64,000 nucleotides of DNA from Octopus bimaculoides (taxonomy: Eukaryota), in contig NC_068990.1 of assembly GCF_001194135.2 (NCBI RefSeq), forward strand, positions 70,193,007-70,257,006. Reading direction: 5' to 3'. The position numbers and the translations under genes were made by a program. The notes below the pieces were generated by a model. The model made no database searches. It saw only the letters and a program-made list of their open reading frames with translations, and was not told the origin of the DNA. Positions within the stretch are counted from its first letter, which is position 1. Each line of letters begins with the position of its first letter. Below, piece after piece: positions 1 to 64,000 of this stretch.

Positions 1-368
1 AGTGTGATGGCAATAATGACAAGGATAAGATAAAATGACACTGATAAGATAGAGAAAAGCAAGCGAATAGAATGAAACAAGGAATACCTAGATGTTGATT
101 TCTTGAGGTTTAAACTCATTTATTCTGAATCAATAGTGATTTGTTAATACTTTTTTTTCTTAATGGCATCGAGAGGAATAACAGCATCCAAAATTTTCGA
201 GGCTGATGGCAGGAAGTTGTCCTCAAAGCGACCTATTCCAGATAGTTGCTATACAATGTGCTCTCCTAAAGGTGATCAAAGGGCCAAGTGATAGTATGAA
301 ACGATGCTGAATTATGCCTGTGACCCCAAAACAGGAATGTTTCCTTTGATGGAGCTTCTACAGTTTCT

Positions 369-600
369 TATTTCGTTATTGCCCACAAGGGGCTAAAGAT
401 AAAGGGGACAAACAAGGACAGACAAAGGGATTAAGTCGATTACATCCACCCCCAGTGTGTAACTGGTACTTAATTTATCGACCCCAAAAGGATGAAAGGC
501 AAAGCTGACCTCGGTGGAATTTGAACTCAGAACGTAACGACATTGAAATACTGCTAAGCATTTCGCCCGGCAGGGTAACGTTTCTGCCAGCTCGCCGCCT
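369..600 (-). mobile_element. Young tRNA-derived SINE with a Nin/Deu-like central domain
   Basis: Minus strand reads GGCGGCGAGCTGGCAGAAACGTTA..GAGTTCAAATTCC (A and B boxes), then CTTTGCCTTTCATCCTTTTGGGGTCGATAAATTAAGTACCAG. CpGs intact. 11-bp TSD CTACAGTTTCT at 358-368 and 619-629. Confidence 0.85.
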
Positions 601-2920
601 TAGCAGAAACTGTAGAAGCTACAGTTTCTGCTAAGCAAAAACTCTAGATTGGTTGAGTTGACATTATATAGCAACATATTTAACCAAAATCACATGGCTT
701 GGGAGCTAAATTTTTAATTCCACAGTTATGTATGCCTATGGAAAGCTCGAAAACAAAGTCAATACCAATGTGATTTGGAATCTAAACGCAGTACTGTAAG
801 ACTAATTCTCAGCTAATGTGCTTCACATAATCAAGAATGACTCCTTTATGGTACTTTATAGGACTTAACCTTAAGTCCTTAAAATGAGGACCCTTTCTTT
901 GAATCTAATTGATACATTAGCAATTTTCATAAAGAGAAATATTTTTTTACAGTTCAACTCACACCAAGATAAAAACTGTTTTAATCTCACTCAGAATGAT
1001 GATCAAAATGAAATTCTACTCGATACATATACTCAATTGTCTCATTTTCGGTCAAGGGGGTCATTGAAACCTGGCACAGTCCTCTGGCTCATCAAGCTCC
1101 TGTCAAACCATCTTAGAATTATAGTTTATATGTAAATGAGATGAGTTAAGTCAGCTCAAACTGAGCTAGCCAATGTTACTTGATAATTTAGTTAACTCAA
1201 AATTTGTGATGCCACTTACTAGCTTTTATATTATTCTCTAATTAAGGCCTTTTAGCACACTTCTAATCTATTCTCATATATTACATCAATCATGAGCCAA
1301 TTAACGTTCACTTTCAGAACTGCACAATACCAAGGTCGAACAAAGAAGTAAAATTCCATGAGACTTTAAAATATAACTTCTTTGAATGATGACAATGATA
1401 GGGATGTAAAAACTGAATTACTGATAAATTGTTCAATAGCATGCAAATGTTCTAAACTCCTGAAGGTGAGAGCCTATCATTAGTAAAAAAAAAAAAAAAA
1501 AAAGGAGAGGGAGAGGATTAAAATAAGGAACCTTTCTTGGGTGACAAAGTTGGTAAGTACAGAAGTTGAATTACATTCATCATGACCAGCCAGGATCTCC
1601 CATTTTCCCCAGTTCAACTCTGCATTACATCTCTTTGTACAGTTAGATTTTAGTATTAGAAAAATCTGTTCTTTCAGCATTCTTATGTTGTTTTGATGAC
1701 AAGTATATTGTTGTAAATTTAATTGATTCCCTTTTCAGTATTTCGGGGAATATGGTGAAGTCTATGATTGACTGAGGATGATCAGAATCATCTCCAACTT
1801 GCTGAAAATGAATCAAAACAATGATTCCTTTTCCTGCTGTATAAGTCTTTTTGACTTTTGATGCTCTCTGAAATAATAGGTTGGCATTTGTTTTATCATG
1901 CAAGATGGTGCCTGCTTGAACATTTCCCCTGGTACTTTATTATTGTCTTAGAATTAAATTTTGTAGGTAAACACGGTTCTTTCTCCATGCCAACTACCAC
2001 CATGATCATTTATTGTCTGTATGCTGGAATGGTCTGGATAATTTGATAGGAGCTTGCAAGCCAGAGGACTGCAAACTCCAAAGTCTTTTGCAAACCAGGT
2101 ACTTTTCATGTAGCACTGGCATTAGCAAGATCACCAAGTAACTTCCAAGTAGCTTTATGCCAGGTGACGAGAGGTTAAAATACAATAAAACAGTGACAGG
2201 TGTGTAAAATTTAAAATACGAACAACCAAACATGATTCTTCCATCTAACCCTAGTTGTTGATGCACTGACAATTCTTACATGAACACAGTTTAGAGAAAT
2301 CTGTAGCTGATGAAAAACAAAAAATTTTAATTGAAAACCCACATGTCAAAGTCCAGGTTTAGGATCTACACAGATTTCCACAAAAATCAGGTTTATTCAC
2401 ATAATTACATTTTTTGTTTGTTTTTTTTTCTCCTAAATCTGATGCGAATTTCTATGGCAACCATTTGAAAGATGCACAACATAAACACAAAACGCACCAG
2501 ACTAATAGATACATGACTGTAGAAATTTGTGGCTATTTTTGTTTTTAAAAGAGGACAAATAATAGGGTACAACGGAAGCAAAATCAAATTTGAAAGCAGT
2601 AATTGTGAACTTTTGAGGAAATGAAAAAACTGAGTTCATTCAATTACAAAAAGATCTGATTTACAACAGAGGAATAAACTTAAAAGAATTTTTCTTTTAA
2701 AATAGAATAAGAATCAATTAAGAAATAAGAAAAGGGGAATGTTCCAGAATATGAGACTTTATCCATTGTCTTCACCATACAACAAACTGAATTTCAGGAT
2801 ACATTATTACATGAATATCTCATTTTTGACACAATGTGGCACCTTTAAAAATGTTGATACATTTCAAACAAGGAATTTTAGGCTTTTTGATACTGGCTTT
2901 GATTAGTTCACTATGGTTAT

Positions 2921-3240
2921 AGGTGCAGGCATGGCTATTTGATTGAGATAGTTGCTTCCAAACCATGTAGTTTCAGGTACAGTCCCACTATGTGATCTTA
3001 GTATCTACAATAGCCCCTAAGGCCAACCAAAGCCGAGAGTGGATTTGGTTGATAAAAACTGAAAGAGGCTTGTGTCTCCTTAACTCCACATCATGTAATG
3101 GTTGAAAAAGAGTTGTCATTGTCATTCATTTCCACAAAAAACATGTGTGGTGATGGAGGGTGACAGGAAGGGTATCCGGCCATAAAAAAATCTAGCTCAA
3201 ACTCCATCTGGTTCACACAAGCAAAGAAAAGTGGAAGTTA
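2921..3240 (+). mobile_element. tRNA-headed CORE-like SINE with an RTE-type tail
   Basis: GGCATGGCT..CAGTCCCACT..GGCCAACCAAAGCC..GGATTTGGT..AAACTGAAAGA, then the GGAAGGGTATCCGGCC tail also found at RTE 3' ends. Confidence 0.75.
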
Positions 3241-4101
3241 TAAAATTCACACTATTTTATACTTGATTTTTAACTGAAAAACCTGGGGGTTTACTGATAC
3301 ACTAGTAAATATAGTGTGTGTACACACAATGTTTTGGAAAAGTTTTCAAGAATACGTCCATTCACTGTTACTGAGATAACTGAAAATGTGTACACATTGA
3401 GCTATCTGGTCACAATATATTTTTGCCAGTAACTAAGAGTGTTTAAATATAAAGCAACCAAGATGATGTCGCGGTACCAAAGTGGCTAATACAATTGTTA
3501 ATGCTTAGTACTTTTGTCAACCAGAATGGTTTCTCTCAATATAGATTTAAATTTTTATATTACTGATTCTTGTATGGATCAAATCTCTTCACCTCTCCTG
3601 TAACAATATGGTAGTTCTTATAATATATTTGTATCTGATGGGGGAGCAAGAACTCCTTCCTCCATTTACTGTGAACAGAGAGCATTAGTTCCCTGAATTC
3701 ATTTTCAAATTCCTATTCAATTGAATCTTATTTTAGTCTCTACTAATCAATATTCAACTCCATTTTCTGCAGGTCGATGCCTGTAAGGATTAACGGAATT
3801 AAAAGGAAGTAGTGTTGAGGAGAGAAGATTACCAGATTTTGGTAATGAGACAATAAGAAAGACTAAAAAGGATTGTAAGATGCTTGCTAGTTTGGAGGTG
3901 CAGCATCGTTAGTGGCAAATTGATTTCCAACAATGGTACAAGGTCACCAAACTGGGGTGGGTATAATAAACTTACCCCAGTACTTCACCAGTACTATATT
4001 TTTTTCAACCCTAAAGAAATGAAAAGTAACGAGGACTTCAGCAGTATTTGAACTCAGAAGGCAGGTGGCTAGAACTAAATTACTTTTGTTTCACAATTTA
4101 A

Positions 4102-4308
4102 CCCTTTTGATACTAACCAAAGACCACAAGATTCCATAATACAAACTTCCCGTTTTAAAGTGATTTAAATTAAAATCTTTCATTACAATTTCATGTTAAT
4201 TAGTGTTCCAAACATCAGTTCAATAATGAGGTTATTCAACCAAATTCTTCATTACTCTCAATTGACTTAAACAAAGGCAGCAGTGTATTTCAGAAATATA
4301 ACAAAGGG
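4102..4308 (+). mobile_element. TTAA-flanked piggyBac-like MITE, family 1
   Basis: TTAA|CCCTTTTGATAC..AACAAAGGG|TTAA. Homologous copies at 25132-25342 (reverse), 31247-31450, about 30418-30630, and partial at about 26760-26880 and 27505-27660. Confidence 0.75.
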
Positions 4309-6026
4309 TTAATAGTTTCAGTGTTGTATGCAAACTCCTGAAATGAGTACGAGGACTGTATGAAGTGTACAAAGGAATAGCATCTTTTAAACGCTTTCCA
4401 GAAGGTTTGTGTATAGAAGATGTTACCTCCCACCATCACTTGGACCATTACTCCAATATGTGGTACATTTGTGCTTTGTAAAGGGCCAGCAGATGTTTTG
4501 AGCAGAATTTGTTTGTGGGCTTAAAAAGAAAGACCCAGTCTTTCAGAAGCCGTCATAGCATTGTTATCAAATATATGATCAACATGAAAGATATGCATTT
4601 GTAGCAACCTCAAGAAAAGGTAGGCTGTTTTTTAGAGATGGTTTTCTTGATGTATATCGTGACGTAATGCAAGTGTATGGATTGTATGGATGAAACCTAT
4701 ATATGAAAGGCCGAGGAGCAAAGGATACCTCTACCACAATGAAATTAATAGCTAGTATATAGTAGATGAAGCATGCGAGGGACATGACTGAGCTGAGGAA
4801 TATAAGAGTTAATGGAATGTGGATGAAGAGGAAACTTCCACAAAGAAAAGGAGACAGTTGTCCAAGGGCTACTTTTCTAGTAGATTCTTGTACTATGCAG
4901 AAAATAGGTTTCTTGATATAAAATGAAAACCACAACACAGTTTTTTTTCTGAAGTAGTTAATGAAAAATCACAAATGTGATTGCTAATAAAAAAATTACC
5001 CAATACATTTGCTCAACAACAATGATGATAAAGGAGGTATCATTTATGAGCATATATCACTGAAATACAGCATTTGTGGGCAGTTGGTGGGCAAGAGTGA
5101 TAGCAGTAGATGAGATATATAGCTAGAGAAATGATAAATGAAGTGTTTATCCAAGAAAGGAATGCAGTAAGATTGGTTACCCAAATAGACACATGGTTAG
5201 AGGCGTTAACACAGAAACTGTGTGCAAGATTGCCCAGCAGGTAGGGCCTTGAGAAAAGTGAATATAAGAGGAATTTTCATGTGTTTATCGCGCAAAGTGA
5301 AAATGGAGGCAAAGCGGGCAGCAACTGTGATGGAATTACTGACAGAAGCATATATAATTAGGAGTTTGAGAAATGGTAAACAGAATTAGGTAAAGGTCGT
5401 AGAAAACAAGAAAGCCTAGCTGTAGTTTGGGGAGGGAGAGAGAGAAAGGTTTGAAATGAGGATGAGTAATACATGATATTTTTTGGTTTTTCTAGTCATA
5501 TAACAAGACATTATGGTGACTGAATACTCCACCTTGTTGGAAGCAGAATCAATGTTCTTCGACTGTATAGCAGCAGCACACTTTCTCTTTCAGTATTAAT
5601 GTCTTGGAGGTAACTGAACTTAGCTAAATTCTAGCAAGTCCTCAGCTATCCACAGTCATTGGCCATATCACTTCATGTATTAAGTTACTATGTGATTATG
5701 CATGCACATGTTAAATATGTTTCTGAAAACTTTCTCTAGATTCCTAAACTACTAACACTATGAAGGGAGATGGGTGTGAGGAAGGAACATTGGATGAATT
5801 TTCTCCAGATTGCAATTATTTCCCCTCTTTAATGAAATGCCTCATTTCATTAAATGAATAAGCCACAAGTCATGTCATGCTGATAATTTTGAAAAAGAAT
5901 GAAATAATGACATATGATTACCACCAACTAGAAATTTTAAGAACTTTGTAATTAAAAAAAAAGTGAATTCTATGCAACTTTTCTCTTAAATCCCTTAATT
6001 TGAAATTCAAATTTCTAATCCCTGTT

Positions 6027-6240
6027 AGGGTAGTGAGCTGGCAGAATTGTAAGCACACTGGATAAAATGCTTAGCAGTATTTCTTTTGGCTTTACATACT
6101 GAGTTCAAATACTGCTGATGTCAACTTTACTGTTCATTCTTTTGCAGTTGATAAAATAAGTACCAGTTGAGTACTGAAATTGATGTAATTGACTTTCCCA
6201 CCCCTCTCAGGCTCTGGTGCTTATAGTAGAAAGAATTATT
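6027..6240 (+). mobile_element. Older copy of the same Nin/Deu-like SINE
   Basis: GGTAGTGAGCTGGCAGAATT..GAGTTCAAAT..GATAAAATAAGTACCAG. Further decayed copies at about 3918-4080(-), 9817-9950(-), 10030-10215(-), 34148-34358(+) and 34372-34550(+). Confidence 0.8.
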
Positions 6241-8444
6241 AGCAGCAATGTATCATTAGTAAAAACTGGGTCTTTCTAGCCACTTAAATCACATTTCTGG
6301 TTATAATATTAATCCACTTTAGTGCTTCTTTAGCTAATAGGTCTTGCAGATTGAGAAGTTTTATTTTGCTGCCAGAATAAAAAGACACTGTCAGTGAGAA
6401 GTATCAATGATTTCAAGTAACCAATGATAAAGTCTAAGACAGACAGACCCTTTATGTCTTAAATCCAAAGAAGGAATGAACTAAAATTAAAAGTAAATTT
6501 CAACAGCCTTGTGTTTGTTTGTATGTCAGTATGCAAGTATCAGCTGGTTTCTGATGTCTTGCAATGCTGACAGGTATTGGTGGGAAGAGAAAGAGTCAAA
6601 GACAGATCTAAATCAACTATGGAATATGGGAGAGAAAAGTGACACATTTAACAGAGGGGTGAAAAGATGAATTAAGACCTACTGGCAGCATGCAAAATAC
6701 AGTAAGTATCTGACTAAGCTTACCTGCATTGGGGGGTCCAAAAGAGTTGACTGTTAAGGAAGGAAAACAAAAAAAATATTCTACTTGTTTTTCTTAGAGC
6801 ATAGTTGGATTACATTTTGAAAATAGCAACCAATCTTGAGAAAGGTACCATGTCAGCAAGAGTTTACATGTCAATAAGGGTTTAGATAAGCATTTTAGTA
6901 TTAAATTGAGTAGTTGAGAAAGATGCTCAAAAATTGTTAAACTCCAAGTAAGTTTCATTATATTTAGGTAATTCTCTGCAAAGCATTTTAACATTAAACT
7001 GAGTAGTTTTATGAAGACAGTCAAACATCAGTAAACTTGAAATTAATTCCATTATATTAAGATAATTCTCTGAGCTAAATTGTCTTCATTGGAATCTATG
7101 CCTAAAAGATGGATAAATTATCAGTAAATCTATTAGAATGGCACCAACAACACATTTCAATTACTTAGTGTGTTATGGTTCTGACTATCTACTATGTAAT
7201 TTCTTTTACATTTTAAGTCTTTTTTAAATTATCATAATAGAGTTGAAGAGCTTGCAAATCTGAATATTTGTACAAATAGTCTTAGAGAAAGAAACAAAGA
7301 AAAGAAAAAAGGGGGAATTTTATTACATTCATTTTTCTTCATATTTTACAGCAATATGCTCATTCCACTGACAATTATTCAGGAATAGAAATGGAGTTAG
7401 TTCTACCATTCAGTCAGGTGAATCTGTAGTAGGCAGAATTAGGTACCTTGCTCAAAATGGTCCAAAATAACAGCCAAGATTCAAATTTATACCTGGTCAA
7501 TCACCCAGTAACTTTACCTCATAGCCATCATGCCTCAAATATGTGTGTGTGCGTGTAAATTTCAAAAGTTGGAAAAGGCTGTAGGATTCAGCAAATTTAA
7601 ATAGAACAAGCTTGTTCTGAGATTGGAAGGAATCGTATTTGTATGCATTTAGTCTTGCTGTAAAATTAAACAATGGTAAGATATTGATTGCGTGTGAGCT
7701 TGGAACAAGACTAAATACATACTGATGACTAGCCAATGCTATCTTGGTTACTCTAGTAATTCTAAAGACAGGTAACCAGTTTTATATATAAGTATATATA
7801 CCCTTGTGTAAAACATATACACCACACCTTTATACACTTAATATTGTGGTGTTGATGCCAACCAATCTGCGATCACCTCTGGTCCTACCATACAAAACTA
7901 ATTCTATAAGATATTTTAACGAAAATCTCCAGTCATAGCTTCATTAAATTTAAACTGTTTTTGAAATATAACTTGACAAGTGACTTAAATACAGCTATTT
8001 TACTAATTCCTTATAAAATTTTGATTATTTTCAAAGTTAATCGAAGAACACAACCAATGCATTCCATTAGAAATTTAGTAAGGAAAGTTTTAGCACCAAG
8101 CTAAGTTTAAATCAAGTTTAAAAAGATGTAAAAAGCAAATAACAGAATGCTTTTGAATAAGAAATTTTCATTAAAAATTAAAAGAAAAACCAATGAGAAA
8201 GGCTATCAAACTGATTAGTTTTGATATAAAAACGTCTAGTTTTTAAATGCTATTGAATTAAAACAAGAGTGCAGTGAGAAAGACCAACTTGCTTTTAGTA
8301 ATATAAAAGTTAGTATATCTCAAAATGAGTTGACAACAGTTAATTGTGATTTCCATTAAATTCTATTGTAAACAGATCAAAAACTAGCAACAAGAAAATA
8401 ATTCATCCTTCATGAAGCCAAAGAATAAAATTCTTGATACTAAC

Positions 8445-8543
8445 CATAAGGACCTTCTTCACCCAAAGCACCTTTGTTGGCAATCTGAGAGACTTCCTCG
8501 TTTATGTCTACTCCAGCGGCTTCCACATCCCAAGTGCGAAATC
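8445..8543 (-). CDS. futsch: MAP1/futsch-family protein, coding exon 2 (G-FRTWDVEAAGVDINEEVSQIANKGALGEEGPY-G)
   Basis: Acceptor ttttctgtttccag and donor G|GTTAGT. 99 nt, phase 1-1, open frame. GFRTWD..INEEV matches the MAP1 GIRSWD..LDQEL block that follows the exon-1 motif. Confidence 0.88.
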
Positions 8544-9261
8544 CTGGAAACAGAAAAGGTTATAAAAATCAGTATTTCTATGAAAATAACACTTTGAAGA
8601 AATATGGCATATCATACAAACATTGGCAGACATAAAATAAAGAATATAATAGCTTAGCAAACTAGTAGTTCACTGGGCAGTATTATGATTAATCATTTGT
8701 GAATAATTGAAAAATAATATATAGTAGAGGAGCCAGAAGAAACAAATTCTGATGATGAAAGATTGAACTAAATACGAAAAATATTGCAATTTTTCCTTTT
8801 GATGAGAAAAATGTAATAAAGCCCTGAAAACAGAACTAAACTAGAGTACAATATTTTAAGACTAGAAGTAAGGGTAATGCCTGTGATCTCTTTGCAGGGT
8901 CTTGAAAAGTAGTGGCAGTCAAGAAGCAGAAAGGTAACTCGATTGGTATGGTAGAAAGTAACACAAAGATATCTTTAAAACTAGGTCAACAGAGCCCAAC
9001 ACTCAACAGGCTTCCAGTTTCCACCATCCAGAAATAATTTACACTAAAAGTAACCTCAGCACAATCTGAAGTGTTGGTACAGGTTCAATATGACTGCTCA
9101 CATCTAAACACACATGAAAAACTTATTTCATAAAGCATTAAAAATGTTCGCCTATTTTTTAATCTCAAATTCTTTCAACATGGAAGTAAAGAAGAAAAAA
9201 AGGCAGCATTGACCAGGAATTTCACATATTAAACAAATTCTCTTTAGATTTTAGTACATGT

Positions 9262-9557
9262 ATCTTCAGTCATGACTGGCCATGCTGGGATACCACCGGG
9301 CAGTGTTTAAAAGGAACAAAACTTCAATACTTATTCTAGTGGTCTCTTTTGCCAAATCATTAAGTTATGGGGATGTAAACAAACATCAATTGTTGAGCAG
9401 TGATGGGGGACAAACATGGTTTTCATATACCAAATTCACTCACAAAACAGTTACCCTGGGGCTATAATAGAAATTTGCCCAAGGTGCCATGCAGTAGAAC
9501 TGAACCCAAAATCACATGGTTGCAAAATGAGCTTCTTAAGCACACAGCCATGCTTGT
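9262..9557 (-). mobile_element. CORE-like SINE, near full length
   Basis: Plus strand shows TTGCCCAAGGTGCCATGCAGTAGAACTGAACCC..CACACAGCCATGC. Similar decayed copies at about 12781-12921 and 20885-21150 (two in tandem), all minus. Confidence 0.75.
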
Positions 9558-11825
9558 GCAATACATTTCTATAGTCTGTTCACATTGCCATTGTGATTCA
9601 TATTATTATTATTATACAAAAATAAAGACATACACAAAAGGCTAGAAGTGTTTAATCCTGTTCATGAGTCAACTTCTCATAAACCAGAAAATATGTGGGA
9701 CATGAAAATCATGAAACATTCACCTTTATACTTATTCAATTACCACTCCCAAAATCTGGGCAGGTATTTACAGCTATAGCTGTACTAGTCAGAAAGTAAG
9801 AAATACCATATAAAATATTGGTTTCAAATTTTTGGCACAAGGACAGCAATTTTGAAGAAGACTAGTTGATTACAAAAAACCCAGTGCTTGAATATGCTTT
9901 GACTATGAAAGGATGAATGGTGAAGTTGACTGCTAGGATTTGAACTCAGTGGCATCTCTTCCAGCTCTTTTCTTCTAAGTATTTCGTTCCATGTGTTAAT
10001 GATTATGCTTGTGCATTGCCCTTAATAATGGTTCTAAGTTTTTGCAGGCCAGAAAACTTACGGGGGTAGGGAGGTCATTATATTGACTCCAGTCTTCAAC
10101 TGGTATTTTGACCCCAAAAGGATAAAAAAGTGAAGTAGCATTTTAACTCAGAATGGAAGAAATACTGCAAAGCATTTTTGTCTGATGTGTTAATGATTCT
10201 ATCAGCTTGCTACCTTAATAATAATAGTAATAATCTTATTGTACACACTGCTCAGGTGCTGAGAAGTTGCTTGAGTGAATGACAATTTGTATCAAGGTTT
10301 CAATGAAAAATTGAAGTTAACAGGAAATGTTGAAAGGTTTTAATTTAGAACACTTTAAACAAAATTTATGTAGAGCCAATGGTCAGTATCAAAAAAAGAG
10401 ACTTACACTGAACTTAAAGTTGTTTGGTAGTAACACAATTCTCATTAAACTAAATGAATTTGGTTTTTCAAGGATAGTGCCAAAGCAGTTAAAGTGTTAC
10501 TTTTGTACATTAAATTGGGATTAAAACAAAGTAGAACAAATGCAAACAGCAAAAAACTTCCTTGAAACCAACATGATTTAAATGTAACTTTCTGCCAGTT
10601 TACACCAAAATTCAAATGAGACTGCTATTAGCAAACTTCATACAAAACCCTCAAAGTTTGATCACTGGAGGACCATGCTACACCAAACATAACTGCAGAC
10701 CCTTCTATTCTTAAATAAATCACAGTTGCCAGTTTAAGTATGAGAGTACTTGTGGAAACATGTCCAGATGAAAGCAGTGTCTGGAACTGCTTCAAAACAA
10801 GCTTTCATGTATTGAGGGTGTTTTTGTTATCTGCTTCTGGGAATAAACAGGAACAAAGCTGTGCAATTAAATAAAGAAATTGATGCCAAGACCTTTTCAC
10901 ATAGAGTTGCAGGAAGGATTTTGCCAAAGAGCAGACTTGAAAAGCTACAGATTTTAACCCAAGTATTCACATGACTGGTATAATATAATTAGTATATTCT
11001 CTTCCTCTCCACCAGAGAGGGAACATGAAATGTTTGTTTTACTTGGAGAAAACAATTTACAGAAAGTAATCTTTGCAGTTGTGACCTCCTATTCCTAATC
11101 AATGATTTTTCTTCTTTAAATTACGTTTTAATTACAACTACATGACATTATTAAGAAAATATTACCAATATTATTGAAAAAGAGATGAAATTGAAAATAT
11201 AAAATAACCAAAGCAAATTTAAAAGGGTCTACATAAAAGTTAAATTTGTGTGCATGTTGATTTAAAATATTTTTATCTCTATCAATAATACACCCAACAT
11301 TTACATTGCAGAGCATTAGTTAATTTGAATAATTAGATAGGAACAGCAGGTATGCTGTTACATAGATGTTTGAGTAAACCTTTAAAATATAAATACTTCC
11401 CTAATCTTATCACTCCTTGAAAACCATATTTTCTTACCAGATTCCTTTGACAGAATTCATAAAGAAAAGTTATGACTTGGCAAAATGCCAATGAATTTAA
11501 ATAAGGAATTTTGAAGTTGGTCCAGGTGTTAAAGACTGATAAAGCTATACTGGTATTTGGAGAATCAAAGGAAATCTACTCATTCAAGAATCTTTGTTCC
11601 AAATCCACCCAAAATTCCAGACAAGAATTTTTAATGGCTTTTAGATAAGAGGAAAAAAATGTTCCCTTTAGTTAAGGGAGCTACATCACAAAACTCCCTT
11701 AGTAAAACATACTGCAGTTTGCCTCTCTTGAACAAGATAGATTAAAAACAGGAATGTCAGGAAGGGGTGGATTGATAGCTCAGATGGGTGTTAGTTTTCT
11801 TCCTTCTGCCTTTTTTCATCAGATA

Positions 11826-11827
<2 letters not shown>

Positions 11828-11922
<95 letters not shown>
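11828..11922. repeat. (TG)n microsatellite
   Basis: Uninterrupted TG run. Confidence 0.98.
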
Positions 11923-11924
<2 letters not shown>

Positions 11925-13549
11925 CACTTAAAACTAACAAATAAGTTTACATTAATACAAACGCCATCAATCAAACAATACAATTTTTTAAAAATGCTTT
12001 CTAATTTAGGCACAAGGCCAGCAATTTTGAGGATAAGGAGCAAGTGAATATATTCTATTTTCAATCCCAGAATGATGGAAAGTGAAATTAACTTCAATGG
12101 GATTTGAGTTCTGAATGTAAAGCACCATATCTTCTTACTCTAAAATCAATTTAGGGTAAGTCCACAGGGTACAACTAAATTATTGCACCTGTAGATGGGA
12201 TACTTGTCATACCTAAACTAAGGAATAATCTCCCCTACTTTTCTTAACCAGAATTGACCATTAAGCCATTCTTTTTCCTCTTCACAAGATTACAGATGCA
12301 ATTCTAACATCTTGGCACGAACCTGAGGACAAAGCACTGAATGCAGTTTTAATTTTAATTAAGGCTATTATTTGCTCCAATAATAGACCTATTGAAGGTC
12401 ATACTGTAGCCTTGTCCTCATAGGTCCCCTTTTGCTGAATTAGCTGATATAACAATGAGGTACCTCCTAAGTCAGCAAATCTTTTTGAACCTTTAAATGC
12501 TGGACTGTTACAGATATATTTAGCATTGTTTTTTAACACCCATTTTCTAAGCTTGCACAGGTTCAACAGAATTCTTTGAAACAAATTTTCTCAGGCCAGA
12601 CGCCCTTCCTGTCACCAACTCACTTCTTTCCAAGTAAGGTAATATCTTCCCATGGCTAGACGTTACCACAGAAAACTGGAAACCAACAACACCATGCATG
12701 ATGGTGATTGTTTACAATTTTCATTTGAAAACAAGGAAACAGTGACACAAACACGCATGCAAACACAAATATAAACTACCGGCTTTTTTAAAGTTTCTAT
12801 CAAAGTCACTCACAGGGATTTGGAGCTATAGTAGAAAACATTTGTCCATGATGCTATGCAGGAGAGTAAATCTGAAACCATGTGGTTGAGAAACAAACTT
12901 CTCAACCCGACAGCCATACCTGTACCCATATATTTTAGATTGAGGTAAAAGTATAATTTTTGTTTTCTGTAATATGATAGAGCAGGGAGATTTTTTTCTC
13001 GAAAGTTTACTATGCATCACTCCAATTAGTCACTCTAAACCTGTTAGAAATAAGTGAAATTTCCCTCAAATTTTACACGGACTTCAAACAAGTCACATTT
13101 GATAATTGAGGCCCAGACAGACTGTTTTAAATTAAGATGTGATGGCCACACCACTAGAAGAACCCTTTGATCAAATGTCAGCTCGATTAGGAGTAAGTTG
13201 GTGTAAGACTAAAGTCATTACCAAAGTAGAGTTACTCAAAACAGAATTCAGTTATATTTTCAGAGACAAATTATTTTAGAATGGAAAACTTTAGCAATAA
13301 AACATTTGAAGAAAAAAAAAAGTCGGTTATATATTTCTAAAAGGGATACAAGTCGAAAATAAAACAGTCCTTTAAATGCAGACATACACCGCCATGCCAA
13401 CTAAATTTGGCAATTTCTGAGCCTAGTTGCATGTCTGTATATGTACATAGATGTAAATGGTAAAGTTGCACAAAAATGATAAATATATGTAGGTGGGGGC
13501 TTCAAGGATCTAGCAAATCCCAGCTATATATATTTTATAGTCAAAATTA

Positions 13550-14880
13550 ACATACATACACATATGAACCGAGCACATAATTAACTACCCAACTTGGCTC
13601 CATTAGCCGCAAACCAAAACGTATAGAAAAAAAAACGGGAAGGGTGATAATAGGGGAAGGAGCAGGAAAGAAAACGAGAAAAGAGAGGGAAGTAGGAAAG
13701 AGAATAGAAATAAGAGAAAAAAAGGGGAGTCAGACAAAGAAGAAAAGGGAGCAGAAAGGGATGAAAGGAGGAAAAAAAAGGGAAAACCAACTAACCAATC
13801 TCTGCCAGTATCAGATTCACATATATCAAGGACCCATGAGAACCCCGAAAGTTGCCATAAATGTACAATAGTTAGCAACCAGGCTAAAAGTATACAAGGT
13901 TAATTGTAGCTAAAATATCTGTCCCCGCCCTTGTATCTCTCCCCAGCAGTAGAAGTCAACTGTCAGAAATAAGTGAAGTATTATTCAAGAAGCCAATTAT
14001 AAAGAGAAATAGTCAGATTCGACGTTTATTCCAACTTTTACAAAAACAAAAGCAGGGAGAAAAAAAGTTGATAATTATACATAAGCAATAAATAATAATT
14101 TTAAAAATTGTATGCTTAACATACATTTCGTCTATTATTCCCGCCAGCTTGTAACGAACAGACACTACCACTATATATATATTTAATATGAGGGTGCCAC
14201 TCATTCACACAGCAGTGCAGTAAACCGGTATGTGTGTTGTATGTCTAACATAATACTTCCATTACTACCTCCGCCGCCAGCCTTAATTGATTATTCAGAT
14301 TACAGTCTAACACACCCACATACGCACAGAGGTAGTAAACAACTCCATTTCTCCTCTAATATTTTCTGTGTAAAAGTTATCACTTTCAGACAAAGATACT
14401 GTGCTACTACGCTAAAAAGAATGTACAACCAACCAGTTTTAACAAGATGAAGGAGGCAGGCACACATCGGTGTGGATATTAATATGGTCACAGGTCACTG
14501 GGATGAATTATATTAGCTAGGTAAACTATAATACTTCTTCTGTAGAGTTGTAATGTGGCTTGTCTGTCAATTTCATTCGCCACACAAACCAGCCTGAGCA
14601 ATACACCAGGCAGTTTAATACAACAGACCAACGGAAGAAGCCTCCACGTGGCTGCTAGAAATAGCAGCCGAATTTCACCACGAATCACACGACCATTATA
14701 AAGGAACACATTAGATCATGTTATTTCACGTTCGTCTAAAAAGATAGGATGAACACGGCCTAGAGTTACAGATTGCTCGATTAGAGCTTACCTATAGTAG
14801 CAAGCACCAACATACAAACCATTGCGGGACGATTTTTTTTTTTAATCTACATGAAATTTAATTTAAAAAACGATTTGACA
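13550..14880. promoter_or_regulatory. Intronic CpG-retaining island, candidate internal promoter or enhancer
   Basis: CG dinucleotides are visibly frequent (CCGCCGCC, CCCCGCCC, CACGTG, CGGGACG) compared with CG-poor flanks. No TE hallmarks recognised. Confidence 0.45.
14792..14822 (-). CDS. Candidate alternative first coding exon of the MAP1/futsch gene (MVCMLVLATI+G)
   Basis: GCA ATG G start, 10 open codons plus G, strong AG|GTAAGC donor, same phase as exon 1. Lies at the edge of a CpG-retaining island, with no polypyrimidine acceptor immediately upstream. Confidence 0.5.
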
Positions 14881-15939
14881 CTACGGATTCACTATATGAA
14901 AATACCAGTTGTACTGTATATTTAACCATTAAACACACAACCAATGTAGTAGTTGAAGATTTGGCTGCAATGTAACTGATGAAATTCCCAGAATCTGGAA
15001 GCTGGACAAAATTTTAAAGCCAACCAATAAACAAAGTGAATAGTATTCAGGTTCATCACCCTCACATGCAGACCCTGGAAAATTCTAGAAAAGCTAATCC
15101 TTAATACAATTAACCCATGCATCCCCTTCAAATCTCAATAAGGATTCAGACCATTACATCCAACCAATTCATTACCCACAAACCTAACACAGAAAGTACA
15201 AGATGGCGTTAGCAAGCCAACTACCAACATCAGCCAAGCTTTCAATTGCTCACTATCCATAAAAAAAGACCACATGGCTAGTAAACTATCAGGCTGCCAA
15301 GCTTATGTAATAAACAACGATTCTAGAACTTGCAATTTCCCCAGGATGAAAATTCCCCAAGGATTTGTTCACCTATCCATTTTTTTTCAGCCTGTAACCA
15401 CATGACCTTTCCACACCACAAAATAGACAGCCTAATCTACAAAGAATGGCACACTCACCATTCTACAAGCTCTGCTGTACAACTATTCTAACCCTATATA
15501 AATTTGCTCAAAACTTGGGTCCAAAACAACACAGAGTTGTACCTACCAAATCAACTGTTTTCTTCGTTATCACTAGCAACATAAGAGAACAACTACAACC
15601 AACCATCACATCAAGCAACAATACATAAACCACTTATACAACAATACCACAACCAACAAAAATTCAATCTTTGTAACACACACAGAGAGAGGACATGGTG
15701 AAGAAAGTAAAATAAAGTGTAGAAACTATATTGGATCTGCCATGACTTATGAATCTTGGTCAGAACCCAATCTCTCCACAACTAACTACAACACTAAGAA
15801 CCCAAACAGTGCAATAAACAAGATTTATATAGACCGCAATCTTTAAAAGACATTGAAAAGGTGCAATTTCTTGCTACCGCAAGTCTCACTACTTACAGTC
15901 CCTGTTATTACATGAAAAATCCACTTCCAAACACCAAGT

Positions 15940-15953
15940 CACACACACACACA

Positions 15954-16030
<77 letters not shown>
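15940..16030. repeat. (CA)n microsatellite
   Basis: CA run with one interruption. Confidence 0.98.
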
Positions 16031-16032
<2 letters not shown>

Positions 16033-16411
16033 CACCCTAGACTTAGTACTACAATGACATTCTAAAACTACTATCTCTGCTATCCAGCTTCAACATTCAT
16101 AAACGAAAAATATACATAGATACAAAAACAGTTGCAACATCAATAACCTCACTGGTCTTGAACATTGTCCAAACATGTGACACCATCAGAATCTTTGGGA
16201 ATGTAATATGGCTGGACAGTAGTGTGTAAATATGTCCAGATTGTCAGAGTCAAAATATGGTCTATAGACATGACCAGAGTGATTGTATGGCTACAAGACT
16301 GCAGGATCAGGGTTTATCTGGGGTTGCATAATTTTTAAAACAGCCAAAGGAACTAGTTTATAACAGTCAACATTTGGTTCATCCACCTTTACAGATTACA
16401 TCATATGAAGG

Positions 16412-16611
16412 CAGAAAACAGCAGCAGTCATAACATGCATATCTAATTGATAACTATCAATATTAGGTAAGTAACAACATAAGCCAGATCAATAAAAGGC
16501 AATATTCCAGCCAGAAAACAGCAGCAGTCATAACATGCATATCTAATTGATAACTATCAATATTAGGTAAATAACAACATAAGCCAGATCAATAAAAGGC
16601 AATATTCCAGC
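16412..16611. repeat. Tandem duplication, 2 x 100 bp
   Basis: 16412-16511 and 16512-16611 are identical except G16471 versus A16571. Confidence 0.95.
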
Positions 16612-19600
16612 ATCAATTTTATTGATTTGGTTGAAACAAATTAAAAAACCAATGACATAACTGATCTAACAGTCCTGTGGCCCCATTTCCCTAATTACAC
16701 TATATCTGTGAGAAACTACTGCACACTGCAGCATGCAGTAATAAATCAGATATATAGAGTGCAACAATGTGCCAATTAGGAACGTATTGCACTATGTCCA
16801 CTGTACAATAACCAATATTAGCAGTGGCCACAGAGGAGGCAGACAATGCAAAGTAGAACAGAATATGACAGTTGTTCCACTAAATATTCCTCAAGCACAA
16901 TATTTTAGATTAGCCAGACTGGATATTGCAACTATTTCTGTTTCTATTTTGTTGACTAAAACAAGCTGAAGAACTAATGAACTTTAATGTCTGACCTACT
17001 AATTAACAAGATACTAGAGCAGTATATCAATTTCTTCATTTACTGAAAAAAAAGTTAGAACTTATAATTTTTTATCAATGATGGTGACGTGCAGAGAGAA
17101 CCAAAAGTATGAAAATAAATTACTGTTAAAATCAATATATTTGTATGAAGGTCAATTATCAACTGTGACAAAAATTGTACTCTTCCTTACTTTCAACTAT
17201 GAAGACAATGTGATATCACAATACAGACGTGTGTGGTTTGAATTTCTATGAAATAAATACTTGATTGAACCAGTTAAGATTATTGATGTGAACATAGATA
17301 CATGAAATGAAGCAGATGAAGTGAATAATGAATTCAATAAATTACAATTGGTCACTGGTCAGTGCATAAATATACACATATGCATACACCTTTCAATATA
17401 CAATACATCTGGTGCTTCATACACACACTGAAATTTGAAGAGCAAAAATCAACTTCCCATCATTCTAATACTGACTACCAATAGTTGTCAATATGATTGA
17501 GGGGAAAAATATTCCAAAAGATTATTCTGTATATTTAATAGAAATACAACAGGGTCACAAATGGAAAATATAGTAAGCCGAAAAACTGATTAAGACTATC
17601 AAAGCAATTAGCAGGCAAAAACTCCCTCTGGGCGATAAAATCAATTGAATTCAGATTGGAGTATATCTGGTTAAAGATTGAATCCTTGTCCATTGCTTTC
17701 AGTTATCTTCAGAGGCCAGATCCCTACATACTGTATTGTAGACAATAGATCATAGGTACCAACAATTTTAATCAACTGACCATCCTGTAGTTATCCCCTT
17801 GCTTTTTAGATTTTAAAACAGTTTTTGCTTACTAATTGCAAGGATAATCTCTGTTGTTCAAAATCTTTCAACTCACAATTCCATATTTCCTTCACAACCA
17901 CAGTGGAAGTGAAGTAGGATTGCCATTATTATGTCAATGAAGTTATTTGTAGTCGACAACATAATTAACAACCACAGAGAGGAAATCACTAAAATTGGAT
18001 GAGGTCATTGCTACCAGTAAATTGCTTGCTCCACTTTGGAGAGTATAGTCATTCAGTGAAAGGGCAGGGCTAATATCATTCACATTATTTTGAGATGACG
18101 AAACTGTAGCCCAGCCCAATACTCCACAGGTTTTAAGATAGAGAATGCAACAGAAAAATATCCAATATTTTACACAACTATTGATGAGGCACTAGTGAAG
18201 TAAGCTAGACAATAACAGTATTTTCATGTAGCTCATGTTTTATGAATTTTTTTGTTGAAATGCTTATCAAGAATAGTGAATCTGGAGGTGTCTTTTGTTG
18301 CACTTTGTATCTCGTGATTACACCTCACTTCTGCTCTTCCTATCATGTTGATTAACCCCCAATAAAAAGAGTTGATTCATCCAACTATATTTTTTTTTCC
18401 CCTAAAATTGTCCAGCTACTCAGTCAAAAGAACTGTTGGTAGGTAAGTATGTTAAGTACCATAGTATGACAGCAAGTTGTCAAAGAGCAGCTTTCAATTT
18501 CCAGTTTTACTTATGCTTACAGTGTCCCACATATACAACAACTTTTCACAGTTCTGACAGACATTAAAATGCATCAGTAAAACCAAAATCAAAGGAGATT
18601 TTGCAGTTGCTTGACTTGCTAACAACAGAAGCCATATCTAAAACCACACTGAACAACAGAACAAATGAAATGTCTAATCACAAATTTGTCCAATCAGTCT
18701 TGATCTTGGGCTAAACAACGAAGTCCACATGATGGTGAGGATTTGGGGCCTATATTGTTCATGGTCTTAAAAAAGGCTATCAAACTACTAAAATGGGTCT
18801 ATGAATAGCTCAAACAGCTGGGAATCATAGCAAAAATCCCTTAATAGTCATGAAAAATCCTAGAAACAGTGTCTGATTGGAAGATGGTTGTAAAGGAAAT
18901 CTGATTTCTGATTATGGACCTGCTGTTCAATCAGGATTGAACTAAGTGAAACAAGATAAGCCTTACACTAGCATATGGTGTGGTATTTTAAAATGCTGTT
19001 GTATGTCTAGTGTGGTGACGTGTTAAATGACAAAAGAAAAATCAAGAAAATATGACACTGCATGTGGTGTGTAATTTAAACAAATTTGGTTAAAATTGTA
19101 TTAGTGTCTTTAGAGCATGGCGCAGTCCTCTGGCTTGTCAGCTCCTGCCAAACTGACCAGCCACTGCCAGAATGGAAAATGGACATTAAATGATAATTCA
19201 ATATCATTTAGACTTAATTATCCAGTTGCACATGACAACCTAGTTGGAAGTATTCAGACGATCTTTGGTTTGAGAATAACTCACAATCTGATTTATTCCT
19301 CCAATTTATACCACAAGTGTTGGAGGTAGAGCAATAAGTTTGTAGACAATGGGCCTTCCTCTTCAAAAATGTAGATAAAAAAAACAAAAAAAAACAGCAA
19401 CAATTAATGATCTAGTGTGGTAAGAATGAAATATAAGATACACATGCTTCTAAGAAGTGGACTGTACTTGTAAAATAGCAGTAAGCTGTAACTTGGGTTG
19501 TACTCTATAGATTTCTACACTAAATGCATTATTAAAACATTGAACATAAAAATCCTAATGAAAGAAAATTTCTTTTCATAAATGTACACAAACTTCAGAA

Positions 19601-21550
19601 GCAAGATATTGAAAGAATGTTCCTAACATTGTTTTACTTTCCATAATAACAGCACTTAGGCAACAATCAATTTAACAGCTGAAGTCTGTTATTTAACTAG
19701 CCACTAACTTACTGTGTGTGGGTGTGTGTATTTACAGTTTGGCTGCGTAAATACATATATTTAGCTTTAAATATATGGCTACAAAAACCTTCAGTTTATA
19801 TTAAGCCATTCATACTTTGTAGGAACTTGTCAAATGACTAGAGAAAGGATATGATCAGAGTTAACAAAGAAGAATGAACTTAGGTTTTTGTTAACTTCAG
19901 ATATTAGAGAGTGAGCATCCAATAACTTGTTTCCCTTGAATGATGGCAGCAAGGTTGAGAGAGAAATGTTTAAAGTGTTGTAGGTATATTTATGATAGGC
20001 TCTCATTTGTAATACAGTAAGTTAATAAACTTTGATCATCTATGTAATTAGATACACACACAACCCCACCACCACCACGAAAAAAATCTATCCACAACCA
20101 AAGAAAATAACTAAGATTAATTGATCTGAGTATAATATGAAAGGAACATGATTTATAGATCAAAAAGTTGATTGGCATGGAATTTACAAACATAAAAAAT
20201 GTTCGTATTTTAAAATTGGCTATAAAGGTACACTAAAACAGTCACACACAAATACAAGGAAAATGCAGTATAATAATTCACACACTTTCAAGTGATTGAG
20301 CAGGTTTTGCTTTCAAATTCAACTGTTTTACTGCTTATTTTGCTAAAAATTCCCAGCATATGGGAATCATCTTAAAACTTAATCAGCACCTCAGCTTTAC
20401 AGCCTAGGTTTCATTTCTCAGGCATACAAAGAAACAAATTATTGAACAATAATTGAGAATGTTTAAAAGATATTTCAAAAAATATCTTTTTCAAACTACA
20501 ATGAATTGTATTTCTCACACTATCCATAGGTGATATTAAACTCACTGCACGTGTCACAAGGTCCCATAACAGTCTTCTGCTTTGAAAGAATTCATATAAC
20601 TTTATACAAATTTAATATTATTTCATCTGTATTTGCATATGCGTTTCATCAACTTCTATTCTTTAGAAGAAATATATATTAATTTGGAGTTTCTATTAAG
20701 GATAGATTATTATTTGTTTTTACTTTTGTTTTTCTGTCCTTTTTACAAAGCTTTGCCAGTTTCCTCAATCTTTATTTTCTGTCTTCAAAGGCACAAAGCT
20801 AGCGATCTGTTAAGAGAAATATCACTTGTATCTTACAATTTTCGTAGTAGCACAAAAATGTAAACAAACATACATTTGTCTTCATCCACTTTTCATCTAG
20901 CAAATCAATTCATAAGGCTTTGGTCAGTCTGGAGCTATAGCAGACACTTGCCCAAAGTACTGTGCAGCAGAACTGAATCCGAAACTACATTGTTGCAGAG
21001 AAGCAAACTTCTTATCCACATAGCTACTCCTGTACTTCAGGCTGTGGTCAGTCTCGAGTCATAGAAAACAACTGCTCAAGATGTTGTACAAGGAGACTGA
21101 ACCTGATACCATGTAGTTGGGAAGTGAACTTAACCACACAGCCATTCCTGGTTAAGTAATTCCATAATATAATCATGATCAGAAACTAGTCTTGTATGAT
21201 AACCACCAAATACATGCTAAGAATATTGAGAAAACAAGGTTCACGTATGCAATGTATGTTCAAAATATGTTAGATCCCTAACTCAATTACAATCTATAAC
21301 AATAATTTGCAATAAATTTTAGATCATGTATGACCAGGTATGGTATATTTACACTATGCCATGTAAATTTTAACCCTACAGTAGTAAACATACTCTTGGT
21401 TGAAAATCATGGTTTCAGCTAATCCACTACATAAAACTACACCCCAAATTGCAACATGTGGAGCAGCCAGCTACCCCCCCCCCCCAAAAAAAAACATGCA
21501 TTAGTGATTTATATAGTCAAATTTCAATAAACCATTGCTTCAGTTACAAG

Positions 21551-21751
21551 TAGGGAGGGCTGTGGAGCCGAAACAAAAAAACTGACTCCAACTCCTCTAT
21601 GTAATTAAGTGATTGTGGTGTACATATCTCAAAGTATATGCATACGCTTTTACTTAGAAGAGGCTTATATGTTATAACTGGTTTATATTAAATCAAAGAT
21701 GTTGTGATTTGGAGTTGATATAGTTTTACTGACTCCGACTCCAGAGCCCTG
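21551..21751. mobile_element. hAT MITE
   Basis: Ends AGGGCTGTGGAGCCG..CCGACTCCAGAGCCCTG. Perfect 8-bp TSD GTTACAAG at 21543-21550 and 21752-21759. Confidence 0.85.
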
Positions 21752-23036
21752 GTTACAAGTCAATACTTGTGAATAGTTACTTCAATGTTAGTGTTAATTA
21801 GCTTGACAAAACAGTAGATAGAGATGTATTTTAATCTATATGCAAGATACAGTGCATACTATGAATCATCCTCTTACAAATACAAGACTTAAATATCTTC
21901 TAATGTCAATGGTTAACAAATATGATCTGCATTCACTCATTTTTGCCAATGAATTCCTAAAATGATAGAATTAAAAATATTTCAGTGCAAGATCCTTGAG
22001 TTTGGTTAGAAATATTTAAATAGAGATTGTTAGGAAAATACTACATTAACATTACTCTGTTTTATAAAAAATACAGATCCAACTGGTGTGCTAGAGACAG
22101 CAACCAGTTCTCCCTCAACTGTCTAACATGCAACTTTATTCACATTGTTTTGAATTAATCATGCATTATATTGTAGCTTCAAGACTTCAATGATGTGACT
22201 ATTTTTAGAATGACATTGCACAGATTATATCCTGTCAGTTTGAATATGAAAAAAATATTTGGGCTGGATAGGGTCAGCTTAAATGCTAAAAGGTTAAACA
22301 GGAAATGACAAATGTTATCTTGAATGGTCATTATCGATCATATCTGCTGAATCAGGGCTGAGCAGTTAATACAATTTAAATTATATACTCAGCTACTATC
22401 ACAGGTTGTGTGACCTCAAACTGAAGTAACTGATATAGTTTTTTTCCAGGTTATGGTGTGGGAGGCAAAAAAATAAAATAAACCCACCCAATTTACTATC
22501 AGTTTAGTGTTTAGCTAAATTAGCAGTTATTAGTAAGGATTATGGGAGTAGGCATTCAACTCTAGCTGGATAGGAAGGGTACCAATGACTAGCTAGGTTG
22601 ATGGCGGGGATAGAACAAGCAAGTGAGTCATAGCTCTTGTGATTTACTCGCGCCCTACATTGGAATGAAAGATGGCAGGATAGAAAAGTCTGCAATATTT
22701 GGAGTCACAGACAGTAGCCCTAATTTAAAAGAAACAGAGTGAATATGTAGTGATAATATCTCAAAAAGAAATTTTATTACATCTACTTTTATTATTATAT
22801 CATCATGAAAGAATTTGTATATAACTGGCCATATAAACAGTTTATAATTTGACATTTATAGCAAATGTCATCTTAACAAACAGTCCAAATGAGAGCTAAC
22901 CACTTTTTGAAAAATAAACTTTAGCTCAACACAACCAGATGTATTTTGTTCTAAATATATCAATGTCAGACTAAATGGATTCTTGATTCATCTACCAAAC
23001 TGATACAGATTATACGATTCTATATTTTTGAGACAA

Positions 23037-23432
23037 GGAATTATGGATATTATTTACAATGGATGGATAGGTATCCCCATCTTGTTTGTTGTTATCACAT
23101 TTCAGCAGATGTACTCTCCAGCCTTCATCAGGTGTTCTGGTGGAATTTCGAGCCCAACCCTTAGACTAATGGGGCACAGTGTTCTCATTCCTAAGGTATG
23201 TTGCTGGTGTTATTTTTCTGTTGATATTTTTCAAGTCCCTGCCATCAACAGAAAAATAATATCAGCAACATACCTTAGGAATGAGAACAGTGTGCCCCAT
23301 TAGTCTAAGGGTTGGGTTCGAAATTCTGCAAGAACACCTGATGAAGGCTGGAGAGTACATCAGCCAAAATGTAACAAATGAGATGAGGACACTTGTCCAT
23401 CCATTGTAAATAATGATATAGATTACAATTCC
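23037..23432. repeat. Long inverted repeat (two arms of about 189 bp, 18-nt spacer) of a Penelope-like hammerhead-bearing segment
   Basis: Arms 23037-23225 and 23244-23432 are reverse complements, with about 3 mismatches in the inner 66 bp. Each carries CTGATGAAGGCTGGAGAGTACATC reading outward. Confidence 0.9.
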
Positions 23433-23476
23433 AAGTTCAATAATAGTTATATGATTATCCAAGACGTTCTATGGGG

Positions 23477-23498
23477 NNNNNNNNNNNNNNNNNNNNNN
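23477..23498. other. Assembly gap
   Basis: Run of N. Confidence 1.
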
Positions 23499-26400
23499 GG
23501 AATTCTTAGTCCAAACCAAGATACAATTAAGTTCCAATTTCACTTCCCAGTTGGATGGTTAAAGTTATGATGTATTGCCGACACCAACAATTTATGAACG
23601 TTTAAATTTTTAAGATATTCCGACCAACAAAGCATGGAACCAGGTTCAAACATTCAAGTAACTTCACGACAATTTGTATTTATCATAAATTACCAGAGTT
23701 ATGACGATCCAAAACGTGACTCCTGTATTTGGTAAACTTTCACCAAGACATTGCAATGGTTTGAAATGATATCCAATTATGTTTTGTAGCCTATGTAATG
23801 ATAATTTATGCCAATTAAAATTTGAAGCTGGTAACAAAAGTTGCAGCCTTCCATTTTCCTTTTCAGTGGTTCACATTAGAAAAGATAAGCAACAATAATA
23901 GACTAGTCTTGTAATCATTTACAAACACAGGAATATTTTAACAGAATTATCAAACCCACTACAGATAGAATTAATGAGTGTTAAGTACTTAACATGTATT
24001 TCATTCGTTCACTTTGTTTCCAATACAAACCTTTTAAATTTTATCTAACAATGACAAGTAGATATCTATCTCAGTAGCTTTATAGTTAGTTATCTCCTTA
24101 AGCCTGAGATAACTTGTGCTTTACAACTTTTCATTGATTGTTCACACAGTAAGTAACTAGTGGATATCAAATTTTTCAAAATATTACAAAAAATCTTATC
24201 TAAATTGTATATTTTGGCCAGTAGTAGCAACACTTTCGGATAAATAGTCAAAGATAATCACAAATTACCATAAATGACAAAGGTAATGGCATATTCTTCA
24301 AAAATGTGAGCTGTGATTCGGCCCCTGAGAAACTACATTCACATGCACACAGCAACACAAGAAGCAGAGACCAAAACAATGGTTAATTTATATTCAAATC
24401 TATGACTTTTTAATCTGACAATGTAACATGCATCAACATTTATATCAAAACTCCTCAAATTAGAGACATCTAATGGTACACAAAGTTTTAAATCTCAAGT
24501 AATTTAAAATGTTAAATTAGACTGCAGTCGTTTAATTAAGAGCCTAACTCCCTGAGTTAGATGGAAGTCATTTAATAATACAGAGCTGTTAAATTCTTAA
24601 GTTTAAAGTGAATTTAATAGTTTTGTGTTCCGTGATTTTAATGCGATTTCAACAGTTTCAGATCAAGTCACTTGTGAGACTAATTACAAATCTCCGATTA
24701 GACTTTCTCAACTCAAATTTCAGTACAATAGAGGAGTTTAATTTCAGCTAAATCATCTGGAAAAGGAGAAACAGAAACATGTACCAAGTCACTATACATA
24801 CAACTAGCTGTTCAGTTTTATTATCTGTGACAAGACTACATGCTCATTAATCATCTATTCTAAAATTGTCTTTAGTTGATGAAGGTTTAGTTTATCTACA
24901 GGCTATTGATCATAACTAGCTTTATCATGTAGTGGTCCTTTAGGTGCAAAGCTAGAGATAAACTTATCCAAAATACTCAAAGCAAAAAAAGAAATTAGTG
25001 AAATCTTTTTTTTAAGCCATCATTGATATTTTTCGTAAGTGATATTTAATATTGTCCAGTATTGGAAGCCAATGTTAACTAACCTCACACTGCTCAAATG
25101 GGTGGGCTTTGAACCAAAATAAAAATATTAACTCTTTTACTATCGTATTTCTGTGAAAATACACTGCCTTTTGGTTCAATTAATTTTGCAAATAAAGAAT
25201 TTAGTAAAACAAAATTAAGCTGGTATTTGGAATATAAATTAGCATGAAATTTTAATGGAAAGTTTTAATTTAAATCACTTTAAAGGAGTCTGTATCACAG
25301 TCTGTACCATAGATGGTTTAAGGCAGGCTGGTACCAAAAGGGTTAAAATGTTGAATAATCTAACATTCTAGTTTCAGTTCACAACTGACTGGTTAATGTT
25401 AAGGAAGGAAGAGACAACTACAATTTATGTGAATATTGGAGTTTAGTCATTCAAACCATTGTTTTTCATGGGAAAAACAATTCAATAAAGAGAAAGAGAG
25501 AAGAAAAATGCAGCTAGATAATGTTATAAATGATGGCAGTAAGAAATGCAAAATACTCATTTAAAATATTGAAATTTAGTCACAACTGTAGACTGAAGAT
25601 ATTCATAGCAATCTTGACTAACTGTAAGCATTTAACAACAGCCATGTTAGATAGTAACAGCTTAGAAATTTACTTGGTGGGTGGGAGTGGGAAGAAAGAG
25701 GGAAATGGTTTCAGATTTCATTTTTTCAAGCAACTAAGTTTTACCAACAGGAAAAGATATGGGTACATTATGCTGGCGAACATTAACAGGGATAGTCTGA
25801 GATGTGGGCCTTAAATTATTTTGCTTCATAGTTCATAGCAATCCAAACATGGTTGATGGATTTTTAAAAGGAAAAGGAAGATAAACAATTTCTCAATTTT
25901 CCTGCCTTCTCCAACCAAAAGCCTGTTGATATGGGTAGTGTCGGAAGTGATGATAATTAGATAAAACAATTTTCAGTAGGGAAAAATAATCACTGATGAA
26001 AGCCGAAACTGTAAAAGTTAGCTAAAGTAACATGTCAGTTCTCAGAAACTAAGATGACAATATCTTCTATTAGAAATAGTTCACAAAGATAAATTCAACA
26101 TTTTTCAAAGTTTGAGGCAAACCCACATGAAAAGTATTTATGAACTGATGTTTTAGATAAGCCAAGTTTTTATGAAGTTCAACATCAGAATAAACTTAAC
26201 TTATAAGAAGATAATGGCCACAATAAACAATTGAATAAGCAACTTGTGAGCATAAGCAGAATTTTCTTTTACTCTTTTACTTATTTCAGTCATTTGACTG
26301 TGGCCATGCTGGTGCATGTAGACTATCAGTTTTATCTTATGTAGTAAGTAGCTTTACAGTTAAATTTGCTTTTCAAAACTGCTATTCAGATCTAAATGGA

Positions 26401-28854
26401 TTTCATATTAACCCAAAGCAATAAACCCCTAAGCTTATTTCATTGATCTATGATAAATGAAAGCCAAAGTTGACTTGGATGAGATTTTGAACTGAGAACA
26501 AAGATATTTAATCCATAACTACCACTTCTCCCCAAAATAATGATTTCTAAGGTAGCTAGGGATAGTGAGTGAGTAGTTGATTAAATTGAGCCCGGTTCTC
26601 AAGACGTTTTATCAGTCCAAAAGAATGAAAGGCAGAGATAGAATTTAATTATAGAATATCGATGAACCCAGCTAAACACTGCATAACCCCCTTTGATATC
26701 AACCTGCATCAGGTTGCTCTTGGTTCTATGATACATTGTTTTAAAGTGATCTAAAAATCTTCCAAAGTTCTGTGTTAATTGATGTTCCAAACACCAGCTT
26801 AATGACATTTTACTGAAGTCTTCGTTAATTTTAAAAATTAATCAAAACATGTATTTCAACCAGAAATATGGCAAGAAAATGATAATGGTAATAAAATTCA
26901 TTTGTTTTATCTAATGACTGTAAACCAGTTTTTAAAGGTGAAGTCAATATTGTTCATCAGCCCTTGTAGATGGCAAAGATGGAGTTAGACTAAAGTTAAG
27001 GGTGCACTTGAAAGCCAGCTTTTATGACAGTTACAAAATACCTTGAAGAATCAATGCAGAATAAAACTATATACATGCTGAAACAGTTGCATCAAATATA
27101 AAGTTATTTGGGTGGAGTAATCAAACAGGAAAAGAAAAAAATCCAATTATTTTAATATAATTATAAGTATACTTGTACCACTTGCAGTTTAGCTATGATA
27201 ATATGACTGGACTTCTCTATTGAAAATGAAACATTAATCAGCAATAAGAGGATTTAGAAAGTAACCAAAATAAATCTAGAGTAATTGATCATTAAGTGGC
27301 TGAGTATTGAAAATAAGTAATTTGTCTACTGTAAAAGGAAAGGTGTTAATAGGTACCTATGATTTAAAGTATTAGAGCATTAGGATCCATATACAACTTG
27401 CCAACTAGAAGCCAGTTCTTCAGTAGCAGATAGTAAATTACCAACCAAAATAGAAATATCTGGCATAAATTTTATATAAATTTTAATGACTTCTCCATAT
27501 GAACATTTAATCCTTTTATTACCATATTTGTTTGAAATCGACTGCCTTTACTTCAATTAATTTTGAAAATCATGAAGTTAGTAAAATAACTTCATTTTTA
27601 ATCTGGTGTTTGGAACATATGAAATCTTGATGGAAGATTTCCATTTAGATAATTTTAGGACAGGAAATTAGTCAGGGTCAAATATTTTGCTTTGAAAGTG
27701 GAAAATTAGTGTAAAAGCTAGAAAGATTTTTTCCCATGCATTATTTCATAATGACTTAAAAATCAGTTATCAAAAATGACAGCAAAATTATCTACTCTTG
27801 GATAACACTTGAGTTTAGCTGAGTTTTAACGTATTAACACCAAGATTCTATTAAAAGAGCTGAACCAACAAATAAAACCTAGTATCTTGAACAATTTCCT
27901 GGCAGTAACAATGTACAAGTGGGATGGGCAAAGAAAAAGTCAAATGAAAAAGAATACACTGTGATGACACAAATCTATTCAGTTTAGTAAGGCAAATCAG
28001 AGCCTGGCCAAATCAAATTTGTATCTAATAGATCCTTTTGAAATAGAATTCAGATTCATGAGAGAAGATTGTCTTAATTGCTTTTCAAAAAGTATCACAG
28101 CTTTGACTGTGAGGTCCAATGGTTCCCTCTGAGGGTGGGTGAGGTTTTCCAGTATGACAAAGTCTCACAGGAAATGCCAACTCTGTATTTATTTCCTTTC
28201 ATCTACTTTAACTTGATACTTTTTCCTTCCTTATTATTTTCATAAAGTGCAATTGTGTATTATTTTAAAATATAGTCTATAAAAATATTTTAAAAAAACA
28301 CCCTCTAACAAATGTAAGCAAAAATCTAACTTTCATTCTCAGTAACACATCTGAAGATGACAGTACTAATTGTGCTAGTCAAGTGATTTTTTTAAAGTCG
28401 CAGTTAAAAGCCTCAGTTAAACTCAAGTGTTATCCAAGAGTAGATAATTTAACCATTACTGAATCTATAGTATTGAATATCAATATAACTGCAATATCTA
28501 AAGAAATTAACGTGTGGACATAAGCCCAACAGAGTTGTCCATTTGATGTTAAGTAACGTGTTGATAGAGGCTGGCTATAGTAAATAACAGATTAAAAAGG
28601 TCATGTTGCTGAACTGTGAGACTGATTACATCTAAAAGCTGCTGTTTCTCTCTCTCTCTCTCTGTAGCTTTGATCAAAAGGAACTGATGTTATTAAATGG
28701 TGTCAAATGATTGGGTGTTTCAACCAATACTCTCCTAGACCCATTCCAACCACATGTGCAGGGAAATAAAAAGAGAGTAAGACTTTTCAGTTAATCGGAT
28801 CAATTAAGCTTGTCATACAGTTATTGCCTTCATCATCATAGGATTATGCTATTC

Positions 28855-29200
28855 AGGTGGAGGTGTGGGTGTTTAATTAAGATTGTTTTCTAACTATATG
28901 GTTTCAGGTTCAGTCCCATTGCATTGCACCCAGGGTAAATGTCTACTGCAGCCTTGGGTTGACTAAAGCTTTGCAAGTTGATTTGGTAGATGGAAACAGA
29001 AAGAAGCTCAGTTTGTGTCCTTGACTTGACATATTATAGTTGTAAATGAGTGTCTGTCATACAGTGTCATTCATTTCAAATATGCTACAAAAAACACGTC
29101 TGACCATGGGGAAATATTACCATGCTTGGAAACAGGTGAGGGTTGGTGACAAGACGGGTATCTGTCCGTAGAAAATCTGCCAAATGCAAGCATGGTACAG
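28855..29200 (+). mobile_element. CORE-like SINE with an RTE-type tail
   Basis: GGTTCAGTCCCATTG..GATTTGGTAGATGGAAACAGAAAGAAGC..CCATGGGGAAATATTACC..CCGTAGAAAATCTGCC. Confidence 0.75.
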
Positions 29201-32200
29201 GAGACGTTTAATTCAATAATAAAGTTATTTTACTAAATTTTGCATTATTTTCAAAATTAAAAGAAAGGCAGTGCATTTCAATAGAAATAAGGTAATGAAA
29301 GAGCTAAAATATATTTGCCCCACAAATCTATGACTTGTGAAAGAACCTTATCAGTATTTCATGGTTAGGACATCAGCAGAAAAATCTTAAGAGAAAGGTG
29401 ATTAGCTCACTTCTTTGATGAAGGGTTCCTAACCTCTAAATATTAAAATAGCAGAAAACCAACATATTTTTATAATATGCATTGTTTTGGCTTTTATATT
29501 ATATGTCACTATCATCATCTAACGTCCAATATATATGTCTCGCATTGATACAGAATCAACATCAGTATTCATCTCATATCAGAGAGAGAGAGAGAGTGAG
29601 GATAAACTATCTCGCTCACACATTTTTAAATGACAATCTGCCACAGTTTGCAAAAGTATTGTTCTGAACCAATGCGTCATGAATCTTATCTTGCAAAGCT
29701 GACAAACACCAAAACAGTTACACTATAATTGTTAAGTAACTTAGTAAGTCTGAACAACTTAAGATATATCAGTCAAGGACATTTTGTTTAACAAATTAAA
29801 AACAATAGAGATACAAATCTCTAATTAGAAGGTATTTACTGAAATTAAATGGTGTAGTCACAGTAAAAATAGATACAAGAACCAATTTGAATAAGGTTTA
29901 AAAAAAAAAGTTTTGGACAGAATAAGTAATTATGCTGCTTAAAGGTTACAATTTAGTTCATTAATGATGCTTCTATTGTCATTTCTAAAACCAAATGAGT
30001 AGAGGTAAGTTAGAAGATTCTATTCTCTACAAAAATTTATAATCCAAGTTTGTCTCAATTTCTTCAATATTAAATTGTGCTGTAATCAGAATCAATAACC
30101 ATTATCACTAGGTTAGACAGAATTTATTGAGATACATATTCTACAAATGGATGTTCTTGCTGCCAAGCCATCACCCGTTTCCATTCTCTGAAGATGGGCA
30201 CTTGTGAAAGCGAAAACATGAGATACTTCCCCAGTCAGACATGTTCCAACAGAGGATCAAAAATGAATACTACCACTTGTAAGGTGACACTTGTTTACAA
30301 CTATCACATTATGTCAAGACAAGGAGAGACAAGCACACACACACAATGGGAGTGAACCTGAAACTATGTGGCTGAGAAGTGAACATCTTAACTACACAAC
30401 TATGCCATTCTACTTAACCTTTCTAATACCAACCCACCTGAGACCACTGTTGTTTCTATGACAAACTTTCTGCCTTAAACTGATCTCAAAAATTTCCATC
30501 AAAATTCCATTTTAATTTACATTTTAGTTTAATTATGACAAATTTTCTATACATTCTTCAATATTTCCAATATTAATTGAAAAGAAAAAAAAAAGCGGTG
30601 TAATTCAGCAGAATTATGGTGAATTAAATCCTATGGTGGTTCAGTTACTCATCTACAGAATCACAAAGTCTTGCCATTGGCCAAGATCTCTGGTACCAAC
30701 AGGACAACTCTGAATAGTTTCATCATTCCTCCTGAAGGAGACATCATTTGTTTCTGTGTTACTCATTTACAGCTGGGAGAATTACAGCAGCATGAAGTAT
30801 TTCACTCAAGAACACAGTGCAATGCTCAGTTTGGGAATCAAAACCATCTTGCAATCATAAGTACAAAACTAATGAATGACATTTAAATTATACATCATTG
30901 TTATATGACTATTGTGTGATGAGTCATATCCATCCACACCTTAGGTGGTACATGTTTAGTCACCGATTTGTAATCTGCAGATTATTTTAAATGTGTTAAA
31001 CTACCCAAATTTAATATTTTGAAGAGTTGATTTCACTATTTCAGATTTTCAAGATAAATTTTGTAAAACACAGTTGAAATTAGAGGAAATATTAAACAAA
31101 TTGAAAGGCCACCAAATTCTTCTACCTCCATTTTAATTAGAAGGGCCTCTGTTAATCTGATCAGGCCAACAAGGATTTCTCGAGTTTATTTTCAATGTTT
31201 TCACATTCATAGAAATGTTTTACAAGGTCTAATACATTTTGTTTAACCCTTTTCATATTAACCCACCTGAGTGTCACTGGCTTTATGATACAAACTTCTT
31301 GTTTTGAAGTGACTTAAAAATTTCCCATCAAAATTTCATGTTAATTGATGTTCCAAACACCACCTTAACTAAGCTATTTTAATAAATATTATTACCACAA
31401 TTAACCTGAATCAAAGGCAGCGTAGCTACAGAAATATGGTAGCAAAAGGATTAATGACAGGTAACACAACTGATCTTGTGTCAAAGCAATGTTGCTCCAA
31501 CGTTACAGTGGATTATTGGGGTACACCAAATCTATTTCTGTCTACAAAAACAGCAAATACACATTACTCAAACTTCCTCATCCTGTATATTTTACTCAAT
31601 TACCACTTTTCTTATTGAAAAAACAATTTTTTCCAGAATAATTTAAAGATTATTTTCCTAGTAAACTATAACTAGAAAACACACTTGTAAACTCATTACC
31701 TGAACTAAAGTCCATGACATCAAGGTTACAATTCAGATGGTCAAAGATGAAACTCAGTATGTCAGTATATTAATCTAAAATGTTTACAAATGCAGCTGCA
31801 TTCCAGTCTTTGATAACCAAGTTAAAATCACTTCAACACTCAAAAGACCAGTTGACTCGACTTTGTACCAATCTAAATTTCCTTTTACTTATTTCAGTCC
31901 TTGGACTGTGGTCACACAGAAGCACCACCTTGAAGGTTAATCAAACTTATCCTACTAATTTTTTAAAGGCTGTTTATTCAATCAGTTCATTTTGCCAAAC
32001 TGCTAAGTTATGGGGATCTAGATAAACCAATAGTAATTGTCAAGAGTGGGGCACAGGCATAAGCTTCCACACAGTTGCCATCTACCAAATTCACACAAAG
32101 CATCTATCAGACCAGGACCATAGAAGACGCTCAGTGTCAGTATGACAACCTGAAAGAAGATGGTTGCAAAATGAGCTCAACAAAACCACGCCTGAAAATT

Positions 32201-34969
32201 TTTTTAAAAAAAGTGGACAATGGGACCAGAGTAAGAAATTGAGATAAAAATCAAAAGGAGCAGAACAAGTGCGTGTGTGTGTGTATCATTTAATGTCCAT
32301 CTTCCAAGCATGCATGGAGAGGACAGTTGATAGGCTACTGTCCGTCTTGGCAGGGATTTTATGGCTGGATGCCCTTCCTAACACCAACCACTCCAGAGTG
32401 GATTCAGTACTTTTTACGTGGCACTAGCACAGATGAGGTTAGTTTTGGCATGATTTTTACAGCTGGATGCCCTTATGGCAGTAGAATGAATCTCAAGATT
32501 ATACATTATATAATATCTAATTACTAGAAAAGAATTTCCATCTAACTTCTCAAAGTCCACTACCAAAGTGTCTAAGTCATTTTTTTTTATTCCCTTCAGA
32601 CTAGAACAATAGTTTTAAAAGCTAAAACAAAAATTAAGAATTTATAAGAAACAGATTTTTGGTCATTTTCATTAAAGTAATCCATCAGTTAAAAATACTT
32701 TAAATGAATCATTTGTACTATCTCACTTCATGATAAAAACAATATTCAACCAAAACACAAAGCAATAAATGTTTATGAGATAGGTATTTAACGACTCCAC
32801 CCTGTATTAATGGGAGATTCATTAAGTTTCATAAATTCCCATTAGTGGTGTTTGGGGAGGGAGAGAATAGAAAAAAAAGCAAGAGACAGACTTCAGTAAT
32901 GAACAAAGCAGCACCACTTTGGAAAATTAATTACAACTTTCTGTTATGAGATTAACAAACCTGGAAGAACAAAAAAAACAAATATTAAAGGTTGTTGAGA
33001 ATTCCGAAGCTTAACTATGAGTAATTAAAACAGAAGTGGAAGGTGAGTTCAATGCCTGATTTCCACAATTAAAGACTACTGGACATAATGGTCTCTAATT
33101 AATTCCTTTATTAGGCGACTCACTCCGCCACTGAATAGGAGGGGGAGGTGTTAAATTGCTTTAGCGAACTAACATTACATAAGAAAATTTGCATAAAAAT
33201 GCAAGAATTTTTTTTGTCCCTCAAAATTTAATTCTAAAATATCTGTTTGGGAAAAGCAATATTTTAATATAAAAATTACAATATAAAATTAAAATCTGTA
33301 ACTACTCCACCCATAAAAAAAATTTTAAACCTAACAAAATATTGAAATCCATCCTCTCTCAGATTGATCAAACAATTCACTTCCAAATATGTCCAAGAGG
33401 GATTATTAGCCAATTTTTATTTATTTTGTAATGCCTGGAACAGATTCTTGAGTTCTACAAATTTTTAATTGTCTGGAACAATTAACTTGATCAAAGGAAT
33501 CAATTATGAAGGGATTGATGTTAGTAAAATTCTACCAATATTCCTACTGTGGGAACATGTTCCTTGGTGTAGCAATAGACAGAGACATATCCAGGTTGTA
33601 ATAAATGGGATACTAAAGATAATGGGACTAACTTGAGAATCCTATACAAGAAGTTCCAAAATAGTAAATATTTCTCCAAGATTTAAGAACAATCACCCAC
33701 AATTTAGATTGATATACTATTCTTTAGCACTTTAGCATTTAAACTGGCCACACCCAGTCAAATGATTCCACATATATTCAAACTGGCCAAATCTGGCCTC
33801 TCCCATCTACCCTATGTCATTCTATAAATAATCACCAAAATGTTGAAGTGACAAGGTAACACTTGATTGATTCAAAACAATATGAATTAAGAAGCAGTAC
33901 ACTTGACAGAATACTAAAAGGTTAAACCAGTGATACCTAAATAGGGCCATACAAAATCTTTGGTGGGCCACAGTAACGCTTGTATATTTAAGAAAAAGTT
34001 CCAAGCACATTAATTAAAAATTTTTCACAACCACACTACATTGACATAGCCATTACGTAGTCGCAACTGATCTCTGCAAACATGGAAAAGTAGACATTAA
34101 AACATTTTTACTCTTCACATATGGCTAGTGTAGTATCATTATCAAAAAGGCAGTAAGCTGATAGAATCATTAGCAAGCTGGACAAAATTATTTGTGGCAT
34201 TTCATCCACCTTTAAATTGAGTTCAAATTCTGTGTGTTTATTTTGCTATTCATCTTTTCAGAGTTGCTAAAATAAGTACCAATTGAGCACCGAGGTCAAT
34301 GCAATTGGCCAGCCCCCTCCCTCAAAATTTCAGGCCTTGTGCCAATAGAAGGAATTATTTAAGCCTGAATTAAGGTAGTGAACTGGCAGAATCAGCTGTT
34401 GAAAAAAAATATGCCTTGCAACCTCACCAAGGTTAACTTTTGCCTTTTATGTCTTTGGGGAAAATAAAATACCAATGAAGTACTGAGGTCAACTAACCTG
34501 AACCATTTCCCTAAAAACTGCTGTCTTCCTGCCTAAATCAGAATCTATTCATTTGGTGCTTCAGACATTTGGTTTTAATTAGTTGGCACTGAATGGGCCC
34601 ACAGGAGAAAGAAGGTTGAACATCTAGCTTTTAAACCACTAACATTGTAATTGACCTATATAGTATTTTTTTTACTGACAGGCAAACTGTCACAAACTAA
34701 TTCTAAATTTTATTTCACAGTCAAAATTTTTTCTTTTGCTATACCATTACTAAAGTGCTACTTTAGATGCCTAATCTATTGCCTATAACAGTGAGCCTAA
34801 CCATTACTAAAATGCTACCATATCTATGAATCATGAAATCTAATCAATTGCCTACAAAAGTACTTGTTTCCATTCAAGATACTGAGCTTAAATTTCACAA
34901 ATTTTCAAATTTTATGAAAATTTAAAACACCTTTCATGCCCATATATTTACCTAAACAAGTGCAGATAC

Positions 34970-35285
34970 AGGCATGGCTGTGTGGTAAGAAGCCCGCTTC
35001 TCAACTACATGGTTCTGGGTTCATTCCCACCACATGATAACTTAGGCAAGTGTCTTCGTCTATAACCTCAGGCCAACCAAAGCTTTGTACAATGGATTTG
35101 GTAGATGAAAACTAAAAGAAGCCAGTCACTTGATAACTGGTGTTAGTGTTTATGTCTATCACTTAGTGGTCCAGGAAAAGAGACTGATAAAATAAGTACC
35201 AAACTTAAAATTAAGTACTGGGGTCATTTCATTCAAAGCAGTGCCACAACATGGCTGCAGTTTAATGACAAGTAAAAGATACAAG
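34970..35285 (+). mobile_element. CORE-like SINE
   Basis: GGCATGGCTGTGTGGTAAGAAG..GGCAAGTGTCTTC..GGATTTGGTAGATGAAAACT. Related copies at about 56143-56300 and 62870-63290. Confidence 0.8.
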
Positions 35286-37869
35286 TTGTTCATTTTTTTT
35301 TTGTAACCTCCCTCTTCCACCCACTTAATGGTGTCATATAAATGTCCCCTCACAGAAAAAAGTAGGGTAGATTGTTTAAAACATTTAATTATATGCAATG
35401 ATTTATTACCCATATTTTCTAATGATCCCCATCCAATCTATGCCTCACTTTGGATATTTACCAGGACTAATACTCCTTATGTTAAATGTTTATCAAAATT
35501 ATGAAATTACATTACAAAATTATATTCCTTGGCATGTCAGTAAAGTTTTCTATTTACTGACAATACCATGTCATATATTAATGCTGACAAAGTTTTTAAA
35601 AATAATTTATTTCCAAGAAAGCTCTGTATGTCACTTTTAACCCCACCACTAGACATTTACTGCCCTTTTCTGATCTGACAACACCCCAAGTGGCTGCTAC
35701 CACCCAGATTAAGAAGCAGTGATTTAAACCAGTCCTAAATCTTATCTCCCACAACCCATTTCAACTAAAATATGACATCACAAAATAGTCCCTTGTCAGA
35801 GATATTAAAAGAATATTTACCAAAAGTGAGAAAGAGGCTTCCTGTCAAACTCCAACACTTTAACTATGCTATCACAAACTTGTATGCAAGCATGTAACAC
35901 ACACAGACAAGCTAACATGTAACCACTTTTTGGGTCAACTGAAGTTATCTTAAATGTCAACTTATACCAAAAGGTTAAGAGAGAAACAGACTTGATATAA
36001 ACCCCCTTACTCTCACCCACATGTACTATGACATATCACTATACTAATTTAGTTATTCTAATTATATACTGTATGAAGTCTTTTTATTTGAAGTTATTTT
36101 CCAATTGACAGTTAGCCCAGATTAGTAAAAAGGAGTATAAGTCGTAACTCTTGCATCACATCAATACAAGTGTAGAAATAAAAAGAAACCTGATTACACC
36201 TAAAGTAAATTAGAGATTTCACTCTGATAAACAGTGTAAACTAACATGTGGTGATTTAAAAAAAAAATAAAGTCTGTCAGTGAATAAGAGTAGCTCAAAA
36301 GGAGACTGGACTAATATGCTTCAATAGATCATCATCATCTGAAATGCTAGATAGGTGGAGTCTATAAAATCTATGCTTTCAAATTTCTCTCCAATAAAAT
36401 TAAATGTTCTTATAAATGCTTATCAACAAAAAGCTCAAAACCACACTGAATTTCATGAAATTTTTTCATTGATTCTTCAATATAGCTGGAATAAAATGAA
36501 CCCAAGTTTCATTTGGGACAAACTGACTGTAAAACTCTACTTGTAAAAGCAATTCAAGACAATTATAAACAAGCTACATGCATAATTAATTAATAAACTG
36601 ATAAAATGAATTACCAATATCCATTTATTTCAGTCAATTAAAAACTAACCCCTTGAACATTTCAAATCTACATTACAATTGAGAAATTTGGCTGTACTCA
36701 CATTCATCTATACCAAAATCCATTCACTAAATCAATTCTCCTGCCACTCACATCACATACAAGTCAATGAAGAAATGTGTTAGCACATTAGAATTATCAC
36801 ATGATAAAGAAAAGTTATGTGGTATAGTGGTGGCAGGCAGTCATGCTTCTGGCTGAACTATGAAGACTGTTTCCATTAGTTTTTTAAGAATTTGCTAATA
36901 CCATCTCTAGATTACAACTCCTCACACACTTCAGTAACATAATCCAAGATATATGGAAAAAACAAGATGGCCATGACTGGAATGTCTTCTCCAGAGCTGA
37001 TGTGGAATAAATTTTTCAGTATAAAGATTAAATTTCTTCATCTAAGTGTGTTTCCACAACAAATTTGGCTGATGTACCATGGGTACTAAACTCAAGATAA
37101 ACCTGAACATTGTTTTACACAAAATATATGCCATATGCTTAAAATGGCAGCTTAAAAGTGCACAAGTAGCACATGCCATATATATGCTCTTGTCACTGGA
37201 ATACCAGCCTCACCCAATCAATAACTTCAGTTCTTTATCAGATGAGCAATTAAGAAATTCACTTAAAGCACCAACAATTTATGCTACTACACAGAAGCAT
37301 CTTGTGTAAAGAGCTTATAGCTATTTTTTACTAAAATCAGTTACCTCATATTCACACAGGTAGACCAGCAATATCAAACTAAGGATTTAAACGTGCTCTG
37401 CAGCCATTATGCCACGGGACAATGCTAGGTGTACCACAGTGTAACCTGAATGTAATTTTTTTCCCTATGCTTTTAGTTATTTTTAGTTTAGGTGTGCTGC
37501 CAAATTTTGTAAAGAATAAGTGTACTGCAAGTGAAAAATGGTTGTGGAGCACCGATTAGATTAAAAGCCACACAAAAACAAAAGAAACCATTTAACAGAA
37601 GATTAATTACATCAGTCACAATTAATGCTACTTATTTACTAACAAGAAATTGAGCTACACGAGATTCTAAAACTGCATAAATCCTTTAAAATGTTGAAAC
37701 ACTGTTGCATGGTAATAGTGGTGGCAACAGGATAATAGTAATTACTAAAGACAGTTGCAACAAACAACTAACAAAATCAATGTTAAAGAGCTACACAGCC
37801 TTCAAGCTCTGACGATAAGTCATTCTAATATATGACTGCTCAGACCATTCCACAAATATAACCTGACTG

Positions 37870-39660
37870 CAATGCCTGTGGGACACAAGATACATTGAAT
37901 CCAATGATGACTGTAACTCAATCTTCAGTGTATAGCTAGCTTGTCATAGAGACATTAATATTTGGTTAGAGACCAGATGTCATTCTGCATGCATGACTTT
38001 TCCCCGCCCCCATCCACTTCTGATGGTACTGAACATATTTCTTGATATCTTCAATCCACTCTGCTCCATCATTCTAACTACCAAAGTGACCATCAGGTAG
38101 TAATGGCTTCCACCCATGAGGGATTGACGTTGCTTCTCTTTCAAATAGTCTTCAACTGTGAACTGCTTCTTTGGTCCTGCAGCTAGATGATCACCATGCC
38201 AGAGTTCTGATGTGCAAGAAACTGCCACATGTGATACAATTCAGATATGTTCATTATATAAAAAGCCATTTTAATGGATGAATTCAATATTGGTGTTGCA
38301 TTTCCATGTACATAACACTGCCTTGCCAAGTGACTGAAAGGCTCTTCTGTTAGGGTTAGTGTCTTAATGTGTCAGCTACATGTGGCCTATGTCTCACACC
38401 CATACAGGGAGATGGGAACAATGTTTCAGACATACAGAGTATGCTTGAAATGGTTTAGAATCTTGGCCAGTATACAGTCATCAGAAATTATGCAGCCAAG
38501 ATATGTGAATTTTGAGAGCTTGTGGCTGTTATTGAAGAAAGTGTGTGTGTGTGTGTGGGGGCTAACAGTATCATTAGTAGATTACCTTAGTAAAATTAAA
38601 ATTTTATAGAGAATCTTTATTAGGTTAATATCCTATAGTCAACAAGCTTTAATCTTGACTATGCTTTAATTATGATGTTAATTTATGCTCATTCTTATAA
38701 AAAGTGGACATCTGCCAAGATGAAGGTTCATGAGGTTTCCAGAGTATATGTGAACTAATAGTTAAGACATCCTTATACTGTAGATCACTGAACTGGGATT
38801 TTCTTGTTGAAAAGGTTCCCATCAAATAGGAAGTTAATGGTAACCCCTATCTTCCTTTGTGTAACTGTAGTTATGCAAGATGAAGATAAACAGTACAAGA
38901 GTTAGTACACAGCCTAATCTAACTGATATTTTTATTCTTAAAAGCTCAGACATCTACCCTCCAACAACTCGAGTAATCTTCCCTGTGTGAAAGTGAGAAT
39001 ATCTTACAGAAGTTCTAAACTTACAGTATTATAAATCCACAAAAGCAATGATGTGGACTACATTGTTCCTTACGTTTCTTCTGACGTTATCTTGTAACAA
39101 GAATCACAGCAACTGTCTTAGCTCCTGCAGAAGCCATACTGTGATTGTGGTGGATTTATTTTCATATTACTGATTAAACTAACCCTTTGAGAATGACCAT
39201 CCCAGCAAAATCAGAGCATACAGATTTTTGTAGAAGTTGACAATGTTAGAGTTCTTCCAACATTGTATACATACTATTCTCAGTTCCCTGTATCTGTGAT
39301 GTAGTGCATTTATGCAGTGATAACCATCCTTCAAAAGCTCTATTAGAATATTGTCTGATCCTTACATGATAGTTTTCAATGTTTTGATGGCCGTACTTTC
39401 AGAAACTGCCAGTGGCTTTTCAAAATTCCTTAACGACTGTTGGATTCACTGGTCTTATGGTACTGCTGCTTTAAGTATTCTTCCAGTGATCTACTATTGC
39501 CAACTCCTCTTTCAATAGAGAAATGTTACCTGACGTTTGGGGCTTTGAAAATTTCTGAACAATAGGTCTCTGACATCATAGAAATTGTGCATGTCACACC
39601 TGTCTACATGCCTGTAAATTTATTTAGCTTTTGCAACCCATCATTCCTCTTTCAAGGCGC
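37870..39660 (-). mobile_element. Heavily decayed RTE-1/BovB-like LINE
   Basis: Minus-strand peptides in the expected order: PQSQYGFCRS (39150-39121), IIAFVDL (about 39050), GVTINFLFDGNLFN, KFTYLGCIISDD (about 38500) and ELWHG..GPKKQF (ORF 37980-38228). Confidence 0.75.
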
Positions 39661-42600
39661 AAATAGTGGCCTGAGCTGCCTTCTAAAAAAACTTTTTTTT
39701 TTAAGAGTGAACCAAAAATGTTTTTCCATCTTGAATTCGATCATTTTTAGCAGTAGAATCATGTAGTGTGGAACGAGCACTATTAAGCCCAAGTTCCGAA
39801 GCAATGGGGAGTCTCTGAATCTTATAGTTTGACAGACACACGAAAGTCCTTAGAAAAATACGAAGTTGGTACTACTTAAATACCCTAAGCCCTAACGAGT
39901 GTAGATGCATCGGGACCTCTGTATTTAAGTAGAGCCACCAATTTGTTGCTTGAGCGTCATAAAGGACACAAACTGATAGGCTAGTGATTGTGGTGATGGT
40001 AATGACGAGTAATGAAGATAGTTGGGATAGTGGATGAAAATGATAGCGATCGTCAGGTCAAAGAATCACAGAGCCCAAACTAGGCGGAGATAAAGAATAC
40101 GTACATCACCCGTTTCCAGCGTAACAAAAACCCTAACCCTAAACACCTGGTGTACGTAGTCTTTACTTTCGTTCCAAACGGTTGAACCATCGTTCTGACA
40201 ATATTTCTTAGTAATCATTACTGTTCAATTAAACCGTTCAGCAAACATTTATAAACCCGACTGCCATGTCGGTGGGACAAAACAGAATTGTATATAGACA
40301 CACCGAAGTCGAGACAGTTTAATAGTGAACGCTGAACTCTAATTCTCACGAAAAATATTTATTTCCCTCCTGAAATCTGGTGTGAAGGTCAGTTGTTTGA
40401 CAGCAGTTAGAAAGAGAAGGAGAGAGAGAAGAAAAAAATTAAGTTGGAGAGGAGAGAGAAAGAGAGGCTTGATAGACATTATTCGGGCATGAGTCAACCA
40501 GCTCGACCACACGAACAAAGCTCCGTATACATCACAGCAACAAATTTATTCACGCGAAGGTTATCCTACAGACGTTTTCCCTTTCTTTCACCCCCCCCAC
40601 CTCGGTAGATTAAGAAAATTATGCGCATAAAGAACAGTTCATCTTTTTACATTGAATGATAGGTGCGTGCGTAAAATGATTTAAAAATTTTCTTTTTACT
40701 GTAAAAAATATATATTAAAGAAACCATGTGCGTGCGAAATTAGCTGTTTAAGTGTGCGCAATAAAAAAAGTTCGTCTACTCCAGTCTATCTCTTCCTGCT
40801 GCTGTGTCAGTTTAAAACACTACGCAATAGTAGTACTGTCTCGGCTTCGATAGTTTAAGAGAAAAGACATTTTATTCTTTCTCACAACTTTCTACAAACC
40901 AGCACCATCCTCCCAGACATATTTCCTAACACAACAATCCCTAACATCTGTATATTTTTAGAATTGTGAAGGATTAGGGCAAGAGGGCGGGGATATAAAG
41001 ATCACAGTAAAGGACTGACTTCGGGGAAATGAAAATCGTTGGTCTCGAATATCAAGTATTTAGTAGCTTATAGAAAGAAAGCGGGGGATAAAAGGGCAAC
41101 AAGGACCCTAATCATATCTTAATTTTTTTTTATAGTATCTAAGACGATTAGAAAAATCACGTGACTGATAACGCAAACGACTGTCCCTTGATACAAAGAT
41201 AAATCGCAGTAAAATCATTCAGCATCCACAACTTAAATTATGCCTTTCTTTGACTTCTGAAATAATTTGGGATTTAAGATCATCTTCTAGGATCGACAAT
41301 TATTAACAATTAAAAAAAAAAGAAAAGAAACCATCACAATTAACCCGAGCAACTTTAATTAGGAAATGTTTCACATATTAGAAACATACTAGACAAATTT
41401 TAAGGACAACAAAGCTAGTTTTGTCAAAAAAGCAAATTTAGCTGAGAATTTATTAATGTGAAAAAAAAAAAAAACTCCATGTCTTAATGCAGATGAGATG
41501 CGATAGAGAAAAGTTTTACGATGTACAGAAAGCACAAGAATTTTAGACAAGAAACCTAAATATCTTGAAAAATATTAGTTTAAATATATTGCGACAGAGT
41601 GAGATATTAATGTTAATGCTAATAGTTGTCAAAAACGAAATAAATTATGTTAATTTATGGCAAACGAAGAATGCAAGCCGGTCTAAGTACATAGGAGCTA
41701 TGGAGTTGTAATTTTCAGGCGAGCGAATAAATAGAACAGCAGACTTAGTCGGCCTAACCTTCATTTTAGTTTCCTAACCATTTTAAGAGGACTGGAATTA
41801 TAGTATTTCTAGTCAGTTATTTTTTCCCCCTCGTTTCTACAATGCAACAGTGCTCGCTGACCGGTACTGCGTCAAAGGATGAAAAAGAAAAGGGGTGAAG
41901 GCGGGTTTCAACGACAATTAAATTTTACTTTGAAATTCAGTGTTACAATCTGCAAAGCATTACGAATTAAAATATGAACATTAAATTAGAAAAGACCCGG
42001 TACATATTTAAGTAGATTGACATAATTTCTGATCAAAACGTCAACGAAAAGTAATTAAAATTGCTATAGTTTCAATTAGTTTTAGATCTTGTCAAATTAA
42101 TTAGAGAAGGAGGAGCGGACAATGTGAAAAATAAATATTAAATCTAAAAGAAGATTTTAGCGAAATGGAAAAAAAAAAAAAAAAATGGTAAGATTGAGCT
42201 AGACGAGAATTACGTTTCTGTCTGTAATTAAGATATTTTTAAAACGGATTTTCGTCTATTACGAAAAATTTCCAATTCTCTTTATATAATTTGAAATTCA
42301 AAATTTGGAATGAGAAGTCAGAAAAAACAAAAAAAAGAGCGAAAACATTCTATATATATATATATATATTGCGCAGAAAGAAAAAAAAACTAATTAATTC
42401 ATAAGGGATTGAGGAAGGAAAATGAAGATATTAATTAGGGAAACAGTGGTAACTGACAATTGTTGTGACATTCAAGAAAGGATTTCGTTGAAAATATCTT
42501 AAAATTTTACACAGTGAAATTTAAGTGAAGTTTTGGTTTGAATATATAAAATAGGAAATAACAACAGTGACGTTAAAAAAGAAAGACCGGCCGGCTTTCA

Positions 42601-42707
42601 CAGAACATAATTTCCTTACAATGGGGCGAAAAAGAACCATAATATAATCTTCCACCCCTCCCCATAAAATAAAAAAAATTTCTCAGTTATTTTAATAAAT
42701 TCTTTAC

Positions 42708-42816
42708 CTTTAGCTAATTCCTCCGGGATTAAATGTTTATGGTCCTCAGTTACAGGTTCTCCAATAATAAGAAGTAACGCAGCCTTGGTAGCTGCGGCCG
42801 TTCCGAAATCCTCCAT
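42708..42816 (-). CDS. futsch: MAP1/futsch-family microtubule-associated protein, first coding exon (MEDFGTAAATKAALLLIIGEPVTEDHKHLIPEELAK+G)
   Basis: ATG in strong context (ACG ATG G). LLLIIGEPVTEDHK..EELAKG resembles the MAP1 N-terminus (LLVVVGEIVTEEHL..IELG in vertebrate MAP1B, recalled from memory). The exon ends in phase 1 at G|GTAAAG and joins exon 2 in frame. Confidence 0.85.
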
Positions 42817-42822
42817 CGTTTC

Positions 42823-42840
42823 CTACGCCAGTGCAGCCAT
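42823..42840 (-). other. uORF MAALA* in frame with the MAP1 start
   Basis: ATG GCT GCA CTG GCG TAG GAA ACG ATG read directly on the minus strand. Confidence 0.6.
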
Positions 42841-42859
42841 AGAATGGCAAGATGCTCGC

Positions 42860-43040
42860 GGCTGGTGACTTACCAATTAGTTTAGCTCAGCCAGAACTTT
42901 TACTATTGCTTTCTCTCATTGGTCCATTACTTGTCAGACGTTGCATCACGCCAGCATGCACCAATGAGAGAAGCCGTAACAAGTGGTACTATATCGTGTA
43001 TCTCGCTCCCGTTGTGACCGGCATAGAACAGAACTCGAGG
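42860..43040. promoter_or_regulatory. Probable MAP1/futsch promoter with CCAAT boxes
   Basis: CCAAT at 42873-42877, ATTGG at 42918-42922 and CCAAT at 42961-42965, in CpG-retaining sequence just upstream of the ATG. Confidence 0.5.
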
Positions 43041-43866
43041 TAGATATTGTAATATCTCTCTCTCTCTCTCTTTCTGTGTATATATACATATATATCTATA
43101 TATATGTTTATATATTTATAAATATAAATATATACATCACTTGCATACATTTAACTTCATAAGACAGACGGTTTAAAACCGATATACTTTTACCATTCAT
43201 TTAGTAAAAAAGCACCCCAACTGTAACGTTAATTCAGCGTATGAAAGAAATATATCGTGTGTAAGTTTCTCATCATTTATTAATTAGGTGGCTGTTAATG
43301 TGTAAACAATTAAAAGTTATTTTTGTAATTCTGATCACCATATACCTGTATGTAATTCAAAAGGGTTGGAAATCGCAAGTAATTTCCAAATAACTAGGTA
43401 TGTGTGTGTGGTTGTCTTAATATACGTTCTTTGAAATATGGTACCGCCCTTTAAAGTTTGTGTCAGGCAGGCTTTCCAGCATCATTCGCTCTTTAAACAT
43501 CCTTCTAATGGTAAGTTTTCTCCATGACAGCTTGCTTACATTGCACAATTTCTACTTCTCCGAAGCAGCTGCCATCGAAGCTGTCGGCTAAAACTACCGA
43601 AAACCGTGTACGACTGGTAAAAACTCAAAATCAAAGAAAAAAGGAAAAAAAAATGATAGCAGAAAAAAAATGTCAACGTTAATTGATAATATTGTAGATG
43701 TATTTAATAATGTTTCATTAATTTGACCGACTGATTGCAGCTGCTAGGTCACATGTCAGCCCCCATCAGGGAACAAATTTGCTGTCATTTAGTCAGCATG
43801 AAAAAATTCTCAACTACATTTTATTCGACTGCATTCGCACTATATTTTCTGTGTGTTTATAATGAA

Positions 43867-44028
43867 TATGCGTATGTGTATATATATGTATGTGTATTCA
43901 TATGTGTGTGTATATATGGATATGTGTGTGTGTATATGGATATGTATATATTTAAATGTATATATAAATATATGGATATGTGTATATAAATATATGTATA
44001 TATATATACACACACACACACATATATG

Positions 44029-44083
<55 letters not shown>

Positions 44084-44545
44084 GTATATATATATACACA
44101 TGTATATATATATATATATACATATATGTATATATATATACATATATGTATATACATACATATGCATGTGTATATATATATAATGTGTATATATATATGT
44201 ATATATATACATGTGTATATATACATATATTTATATACAGATATATGTNNNNNNNNNNNNNNNNNNNNNNNNNNNNATATTTATATACATATATATGCAT
44301 GTGTATATATATATGCATATGTATATATATACATATGCATGTATATATACATATATATATATTTATATACATATATATATATATATATACATATGTATAT
44401 ATATTTACATATATATGTATATATATTTACATATATATGTATATATATTTACATATATATGTATATATATTTATATACATATATGTATGTATGTATATAT
44501 ATATATATATAGACATAGTTGTATGTGTATATATGTTTGTGTATG

Positions 44546-44605
<60 letters not shown>

Positions 44606-44616
44606 CGCGCGCGCGC
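43867..44616. repeat. Compound (TA)/(TG)/(CA) microsatellite ending in (GT)n(GC)6
   Basis: Read directly; contains gap 44249-44276. Smaller TA or CA tracts at about 45738-45785, 46600-46700, 47304-47350, 59546-59581, 61169-61209, 61796-61828 and 63746-63767. Confidence 0.97.
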
Positions 44617-44649
44617 AAAAGCTTCATTCAGTGCTACAGATGAAGTATC

Positions 44650-44800
44650 AGAGTGACCTGTGACAGGCTGACCTGCTAAAATTCTAGTTTTCCCATTCAT
44701 TTTTCTCTCTGCTGGCCCCTTTTTCGAAAAAAGGGCCCATCACAGATTTATCTGGTCGATGACGTCTGCTGCCATGACGTCATAAGCACCGGCCCTTTAT
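44650..44800. promoter_or_regulatory. CRE and nuclear-receptor half-site cluster upstream of the MAP1 promoter
   Basis: ATGACGTCAT at 44774-44783, TGACGTCT at 44760-44767, TGACCT at 44654-44659 and 44669-44674, near-palindrome at 44714-44737. Confidence 0.4.
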
Positions 44801-45733
44801 CGGTTTCCTTAGTGAACACCCTTTTTCTTCGTCCCCTACGTTCTTTCATTCTTCCTTCTTTCTCTATTATTTTCTTTCTCTTCCGTCTGTCTGTCATTAC
44901 AAACACCTTAGAATTAGACTCCAATTTCTACTTCTCGACTTCCCCTTTTTTATTTATATGAAATCCTATTATATTTTTTATGAATTTGTCAGTCTTTAAT
45001 TGAAATGTATTTTGTCCTCAACGCCTGTCGAACATAATGAATGCCACAACCTCTCGTTTTCAATCTTTCTGAAATTCTTATATTTTTAACTTTCTATCTA
45101 TCTATCTATCTATCTATCTATATAGCATTATATATACGTTATATGGACATGGGTTCTTTCTAACGTCTGTGCCTTATCAAAAATGATAATATATATATTT
45201 TTAAATAACTGGTTTTTGATGTCAATTTTGTAATCGTTTTTCATTTCAATAATGATTAAGATTTTTTGGTTAACTAAAATATCTGCGCTAACTTTCTCCA
45301 AAGAAAACATTTTGTCATCTTCAATGTCTTCAAAACACACACTTCTTTTAACATTTGCTTCGTTCTATTATATTTTACTTTCTAGAGTTCTAGATCTTAC
45401 TTGCTCTGATAAGATTGAGAGCTGTATTATCATTATTGTTGCCTAGAATTATGATTCATACCGTGACCAGGATATTATTGTTCATTAGCCAGTCGTAAAT
45501 AAATTTTGTCTTTCTGTCAACAAAAGATACGACATGTCTGCTATTTTCGTAGACAATCGTAGACAGATCAAACTGACATTTTGTCTGGGGTGATATGACC
45601 CTAAGTGACAAAAGAACGAGACGGACCATCACACACCAACAATAGCTTCCTTCTATCGGGCTTCCAAAGCGAAAAATAATGTTCAGCATATATATAAACA
45701 TTTTATCTTTCTGCGTACCTCTAATCAATTCAC

Positions 45734-45785
<52 letters not shown>

Positions 45786-46701
45786 AACATACACACGTAT
45801 CGAAAACTACAGACAGATGGGTGGATGGATGGAGTTATAGCATTGTTATCCCTCCAAAGTTCCACACCTCATACCAAAAGTAAAGATTTTTTTCATTCAT
45901 TGTTTCGTATCCCTGTATTTTGTACAGCGCACAATACGATTCTAATTTTTTTTTTTTTAAATCTCTCTTATTTTTTTCTTCTAAATATGTTAATTCTTTC
46001 ACATTTTTGTCCTAACTTTAACATCCTTTCCCTTTCTCAGAGCTCTTGGTTCCTATTTAGAAAGTGAATTAGACATACAAGAAAGTCCAAATTTGAAATA
46101 TTGATTTCATGTTTTGGTCATCTTCAACGATTATAATGACAATTTTGGTATTTTTTAAAAATTACTGTTGCCTTCATACTTTTCATATATCAAATATGAA
46201 CCATTTTTATTTTAAAAATTTCCTTTTTTTTCCTTTTCATGTTCGGTAATTTTCATTATTCGTGTTCCAGTTCTCGTTTGACCGTTGTTCTTATGTAGAA
46301 AGTATAAGAATCAACTTAAAAATGAATAAATTTTGTTGAGAAAAACGAAAAAAAAAAAAAAAAAGAAGAAAAACCAGGATAATTTCTCTTTTTAATGAGT
46401 TGTGAAAAGAAATTTTTGTCAATTGATGAAATCTTTGATATCTATGCAGGTTCGAAACGATTTCAGTGCGACAGTTTCAATTTTGGTTGGCATGCGAGTT
46501 TTCATTTCTCAGACTCTCCATGTTACAGTTTATGAAAATGAATATTTTTCTTCTTGAAGTATATATGCGTAATCATACTATAGAACATAAACGTGTGTAT
46601 ACACATCACACACACACATATGTATGTATATAATGTATGTATATGTATGTATATATATACATATATATATGTGTGTGTGTGTATGTATATATATGTATGT
46701 A

Positions 46702-46869
46702 TCATCATCATCGTTTAACGTCCGCTTTCCATGCTAGCATGAGTTGGACGATTTGACTGAGGACTGGTGCAACCGGATGGCTACACTAGGCTCCAATCTA
46801 ATTTGGCAGAGTTTCTACAGCTGGATGCCCTTCCTAACGCCAACCACTCAGTGTAGTGGGTGCTTTTAC
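46702..46869 (-). mobile_element. RTE-type 3' tail ending in (GAT)n, cut by a gap
   Basis: CATCATCATCGTTTAACGTCCGCTTTCCATGC..GCTGGATGCCCTTCCTAACGCCAACCAC. Similar tails at about 12595-12700, 32286-32480, 48440-48730, 53560-53690, 59300-59430(+), 59960-60080(+), 61921-61970 and 63660-63740(+). Confidence 0.8.
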
Positions 46870-47303
46870 NNNNNNNNNNNNNNNNNNNNNNNNNNNNNNN
46901 NNNNNNNNNNNNNNNNNNNNNNNNNNNNNNNNNNNNNNNNNNNNNNNNNNNNNNNNNNNNNNNNNNNNNNNNNNNNNNNNNNNNNNNNNNNNNNNNNNNN
47001 NNNNNNNNNNNNNNNNNNNNNNNNNNNNNNNNNNNNNNNNNNNNNNNNNNNNNNNNNNNNNNNNNNNNNNNNNNNNNNNNNNNNNNNNNNNNNNNNNNNN
47101 NNNNNNNNNNNNNNNNNNNNNNNNNNNNNNNNNNNNNNNNNNNNNNNNNNNNNNNNNNNNNNNNNNNNNNNNNNNNNNNNNNNNNNNNNNNNNNNNNNNN
47201 NNNNNNNNNNNNNNNNNNNNNNNNNNNNNNNNNNNNNNNNNNNNNNNNNNNNNNNNNNNNNNNNNNNNNNNNNNNNNNNNNNNNNNNNNNNNNNNNNNNN
47301 NNN
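46870..47303. other. Assembly gap
   Basis: Run of N. Confidence 1.
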
Positions 47304-47341
<38 letters not shown>

Positions 47342-47350
47342 GTATATATA

Positions 47351-47694
47351 TCTGGCTACCTAACTCCCCAGACTGCAACCGCCATGATTATTATGTGTGA
47401 GGCGCTGTTGAGCAAGAGACCAACAAAATTCCTTGTAACACCAAAGATAAACTGAAGGCAAGGATTATGGCAGCATTCATCAACTTAAACAAGGAGACTG
47501 TCCAAAAGAGTTTGAGGAGATTCTGAAGTAGTCTGGAGGCCATGGTGAAGCCAATGGTGATTTTATTGAATAAATTTACTCTTTAGTATTTTAAGATATT
47601 TTTTATTTAATTTTGGTAAACATATCTGTTAAAATGAGATGTCGGTGTAATTTTCCTTTTTGTGTAATTTAGATAATATATTCTCTGCACCCTG
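47351..47694 (+). mobile_element. Tc1/mariner-superfamily (maT/DD37D-like) transposon 3' part
   Basis: WLPNSPDCNRHDYYV*GAVEQETNKIPCNTKDKLKARIMAAF resembles the WPPxSPDxNPxD motif. Right end TCTGCACCCTG followed by TA. The left part is lost in the TA repeat and gap. Confidence 0.8.
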
Positions 47695-49025
47695 TATATA
47701 TATACATATGTTCATGTGTGTGTGTTTTGTGTTGTGTTTGTTCCCCACCACTGCTTTATATCCAGTGTTAGTTTGTTTGGCATAAGTGACTGATGGGATA
47801 AGTACCTGACTACTGGGGGTCAGTTTGTTTGATTGAAACAAGTAAAAGAGAAAAGATAAATTATGAAACAAAAACAATATCATTTTCAACTAGATATGTC
47901 TAAGATGAATAAAAACACTTGCTCAAGGGTACAATGCTAAAAATCAGCAATAGTAGCCACCTATCAACTAAATAAGATTAATCAGAAAAGTAGACAATGT
48001 ATGGGGAAAGCACTTGACCTTGTTGTTAGTCCATTTGACTTTAGGACTGTGAGATTGTTGGTTTGATTTTCATACTAGATGAAGTGTTGTGGTCTTGGGC
48101 AAGGCACTTCATTTTCACATTGTTCTTGTGTTCTTGTCTACTTAACTGAAAATAAGTTGCAGCTGATATGTAGTGGTACCTTGATGACTATTATCCCAGA
48201 ATCTTGTAAGTATATCAGTGGCTCTTTATGGTTGAAATGCACTGAATGAGGATAAAACATCAGTATCCATGCTTGGGATTGCACCTGCAGTCATTATTAC
48301 TTTCTCCCCTAAATACATTGACACCTATATGATCATGAAGCTAAAGGCATTTGTTGTTGTTTGTATATTTCAGTCTCTTATATGATCAAGGATGTGACAT
48401 GTTTACAAAACAACTTTGCAGTATTGTTCCTGCATCACTTTCTCCATGCTTGCCTGGGTTGGCCAGCTTGGCAGAAGCTAAGTTAGAGAGCTGTGATGAG
48501 CATAGTTAGGCATAGTTTCTACAGCTGGATCATCATCATCATCATTTAATGTCTGTTTTCTAAGCTGGCATGGGTTGGACGACTTGACAGGAACTGGCAA
48601 TGCTAGGGGCTGCACCAAGTTCCATAGCCTATTTTGGCTTAGTTTCTATGGCTGGATGCCCTTTTTAATACCAACCACTTCACAGAGTGTGCTGGGTGCT
48701 TCTTTCATTGTATCATCATTTGCGAGATCACCAACTACTAGCAAGGCAAAACCCTGCTCAAATGAGTAGGGTATAGCTGTGAAGGATTTGAAAGTAGAGG
48801 AACAGTTGTTGATTGAAATATTTCATATCTGTATATAATATTAACCAATATAAATGTTGTTTGGTTGGTTGATATCTCTTGTCATATGTTACATCATTTA
48901 GAGAGAGAGAGTGAAATAAAGATAAAAAGATAGACATGAGATGTACAGGATGAGTGCACATACTAGACTTAGTGGCAGGAGGAGGAGGAGAGCACATAAA
49001 GAAGAATAGTTATGAGAAGTTTGTT

Positions 49026-49393
49026 TTATTACCTCTGCCTTAGTGAAAGTGGAGGTATTGTTTCAGTTGTGTTTGTTTGACTGTCTGTGGACAAGATATC
49101 TCAAGAACTGCTGGATGGATTTGAATGAAACTTTCAGGAATGTTTGGCCTTATGACTAGCACGGACTGATTAGATTTTGGGATCAATCTGGTACTGGACA
49201 AGGATTCTGGATTATTTTTCCTGTTTTTTTACTTAATTTTTGAGAGCGTTAGAGTTCATTTTTAGTATTCTCATTTGTGAGAGAAGTCAAATTTATTTCA
49301 GATATTCTCATTTTAAAAATCATCTCTGGCTAATCATTGAGAGGACGTTGGTGTTGCCTTGGCAGAGGTTTGCCCTCTCTGAGTGCTCTTGTT
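49026..49393 (+). mobile_element. Non-autonomous Helentron-type (HINE/DINE-like) element
   Basis: 5' TTATTACCTCTGCC and 3' GGCAGAGGT subterminal inverted repeat, a GTTTGTTTGACTGTCTG microsatellite-like core, a 3' GCCCTCTCTGAGTGC hairpin-like motif, and T-rich flanks. Confidence 0.65.
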
Positions 49394-50732
49394 TAATTTT
49401 GTTTTAAGCTGATAAACATTTTTTTTCTTTTTGAAACTTAAAATTCATTTCATCATTTTGTATAAGCACCAAAAAATTTGATGAAAGTTTAATTGTATGT
49501 ATGCCATATTTCCTGATTTTATCCATGATAGTAAAGTATACTTCCAAGGTTATTTATCATATGACAGGTATAAAAATATAGATATAGTTTTAAAAATATT
49601 CTCTTTTCCTTGTTTCAGCCACTAGGCTATGGCCATGCCAGAGCACTGGTATTGAATTTCCAGTGAAATTTAACCAGAGTAGAGCAAACAGTAATGTTGT
49701 CAAACAAAAGTCTACTTTGACATGAAACTACTAAGTTGTTGCTCTTGTAATCATCTCAGTTTGTTTCTCTCTTAATTGATCTCAGATGCCAAGTGAAGCC
49801 TTATGCCAGAGGGTCAAAGCCATAGCTATGCAGGTCTACCCCGCAGCAGATAACCAGCTTATGCCAGTCCATAACTGTCCTGCTTACTTTCTAGAGAGTA
49901 AAGCTGCCTAGTTTGGTGTGCAGTCTTTGATATGCCTGTATTTTAGTCTCCTACACCTGAATGTGTGTCAGTTGTGCCGGGTAGCAGGATTATCAGGGCA
50001 CCAGGCCATAGCAGCATTCTATTCTTACTAAAGTGAGAATTTCAGTGAAATAGGAGCAAATTGATAAAGAATCATGTCATTTAGTGTGGAGAGAAATGAA
50101 ATCATGTGATTTATGAAACATGTCAGAAATAGTTTCAGTAATAAAATATATTGCCCACAATGCATTAAAATCTAGCTGGACTCTGAAACATTGTTGTTTA
50201 CTTTTCCTGTTGTGTTGTTTGCTTGAGAATTGAAAAATACAAGCCTTTAAAATAGCATAGATTCTTTTCAATGGTTATTAGCTGTTTAGATTTACTTTGT
50301 TACTAACTTATAAATCTCTCATAATGACATTTGAAATGATGATAGTAATGTCAGTGTTACAAAGTAAGATGTAAATCCAGTGTTAAATGTCCAGTTTGTG
50401 GTTGGCCTTACACAAATGATTTCATTGAATTCATTTGTGAAATTTTATAAAATTTACCTTTAAATTTGGTATAACTACACATGTTTAATGGAACATAAAC
50501 AATAATATTTATATATATACTCTAGCAGGACCCATGGAAGTTCTGCAGTATATGTCAGCACCTTTGAAAACACTATGCTAGTATATTGAACACATGCAAG
50601 AAGTTTCAAAACATTCTTTTGATATCCTACCATTTAATCAAAACAGTGTTTTTAAATATAAGTGAAATGAATTTTGAAGGTTTTGCTTACTTACCTCCTT
50701 GTAATACAGATATGATGTGCTTTATAGTGTAA

Positions 50733-50920
50733 CCCTTTAGCTTTTAACTGGTCATACCTGACCCAAATATGCTACCTGTTTTATGTTCTAACCAGCCAGA
50801 TCCAGCCTGATCCAGATCATATCATCAAAATTTCAAAGCTATGAAATAATGCATTATTAATTAAAAACAACTTGAATGAAAAAGCATTACATTTAGCAGA
50901 ATAATCTGAATGCTTAAGGG
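50733..50920 (+). mobile_element. TTAA-flanked piggyBac-like MITE, family 2
   Basis: GTAA|CCCTTTAGC..GAATGCTTAAGGG|TTAA. Homologues at about 33728-33921 and 22120-22293 (reverse). Confidence 0.65.
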
Positions 50921-51243
50921 TTAAGGAAATTAAAGATGAATTAAAAAGATAAAATTTATTCATATACGTTGATTAAATGTTTATTATTTACAATTTTCAT
51001 TACACATTCACAAAGTAAATAATTACATACAAACTACATTTCATATAATTATATGTACAGTGTTTACTCACTGGATTAAATACAAGCATTCTATATTACA
51101 AATGGGACTATACAAATTGTATGTGACATACATATGTGGTATAAATAGAAATACAAAATATGAACTAATTTAAATGTGTATGAAATAGGCATTGTATGTG
51201 ATTACTGAAAATGCTTTATGAACTGAACGTAATATGAATGGCA

Positions 51244-52149
51244 TACATATTCTCGACTTACTCTCTCAGCACTTCTTTATACACAATGGTTTATTGTAAA
51301 AGTTTTACCTTGTTTTCTTGCTTGTCTGTTGGTCTCAACTACTATTACTGCTACATTAGATAAATTCCTGGCCCTAGAAAATGCCATATATAATTGACTA
51401 TGATTGAACACAGGATATGACAAACATATTCCAATTTTGTGAAATGTCTGTCCCTATACCTTGTTTACTGTCAGAGAGTAGGACAGCCTTATAGGGAACT
51501 GAACTTGTTCCAAAATGAAATGAAGGTTGGAGTCTTTTAGAGCTAGCTTCATGTGTAAATATTAAGAAGTGCATTCCTTCTTGTGCACCTGTTATTGAAG
51601 TGGCTTCAATGCAATTACTGTGGAGGCTGAAACGTCTTATTGTAGTACATGTCTATTTTTTGAAAAATAATCCTTTTTGTTCTTTTTCTTTTTAGCTAAT
51701 GTCATCTATCGTTGTCCATATTATATAAATAAATGTTTTGACAGAGTAGATGATAATTAATTGCATCAAAGTGCATGTGTTAAGGGAGGGAATTTTAAAA
51801 CATAATAAAAATATGTAAACAAACTACACTGTTCACTGTCCAACCACGAACAAGGCTCAGTCTGAGTTATTTATCAGTTGAGATTATTTTCATTTCTTTT
51901 CACTTCACTTCAGTGATCTATCTGTTGCATATCAATATGTCTATTTGGATAACTTTTATTCTTATTTATTGTACAGTAACATGATTTTTATGTGCTTTTA
52001 ACAGTTTTCTAGTGATTTTACGATTCCAATATTTGTGGCGGACAGACATAAAATCGAGTAAAATGACTTAACTTGATTTTAATTTTTCCATATATTATTT
52101 TTGAAAACTGAAGTATAATTGAGAACGACTCAAGTCGAGGTATGCCTGT
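51244..52149. mobile_element. Possible Tigger/pogo-type element remnant
   Basis: Clear right end AGTCGAGGTATGCCTG|TA (reverse CAGGCATACCTCGACT). Only a degenerate left counterpart (CATACATATTCTCGACTTAC), so the left boundary is uncertain. Confidence 0.4.
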
Positions 52150-53094
52150 ATATATAAAATCCATTATATTTTGCTTTCATTTCCCACTTTGTTAGCATGT
52201 TTTGAGCAGGTTTTTAAAATGTATGTCATACATGTTGTTTCTATATATTCTATGTAAGAGGTTAGTTATTTATTTCTGTATTTGTATGTGACTGGATATT
52301 GCTTTTCCTACCAGTCTTCCCATTCTTTTGTGGATTGAACAAGTGACCAATACAACATCTCTTCACATGTTGCAATGATGGCTTGATGTTTATGAGTACG
52401 TCTTTTCTCTCACCATCTGGAAACTGTATTATAGTAGATAGTAGATGTTAATTTCCATAATATAATAAGCATTTCAAAGATTAAAACTTACAACAGATGT
52501 TAATAGTCCATCTGATTTAGTATTTGTAGGAGCCAAACTTACAGCTTACACTTCTATGTTCAAATCATTTATTGGGTTTTAGGGAGATACAATGGTTAAT
52601 TTTGGCAGAATTGGTATAGTGATGGACAAAACGCTTTGTGTGTTTTGCGGTGTTTAATTGCATTTGTGTGTTCAAATCACACTAGAGAGGACTTAATTTT
52701 CCTTGTTTCTGTGGTAGATAAAATAGAAGTTCAGGAAAAGACTGGGGTCATTAGAATTGGCTACATTCTCTCACATAGCTGGAGGCATTGTACTAAAGTT
52801 AGAAATCAATATTTTGGCCAAGGACAGTATCCAGATGTTATAAATCTCATAATCCACAAGTTGTGATTTATATGCAGCTGAAAGTTGTTTTTGAATTAGA
52901 GAAAAAAAATAATGTTGAAGAACAAGTTTCCTCTAGATTCTAATTGTAATAAAGAAAATATTTTACTGAAGAGTTGTTCATTTAAAATTTTTTACTAGTC
53001 TATTATTGCCAAACAAGCAACCACAACAGTGAAACATGTCGGGAACAAATGATACAAACTAGTGTAATTTCACACACACATATACATTACCTAG

Positions 53095-53555
53095 GAGATG
53101 GTTGCTTTGAAAATATACTAGCTAGAGTAAGAACTGGCTGGAGAAAATGTAGGGGAGTTATTACCATTCCTGACAATAAAGTTAATTTCCCTTAGAGTGA
53201 AGGGTAGATTGTATGATGCTTGTGTTAGAACTGCAATGCTGCTTAGCACTGAGATAGGAGCCTTAAATGTAGAGGTTTGGAGAAGTGAACATGTTTCATT
53301 GGACGTGCAATGTGATTTTGCATAAAAGACATGGTACATAAAACATGGTTCTGAGTGAAAAACAGGGCATAAGAGGAATCAAATGTATGCAAGAAAGAAG
53401 AATGTGTTAGTATGGACATGTGATGTTTGTGGATGAGGATAGTTCTATAAAAAAGTGCAGAAGAGGGAGACCCAAGAAGACATGGGATGAAGTAGTGAAA
53501 GCTGATCTCAGGACCCTGAGCCTGGTGAAGGAAATAAAGAGCTGGAATCTCTGGC
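53095..53555 (+). mobile_element. RTE LINE C-terminal fragment
   Basis: ARVRTGW..SLRVKGRLYDACVRTAML and RRGRPKKTWDEVVKADLRTL. Same family as 57325-58610. Confidence 0.85.
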
Positions 53556-54838
53556 AATATCATCATCGTTTAACGTCTGTTTTCCATGCTGGCATGGGTT
53601 GGACAGTTCGACTGGGGTATGGAAAGCGAGGAGGCTGCACCAGGCACCAGTCTGATCTGGCAATGTTTCTAAAGCTGGATGCCCATGAGGTTTTCAAAAA
53701 GATTTGTGCTGCGAAACTGAGTCCTCGAAGCACTATACATAGTGTATACTGTGCTCTCCACCATGTTACAGTAACTCACCCCCCACCCCTCCCCTGAATC
53801 AGTTTCCTCCCATCATGCTCTATATTTGCATTCCTCCCCATCCTGGTTCTTGCAGGCTCAACCATATCATCCCTCTCTCGTGTCCTCTCTATGTCAGTGC
53901 ATCATTACTAACCTGCCACTCTCTCCCATCCAGCCTGGTCTCTTCTGCATCCCTCTATCTTCTTCAACTCATTGTTCATTCATCCTTCAACCCTATCCAA
54001 ACTTTACAGTGTCTCCCCATTTCTTCATCTTCTACTCCCCAATCAATCTTGCAAACCATTCACTTCTACTCACCTTCTGCTTTAGGAGGTGGGGGTCACT
54101 TGGGTTCCATTATCTGTCTCTTTGGGAAGCCAGCTCATCATTTCTCTTTTCACTTTCTACCCTTCTCCTGCTTAATGCAAGTAGCCATGAAGATCCTCTA
54201 CAAGAAGCTGCTTGAATGACAGGAAATTTATTTTTCTAAGCAAAATATAAGAAAACATTCAAAATTAATAATGCATGGGAAAAAAGAAGAATATTATCTC
54301 CACTGACCCAGCTCTAAGAATACTTTTGTTAATCTTTAAACTTTGCATTGCTTAAGAGGTAAAAAAATCCAACTGAACTTCAAAAGACAGGCAAATGTAA
54401 TAAGAAAGAAAAGTGATTATGGTAAAAGAAGAGATGATTGTTGTAATTAAAATTCATCACATATTTGCCACAAGGAAAAGAAATATGTAAATATTAGAGT
54501 GTTACCTGTCATACGGTGGATAACTTTTGGAAGTATACATTTGCCACCACCATGGGTAATATCAGGAAATATGGCAAACATTTAATAGTTATAATTTAAC
54601 TTTTATTAAATATCTTGGCGCTTATATAAAATGATGAAATTGATACAAATGTTTAAAAGAAAAATATTACCTTGAAATAAAATAAAATTAAATATAAAAA
54701 TTTGTCATTTGTATAGCTCATCGCTTAACCACATTGTCATTTACTTCCTTTTCTCCTGCTACCAAGCCTAGTATGTACACTCATCCTGTTCCTCTTATAT
54801 TAACTCTATCTCTTTTACTTCCTGTATACTGTCTAAAG

Positions 54839-55095
54839 CAGTGGTTCTCAACTGGGGTCCATATGACCCTTGGGGCTCTGTATAAAATGTTGTTTGTTAA
54901 AAATTATGTGAAATATGTTGGTTATTCTTTTACAATACACAAAATATTAAAATTTTTTTATACAATTCTTAATAATATTTAATTATAAAAATACAATAAT
55001 AGGATTTTTTAAAGCATTGAATGGGTATGAGCATCCTCTAGAGTAAAAATAGGAATCAAAAAAGTTCATAGCTAGAAAGTGGCTGAGAACCACTG
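54839..55095. mobile_element. hAT (Charlie-type) MITE
   Basis: TIRs CAGTGGTTCTCA..TGAGAACCACTG. Perfect 8-bp TSD GTCTAAAG at 54831-54838 and 55096-55103. Confidence 0.92.
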
Positions 55096-55147
55096 GTCTA
55101 AAGCATAACTGGAGATATCAGCCAACCAATATTTATACTAGCTATTA

Positions 55148-55397
55148 TTGGGTTGGTGCATAATTATTGCAGCTTTTTCAACAACTTTTATTCAACAAAA
55201 TCAATAACAATATTCAACAAAAACATTTTTAAATGATGCTCTGACCGTCTGCCAAGCAAATGGGAAGCAGTAATTGAAGTAGATGGTGAATATGCTCCGG
55301 AATAATCATTTGAAGGTGTTTTTTTTACATGTTGTTATTGTTTTTGTTAAATAAAATTTGTTGAAAAAAAATCCGCAATAATTATGCACCAACCCAA
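55148..55397 (+). mobile_element. Mariner-derived MITE retaining the transposase C-terminus
   Basis: TIRs TTGGGTTGGTGCATAATTATTGC..GCAATAATTATGCACCAACCCAA, TA on both sides, internal DRLPSKWEAVIEVDGEYAPE*. Confidence 0.92.
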
Positions 55398-57324
55398 TAC
55401 TTTATAGAAATTACATGTTCCTTTTACACGGATTGACCTACACATTTTCAGTATTTGATCACTTTTGAGATAATACAATTTTTTTTAGCATTGATTACCT
55501 TCAAGTCATCTGATTTTCCAACCTTAATATCTTCAGTTCTTTAATTCTTTAATATATTGAACATGCAATATATTTCACCTTAAATATTCCGATATAAAGG
55601 TCCCCTAGCAAAATGTTGATAATTATACTTTACACTAAATTTCTAAGTTTGAACTTAAATATTTATCAATATGTTTCTCTTCTATTTGTATTTTGACTTA
55701 CTTAAGATCCTTCTTCTAGAACTATTACTATTATTTATGGCCTTTCTCCCAGAACTAATACCATTCTCATAGAACCACTATTAACCTATGGCACTCTCTC
55801 CTACTTATGTTCCTTCTACATACATTGCCTTACAGATTTTCAATCTAGAAGGACCTACAAAGGTTATGAGTACTGAACTTCCTTTTCTAATTTGCTCATA
55901 ACAAATATACAGCTACATGACCAAAAAATGTAGAATGCAAGCATAATTCTTGACTAAAAAAGAAATGCAACTATTCATATAGAAATATGAGTTTCTTATG
56001 ATTCCTGTATTTTCTCTAATTTTCAGAATTTTTAAAACAATTTATTTCTGCTTTCTATTTAATCCCAATATTGTCCTCTCTCTTCAATTTTTTCATGAAG
56101 CTTAATTATTTTTTATTAGAAATTTCTTAACATAATTAGGTTCAGGCACTGATGTGTGATTAAGAAGCTTGCTTTGCAGCCATGTGGTTTTGGGTTCAGT
56201 CCCACTGTGCAACACTTTGGGGAAGTGTTTTCTATAGCTGCAAGCTGACTAGTTTCTTACAAGTGAATTTGGCAGATGAAAACTGTGTGGAAGCTTGCCA
56301 CTATCTATATCTCTCTCTTCCTTTACTCAACTATCTCATTTATAGTCTGATCTCTGTTCCTTGTCAGTATGCCCAGCATTTTGCCACCATCTCCGTCCTG
56401 TGGTCTCCTACTCTCTCTCTCTCTCTCTCTCCTGCACTTCCCTCAGGTCGGGCAACTGTGTATTTTCTTTGCGGTAGCACACCTGTTTCTGTCTTCATTC
56501 GTGATCTTTCCCTCTCTGGCCAGGTAACCTTGTGCTTCCTCTACGGCAAGACACTTGCATCTGTCTCACTATAACCTTTTCATCATCACTGCTTCCAACT
56601 TGTACGTGAAAGAAGAAAGTATTTGACAGCTCTCAAAAAGACATTAATTCCATCTCTTCTTGAGGCCATTTATATCTTCAGGACTGTTGGAAATAATCTG
56701 AAGGCATGAAGTTTGTCAATCTATTAGACATAGAAGAGAGCCAGCAGTTTGAAGAAATTCAGTATCAGCTCAACAATAAGAATGGCTCAAGAAACTATCT
56801 TCTATTGAAGGAGTCAAAGCTATGTCTGTTTTACAATAATGGGGGAGGGGAAAAGTATCTTCTATCAGAGTTTCCAGTTGGCCCAAACCTTGGAAATGAG
56901 GCTGAGTTGATGTAAACTGTGCAAAACCAGTCTATGAGACAAACAATACTTATTCTTAGATGGCTAGTAGATTTAATCTGTTATCTGGTCTTACAGTTTC
57001 ACATGCGGATATTTGAGTTGGATCTTCCGTTTCTTCATCCACCCCTCTTTCTCACCAGTTTCTGAGATCCTGCAGAAAGGTCCTTCTCAGAATAAGTCAT
57101 AGAAAAATAGCTTTCCCATCAAAGAATTCTGTTATATACAAGCAATAGAAGACAAGTATCTAGAAGGTAGAGCAAAAATTTGTAAACTGTTGTAGAGATC
57201 TTATTCTGGATATAAAAAAGTAAAATAAACATTGATTACAGAAAGCAATTTCTTCAAAAATGTTATCTTCGTAGATGACTCAGAGAAGTTTTTCTCTCCT
57301 CCCAGATAGCCATCTGAAAAATAT

Positions 57325-58610
57325 GCCTAGGAGAACCACTACTGATGCTATCATCCTCATAAAGCAAGTGCAGGAGAAGCATCCTGCTAAAAATAGACCT
57401 CTTTACTTGGTTTTTGTCGACATGGAGAAAGCCTTTGACAGGATCCCTTGCTCCCTTATCTGGTGGTCAATGCAGAAGCTATAAATAGAGGAGTGAGAGT
57501 TGTACAAGCCATGTACAGGGATGTTGTCAGTAAGGTGAAAGTCGGCAATTGGTATAGCAACAAAGTACAAGTAAGAGTTCACCAAGGATCAGTTCTCAGC
57601 CCCCTCTTGTTTATCATTGTTTTACAAGCCATGAGAGAAGAATTTAAGACTGGCTGTCCTTGGAAGCTTCTTTACACTGATGACCTTGTTCTTATTGTTA
57701 AACCACTACCAGAGCTAGAGAAGTAATTTTGGGTGTGGAAACAAGGTCTGGAATCAAAGGGCCTTAGCGTTAATTTAGTAAAGACCAAAGTCCTAGTGAG
57801 TAGGAAAACAGACAAACTACTAATCCCCTCAAGAGAAAAGGTGTAGGTAGAAATTCGATATGATGTACCCAGTGCAAGCTATGGCCACATAAGAAGTGCA
57901 GTGGTATCACAGACAAGTTAGCAGAGAACAAAGTTTTTGTGTATGACAGTTTTGCAGGTTCAATAAACACTAAGAATATACAGAAAATAGACCTCCTCCA
58001 ATGTCCAGAGGTTCCTTAGAAGTAGTAGATTACTTCTGTTACCCAGGCAACCAAGTCAGCAGTGGAGGTGGATGCTCTGAAAGCATAGTTGCTAGAATAA
58101 GAATGGGCTGTTCAGAGAGTTACTATTGTTGTTGGTGACAAAAGGCTTCTCCCTCAGGGTGAAAGATAGGTTGTATGATGCCTGTGTACAGACAGCTATG
58201 CTACATGGCAGTGAAACATGGGTTGTGACTAAAGAGGACATGTGAAGGCTTGAAAAAAAATTAAGCTAGCATGCTCCACTGGATGGGTATGTTAGGTCAG
58301 TGCATGTACAACAAGTGTCAATGATTTTAGAGGATAATTGGGTATAAGAAGCATTAGATGTAGTGTGCAAGAGAGAAGACTGCTGGTATGGTCATGTGAT
58401 GTGTATGGATGAGGATAGCTGCATAAAGAAGTGCTGATCTCAAATTGTGGAGGGAACCTGCTGAAGAGGTAGACCCAGGAAGACATGGGAAGAAGTGAAA
58501 AATGATCTTCAGATGTTGAACTTCGCAGAGGAGATGACAAGGGTCCAAGGCCTCTGGTGTTTTGCTGTGCTTGAGAAGTCATATTGAGCTAAGTAAAATT
58601 GTTGACATCC
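57325..58610 (+). mobile_element. 5'-truncated, disabled RTE-clade LINE (RT and C-terminal region)
   Basis: MPRRTTTDAI..LYLVFVDMEKAFDRIP, VHQGSVLSPLLF, LLYTDDLVL, later YDACVQTAMLHGSETW and a GRPRKTW-like motif. Frameshifts and stops throughout. Confidence 0.92.
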
Positions 58611-59543
58611 ATATATATAGGCATATCCTTTATGACCATACCTGCCTCATGCATACATAATCTGTCCTCTGCCAAAACACCTCAACAATTCATCTCCCCC
58701 ACCACCACCACCTCCATTCCACTACTTGTGGTTACCTCTCATTGCAACCCCTCCACTCTCCCTCTTGTGCAGATAGGCACACTCTTCATGTTCTAACACC
58801 ATACTCCCTCCCACAACTCCATTTTCTCTCAACATTACTTATAACAGTCAGTTTTCCTCACCTCTAAACATCTCCCTTCACACTTTTATTGTACATTCCC
58901 CTCACTGTTCTGTGTAGATAAGCCTTTATATGGTCGTTTGATTGTTAGAAATAGCAGCAATTTCTTTTTTAATTTATACTCCACTGATTTAAGAATATCT
59001 AAGTGTGCGTGTGCCTTCCAAATATTGACATTCTGCCGTGGTATCACTTGTCACCAGCTGAGAAAAATGTTGATAGGATGTGTACATTCCTTGTGGACAT
59101 TATGACTAGGTAAAAAGTTGGTAACAAGAATAGCATCTGATTGTTAAATTCTGGCTCAAGTTCCCATATAATCCATGCTATCATGGAGAAACATTCATTG
59201 AATGAGGGAACAAATGTGTGTCTGTGTATCCTTACAACCACTGGGCTTGTGGCAGTGATGTTCATATCTTCTATAAAAAGCAAGTCTGACAGCTTGGTGG
59301 TTCAACATGTGAATACATGGAATAAAGTACTTGGAAACAAGGAAAGTCTGGTGCTGGGAAAGGAATCTGGCTTTAGACTACTGCCTCAAGATGTCTCATG
59401 CCAGCATGGAAAAAGCAAACAGAAATGTTAATGATAAAAAAGATGGGATGGTCATTGCTAGAAGGCTTTTGATAAGTTTATTCATTCAGGACTAGCCAGA
59501 GGCTAAACAGCAGCTATGAAGAATTTTGAGAAGAGCATCCCTT

Positions 59544-59584
<41 letters not shown>

Positions 59585-60828
59585 GTTTATTCATTTCAGA
59601 CTGGCAATATTCCAAACTGATAATGCTCCTGCCTGTTTTACCAAATTCACTAAATTATTTCTCTAACTTCTCACACAAACACACATACATACTTTGTATG
59701 TGTTTGTATAAGCGATTTAGTATTTCTTTTGTCTACACATGTGTGTTGTGTTCACTGTTTTGTAAACAATGACTTTGCTAATGATGTTATTTGCTTGCTT
59801 TTCACTATGAAACATGTCCAGGTTTCTTGACATGTCTTGAGATGTTGCAGGACCATTATAAACAAGAAGCGGATTTCAGTCATTTATTTCCAGTTCTTTA
59901 TGATAATATGTCCAGGCCATTTGTTGTTTAATAAACTAGGAGATTATTACCTTACTTTGAAACAGAGATGGGGGTTGGCAATAAGAGGGACACCTATTCA
60001 TAAAAATCTCTGCTTTAACATACTTCCGTCTGACCCAATGCAAACATGGAAAAATAGATGTTAAAATGATGCTGATGATGATATTCTTTGTCAACAAATC
60101 ATTTACGAGATCTGCACCTGCTACATGTAATGGTTAATTATATAAGGTGTAAAAACCATACTGCACAAAGCAACATGCAGTGGTTAATTGTACAAAGTAG
60201 ACTGTGACAATCTGTTCATGTACTCTTTTCACTGTCCAATCTATTTTTGTATACCTCTTGTTTATATAGCCCCAGATTAACCTGGTTAAGGAGACCTGTG
60301 ACCAAAGGTGTTCCAGATATGACTACATCATCTATTTGCTTATCACAGATAAATCATTCTTTATTTAAAAGAGTAGGGTGCAACCTTAAAGAGATTTGGC
60401 TGGTATTTCCACCAGGCTGAATGACCACATAAAGGCTCTTTATGGTTTGTTGTTGTTCATAGAGCAGATATATAATTAAAGATGCTCCAGCCATGATCGT
60501 CCACATTTTTCTCTTTTTTGACTTACATTGTCTGATTTGTCCTTTCTTGTTCAAAACATGGTTTGGTGTGATTTGGCTCTTTCTAAGATTCTAGCTGTAT
60601 CCAGAGTGAACACTGCCAGTCTCCAACAGTTGTTCTGCACTTGATAGAATTCTCTACTTAGAAGGCAGCAGATTGGCAAAAATGGCAGATCAGATGAAAT
60701 AAATGTCTTATAGCACTCAGGTCCATTGAGACACACAAGCCACCAAAGAGCAACAATGACTGGACCTTGTGATGGATTTTTTACAGTGTATTGGATACAT
60801 TTTCTAGTGGTGCCAAAACTTGAGAGAA

Positions 60829-60860
<32 letters not shown>

Positions 60861-61165
60861 GTAAAGTAGAATAAGAAATAGAAAGTCATTGGTACAGTAT
60901 TGTATATTTGAAAAAATAAATAGAAATGGATTTTCTGATTATTTTTCCACGAACACACCAGCATTGCTTCTCAAGTGACAGTGGGGGAACAAACACACAC
61001 AAATATATACATACATTATGCAATGTTTTCATAACAAAAAGCAATAGAAAACTCCTGCTGAGTCACATGTATTTACTTAGAATCAATTTTTTTCATGTGC
61101 AACAAGTGTTCAATGTGACCACCACCTGCAGCATAGGCAACATCAATACCACAAGAGAATTCCTC

Positions 61166-61209
<44 letters not shown>

Positions 61210-61540
61210 NNNNNNNNNNNNNNNNNNNNNNNNNNNNNNNNNNNNNNNNNNNNNNNNNNNNNNNNNNNNNNNNNNNNNNNNNNNNNNNNNNNNNNNNNNN
61301 NNNNNNNNNNNNNNNNNNNNNNNNNNNNNNNNNNNNNNNNNNNNNNNNNNNNNNNNNNNNNNNNNNNNNNNNNNNNNNNNNNNNNNNNNNNNNNNNNNNN
61401 NNNNNNNNNNNNNNNNNNNNNNNNNNNNNNNNNNNNNNNNNNNNNNNNNNNNNNNNNNNNNNNNNNNNNNNNNNNNNNNNNNNNNNNNNNNNNNNNNNNN
61501 NNNNNNNNNNNNNNNNNNNNNNNNNNNNNNNNNNNNNNNN
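61210..61540. other. Assembly gap
   Basis: Run of N. Confidence 1.
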
Positions 61541-61571
61541 ATATATATTACAGTTCTACATTTAAAAGATG

Positions 61572-61790
61572 AGGAATTATGTACATTATTTACATTTCAC
61601 GGATATTTGTCTTCATCTTGTTTGTTGTTAACACAATGCTTCAGCTGATATACCCTCCAGCCTTCATCAGGTGTCTTGGGGAAACTTCTCATTCCTACAG
61701 TATTTTTCTATGTTATTATTATTATTATTCAGGTTACTGCCTGGAATCGAACTCTGAATCTTAGGGTTAGTAGCTCATGCTCTTAACCCC
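61572..61790 (-). mobile_element. tRNA-headed SINE with an (AAT)n linker and a hammerhead-motif tail
   Basis: Minus strand reads GGTTAAGAGC..CTACTAA..GAGTTCGATTCC, (AAT)5, then GACAC-CTGATGA-A-GGCTG-GAGGGTATAT-CAGCT-GAAG-CATT-GTGTT. The tail is homologous to both arms at 23037-23432. Confidence 0.7.
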
Positions 61791-61792
61791 AA

Positions 61793-61832
<40 letters not shown>

Positions 61833-64000
61833 TGTTCACATGCACACACATAAATAAATAGTAATTGCTAAAAGGAAGAGAAGCTCTAAATTTTATAGTG
61901 AAGCATTTATTTCAGTACACAATCATCATCATCATCAACGTTTAACATCCGCTTTCCATGCTGACATGAGTAAAGAAAACTGGTTAAACTTATCTTGAAA
62001 GTTTTGAATCTTTTAATTAATGTATAAATGAGCTAAAGACCTCATGTGCATCAATTGGAAATGATCTTGAGGCATTTCTGTTGCAAACAAACAGAGAAAA
62101 TCTGAAGAGTGACATTGATCTCCTGTAAATGTCATGAACGTTCCCCAACTAAATTAAAGAATGTGAACAAAAAGACATCTTCCATACTGAAACAATATTT
62201 TTTGAGTTTAGATGTTTTCATAATGCTTTTTATATCTTTGTTTTTTTATAATATCATTTTCTGTTGACAAAATTGCTCAAGAATTTAATCTACTTTTTCA
62301 ATATTTGAAAGATTCCTTATATATGACAACACTTTGGGCAACTGTCCCTGGGTTGTGCCAGTCTATGTCCTTCTACAGGCATCAGTGTAGGAAATTAATA
62401 TTTACTTCTAAACTTTTGAAGCATAAATGAAACTCATAGACACTTCCTATTCTTCAAAATATTTCTCACTCAACCAATTTATTCCACATCATAAAGTTAA
62501 TTAAAAAAAGCAAAACAACTTTTTAAAAATTTACATGGTTATTTATAGATTATTTTAGCTTATGCATGTATACTTTTTATTTTGCAACCTGCAGAGTATT
62601 ATGTATGTGTGAGGTGGGAAGGGTCAAAGTTGATCTCAAATACTTTAATACACCATAGATGTTTATAATATATCAAAAATTCTTCTGCTGTAATGTCATC
62701 TTGATTTAATATTCATTTCACTGACTCATGTTGCTTACTGCACACCTCACAGCATTTTAACATTTATCTGCATTTCCACTTGAATGGTTGAACTTATGTA
62801 AGACATTTTAACCTCCCTCTTGAGCATATATATATGTGTGTGTGTGTCTGTGTGCATTTATATACATAGGTAAGGCTTAGCTGTGTGGTTAAGAAGTTTG
62901 CTTTTGGAACCATGTGGGTTTGGATTCAGGTCCATTGCGTAGACACCATTAGCTGGTAACTTCTGCTATAGCCACAGTTTAACCTACACTTTGCAAGTGA
63001 AATATGGTAGAGGGAAACTGGAAGAGGTTTATCATGTTTGTGAGTGAATGTGTGTTCCCCATGTTTTGATATGCATGGTAATTGTAAACAAAGATTTCTG
63101 TTCATAGAAAAGGGTGTCATTTATTTACTGTTCTTCATGAAAAACAATGTCCAGTTTGATAGATTTGGATAAAAATATAAACTTTCTTGTGAATAAGTGA
63201 GGAATGGTGACAAGAAGAGCAACAAGCCATAGAAAATTCTGCCTCAGTGTTGTTTCCTATAACCTATGCTTGCATGGAAATGTAAATATCAACATGTCCC
63301 TGTGAACATCCCTTTGACTTTTGTTGTTTTTATATTTGATTTAATCATTTGTTATTGGTTTGCCTATATATATATTTCATATAAAAATTAGTGTATATTT
63401 AAACACAAGGAGGCGAGCCTTAACAGGTCGCCTTACATACTAGAAGGAACAGTCAAAAAGTCTAAACCACAATTAAGAGCAATTTCGAAAGGAATGAAAA
63501 ATAAAAACATTTACTATGTTTTACAGCCAGACCTTAGGTTTCTAACTTCAATTAGCGAATAAAATAATATGCAAGGCGAAGTTCTCATCAGCAGATACGC
63601 CAAAACATTAACATATATAATTAGTGTGTGTGTGTCTATGTATTTTGCTTGGAAGCAGGGGAGTGTTGTTGACAGGAAAGGCTTCAGCTGTTTTTGACCC
63701 ATGAAAACATGGAAAAAAAAAAAGTGGATGTTAAATAATGATTTTATATATATATATATATATATATACCTTTAATTCCCTCTGCATGCCTTGAAATTAT
63801 GTACTTTACCTTATTTTACTTTTGCGTCATTTATTATATATACATGCCATTTAATTTGCCGCATTCACGCATATTTCCAAGCTCACAAGTCATTTTATAC
63901 ACCCATGTAAATAACATGCATCTGCTGCCCGACTAAGACTTGTTTTCTTTTTTTAACCTCTAGGCTTTTCGATTTCAAGTTATATCGAAATTTTCCTTTT

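What the first reader, a model, noticed from the sequence alone, without database searches (positions are those of the whole stretch)
13550..14880. Candidate second promoter and alternative N-terminal exon (MVCMLVLATI) inside MAP1 intron 1
Seen: on the minus strand, GCA ATG GTT TGT ATG TTG GTG CTT GCT ACT ATA G|GTAAGC (14822-14792). The exon is phase 1 like exon 1 and gives MVCMLVLATIGFRTWDV.. when joined to exon 2 across a 6.25-kb intron. It heads a CpG-retaining island of about 1.3 kb extending into its downstream intron, mirroring the CpG-rich zone downstream of exon 1. Inference: a shorter transcription unit that replaces the conserved LLLIIGEP strand with a hydrophobic, Cys-containing peptide, possibly changing folding, lipidation or localisation. 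A phase match alone has a 1-in-3 chance probability.
Basis: partly seen in the sequence, partly recalled or inferred. Interest (0 to 1): 0.7.

Follow-up and report, generated by a model that had tools for sequence, protein, structure and literature searches.

The report
Unused mini-exon in real CpG patch
The proposed alternative start exon of this MAP1 (microtubule-associated protein) gene is a chance ATG-plus-splice-site motif that no RNA data examined uses; the CpG-rich patch around it is real, and a different, weak splice donor 358 bases downstream joins exon 2 only at trace level.

Summary
The sequence is as described. On the minus strand it reads ATG 14822-14820 ... ATAG(14792)|GTAAGC, in phase with exon 2 (8543). 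It sits at the upstream edge of a real CpG-retaining patch: 14020-14885 has 25 CpG against 4 expected.

The interpretation mostly fails:
- ATG, open frame, GTRAG donor and matching phase occur together 15 times in this 34-kb intron, so the motif is expected by chance.
- In three raw RNA-seq runs, all 263 listed reads crossing the 5' edge of exon 2 come from exon 1. Depth over the proposed exon is zero.
- Contigs from four further runs pass through 14792|14791 without splicing.

One assembled RNA contig does join this interval to exon 2. It uses another donor, CTG|GTTGGT at 14434|14433. Its depth is about 6, against thousands for exon 2. Its leader is at least 1.5 kb long and holds 30 ATGs. Only the last ATG (14467) is in frame, giving MCACLLHLVKT-GFRTWDV.

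No transcription start was found in the patch; low-level RNA coverage continues kilobases upstream.

Best reading: a chance motif inside a probably germline-hypomethylated intronic regulatory patch, plus a rare cryptic or minor 5' splice event. A weak promoter inside the patch feeding the 14434 donor is not excluded. Interest is low.

The parts
14792..14822 (-). It has a good Kozak context (GCAATGG) and is in phase with exon 2, but no RNA evidence shows it is used.
   Evidence: sequence, frame. (zero depth in three raw RNA runs). (contigs colinear through it). (one of 15 such chance configurations in the intron).
14786..14791 (-). Strong consensus-like donor GTAAGC after TAG. No splice at this site was listed in any run examined.
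   Evidence: context TAG|GTAAGC. (only two upstream partners of exon 2 are listed: exon 1 and 14434).
14020..14885 (.). CpG-retaining patch: 25 CpG, o/e 0.85, 37% GC. It is single copy. It is present in related species, with fewer substitutions than its flank.
   Evidence: counts, Poisson P 1.6e-12. (no other copy in the window). (DNA depth 6.7-11; orthologous contigs in organisms C and D at 3.0-3.3% substitutions, against 5.5-5.8% in 14673-15930; Fisher P 0.02-0.04).
14434..15968 (-). Segment carried by a 1,564-nt RNA contig of run X1 that is spliced from 14434 into exon 2. It acts as an alternative or cryptic 5' exon. Its 5' end is undefined because the contig stops in a (GT)n microsatellite.
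   Evidence: contig 14433-15400+, loose end = + 8515-8542. (reciprocal loose end = + 14435-14464). (exact mapping of both loose ends). (microsatellite).
14428..14433 (-). The donor actually observed, CTG|GTTGGT. It is weak, but it has the same GTT start as exon 2's own donor ATG|GTTAGT.
   Evidence: for the exon 2 donor.
14465..14467 (-). The only ATG open to the 14434 junction (MCACLLHLVKT|GFRTWDV). Its context is poor (ACACCGATGT). An in-frame stop lies at 14497-14495. In the known leader, 29 other ATGs lie upstream of it.
14833..14843 (-). It is a likely internal oligo-dT priming site, which would explain the depth peaks at 14859-15968 in runs of unknown library type.
   Evidence: A-runs. 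(peaks of depth 17-26 starting at 14699, 14825, 14859 or 14919). (a second peak, 18366-18745, on the A9 run at 18390-18398).
8445..8543 (-). MAP1 exon 2 (GFRTWDVEAAGVDINEEVSQIANKGALGEEGPY), the acceptor for both exon 1 and the 14434 donor.
42708..42816 (-). Coding part of MAP1 exon 1 (MEDFGTAAATKAALLLIIGEPVTEDHKHLIPEELAK), donor AAG|GTAAAG. It is the upstream partner of exon 2 in all 263 listed junction reads.
   Evidence: sequence. (loose-end consensus = + 42710-42739). (Pfam MAPB1_N begins at LLLIIGEP).

Best explanation
The ATG-open frame-GTAAGC motif at 14822-14791 is a chance configuration and is not an exon.

The surrounding 0.9-kb patch (14020-14885) kept its CpGs. Most likely it is protected from germline methylation, as a cis-regulatory element (enhancer-like, or at most a very weak promoter) inside the otherwise CpG-depleted 34-kb first intron of a highly expressed MAP1 gene. 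This step is inferred, not shown.

The low-level sense RNA over and upstream of the patch is MAP1 intron-containing RNA. In oligo-dT-primed libraries it is boosted by internal priming on the A11 tract at 14833-14843 (also inferred).

From such RNA a weak donor at 14434 is occasionally spliced to the normal exon 2 acceptor (shown). The product has a leader of at least 1.5 kb with 30 ATGs, so it is most likely non-productive. At best it would be translated from downstream ATGs, rather than giving a defined new N-terminus (inferred).
For: - Chance expectation: 15 of 50 GTRAG sites in the intron have an in-phase ATG-open frame.
- No use of the proposed exon: zero depth at 14740-14873 in X22-X24. 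All 75, 109 and 79 listed reads crossing the 5' edge of exon 2 derive from exon 1. If none of the 263 uses another partner, the 95% upper bound on usage is about 1.1%.
- Contigs of X1, X11, X16 and X37 are colinear through 14792|14791.
- Real junction elsewhere: reciprocal loose ends in X1 map exactly to + 8515-8542 and + 14435-14464, giving a GT..AG intron 14433-8544.
- Trace level: that contig has depth 6.05, against 3,500-35,000 over exon 2 in the same run.
- Unspliced RNA through 14434 is seen in X37, X18 and X4.
- Intron coverage at depth 2-6 extends over 16040-22000 in X1, X42 and X37, so no start site is evident in the patch.
- 30 ATGs lie in the known leader, and only the last is in frame.
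- The CpG patch is significant (P 1.6e-12), single copy and without RNA-family, tRNA or TE-like repeat signatures.
- The patch is somewhat less diverged than its flank in two related species. None of their listed substitutions falls on the 9 CpGs between 14172 and 14653.
- Depth peaks abut A-runs.
Against: - In X1, depth is 6 upstream of 14434 and 0 over 13400-14432. That looks more like an exon boundary than sporadic cryptic splicing of pre-mRNA.
- X22 has three partly laid reads. Their laid parts fit 14434 to about 14480, and nothing lies further upstream. They could be 14434 junction reads starting at a transcription start inside the patch. The tool did not display them, so this is unverified. 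If true, usage in X22 could be up to about 4%.
- Only three raw-read RNA runs, of unknown tissue, were available, and each was sampled at about 6%.
- Contigs cannot show absence.
- Library types of the runs with depth peaks are not on record, so internal priming is an inference.
- Methylation state and chromatin were not measured.
Confidence: 0.6

Rival explanations
1. A genuine but weak alternative promoter lies inside the CpG patch, with a start near 14480-14540. It produces a short first exon ending at 14434. Spliced to exon 2, this gives a MAP1 isoform that starts MCACLLHLVKT-GFRTWDV and lacks the first strand (LLLIIGEP...) of the MAPB1_N domain.
For: - The canonical junction 14434>8543 is real.
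- ATG 14467 is in phase, with the stop just upstream at 14497.
- X22 shows three partly laid reads that fit 14434 to about 14480 and no coverage further upstream.
- X1 has no depth downstream of the donor.
- The patch is CpG-retaining and modestly conserved.
- There is a precedent in vertebrate MAP1B type 2 transcripts (PMC2190583).
Against: - In X1 the spliced contig continues at least 1.5 kb upstream without a break, and coverage goes on to about 19.3 kb.
- The junction was seen in only 1 of about 9 contig-level runs covering the area.
- X23 and X24 have no reads there, against 109 and 79 exon 1 junction reads.
- The donor is weak and the Kozak context of ATG 14467 is poor.
- Related species carry a 20-nt deletion at about 14475-14494, just upstream of the ATG.
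Confidence: 0.15
2. The reader's exon (ATG 14822, donor 14791) is real but restricted to a tissue, cell type or stage absent from the runs examined.
For: The donor is consensus-like (TAG|GTAAGC), the Kozak context is good and the phase is correct. It lies at the upstream edge of the CpG patch. Only a few runs of unknown tissue were sampled.
Against: - No junction or depth in X22-X24.
- Four runs read through it.
- In the very deep run X1, only exon 1 and 14434 are listed as partners of exon 2.
- The motif is expected by chance.
- The orthologous stretch 14673-15028 in related species carries 19-31 gap letters and 5-6% substitutions, like neutral intron.
Confidence: 0.04
3. The CpG patch is the promoter of an independent plus-strand (antisense) or other non-coding transcript. 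The depth peaks at 14700-15968 would be that transcript, not MAP1 RNA.
For: Discrete depth peaks of 17-26, against 4-5 in flanks, start at the patch edge and end at the (CA)n repeat in X16, X18 and X38. Contigs carry no strand information.
Against: - The only strand-informative event, the GT..AG junction in X1, is on the MAP1 sense strand.
- The peaks abut sense-strand A-runs, as expected for internal priming, and a second peak does the same at 18390.
- No Rfam family matches.
Confidence: 0.08
4. The CpG-rich patch is a recently inserted mobile element or other young sequence that has not yet lost its CpGs. On this reading it has no regulatory meaning.
For: A 40-nt core at 14651-14690 belongs to a dispersed repeat family, with word depth 72-196 in DNA runs. 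Nine CpGs cluster around it at 14632-14778.
Against: - Apart from that 40-mer, the patch is single copy in DNA runs (depth 6.7-11) and in the window.
- It has no terminal repeats or ORFs with family hits.
- It is present colinearly in organisms B, C and D, so it predates their split. Its CpGs are unchanged in the listed differences.
Confidence: 0.05

Closest known systems
Vertebrate MAP1B 'type 2' alternative transcripts (non-coding exons 3A/3U upstream of exon 3)
   Same: Both are minor MAP1-family transcripts that start or differ inside an upstream intron, skip exon 1 and splice into a downstream constitutive exon. In mouse they are at most 10% of mRNA, and they potentially give an N-terminally altered or truncated protein (PMC2190583, citing Kutschera et al. 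1998). Here a 14434>8543 junction bypasses exon 1 at trace level.
   Different: - The MAP1B alternative exons are upstream of exon 3, are non-coding, and have defined promoters. Here the junction enters exon 2.
- No start site is defined here.
- Abundance here is about 0.1% in the one run where it was assembled.
- Homology of the alternative exons was not tested.
Intragenic ('orphan') CpG islands or hypomethylated regions acting as alternative promoters or enhancers in globally methylated genomes (own knowledge, e.g. work of Illingworth, Bird and colleagues)
   Same: It is a discrete CpG-retaining patch (o/e 0.85) in an otherwise CpG-depleted gene body (o/e about 0.15-0.3). It is the second such zone in the gene after the large one around exon 1.
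   Different: GC content is only 37%, so the classical CpG-island criteria are not met on GC. The unmethylated state, chromatin marks and transcription initiation are all untested.
Cryptic 5' splice sites, pseudo-exons and splicing noise in long introns of highly expressed genes (own knowledge)
   Same: A weak donor (CTG|GTTGGT) is joined to the authentic acceptor at about 1e-3 of the main junction in a run where the gene is extremely deeply covered. The stronger-looking decoy donor at 14791 is not used.
   Different: In X1, depth is present upstream of the donor and absent downstream. That is more exon-like than expected for pure noise.
Internal oligo-dT priming on genomic A-tracts in 3'-tag or poly(A)-selected libraries (own knowledge)
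   Same: Depth peaks lie immediately 5' (in the sense direction) of the A11 tract at 14833-14843 and the A9 tract at 18390-18398.
   Different: Library types of those runs are not on record. One contig (X16) extends 140 nt past the A-tract.

Membership tests
MAP1 family (MAP1A/MAP1B/MAP1S/Futsch) gene | N-terminal MAP1B-type domain | tested here: met
   The exon 1+2 peptide hits Pfam PF23415 MAPB1_N at 32.2 bits (cut-off 27), residues 14-60 to profile positions 1-47 of 197.
MAP1 family (MAP1A/MAP1B/MAP1S/Futsch) gene | Conserved C-terminal light-chain domain and repeat-rich heavy chain | not testable with these tools
   Downstream exons lie outside the window. The protein database returned only exon 1 ORF fragments.
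Alternative first exon with its own promoter (as proposed: ATG 14822, donor 14791) | Spliced reads joining the exon's donor to exon 2 | tested here: not met
   Zero depth in X22-X24. All 263 listed junction reads come from exon 1. Contigs are colinear through the donor.
Alternative first exon with its own promoter (as proposed: ATG 14822, donor 14791) | Transcript 5' ends (TSS) just upstream of the exon | tested here: not met
   RNA contigs cover 14859-15968 and beyond, upstream of the proposed start, and run through it. CAGE or 5'RACE data were not available, so this test is indirect.
Alternative first exon with its own promoter (as proposed: ATG 14822, donor 14791) | Open reading frame in phase with exon 2 | tested here: met
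   However, 15 such configurations occur in this intron by chance.
Alternative first exon with its own promoter (as proposed: ATG 14822, donor 14791) | Conservation of ATG, frame and donor in related species | tested here: inconclusive
   Orthologous contigs of organisms C and D cover 14673-15028 with 5-6% substitutions and 19-31 gap letters. 
Alternative or cryptic 5' exon ending at 14434 | Canonical splice junction to exon 2 seen in RNA | tested here: met
   Reciprocal loose ends in X1 map exactly, giving GT..AG. It was seen in only one run, at depth about 6.
Alternative or cryptic 5' exon ending at 14434 | Defined 5' end or promoter, and appreciable usage | tested here: inconclusive
   The X1 contig ends in a microsatellite, and coverage continues to about 19.3 kb. 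X22 may have three junction reads starting near 14480 (not displayed). Usage is about 0.1% in X1, and none was seen in X23 or X24.
CpG island / germline-hypomethylated regulatory region | Local CpG o/e of at least 0.6 over several hundred bases, against a depleted background | tested here: met
   o/e is 0.85 over 866 nt, against 0.27 for the whole window (25 CpG observed, 4.0 expected from the intron background).
CpG island / germline-hypomethylated regulatory region | G+C of at least 50% (classical Gardiner-Garden criterion) | tested here: not met
   GC is 37%. The genome itself is about 34% GC, and the zone around exon 1 also fails this criterion.
CpG island / germline-hypomethylated regulatory region | Unmethylated DNA, open chromatin or active histone marks | not testable with these tools
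   No bisulfite, ATAC or ChIP data could be identified. Library types of candidate runs are not on record.

The most novel reading that the evidence does not exclude
The CpG-retaining patch is a conserved, germline-unmethylated internal promoter of an invertebrate-type MAP1 gene. In particular cells it starts transcription near 14480-14540 and uses the 14434 donor. The resulting MAP1 isoform replaces the first strand of the MAPB1_N domain with a short Cys-rich peptide (MCACLLHLVKT, a possible lipidation site). This would parallel, and perhaps predate, the exon-1-skipping transcripts of vertebrate MAP1B.
Probability: 0.1. Interest if true: 0.4.

Novelty: new member of a known kind. Interest (0 to 1): 0.2.

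Why it matters
It matters little as it stands. The named exon and peptide should not be annotated.

Two modest points remain:
- The gene has a second, discrete CpG-retaining patch deep in intron 1. It is a good candidate for an intronic regulatory element of a very highly expressed neuronal cytoskeleton gene, and it can be tested directly with methylation and chromatin data.
- An exon-1-skipping splice into exon 2 exists at trace level. It recalls the minor 'type 2' transcripts of vertebrate MAP1B, which complicated the interpretation of knock-outs (PMC2190583). If it proved tissue-specific, anyone designing a MAP1 knock-out or N-terminal tag in this species would need to take it into account.

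Tried and rejected
The likely cause is the (CA)48 microsatellite at 15940-16035. A (TG)47 at 11828-11922 also made it impossible to span 8500-14500 in one call, so junctions had to be inferred from loose ends.
- The protein database search with exon 1+2 returned only unspliced exon 1 ORF fragments (P0001, P0002).
- A chimeric query of five ORFs from 14232-15131, meant to fish out orthologous contigs from relatives, found nothing at E of 10 or below.
- The contigs encoding P0001 and P0002 gave a roughly 81%-identical orthologue of the exon 1 region only. It does not cover the candidate exon.
- An apparent second match of the exon 1 region inside L001 is not mirrored in the window.
- A paper search for the two run accessions found nothing, so the organism stays unidentified. 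A cephalopod was my guess, from run years and repeat content. It is untested and is not used in the argument.
- Rfam, tRNA and repeat scans of 12500-16500 were empty, which rejects a snoRNA or miRNA host, or an obvious TE.
- The ORFs in the patch have no Pfam hits, which rejects a nested coding gene.
- A 64-nt cassette 'poison' exon (acceptor cag|T at 14497, donor 14434) was considered for the X22 reads. The depth split between bins fits about 47 nt per read better than 64 nt, so it was not adopted. It is not excluded.
Full report
**Observation**

The minus strand reads GCA ATG GTT TGT ATG TTG GTG CTT GCT ACT ATA G|GTAAGC. The ATG is at 14822-14820, the last exon base at 14792 and the GT at 14791-14790. 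Exon 2 starts at 8543 behind ...tttccag| and encodes GFRTWDVEAAGVDINEEVSQIANKGALGEEGPY. Joining 14792 to 8543 gives MVCMLVLATIGFRTWDV in frame.

Exon 1 (ATG 42816, last base 42708, donor AAG|GTAAAG) encodes MEDFGTAAATKAALLLIIGEPVTEDHKHLIPEELAK and has the same phase. Intron 1 is 34,164 nt. The exon 1+2 peptide passes the Pfam threshold for MAPB1_N (PF23415, 32.2 bits against 27), with the domain starting at LLLIIGEP. The gene identity and every coordinate in the finding are therefore correct.

**The CpG patch is real**

The window as a whole has CpG o/e 0.27 at 33.6% GC. The stretch 14020-14885 has 25 CpGs (o/e 0.85, GC 37%), where the rest of the intron predicts 4.0 (Poisson P about 1.6e-12). 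GpC and TpG+CpA densities are near background. The only other CpG-rich zone in the 64 kb is a broad one at 39.5-47.5 kb around exon 1.

**The exon-like motif is not special**

On the sense strand of intron 1 there are 50 GTRAG sites. Fifteen of them are preceded by an ATG-initiated open frame in the phase needed for exon 2. About 0.6 of these would be expected in a 1.3-kb interval by chance. The 14792 site has the best-looking donor (TAG|GTAAGC) and a good Kozak context, but nothing else distinguishes it.

**RNA evidence against the proposed exon**

- Three raw-read RNA-seq runs of the same species (X22-X24, each sampled at about 6%) express the gene well: exon 2 depth is about 60-120 once both mate orientations are summed.
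- Depth is zero across 14740-14873 in all three.
- At the 5' edge of exon 2, the listed loose ends comprise 75, 109 and 79 reads. Their consensus is TTAGCTAATTCCTCCGGGATTAAATGTTTA, with agreement 1, 0.99 and 1. This is + 42710-42739, the end of exon 1.
- If none of these 263 reads uses another partner, the 95% upper bound on alternative usage is about 1.1%.
- Contigs of four other runs (X1, X11, X16, X37) are colinear through 14792|14791.
- Coverage in several runs lies upstream of the proposed start (14859-15968) and runs through it. That is the wrong side for a transcript starting at 14830-14900.

**A different junction exists**

A 1,564-nt contig in X1 covers 14433-15968 without a mismatch and then continues with AGCGGCTTCCACATCCCAAGTGCGAAAT, which is + 8515-8542, that is, exon 2. 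Seen from exon 2, the reciprocal loose end AGTTTTAACAAGATGAAGGAGGCAGGCACA is + 14435-14464. The intron removed is 14433-8544, with GT..AG ends and the donor CTG|GTTGGT. The donor is weak, though exon 2's own donor is also GTT (ATG|GTTAGT).

The frame through it is open only from the stop at 14497. It contains one ATG (14467), which gives MCACLLHLVKT|GFRTWDV. The known leader (14434-15968) holds 30 ATGs, of which this is the last. The contig ends in a (GT)n microsatellite at 15940-16035, so its 5' end is unknown.

**How much, and from where**

In X1 the junction contig has word depth 6.05, while exon 2 reaches 3,500-35,000. That is of the order of 0.1%.

Other runs carry colinear, unspliced contigs through 14434: X37 at 14319-14513, X18 at 14180-14508, and X4 from a related species at 14225-14463. 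None of them shows the junction.

The intron between 16040 and 22000 is covered almost continuously at depth 2-6 in X1, X42 and X37. Low-level RNA over the patch is therefore not exon-specific, and no start site is evident within the finding's coordinates.

Two observations keep a real minor transcription unit alive:
- In X1, depth is 6 upstream of 14434 and 0 across 13400-14432. Upstream coverage fades out near 19.3 kb.
- In X22, three partly laid reads contribute depth that fits 14434 to about 14480, and nothing lies further upstream. They may be junction reads that begin at a start site inside the patch.

**Depth peaks in runs of unknown type**

X16, X18, X38 and X46 show depth 17-26 over roughly 14700/14859/14919-15968, against 4-5 nearby. 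DNA runs show the region is single copy (depth 6.7-11). The low-coordinate edge of these peaks abuts an A11 tract on the sense strand (14833-14843), the longest A-run in the intron. A second X18 peak (18366-18745) sits on an A9 tract at 18390-18398. I infer internal oligo-dT priming on MAP1 pre-mRNA in 3'-biased libraries rather than promoter activity. The library types are not on record, so this remains an inference.

**What the patch is**

- It has no Rfam match, tRNA or terminal repeats.
- It has no other copy in the window, and its ORFs have no Pfam hits.
- A 40-nt palindrome-containing core at 14651-14690 belongs to a dispersed repeat (depth 72-196). The rest is unique.
- Orthologous contigs of two related species (organisms C and D) align colinearly. 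They show 3.0-3.3% substitutions over 14172-14772, against 5.5-5.8% over 14673-15930 (Fisher P 0.02-0.04). Several indels are also present: 20, 17 and 3 nt lost, and 3 and 9 nt gained.
- None of the listed substitutions falls on the nine CpGs of 14172-14653.

This fits a sequence shielded from germline methylation in several lineages, that is, a cis-regulatory element. It argues against a young insertion. Whether it acts as an enhancer or a weak promoter is not shown.

**Comparison with known cases**

Vertebrate MAP1B has minor 'type 2' transcripts, at most 10% of the mRNA. They carry non-coding exons 3A or 3U instead of exons 1-2 and potentially encode an N-terminally truncated protein (PMC2190583). 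The trace 14434>8543 RNA resembles these in skipping exon 1. It differs in position and abundance, and no promoter has been defined for it.

The patch resembles the intragenic 'orphan' CpG islands of globally methylated genomes (own knowledge). It fails the classical GC criterion, and none of its epigenetic attributes were measured.

**Verdict**

The specific interpretation (promoter plus MVCMLVLATI exon) is not supported by the RNA data and is explained by chance. The general idea, an exon-1-skipping 5' exon arising in this CpG patch, has faint support through a different donor, at a level compatible with cryptic splicing. Overall this is an ordinary locus with one modestly interesting candidate regulatory patch.

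Noticed in passing
window 6724-6750 (minus strand): A 27-nt in-frame micro-exon, cag|TCAACTCTTTTGGACCCCCCAATGCAG|gtaagc (VNSFGPPNA). It is joined to the end of exon 2 (8445) in 7-12 reads per raw RNA run. Whether it is constitutive or alternative was not resolved.
   Followed up: partly
window 39500-47500: A broad, roughly 8-kb CpG-rich zone (o/e about 1.0 at 30-40% GC) surrounds MAP1 exon 1. It extends about 3 kb into intron 1 and about 4.7 kb upstream. It looks like a large hypomethylated promoter domain.
   Followed up: partly
window 14651-14690: A 40-nt core with the palindrome GGCTGCTAGAAATAGCAGCC is a dispersed repeat. Word depth is 72-196 in DNA runs of three related species, against 6-11 for its flanks, and many contigs match only this core at about 80% identity.
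   Followed up: no
window 13650-13800 (minus strand): A pyrimidine (CT)-rich tract of about 150 nt lies on the MAP1 sense strand, just downstream of the CpG patch.
   Followed up: no
window 11828-11922, 15940-16035, 16412-16611: (TG)47 and (CA)48 microsatellites, and a 99%-identical 100-nt tandem duplication, lie in intron 1. The microsatellites break RNA contigs and probably caused the read-laying tool to refuse a stretch that contained one.
   Followed up: partly
window 4034-4060, 6025-6176, 19025-19223, 21413-21810: Repeat-derived segments have very high RNA and DNA word depth, up to 559. They show many 'opposite strand' joints and A>G or T>C variant positions, and are presumably expressed multi-copy elements.
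   Followed up: no
L001 1-3366 (SRR11869385), matching window 43085-39625: This is the orthologous exon 1 region from a more distant relative, at about 75-81% DNA identity. The 37 exon 1 residues are 100% conserved. P0002 (ERR3431203) is 90% identical over the aligned exon 1 part.
   Followed up: partly
window 53420-53797 (+): A 125-aa ORF with a retrotransposon-like RRGRPKKTW...DL motif lies in the highest-GC (43%) kilobase of the window. It has no Pfam hit.
   Followed up: no
window ~44250, ~46870-47300, ~61200-61500: Runs of N (assembly gaps) are flanked by long (TA)n or (TATG)n-type microsatellites upstream of exon 1.
   Followed up: no
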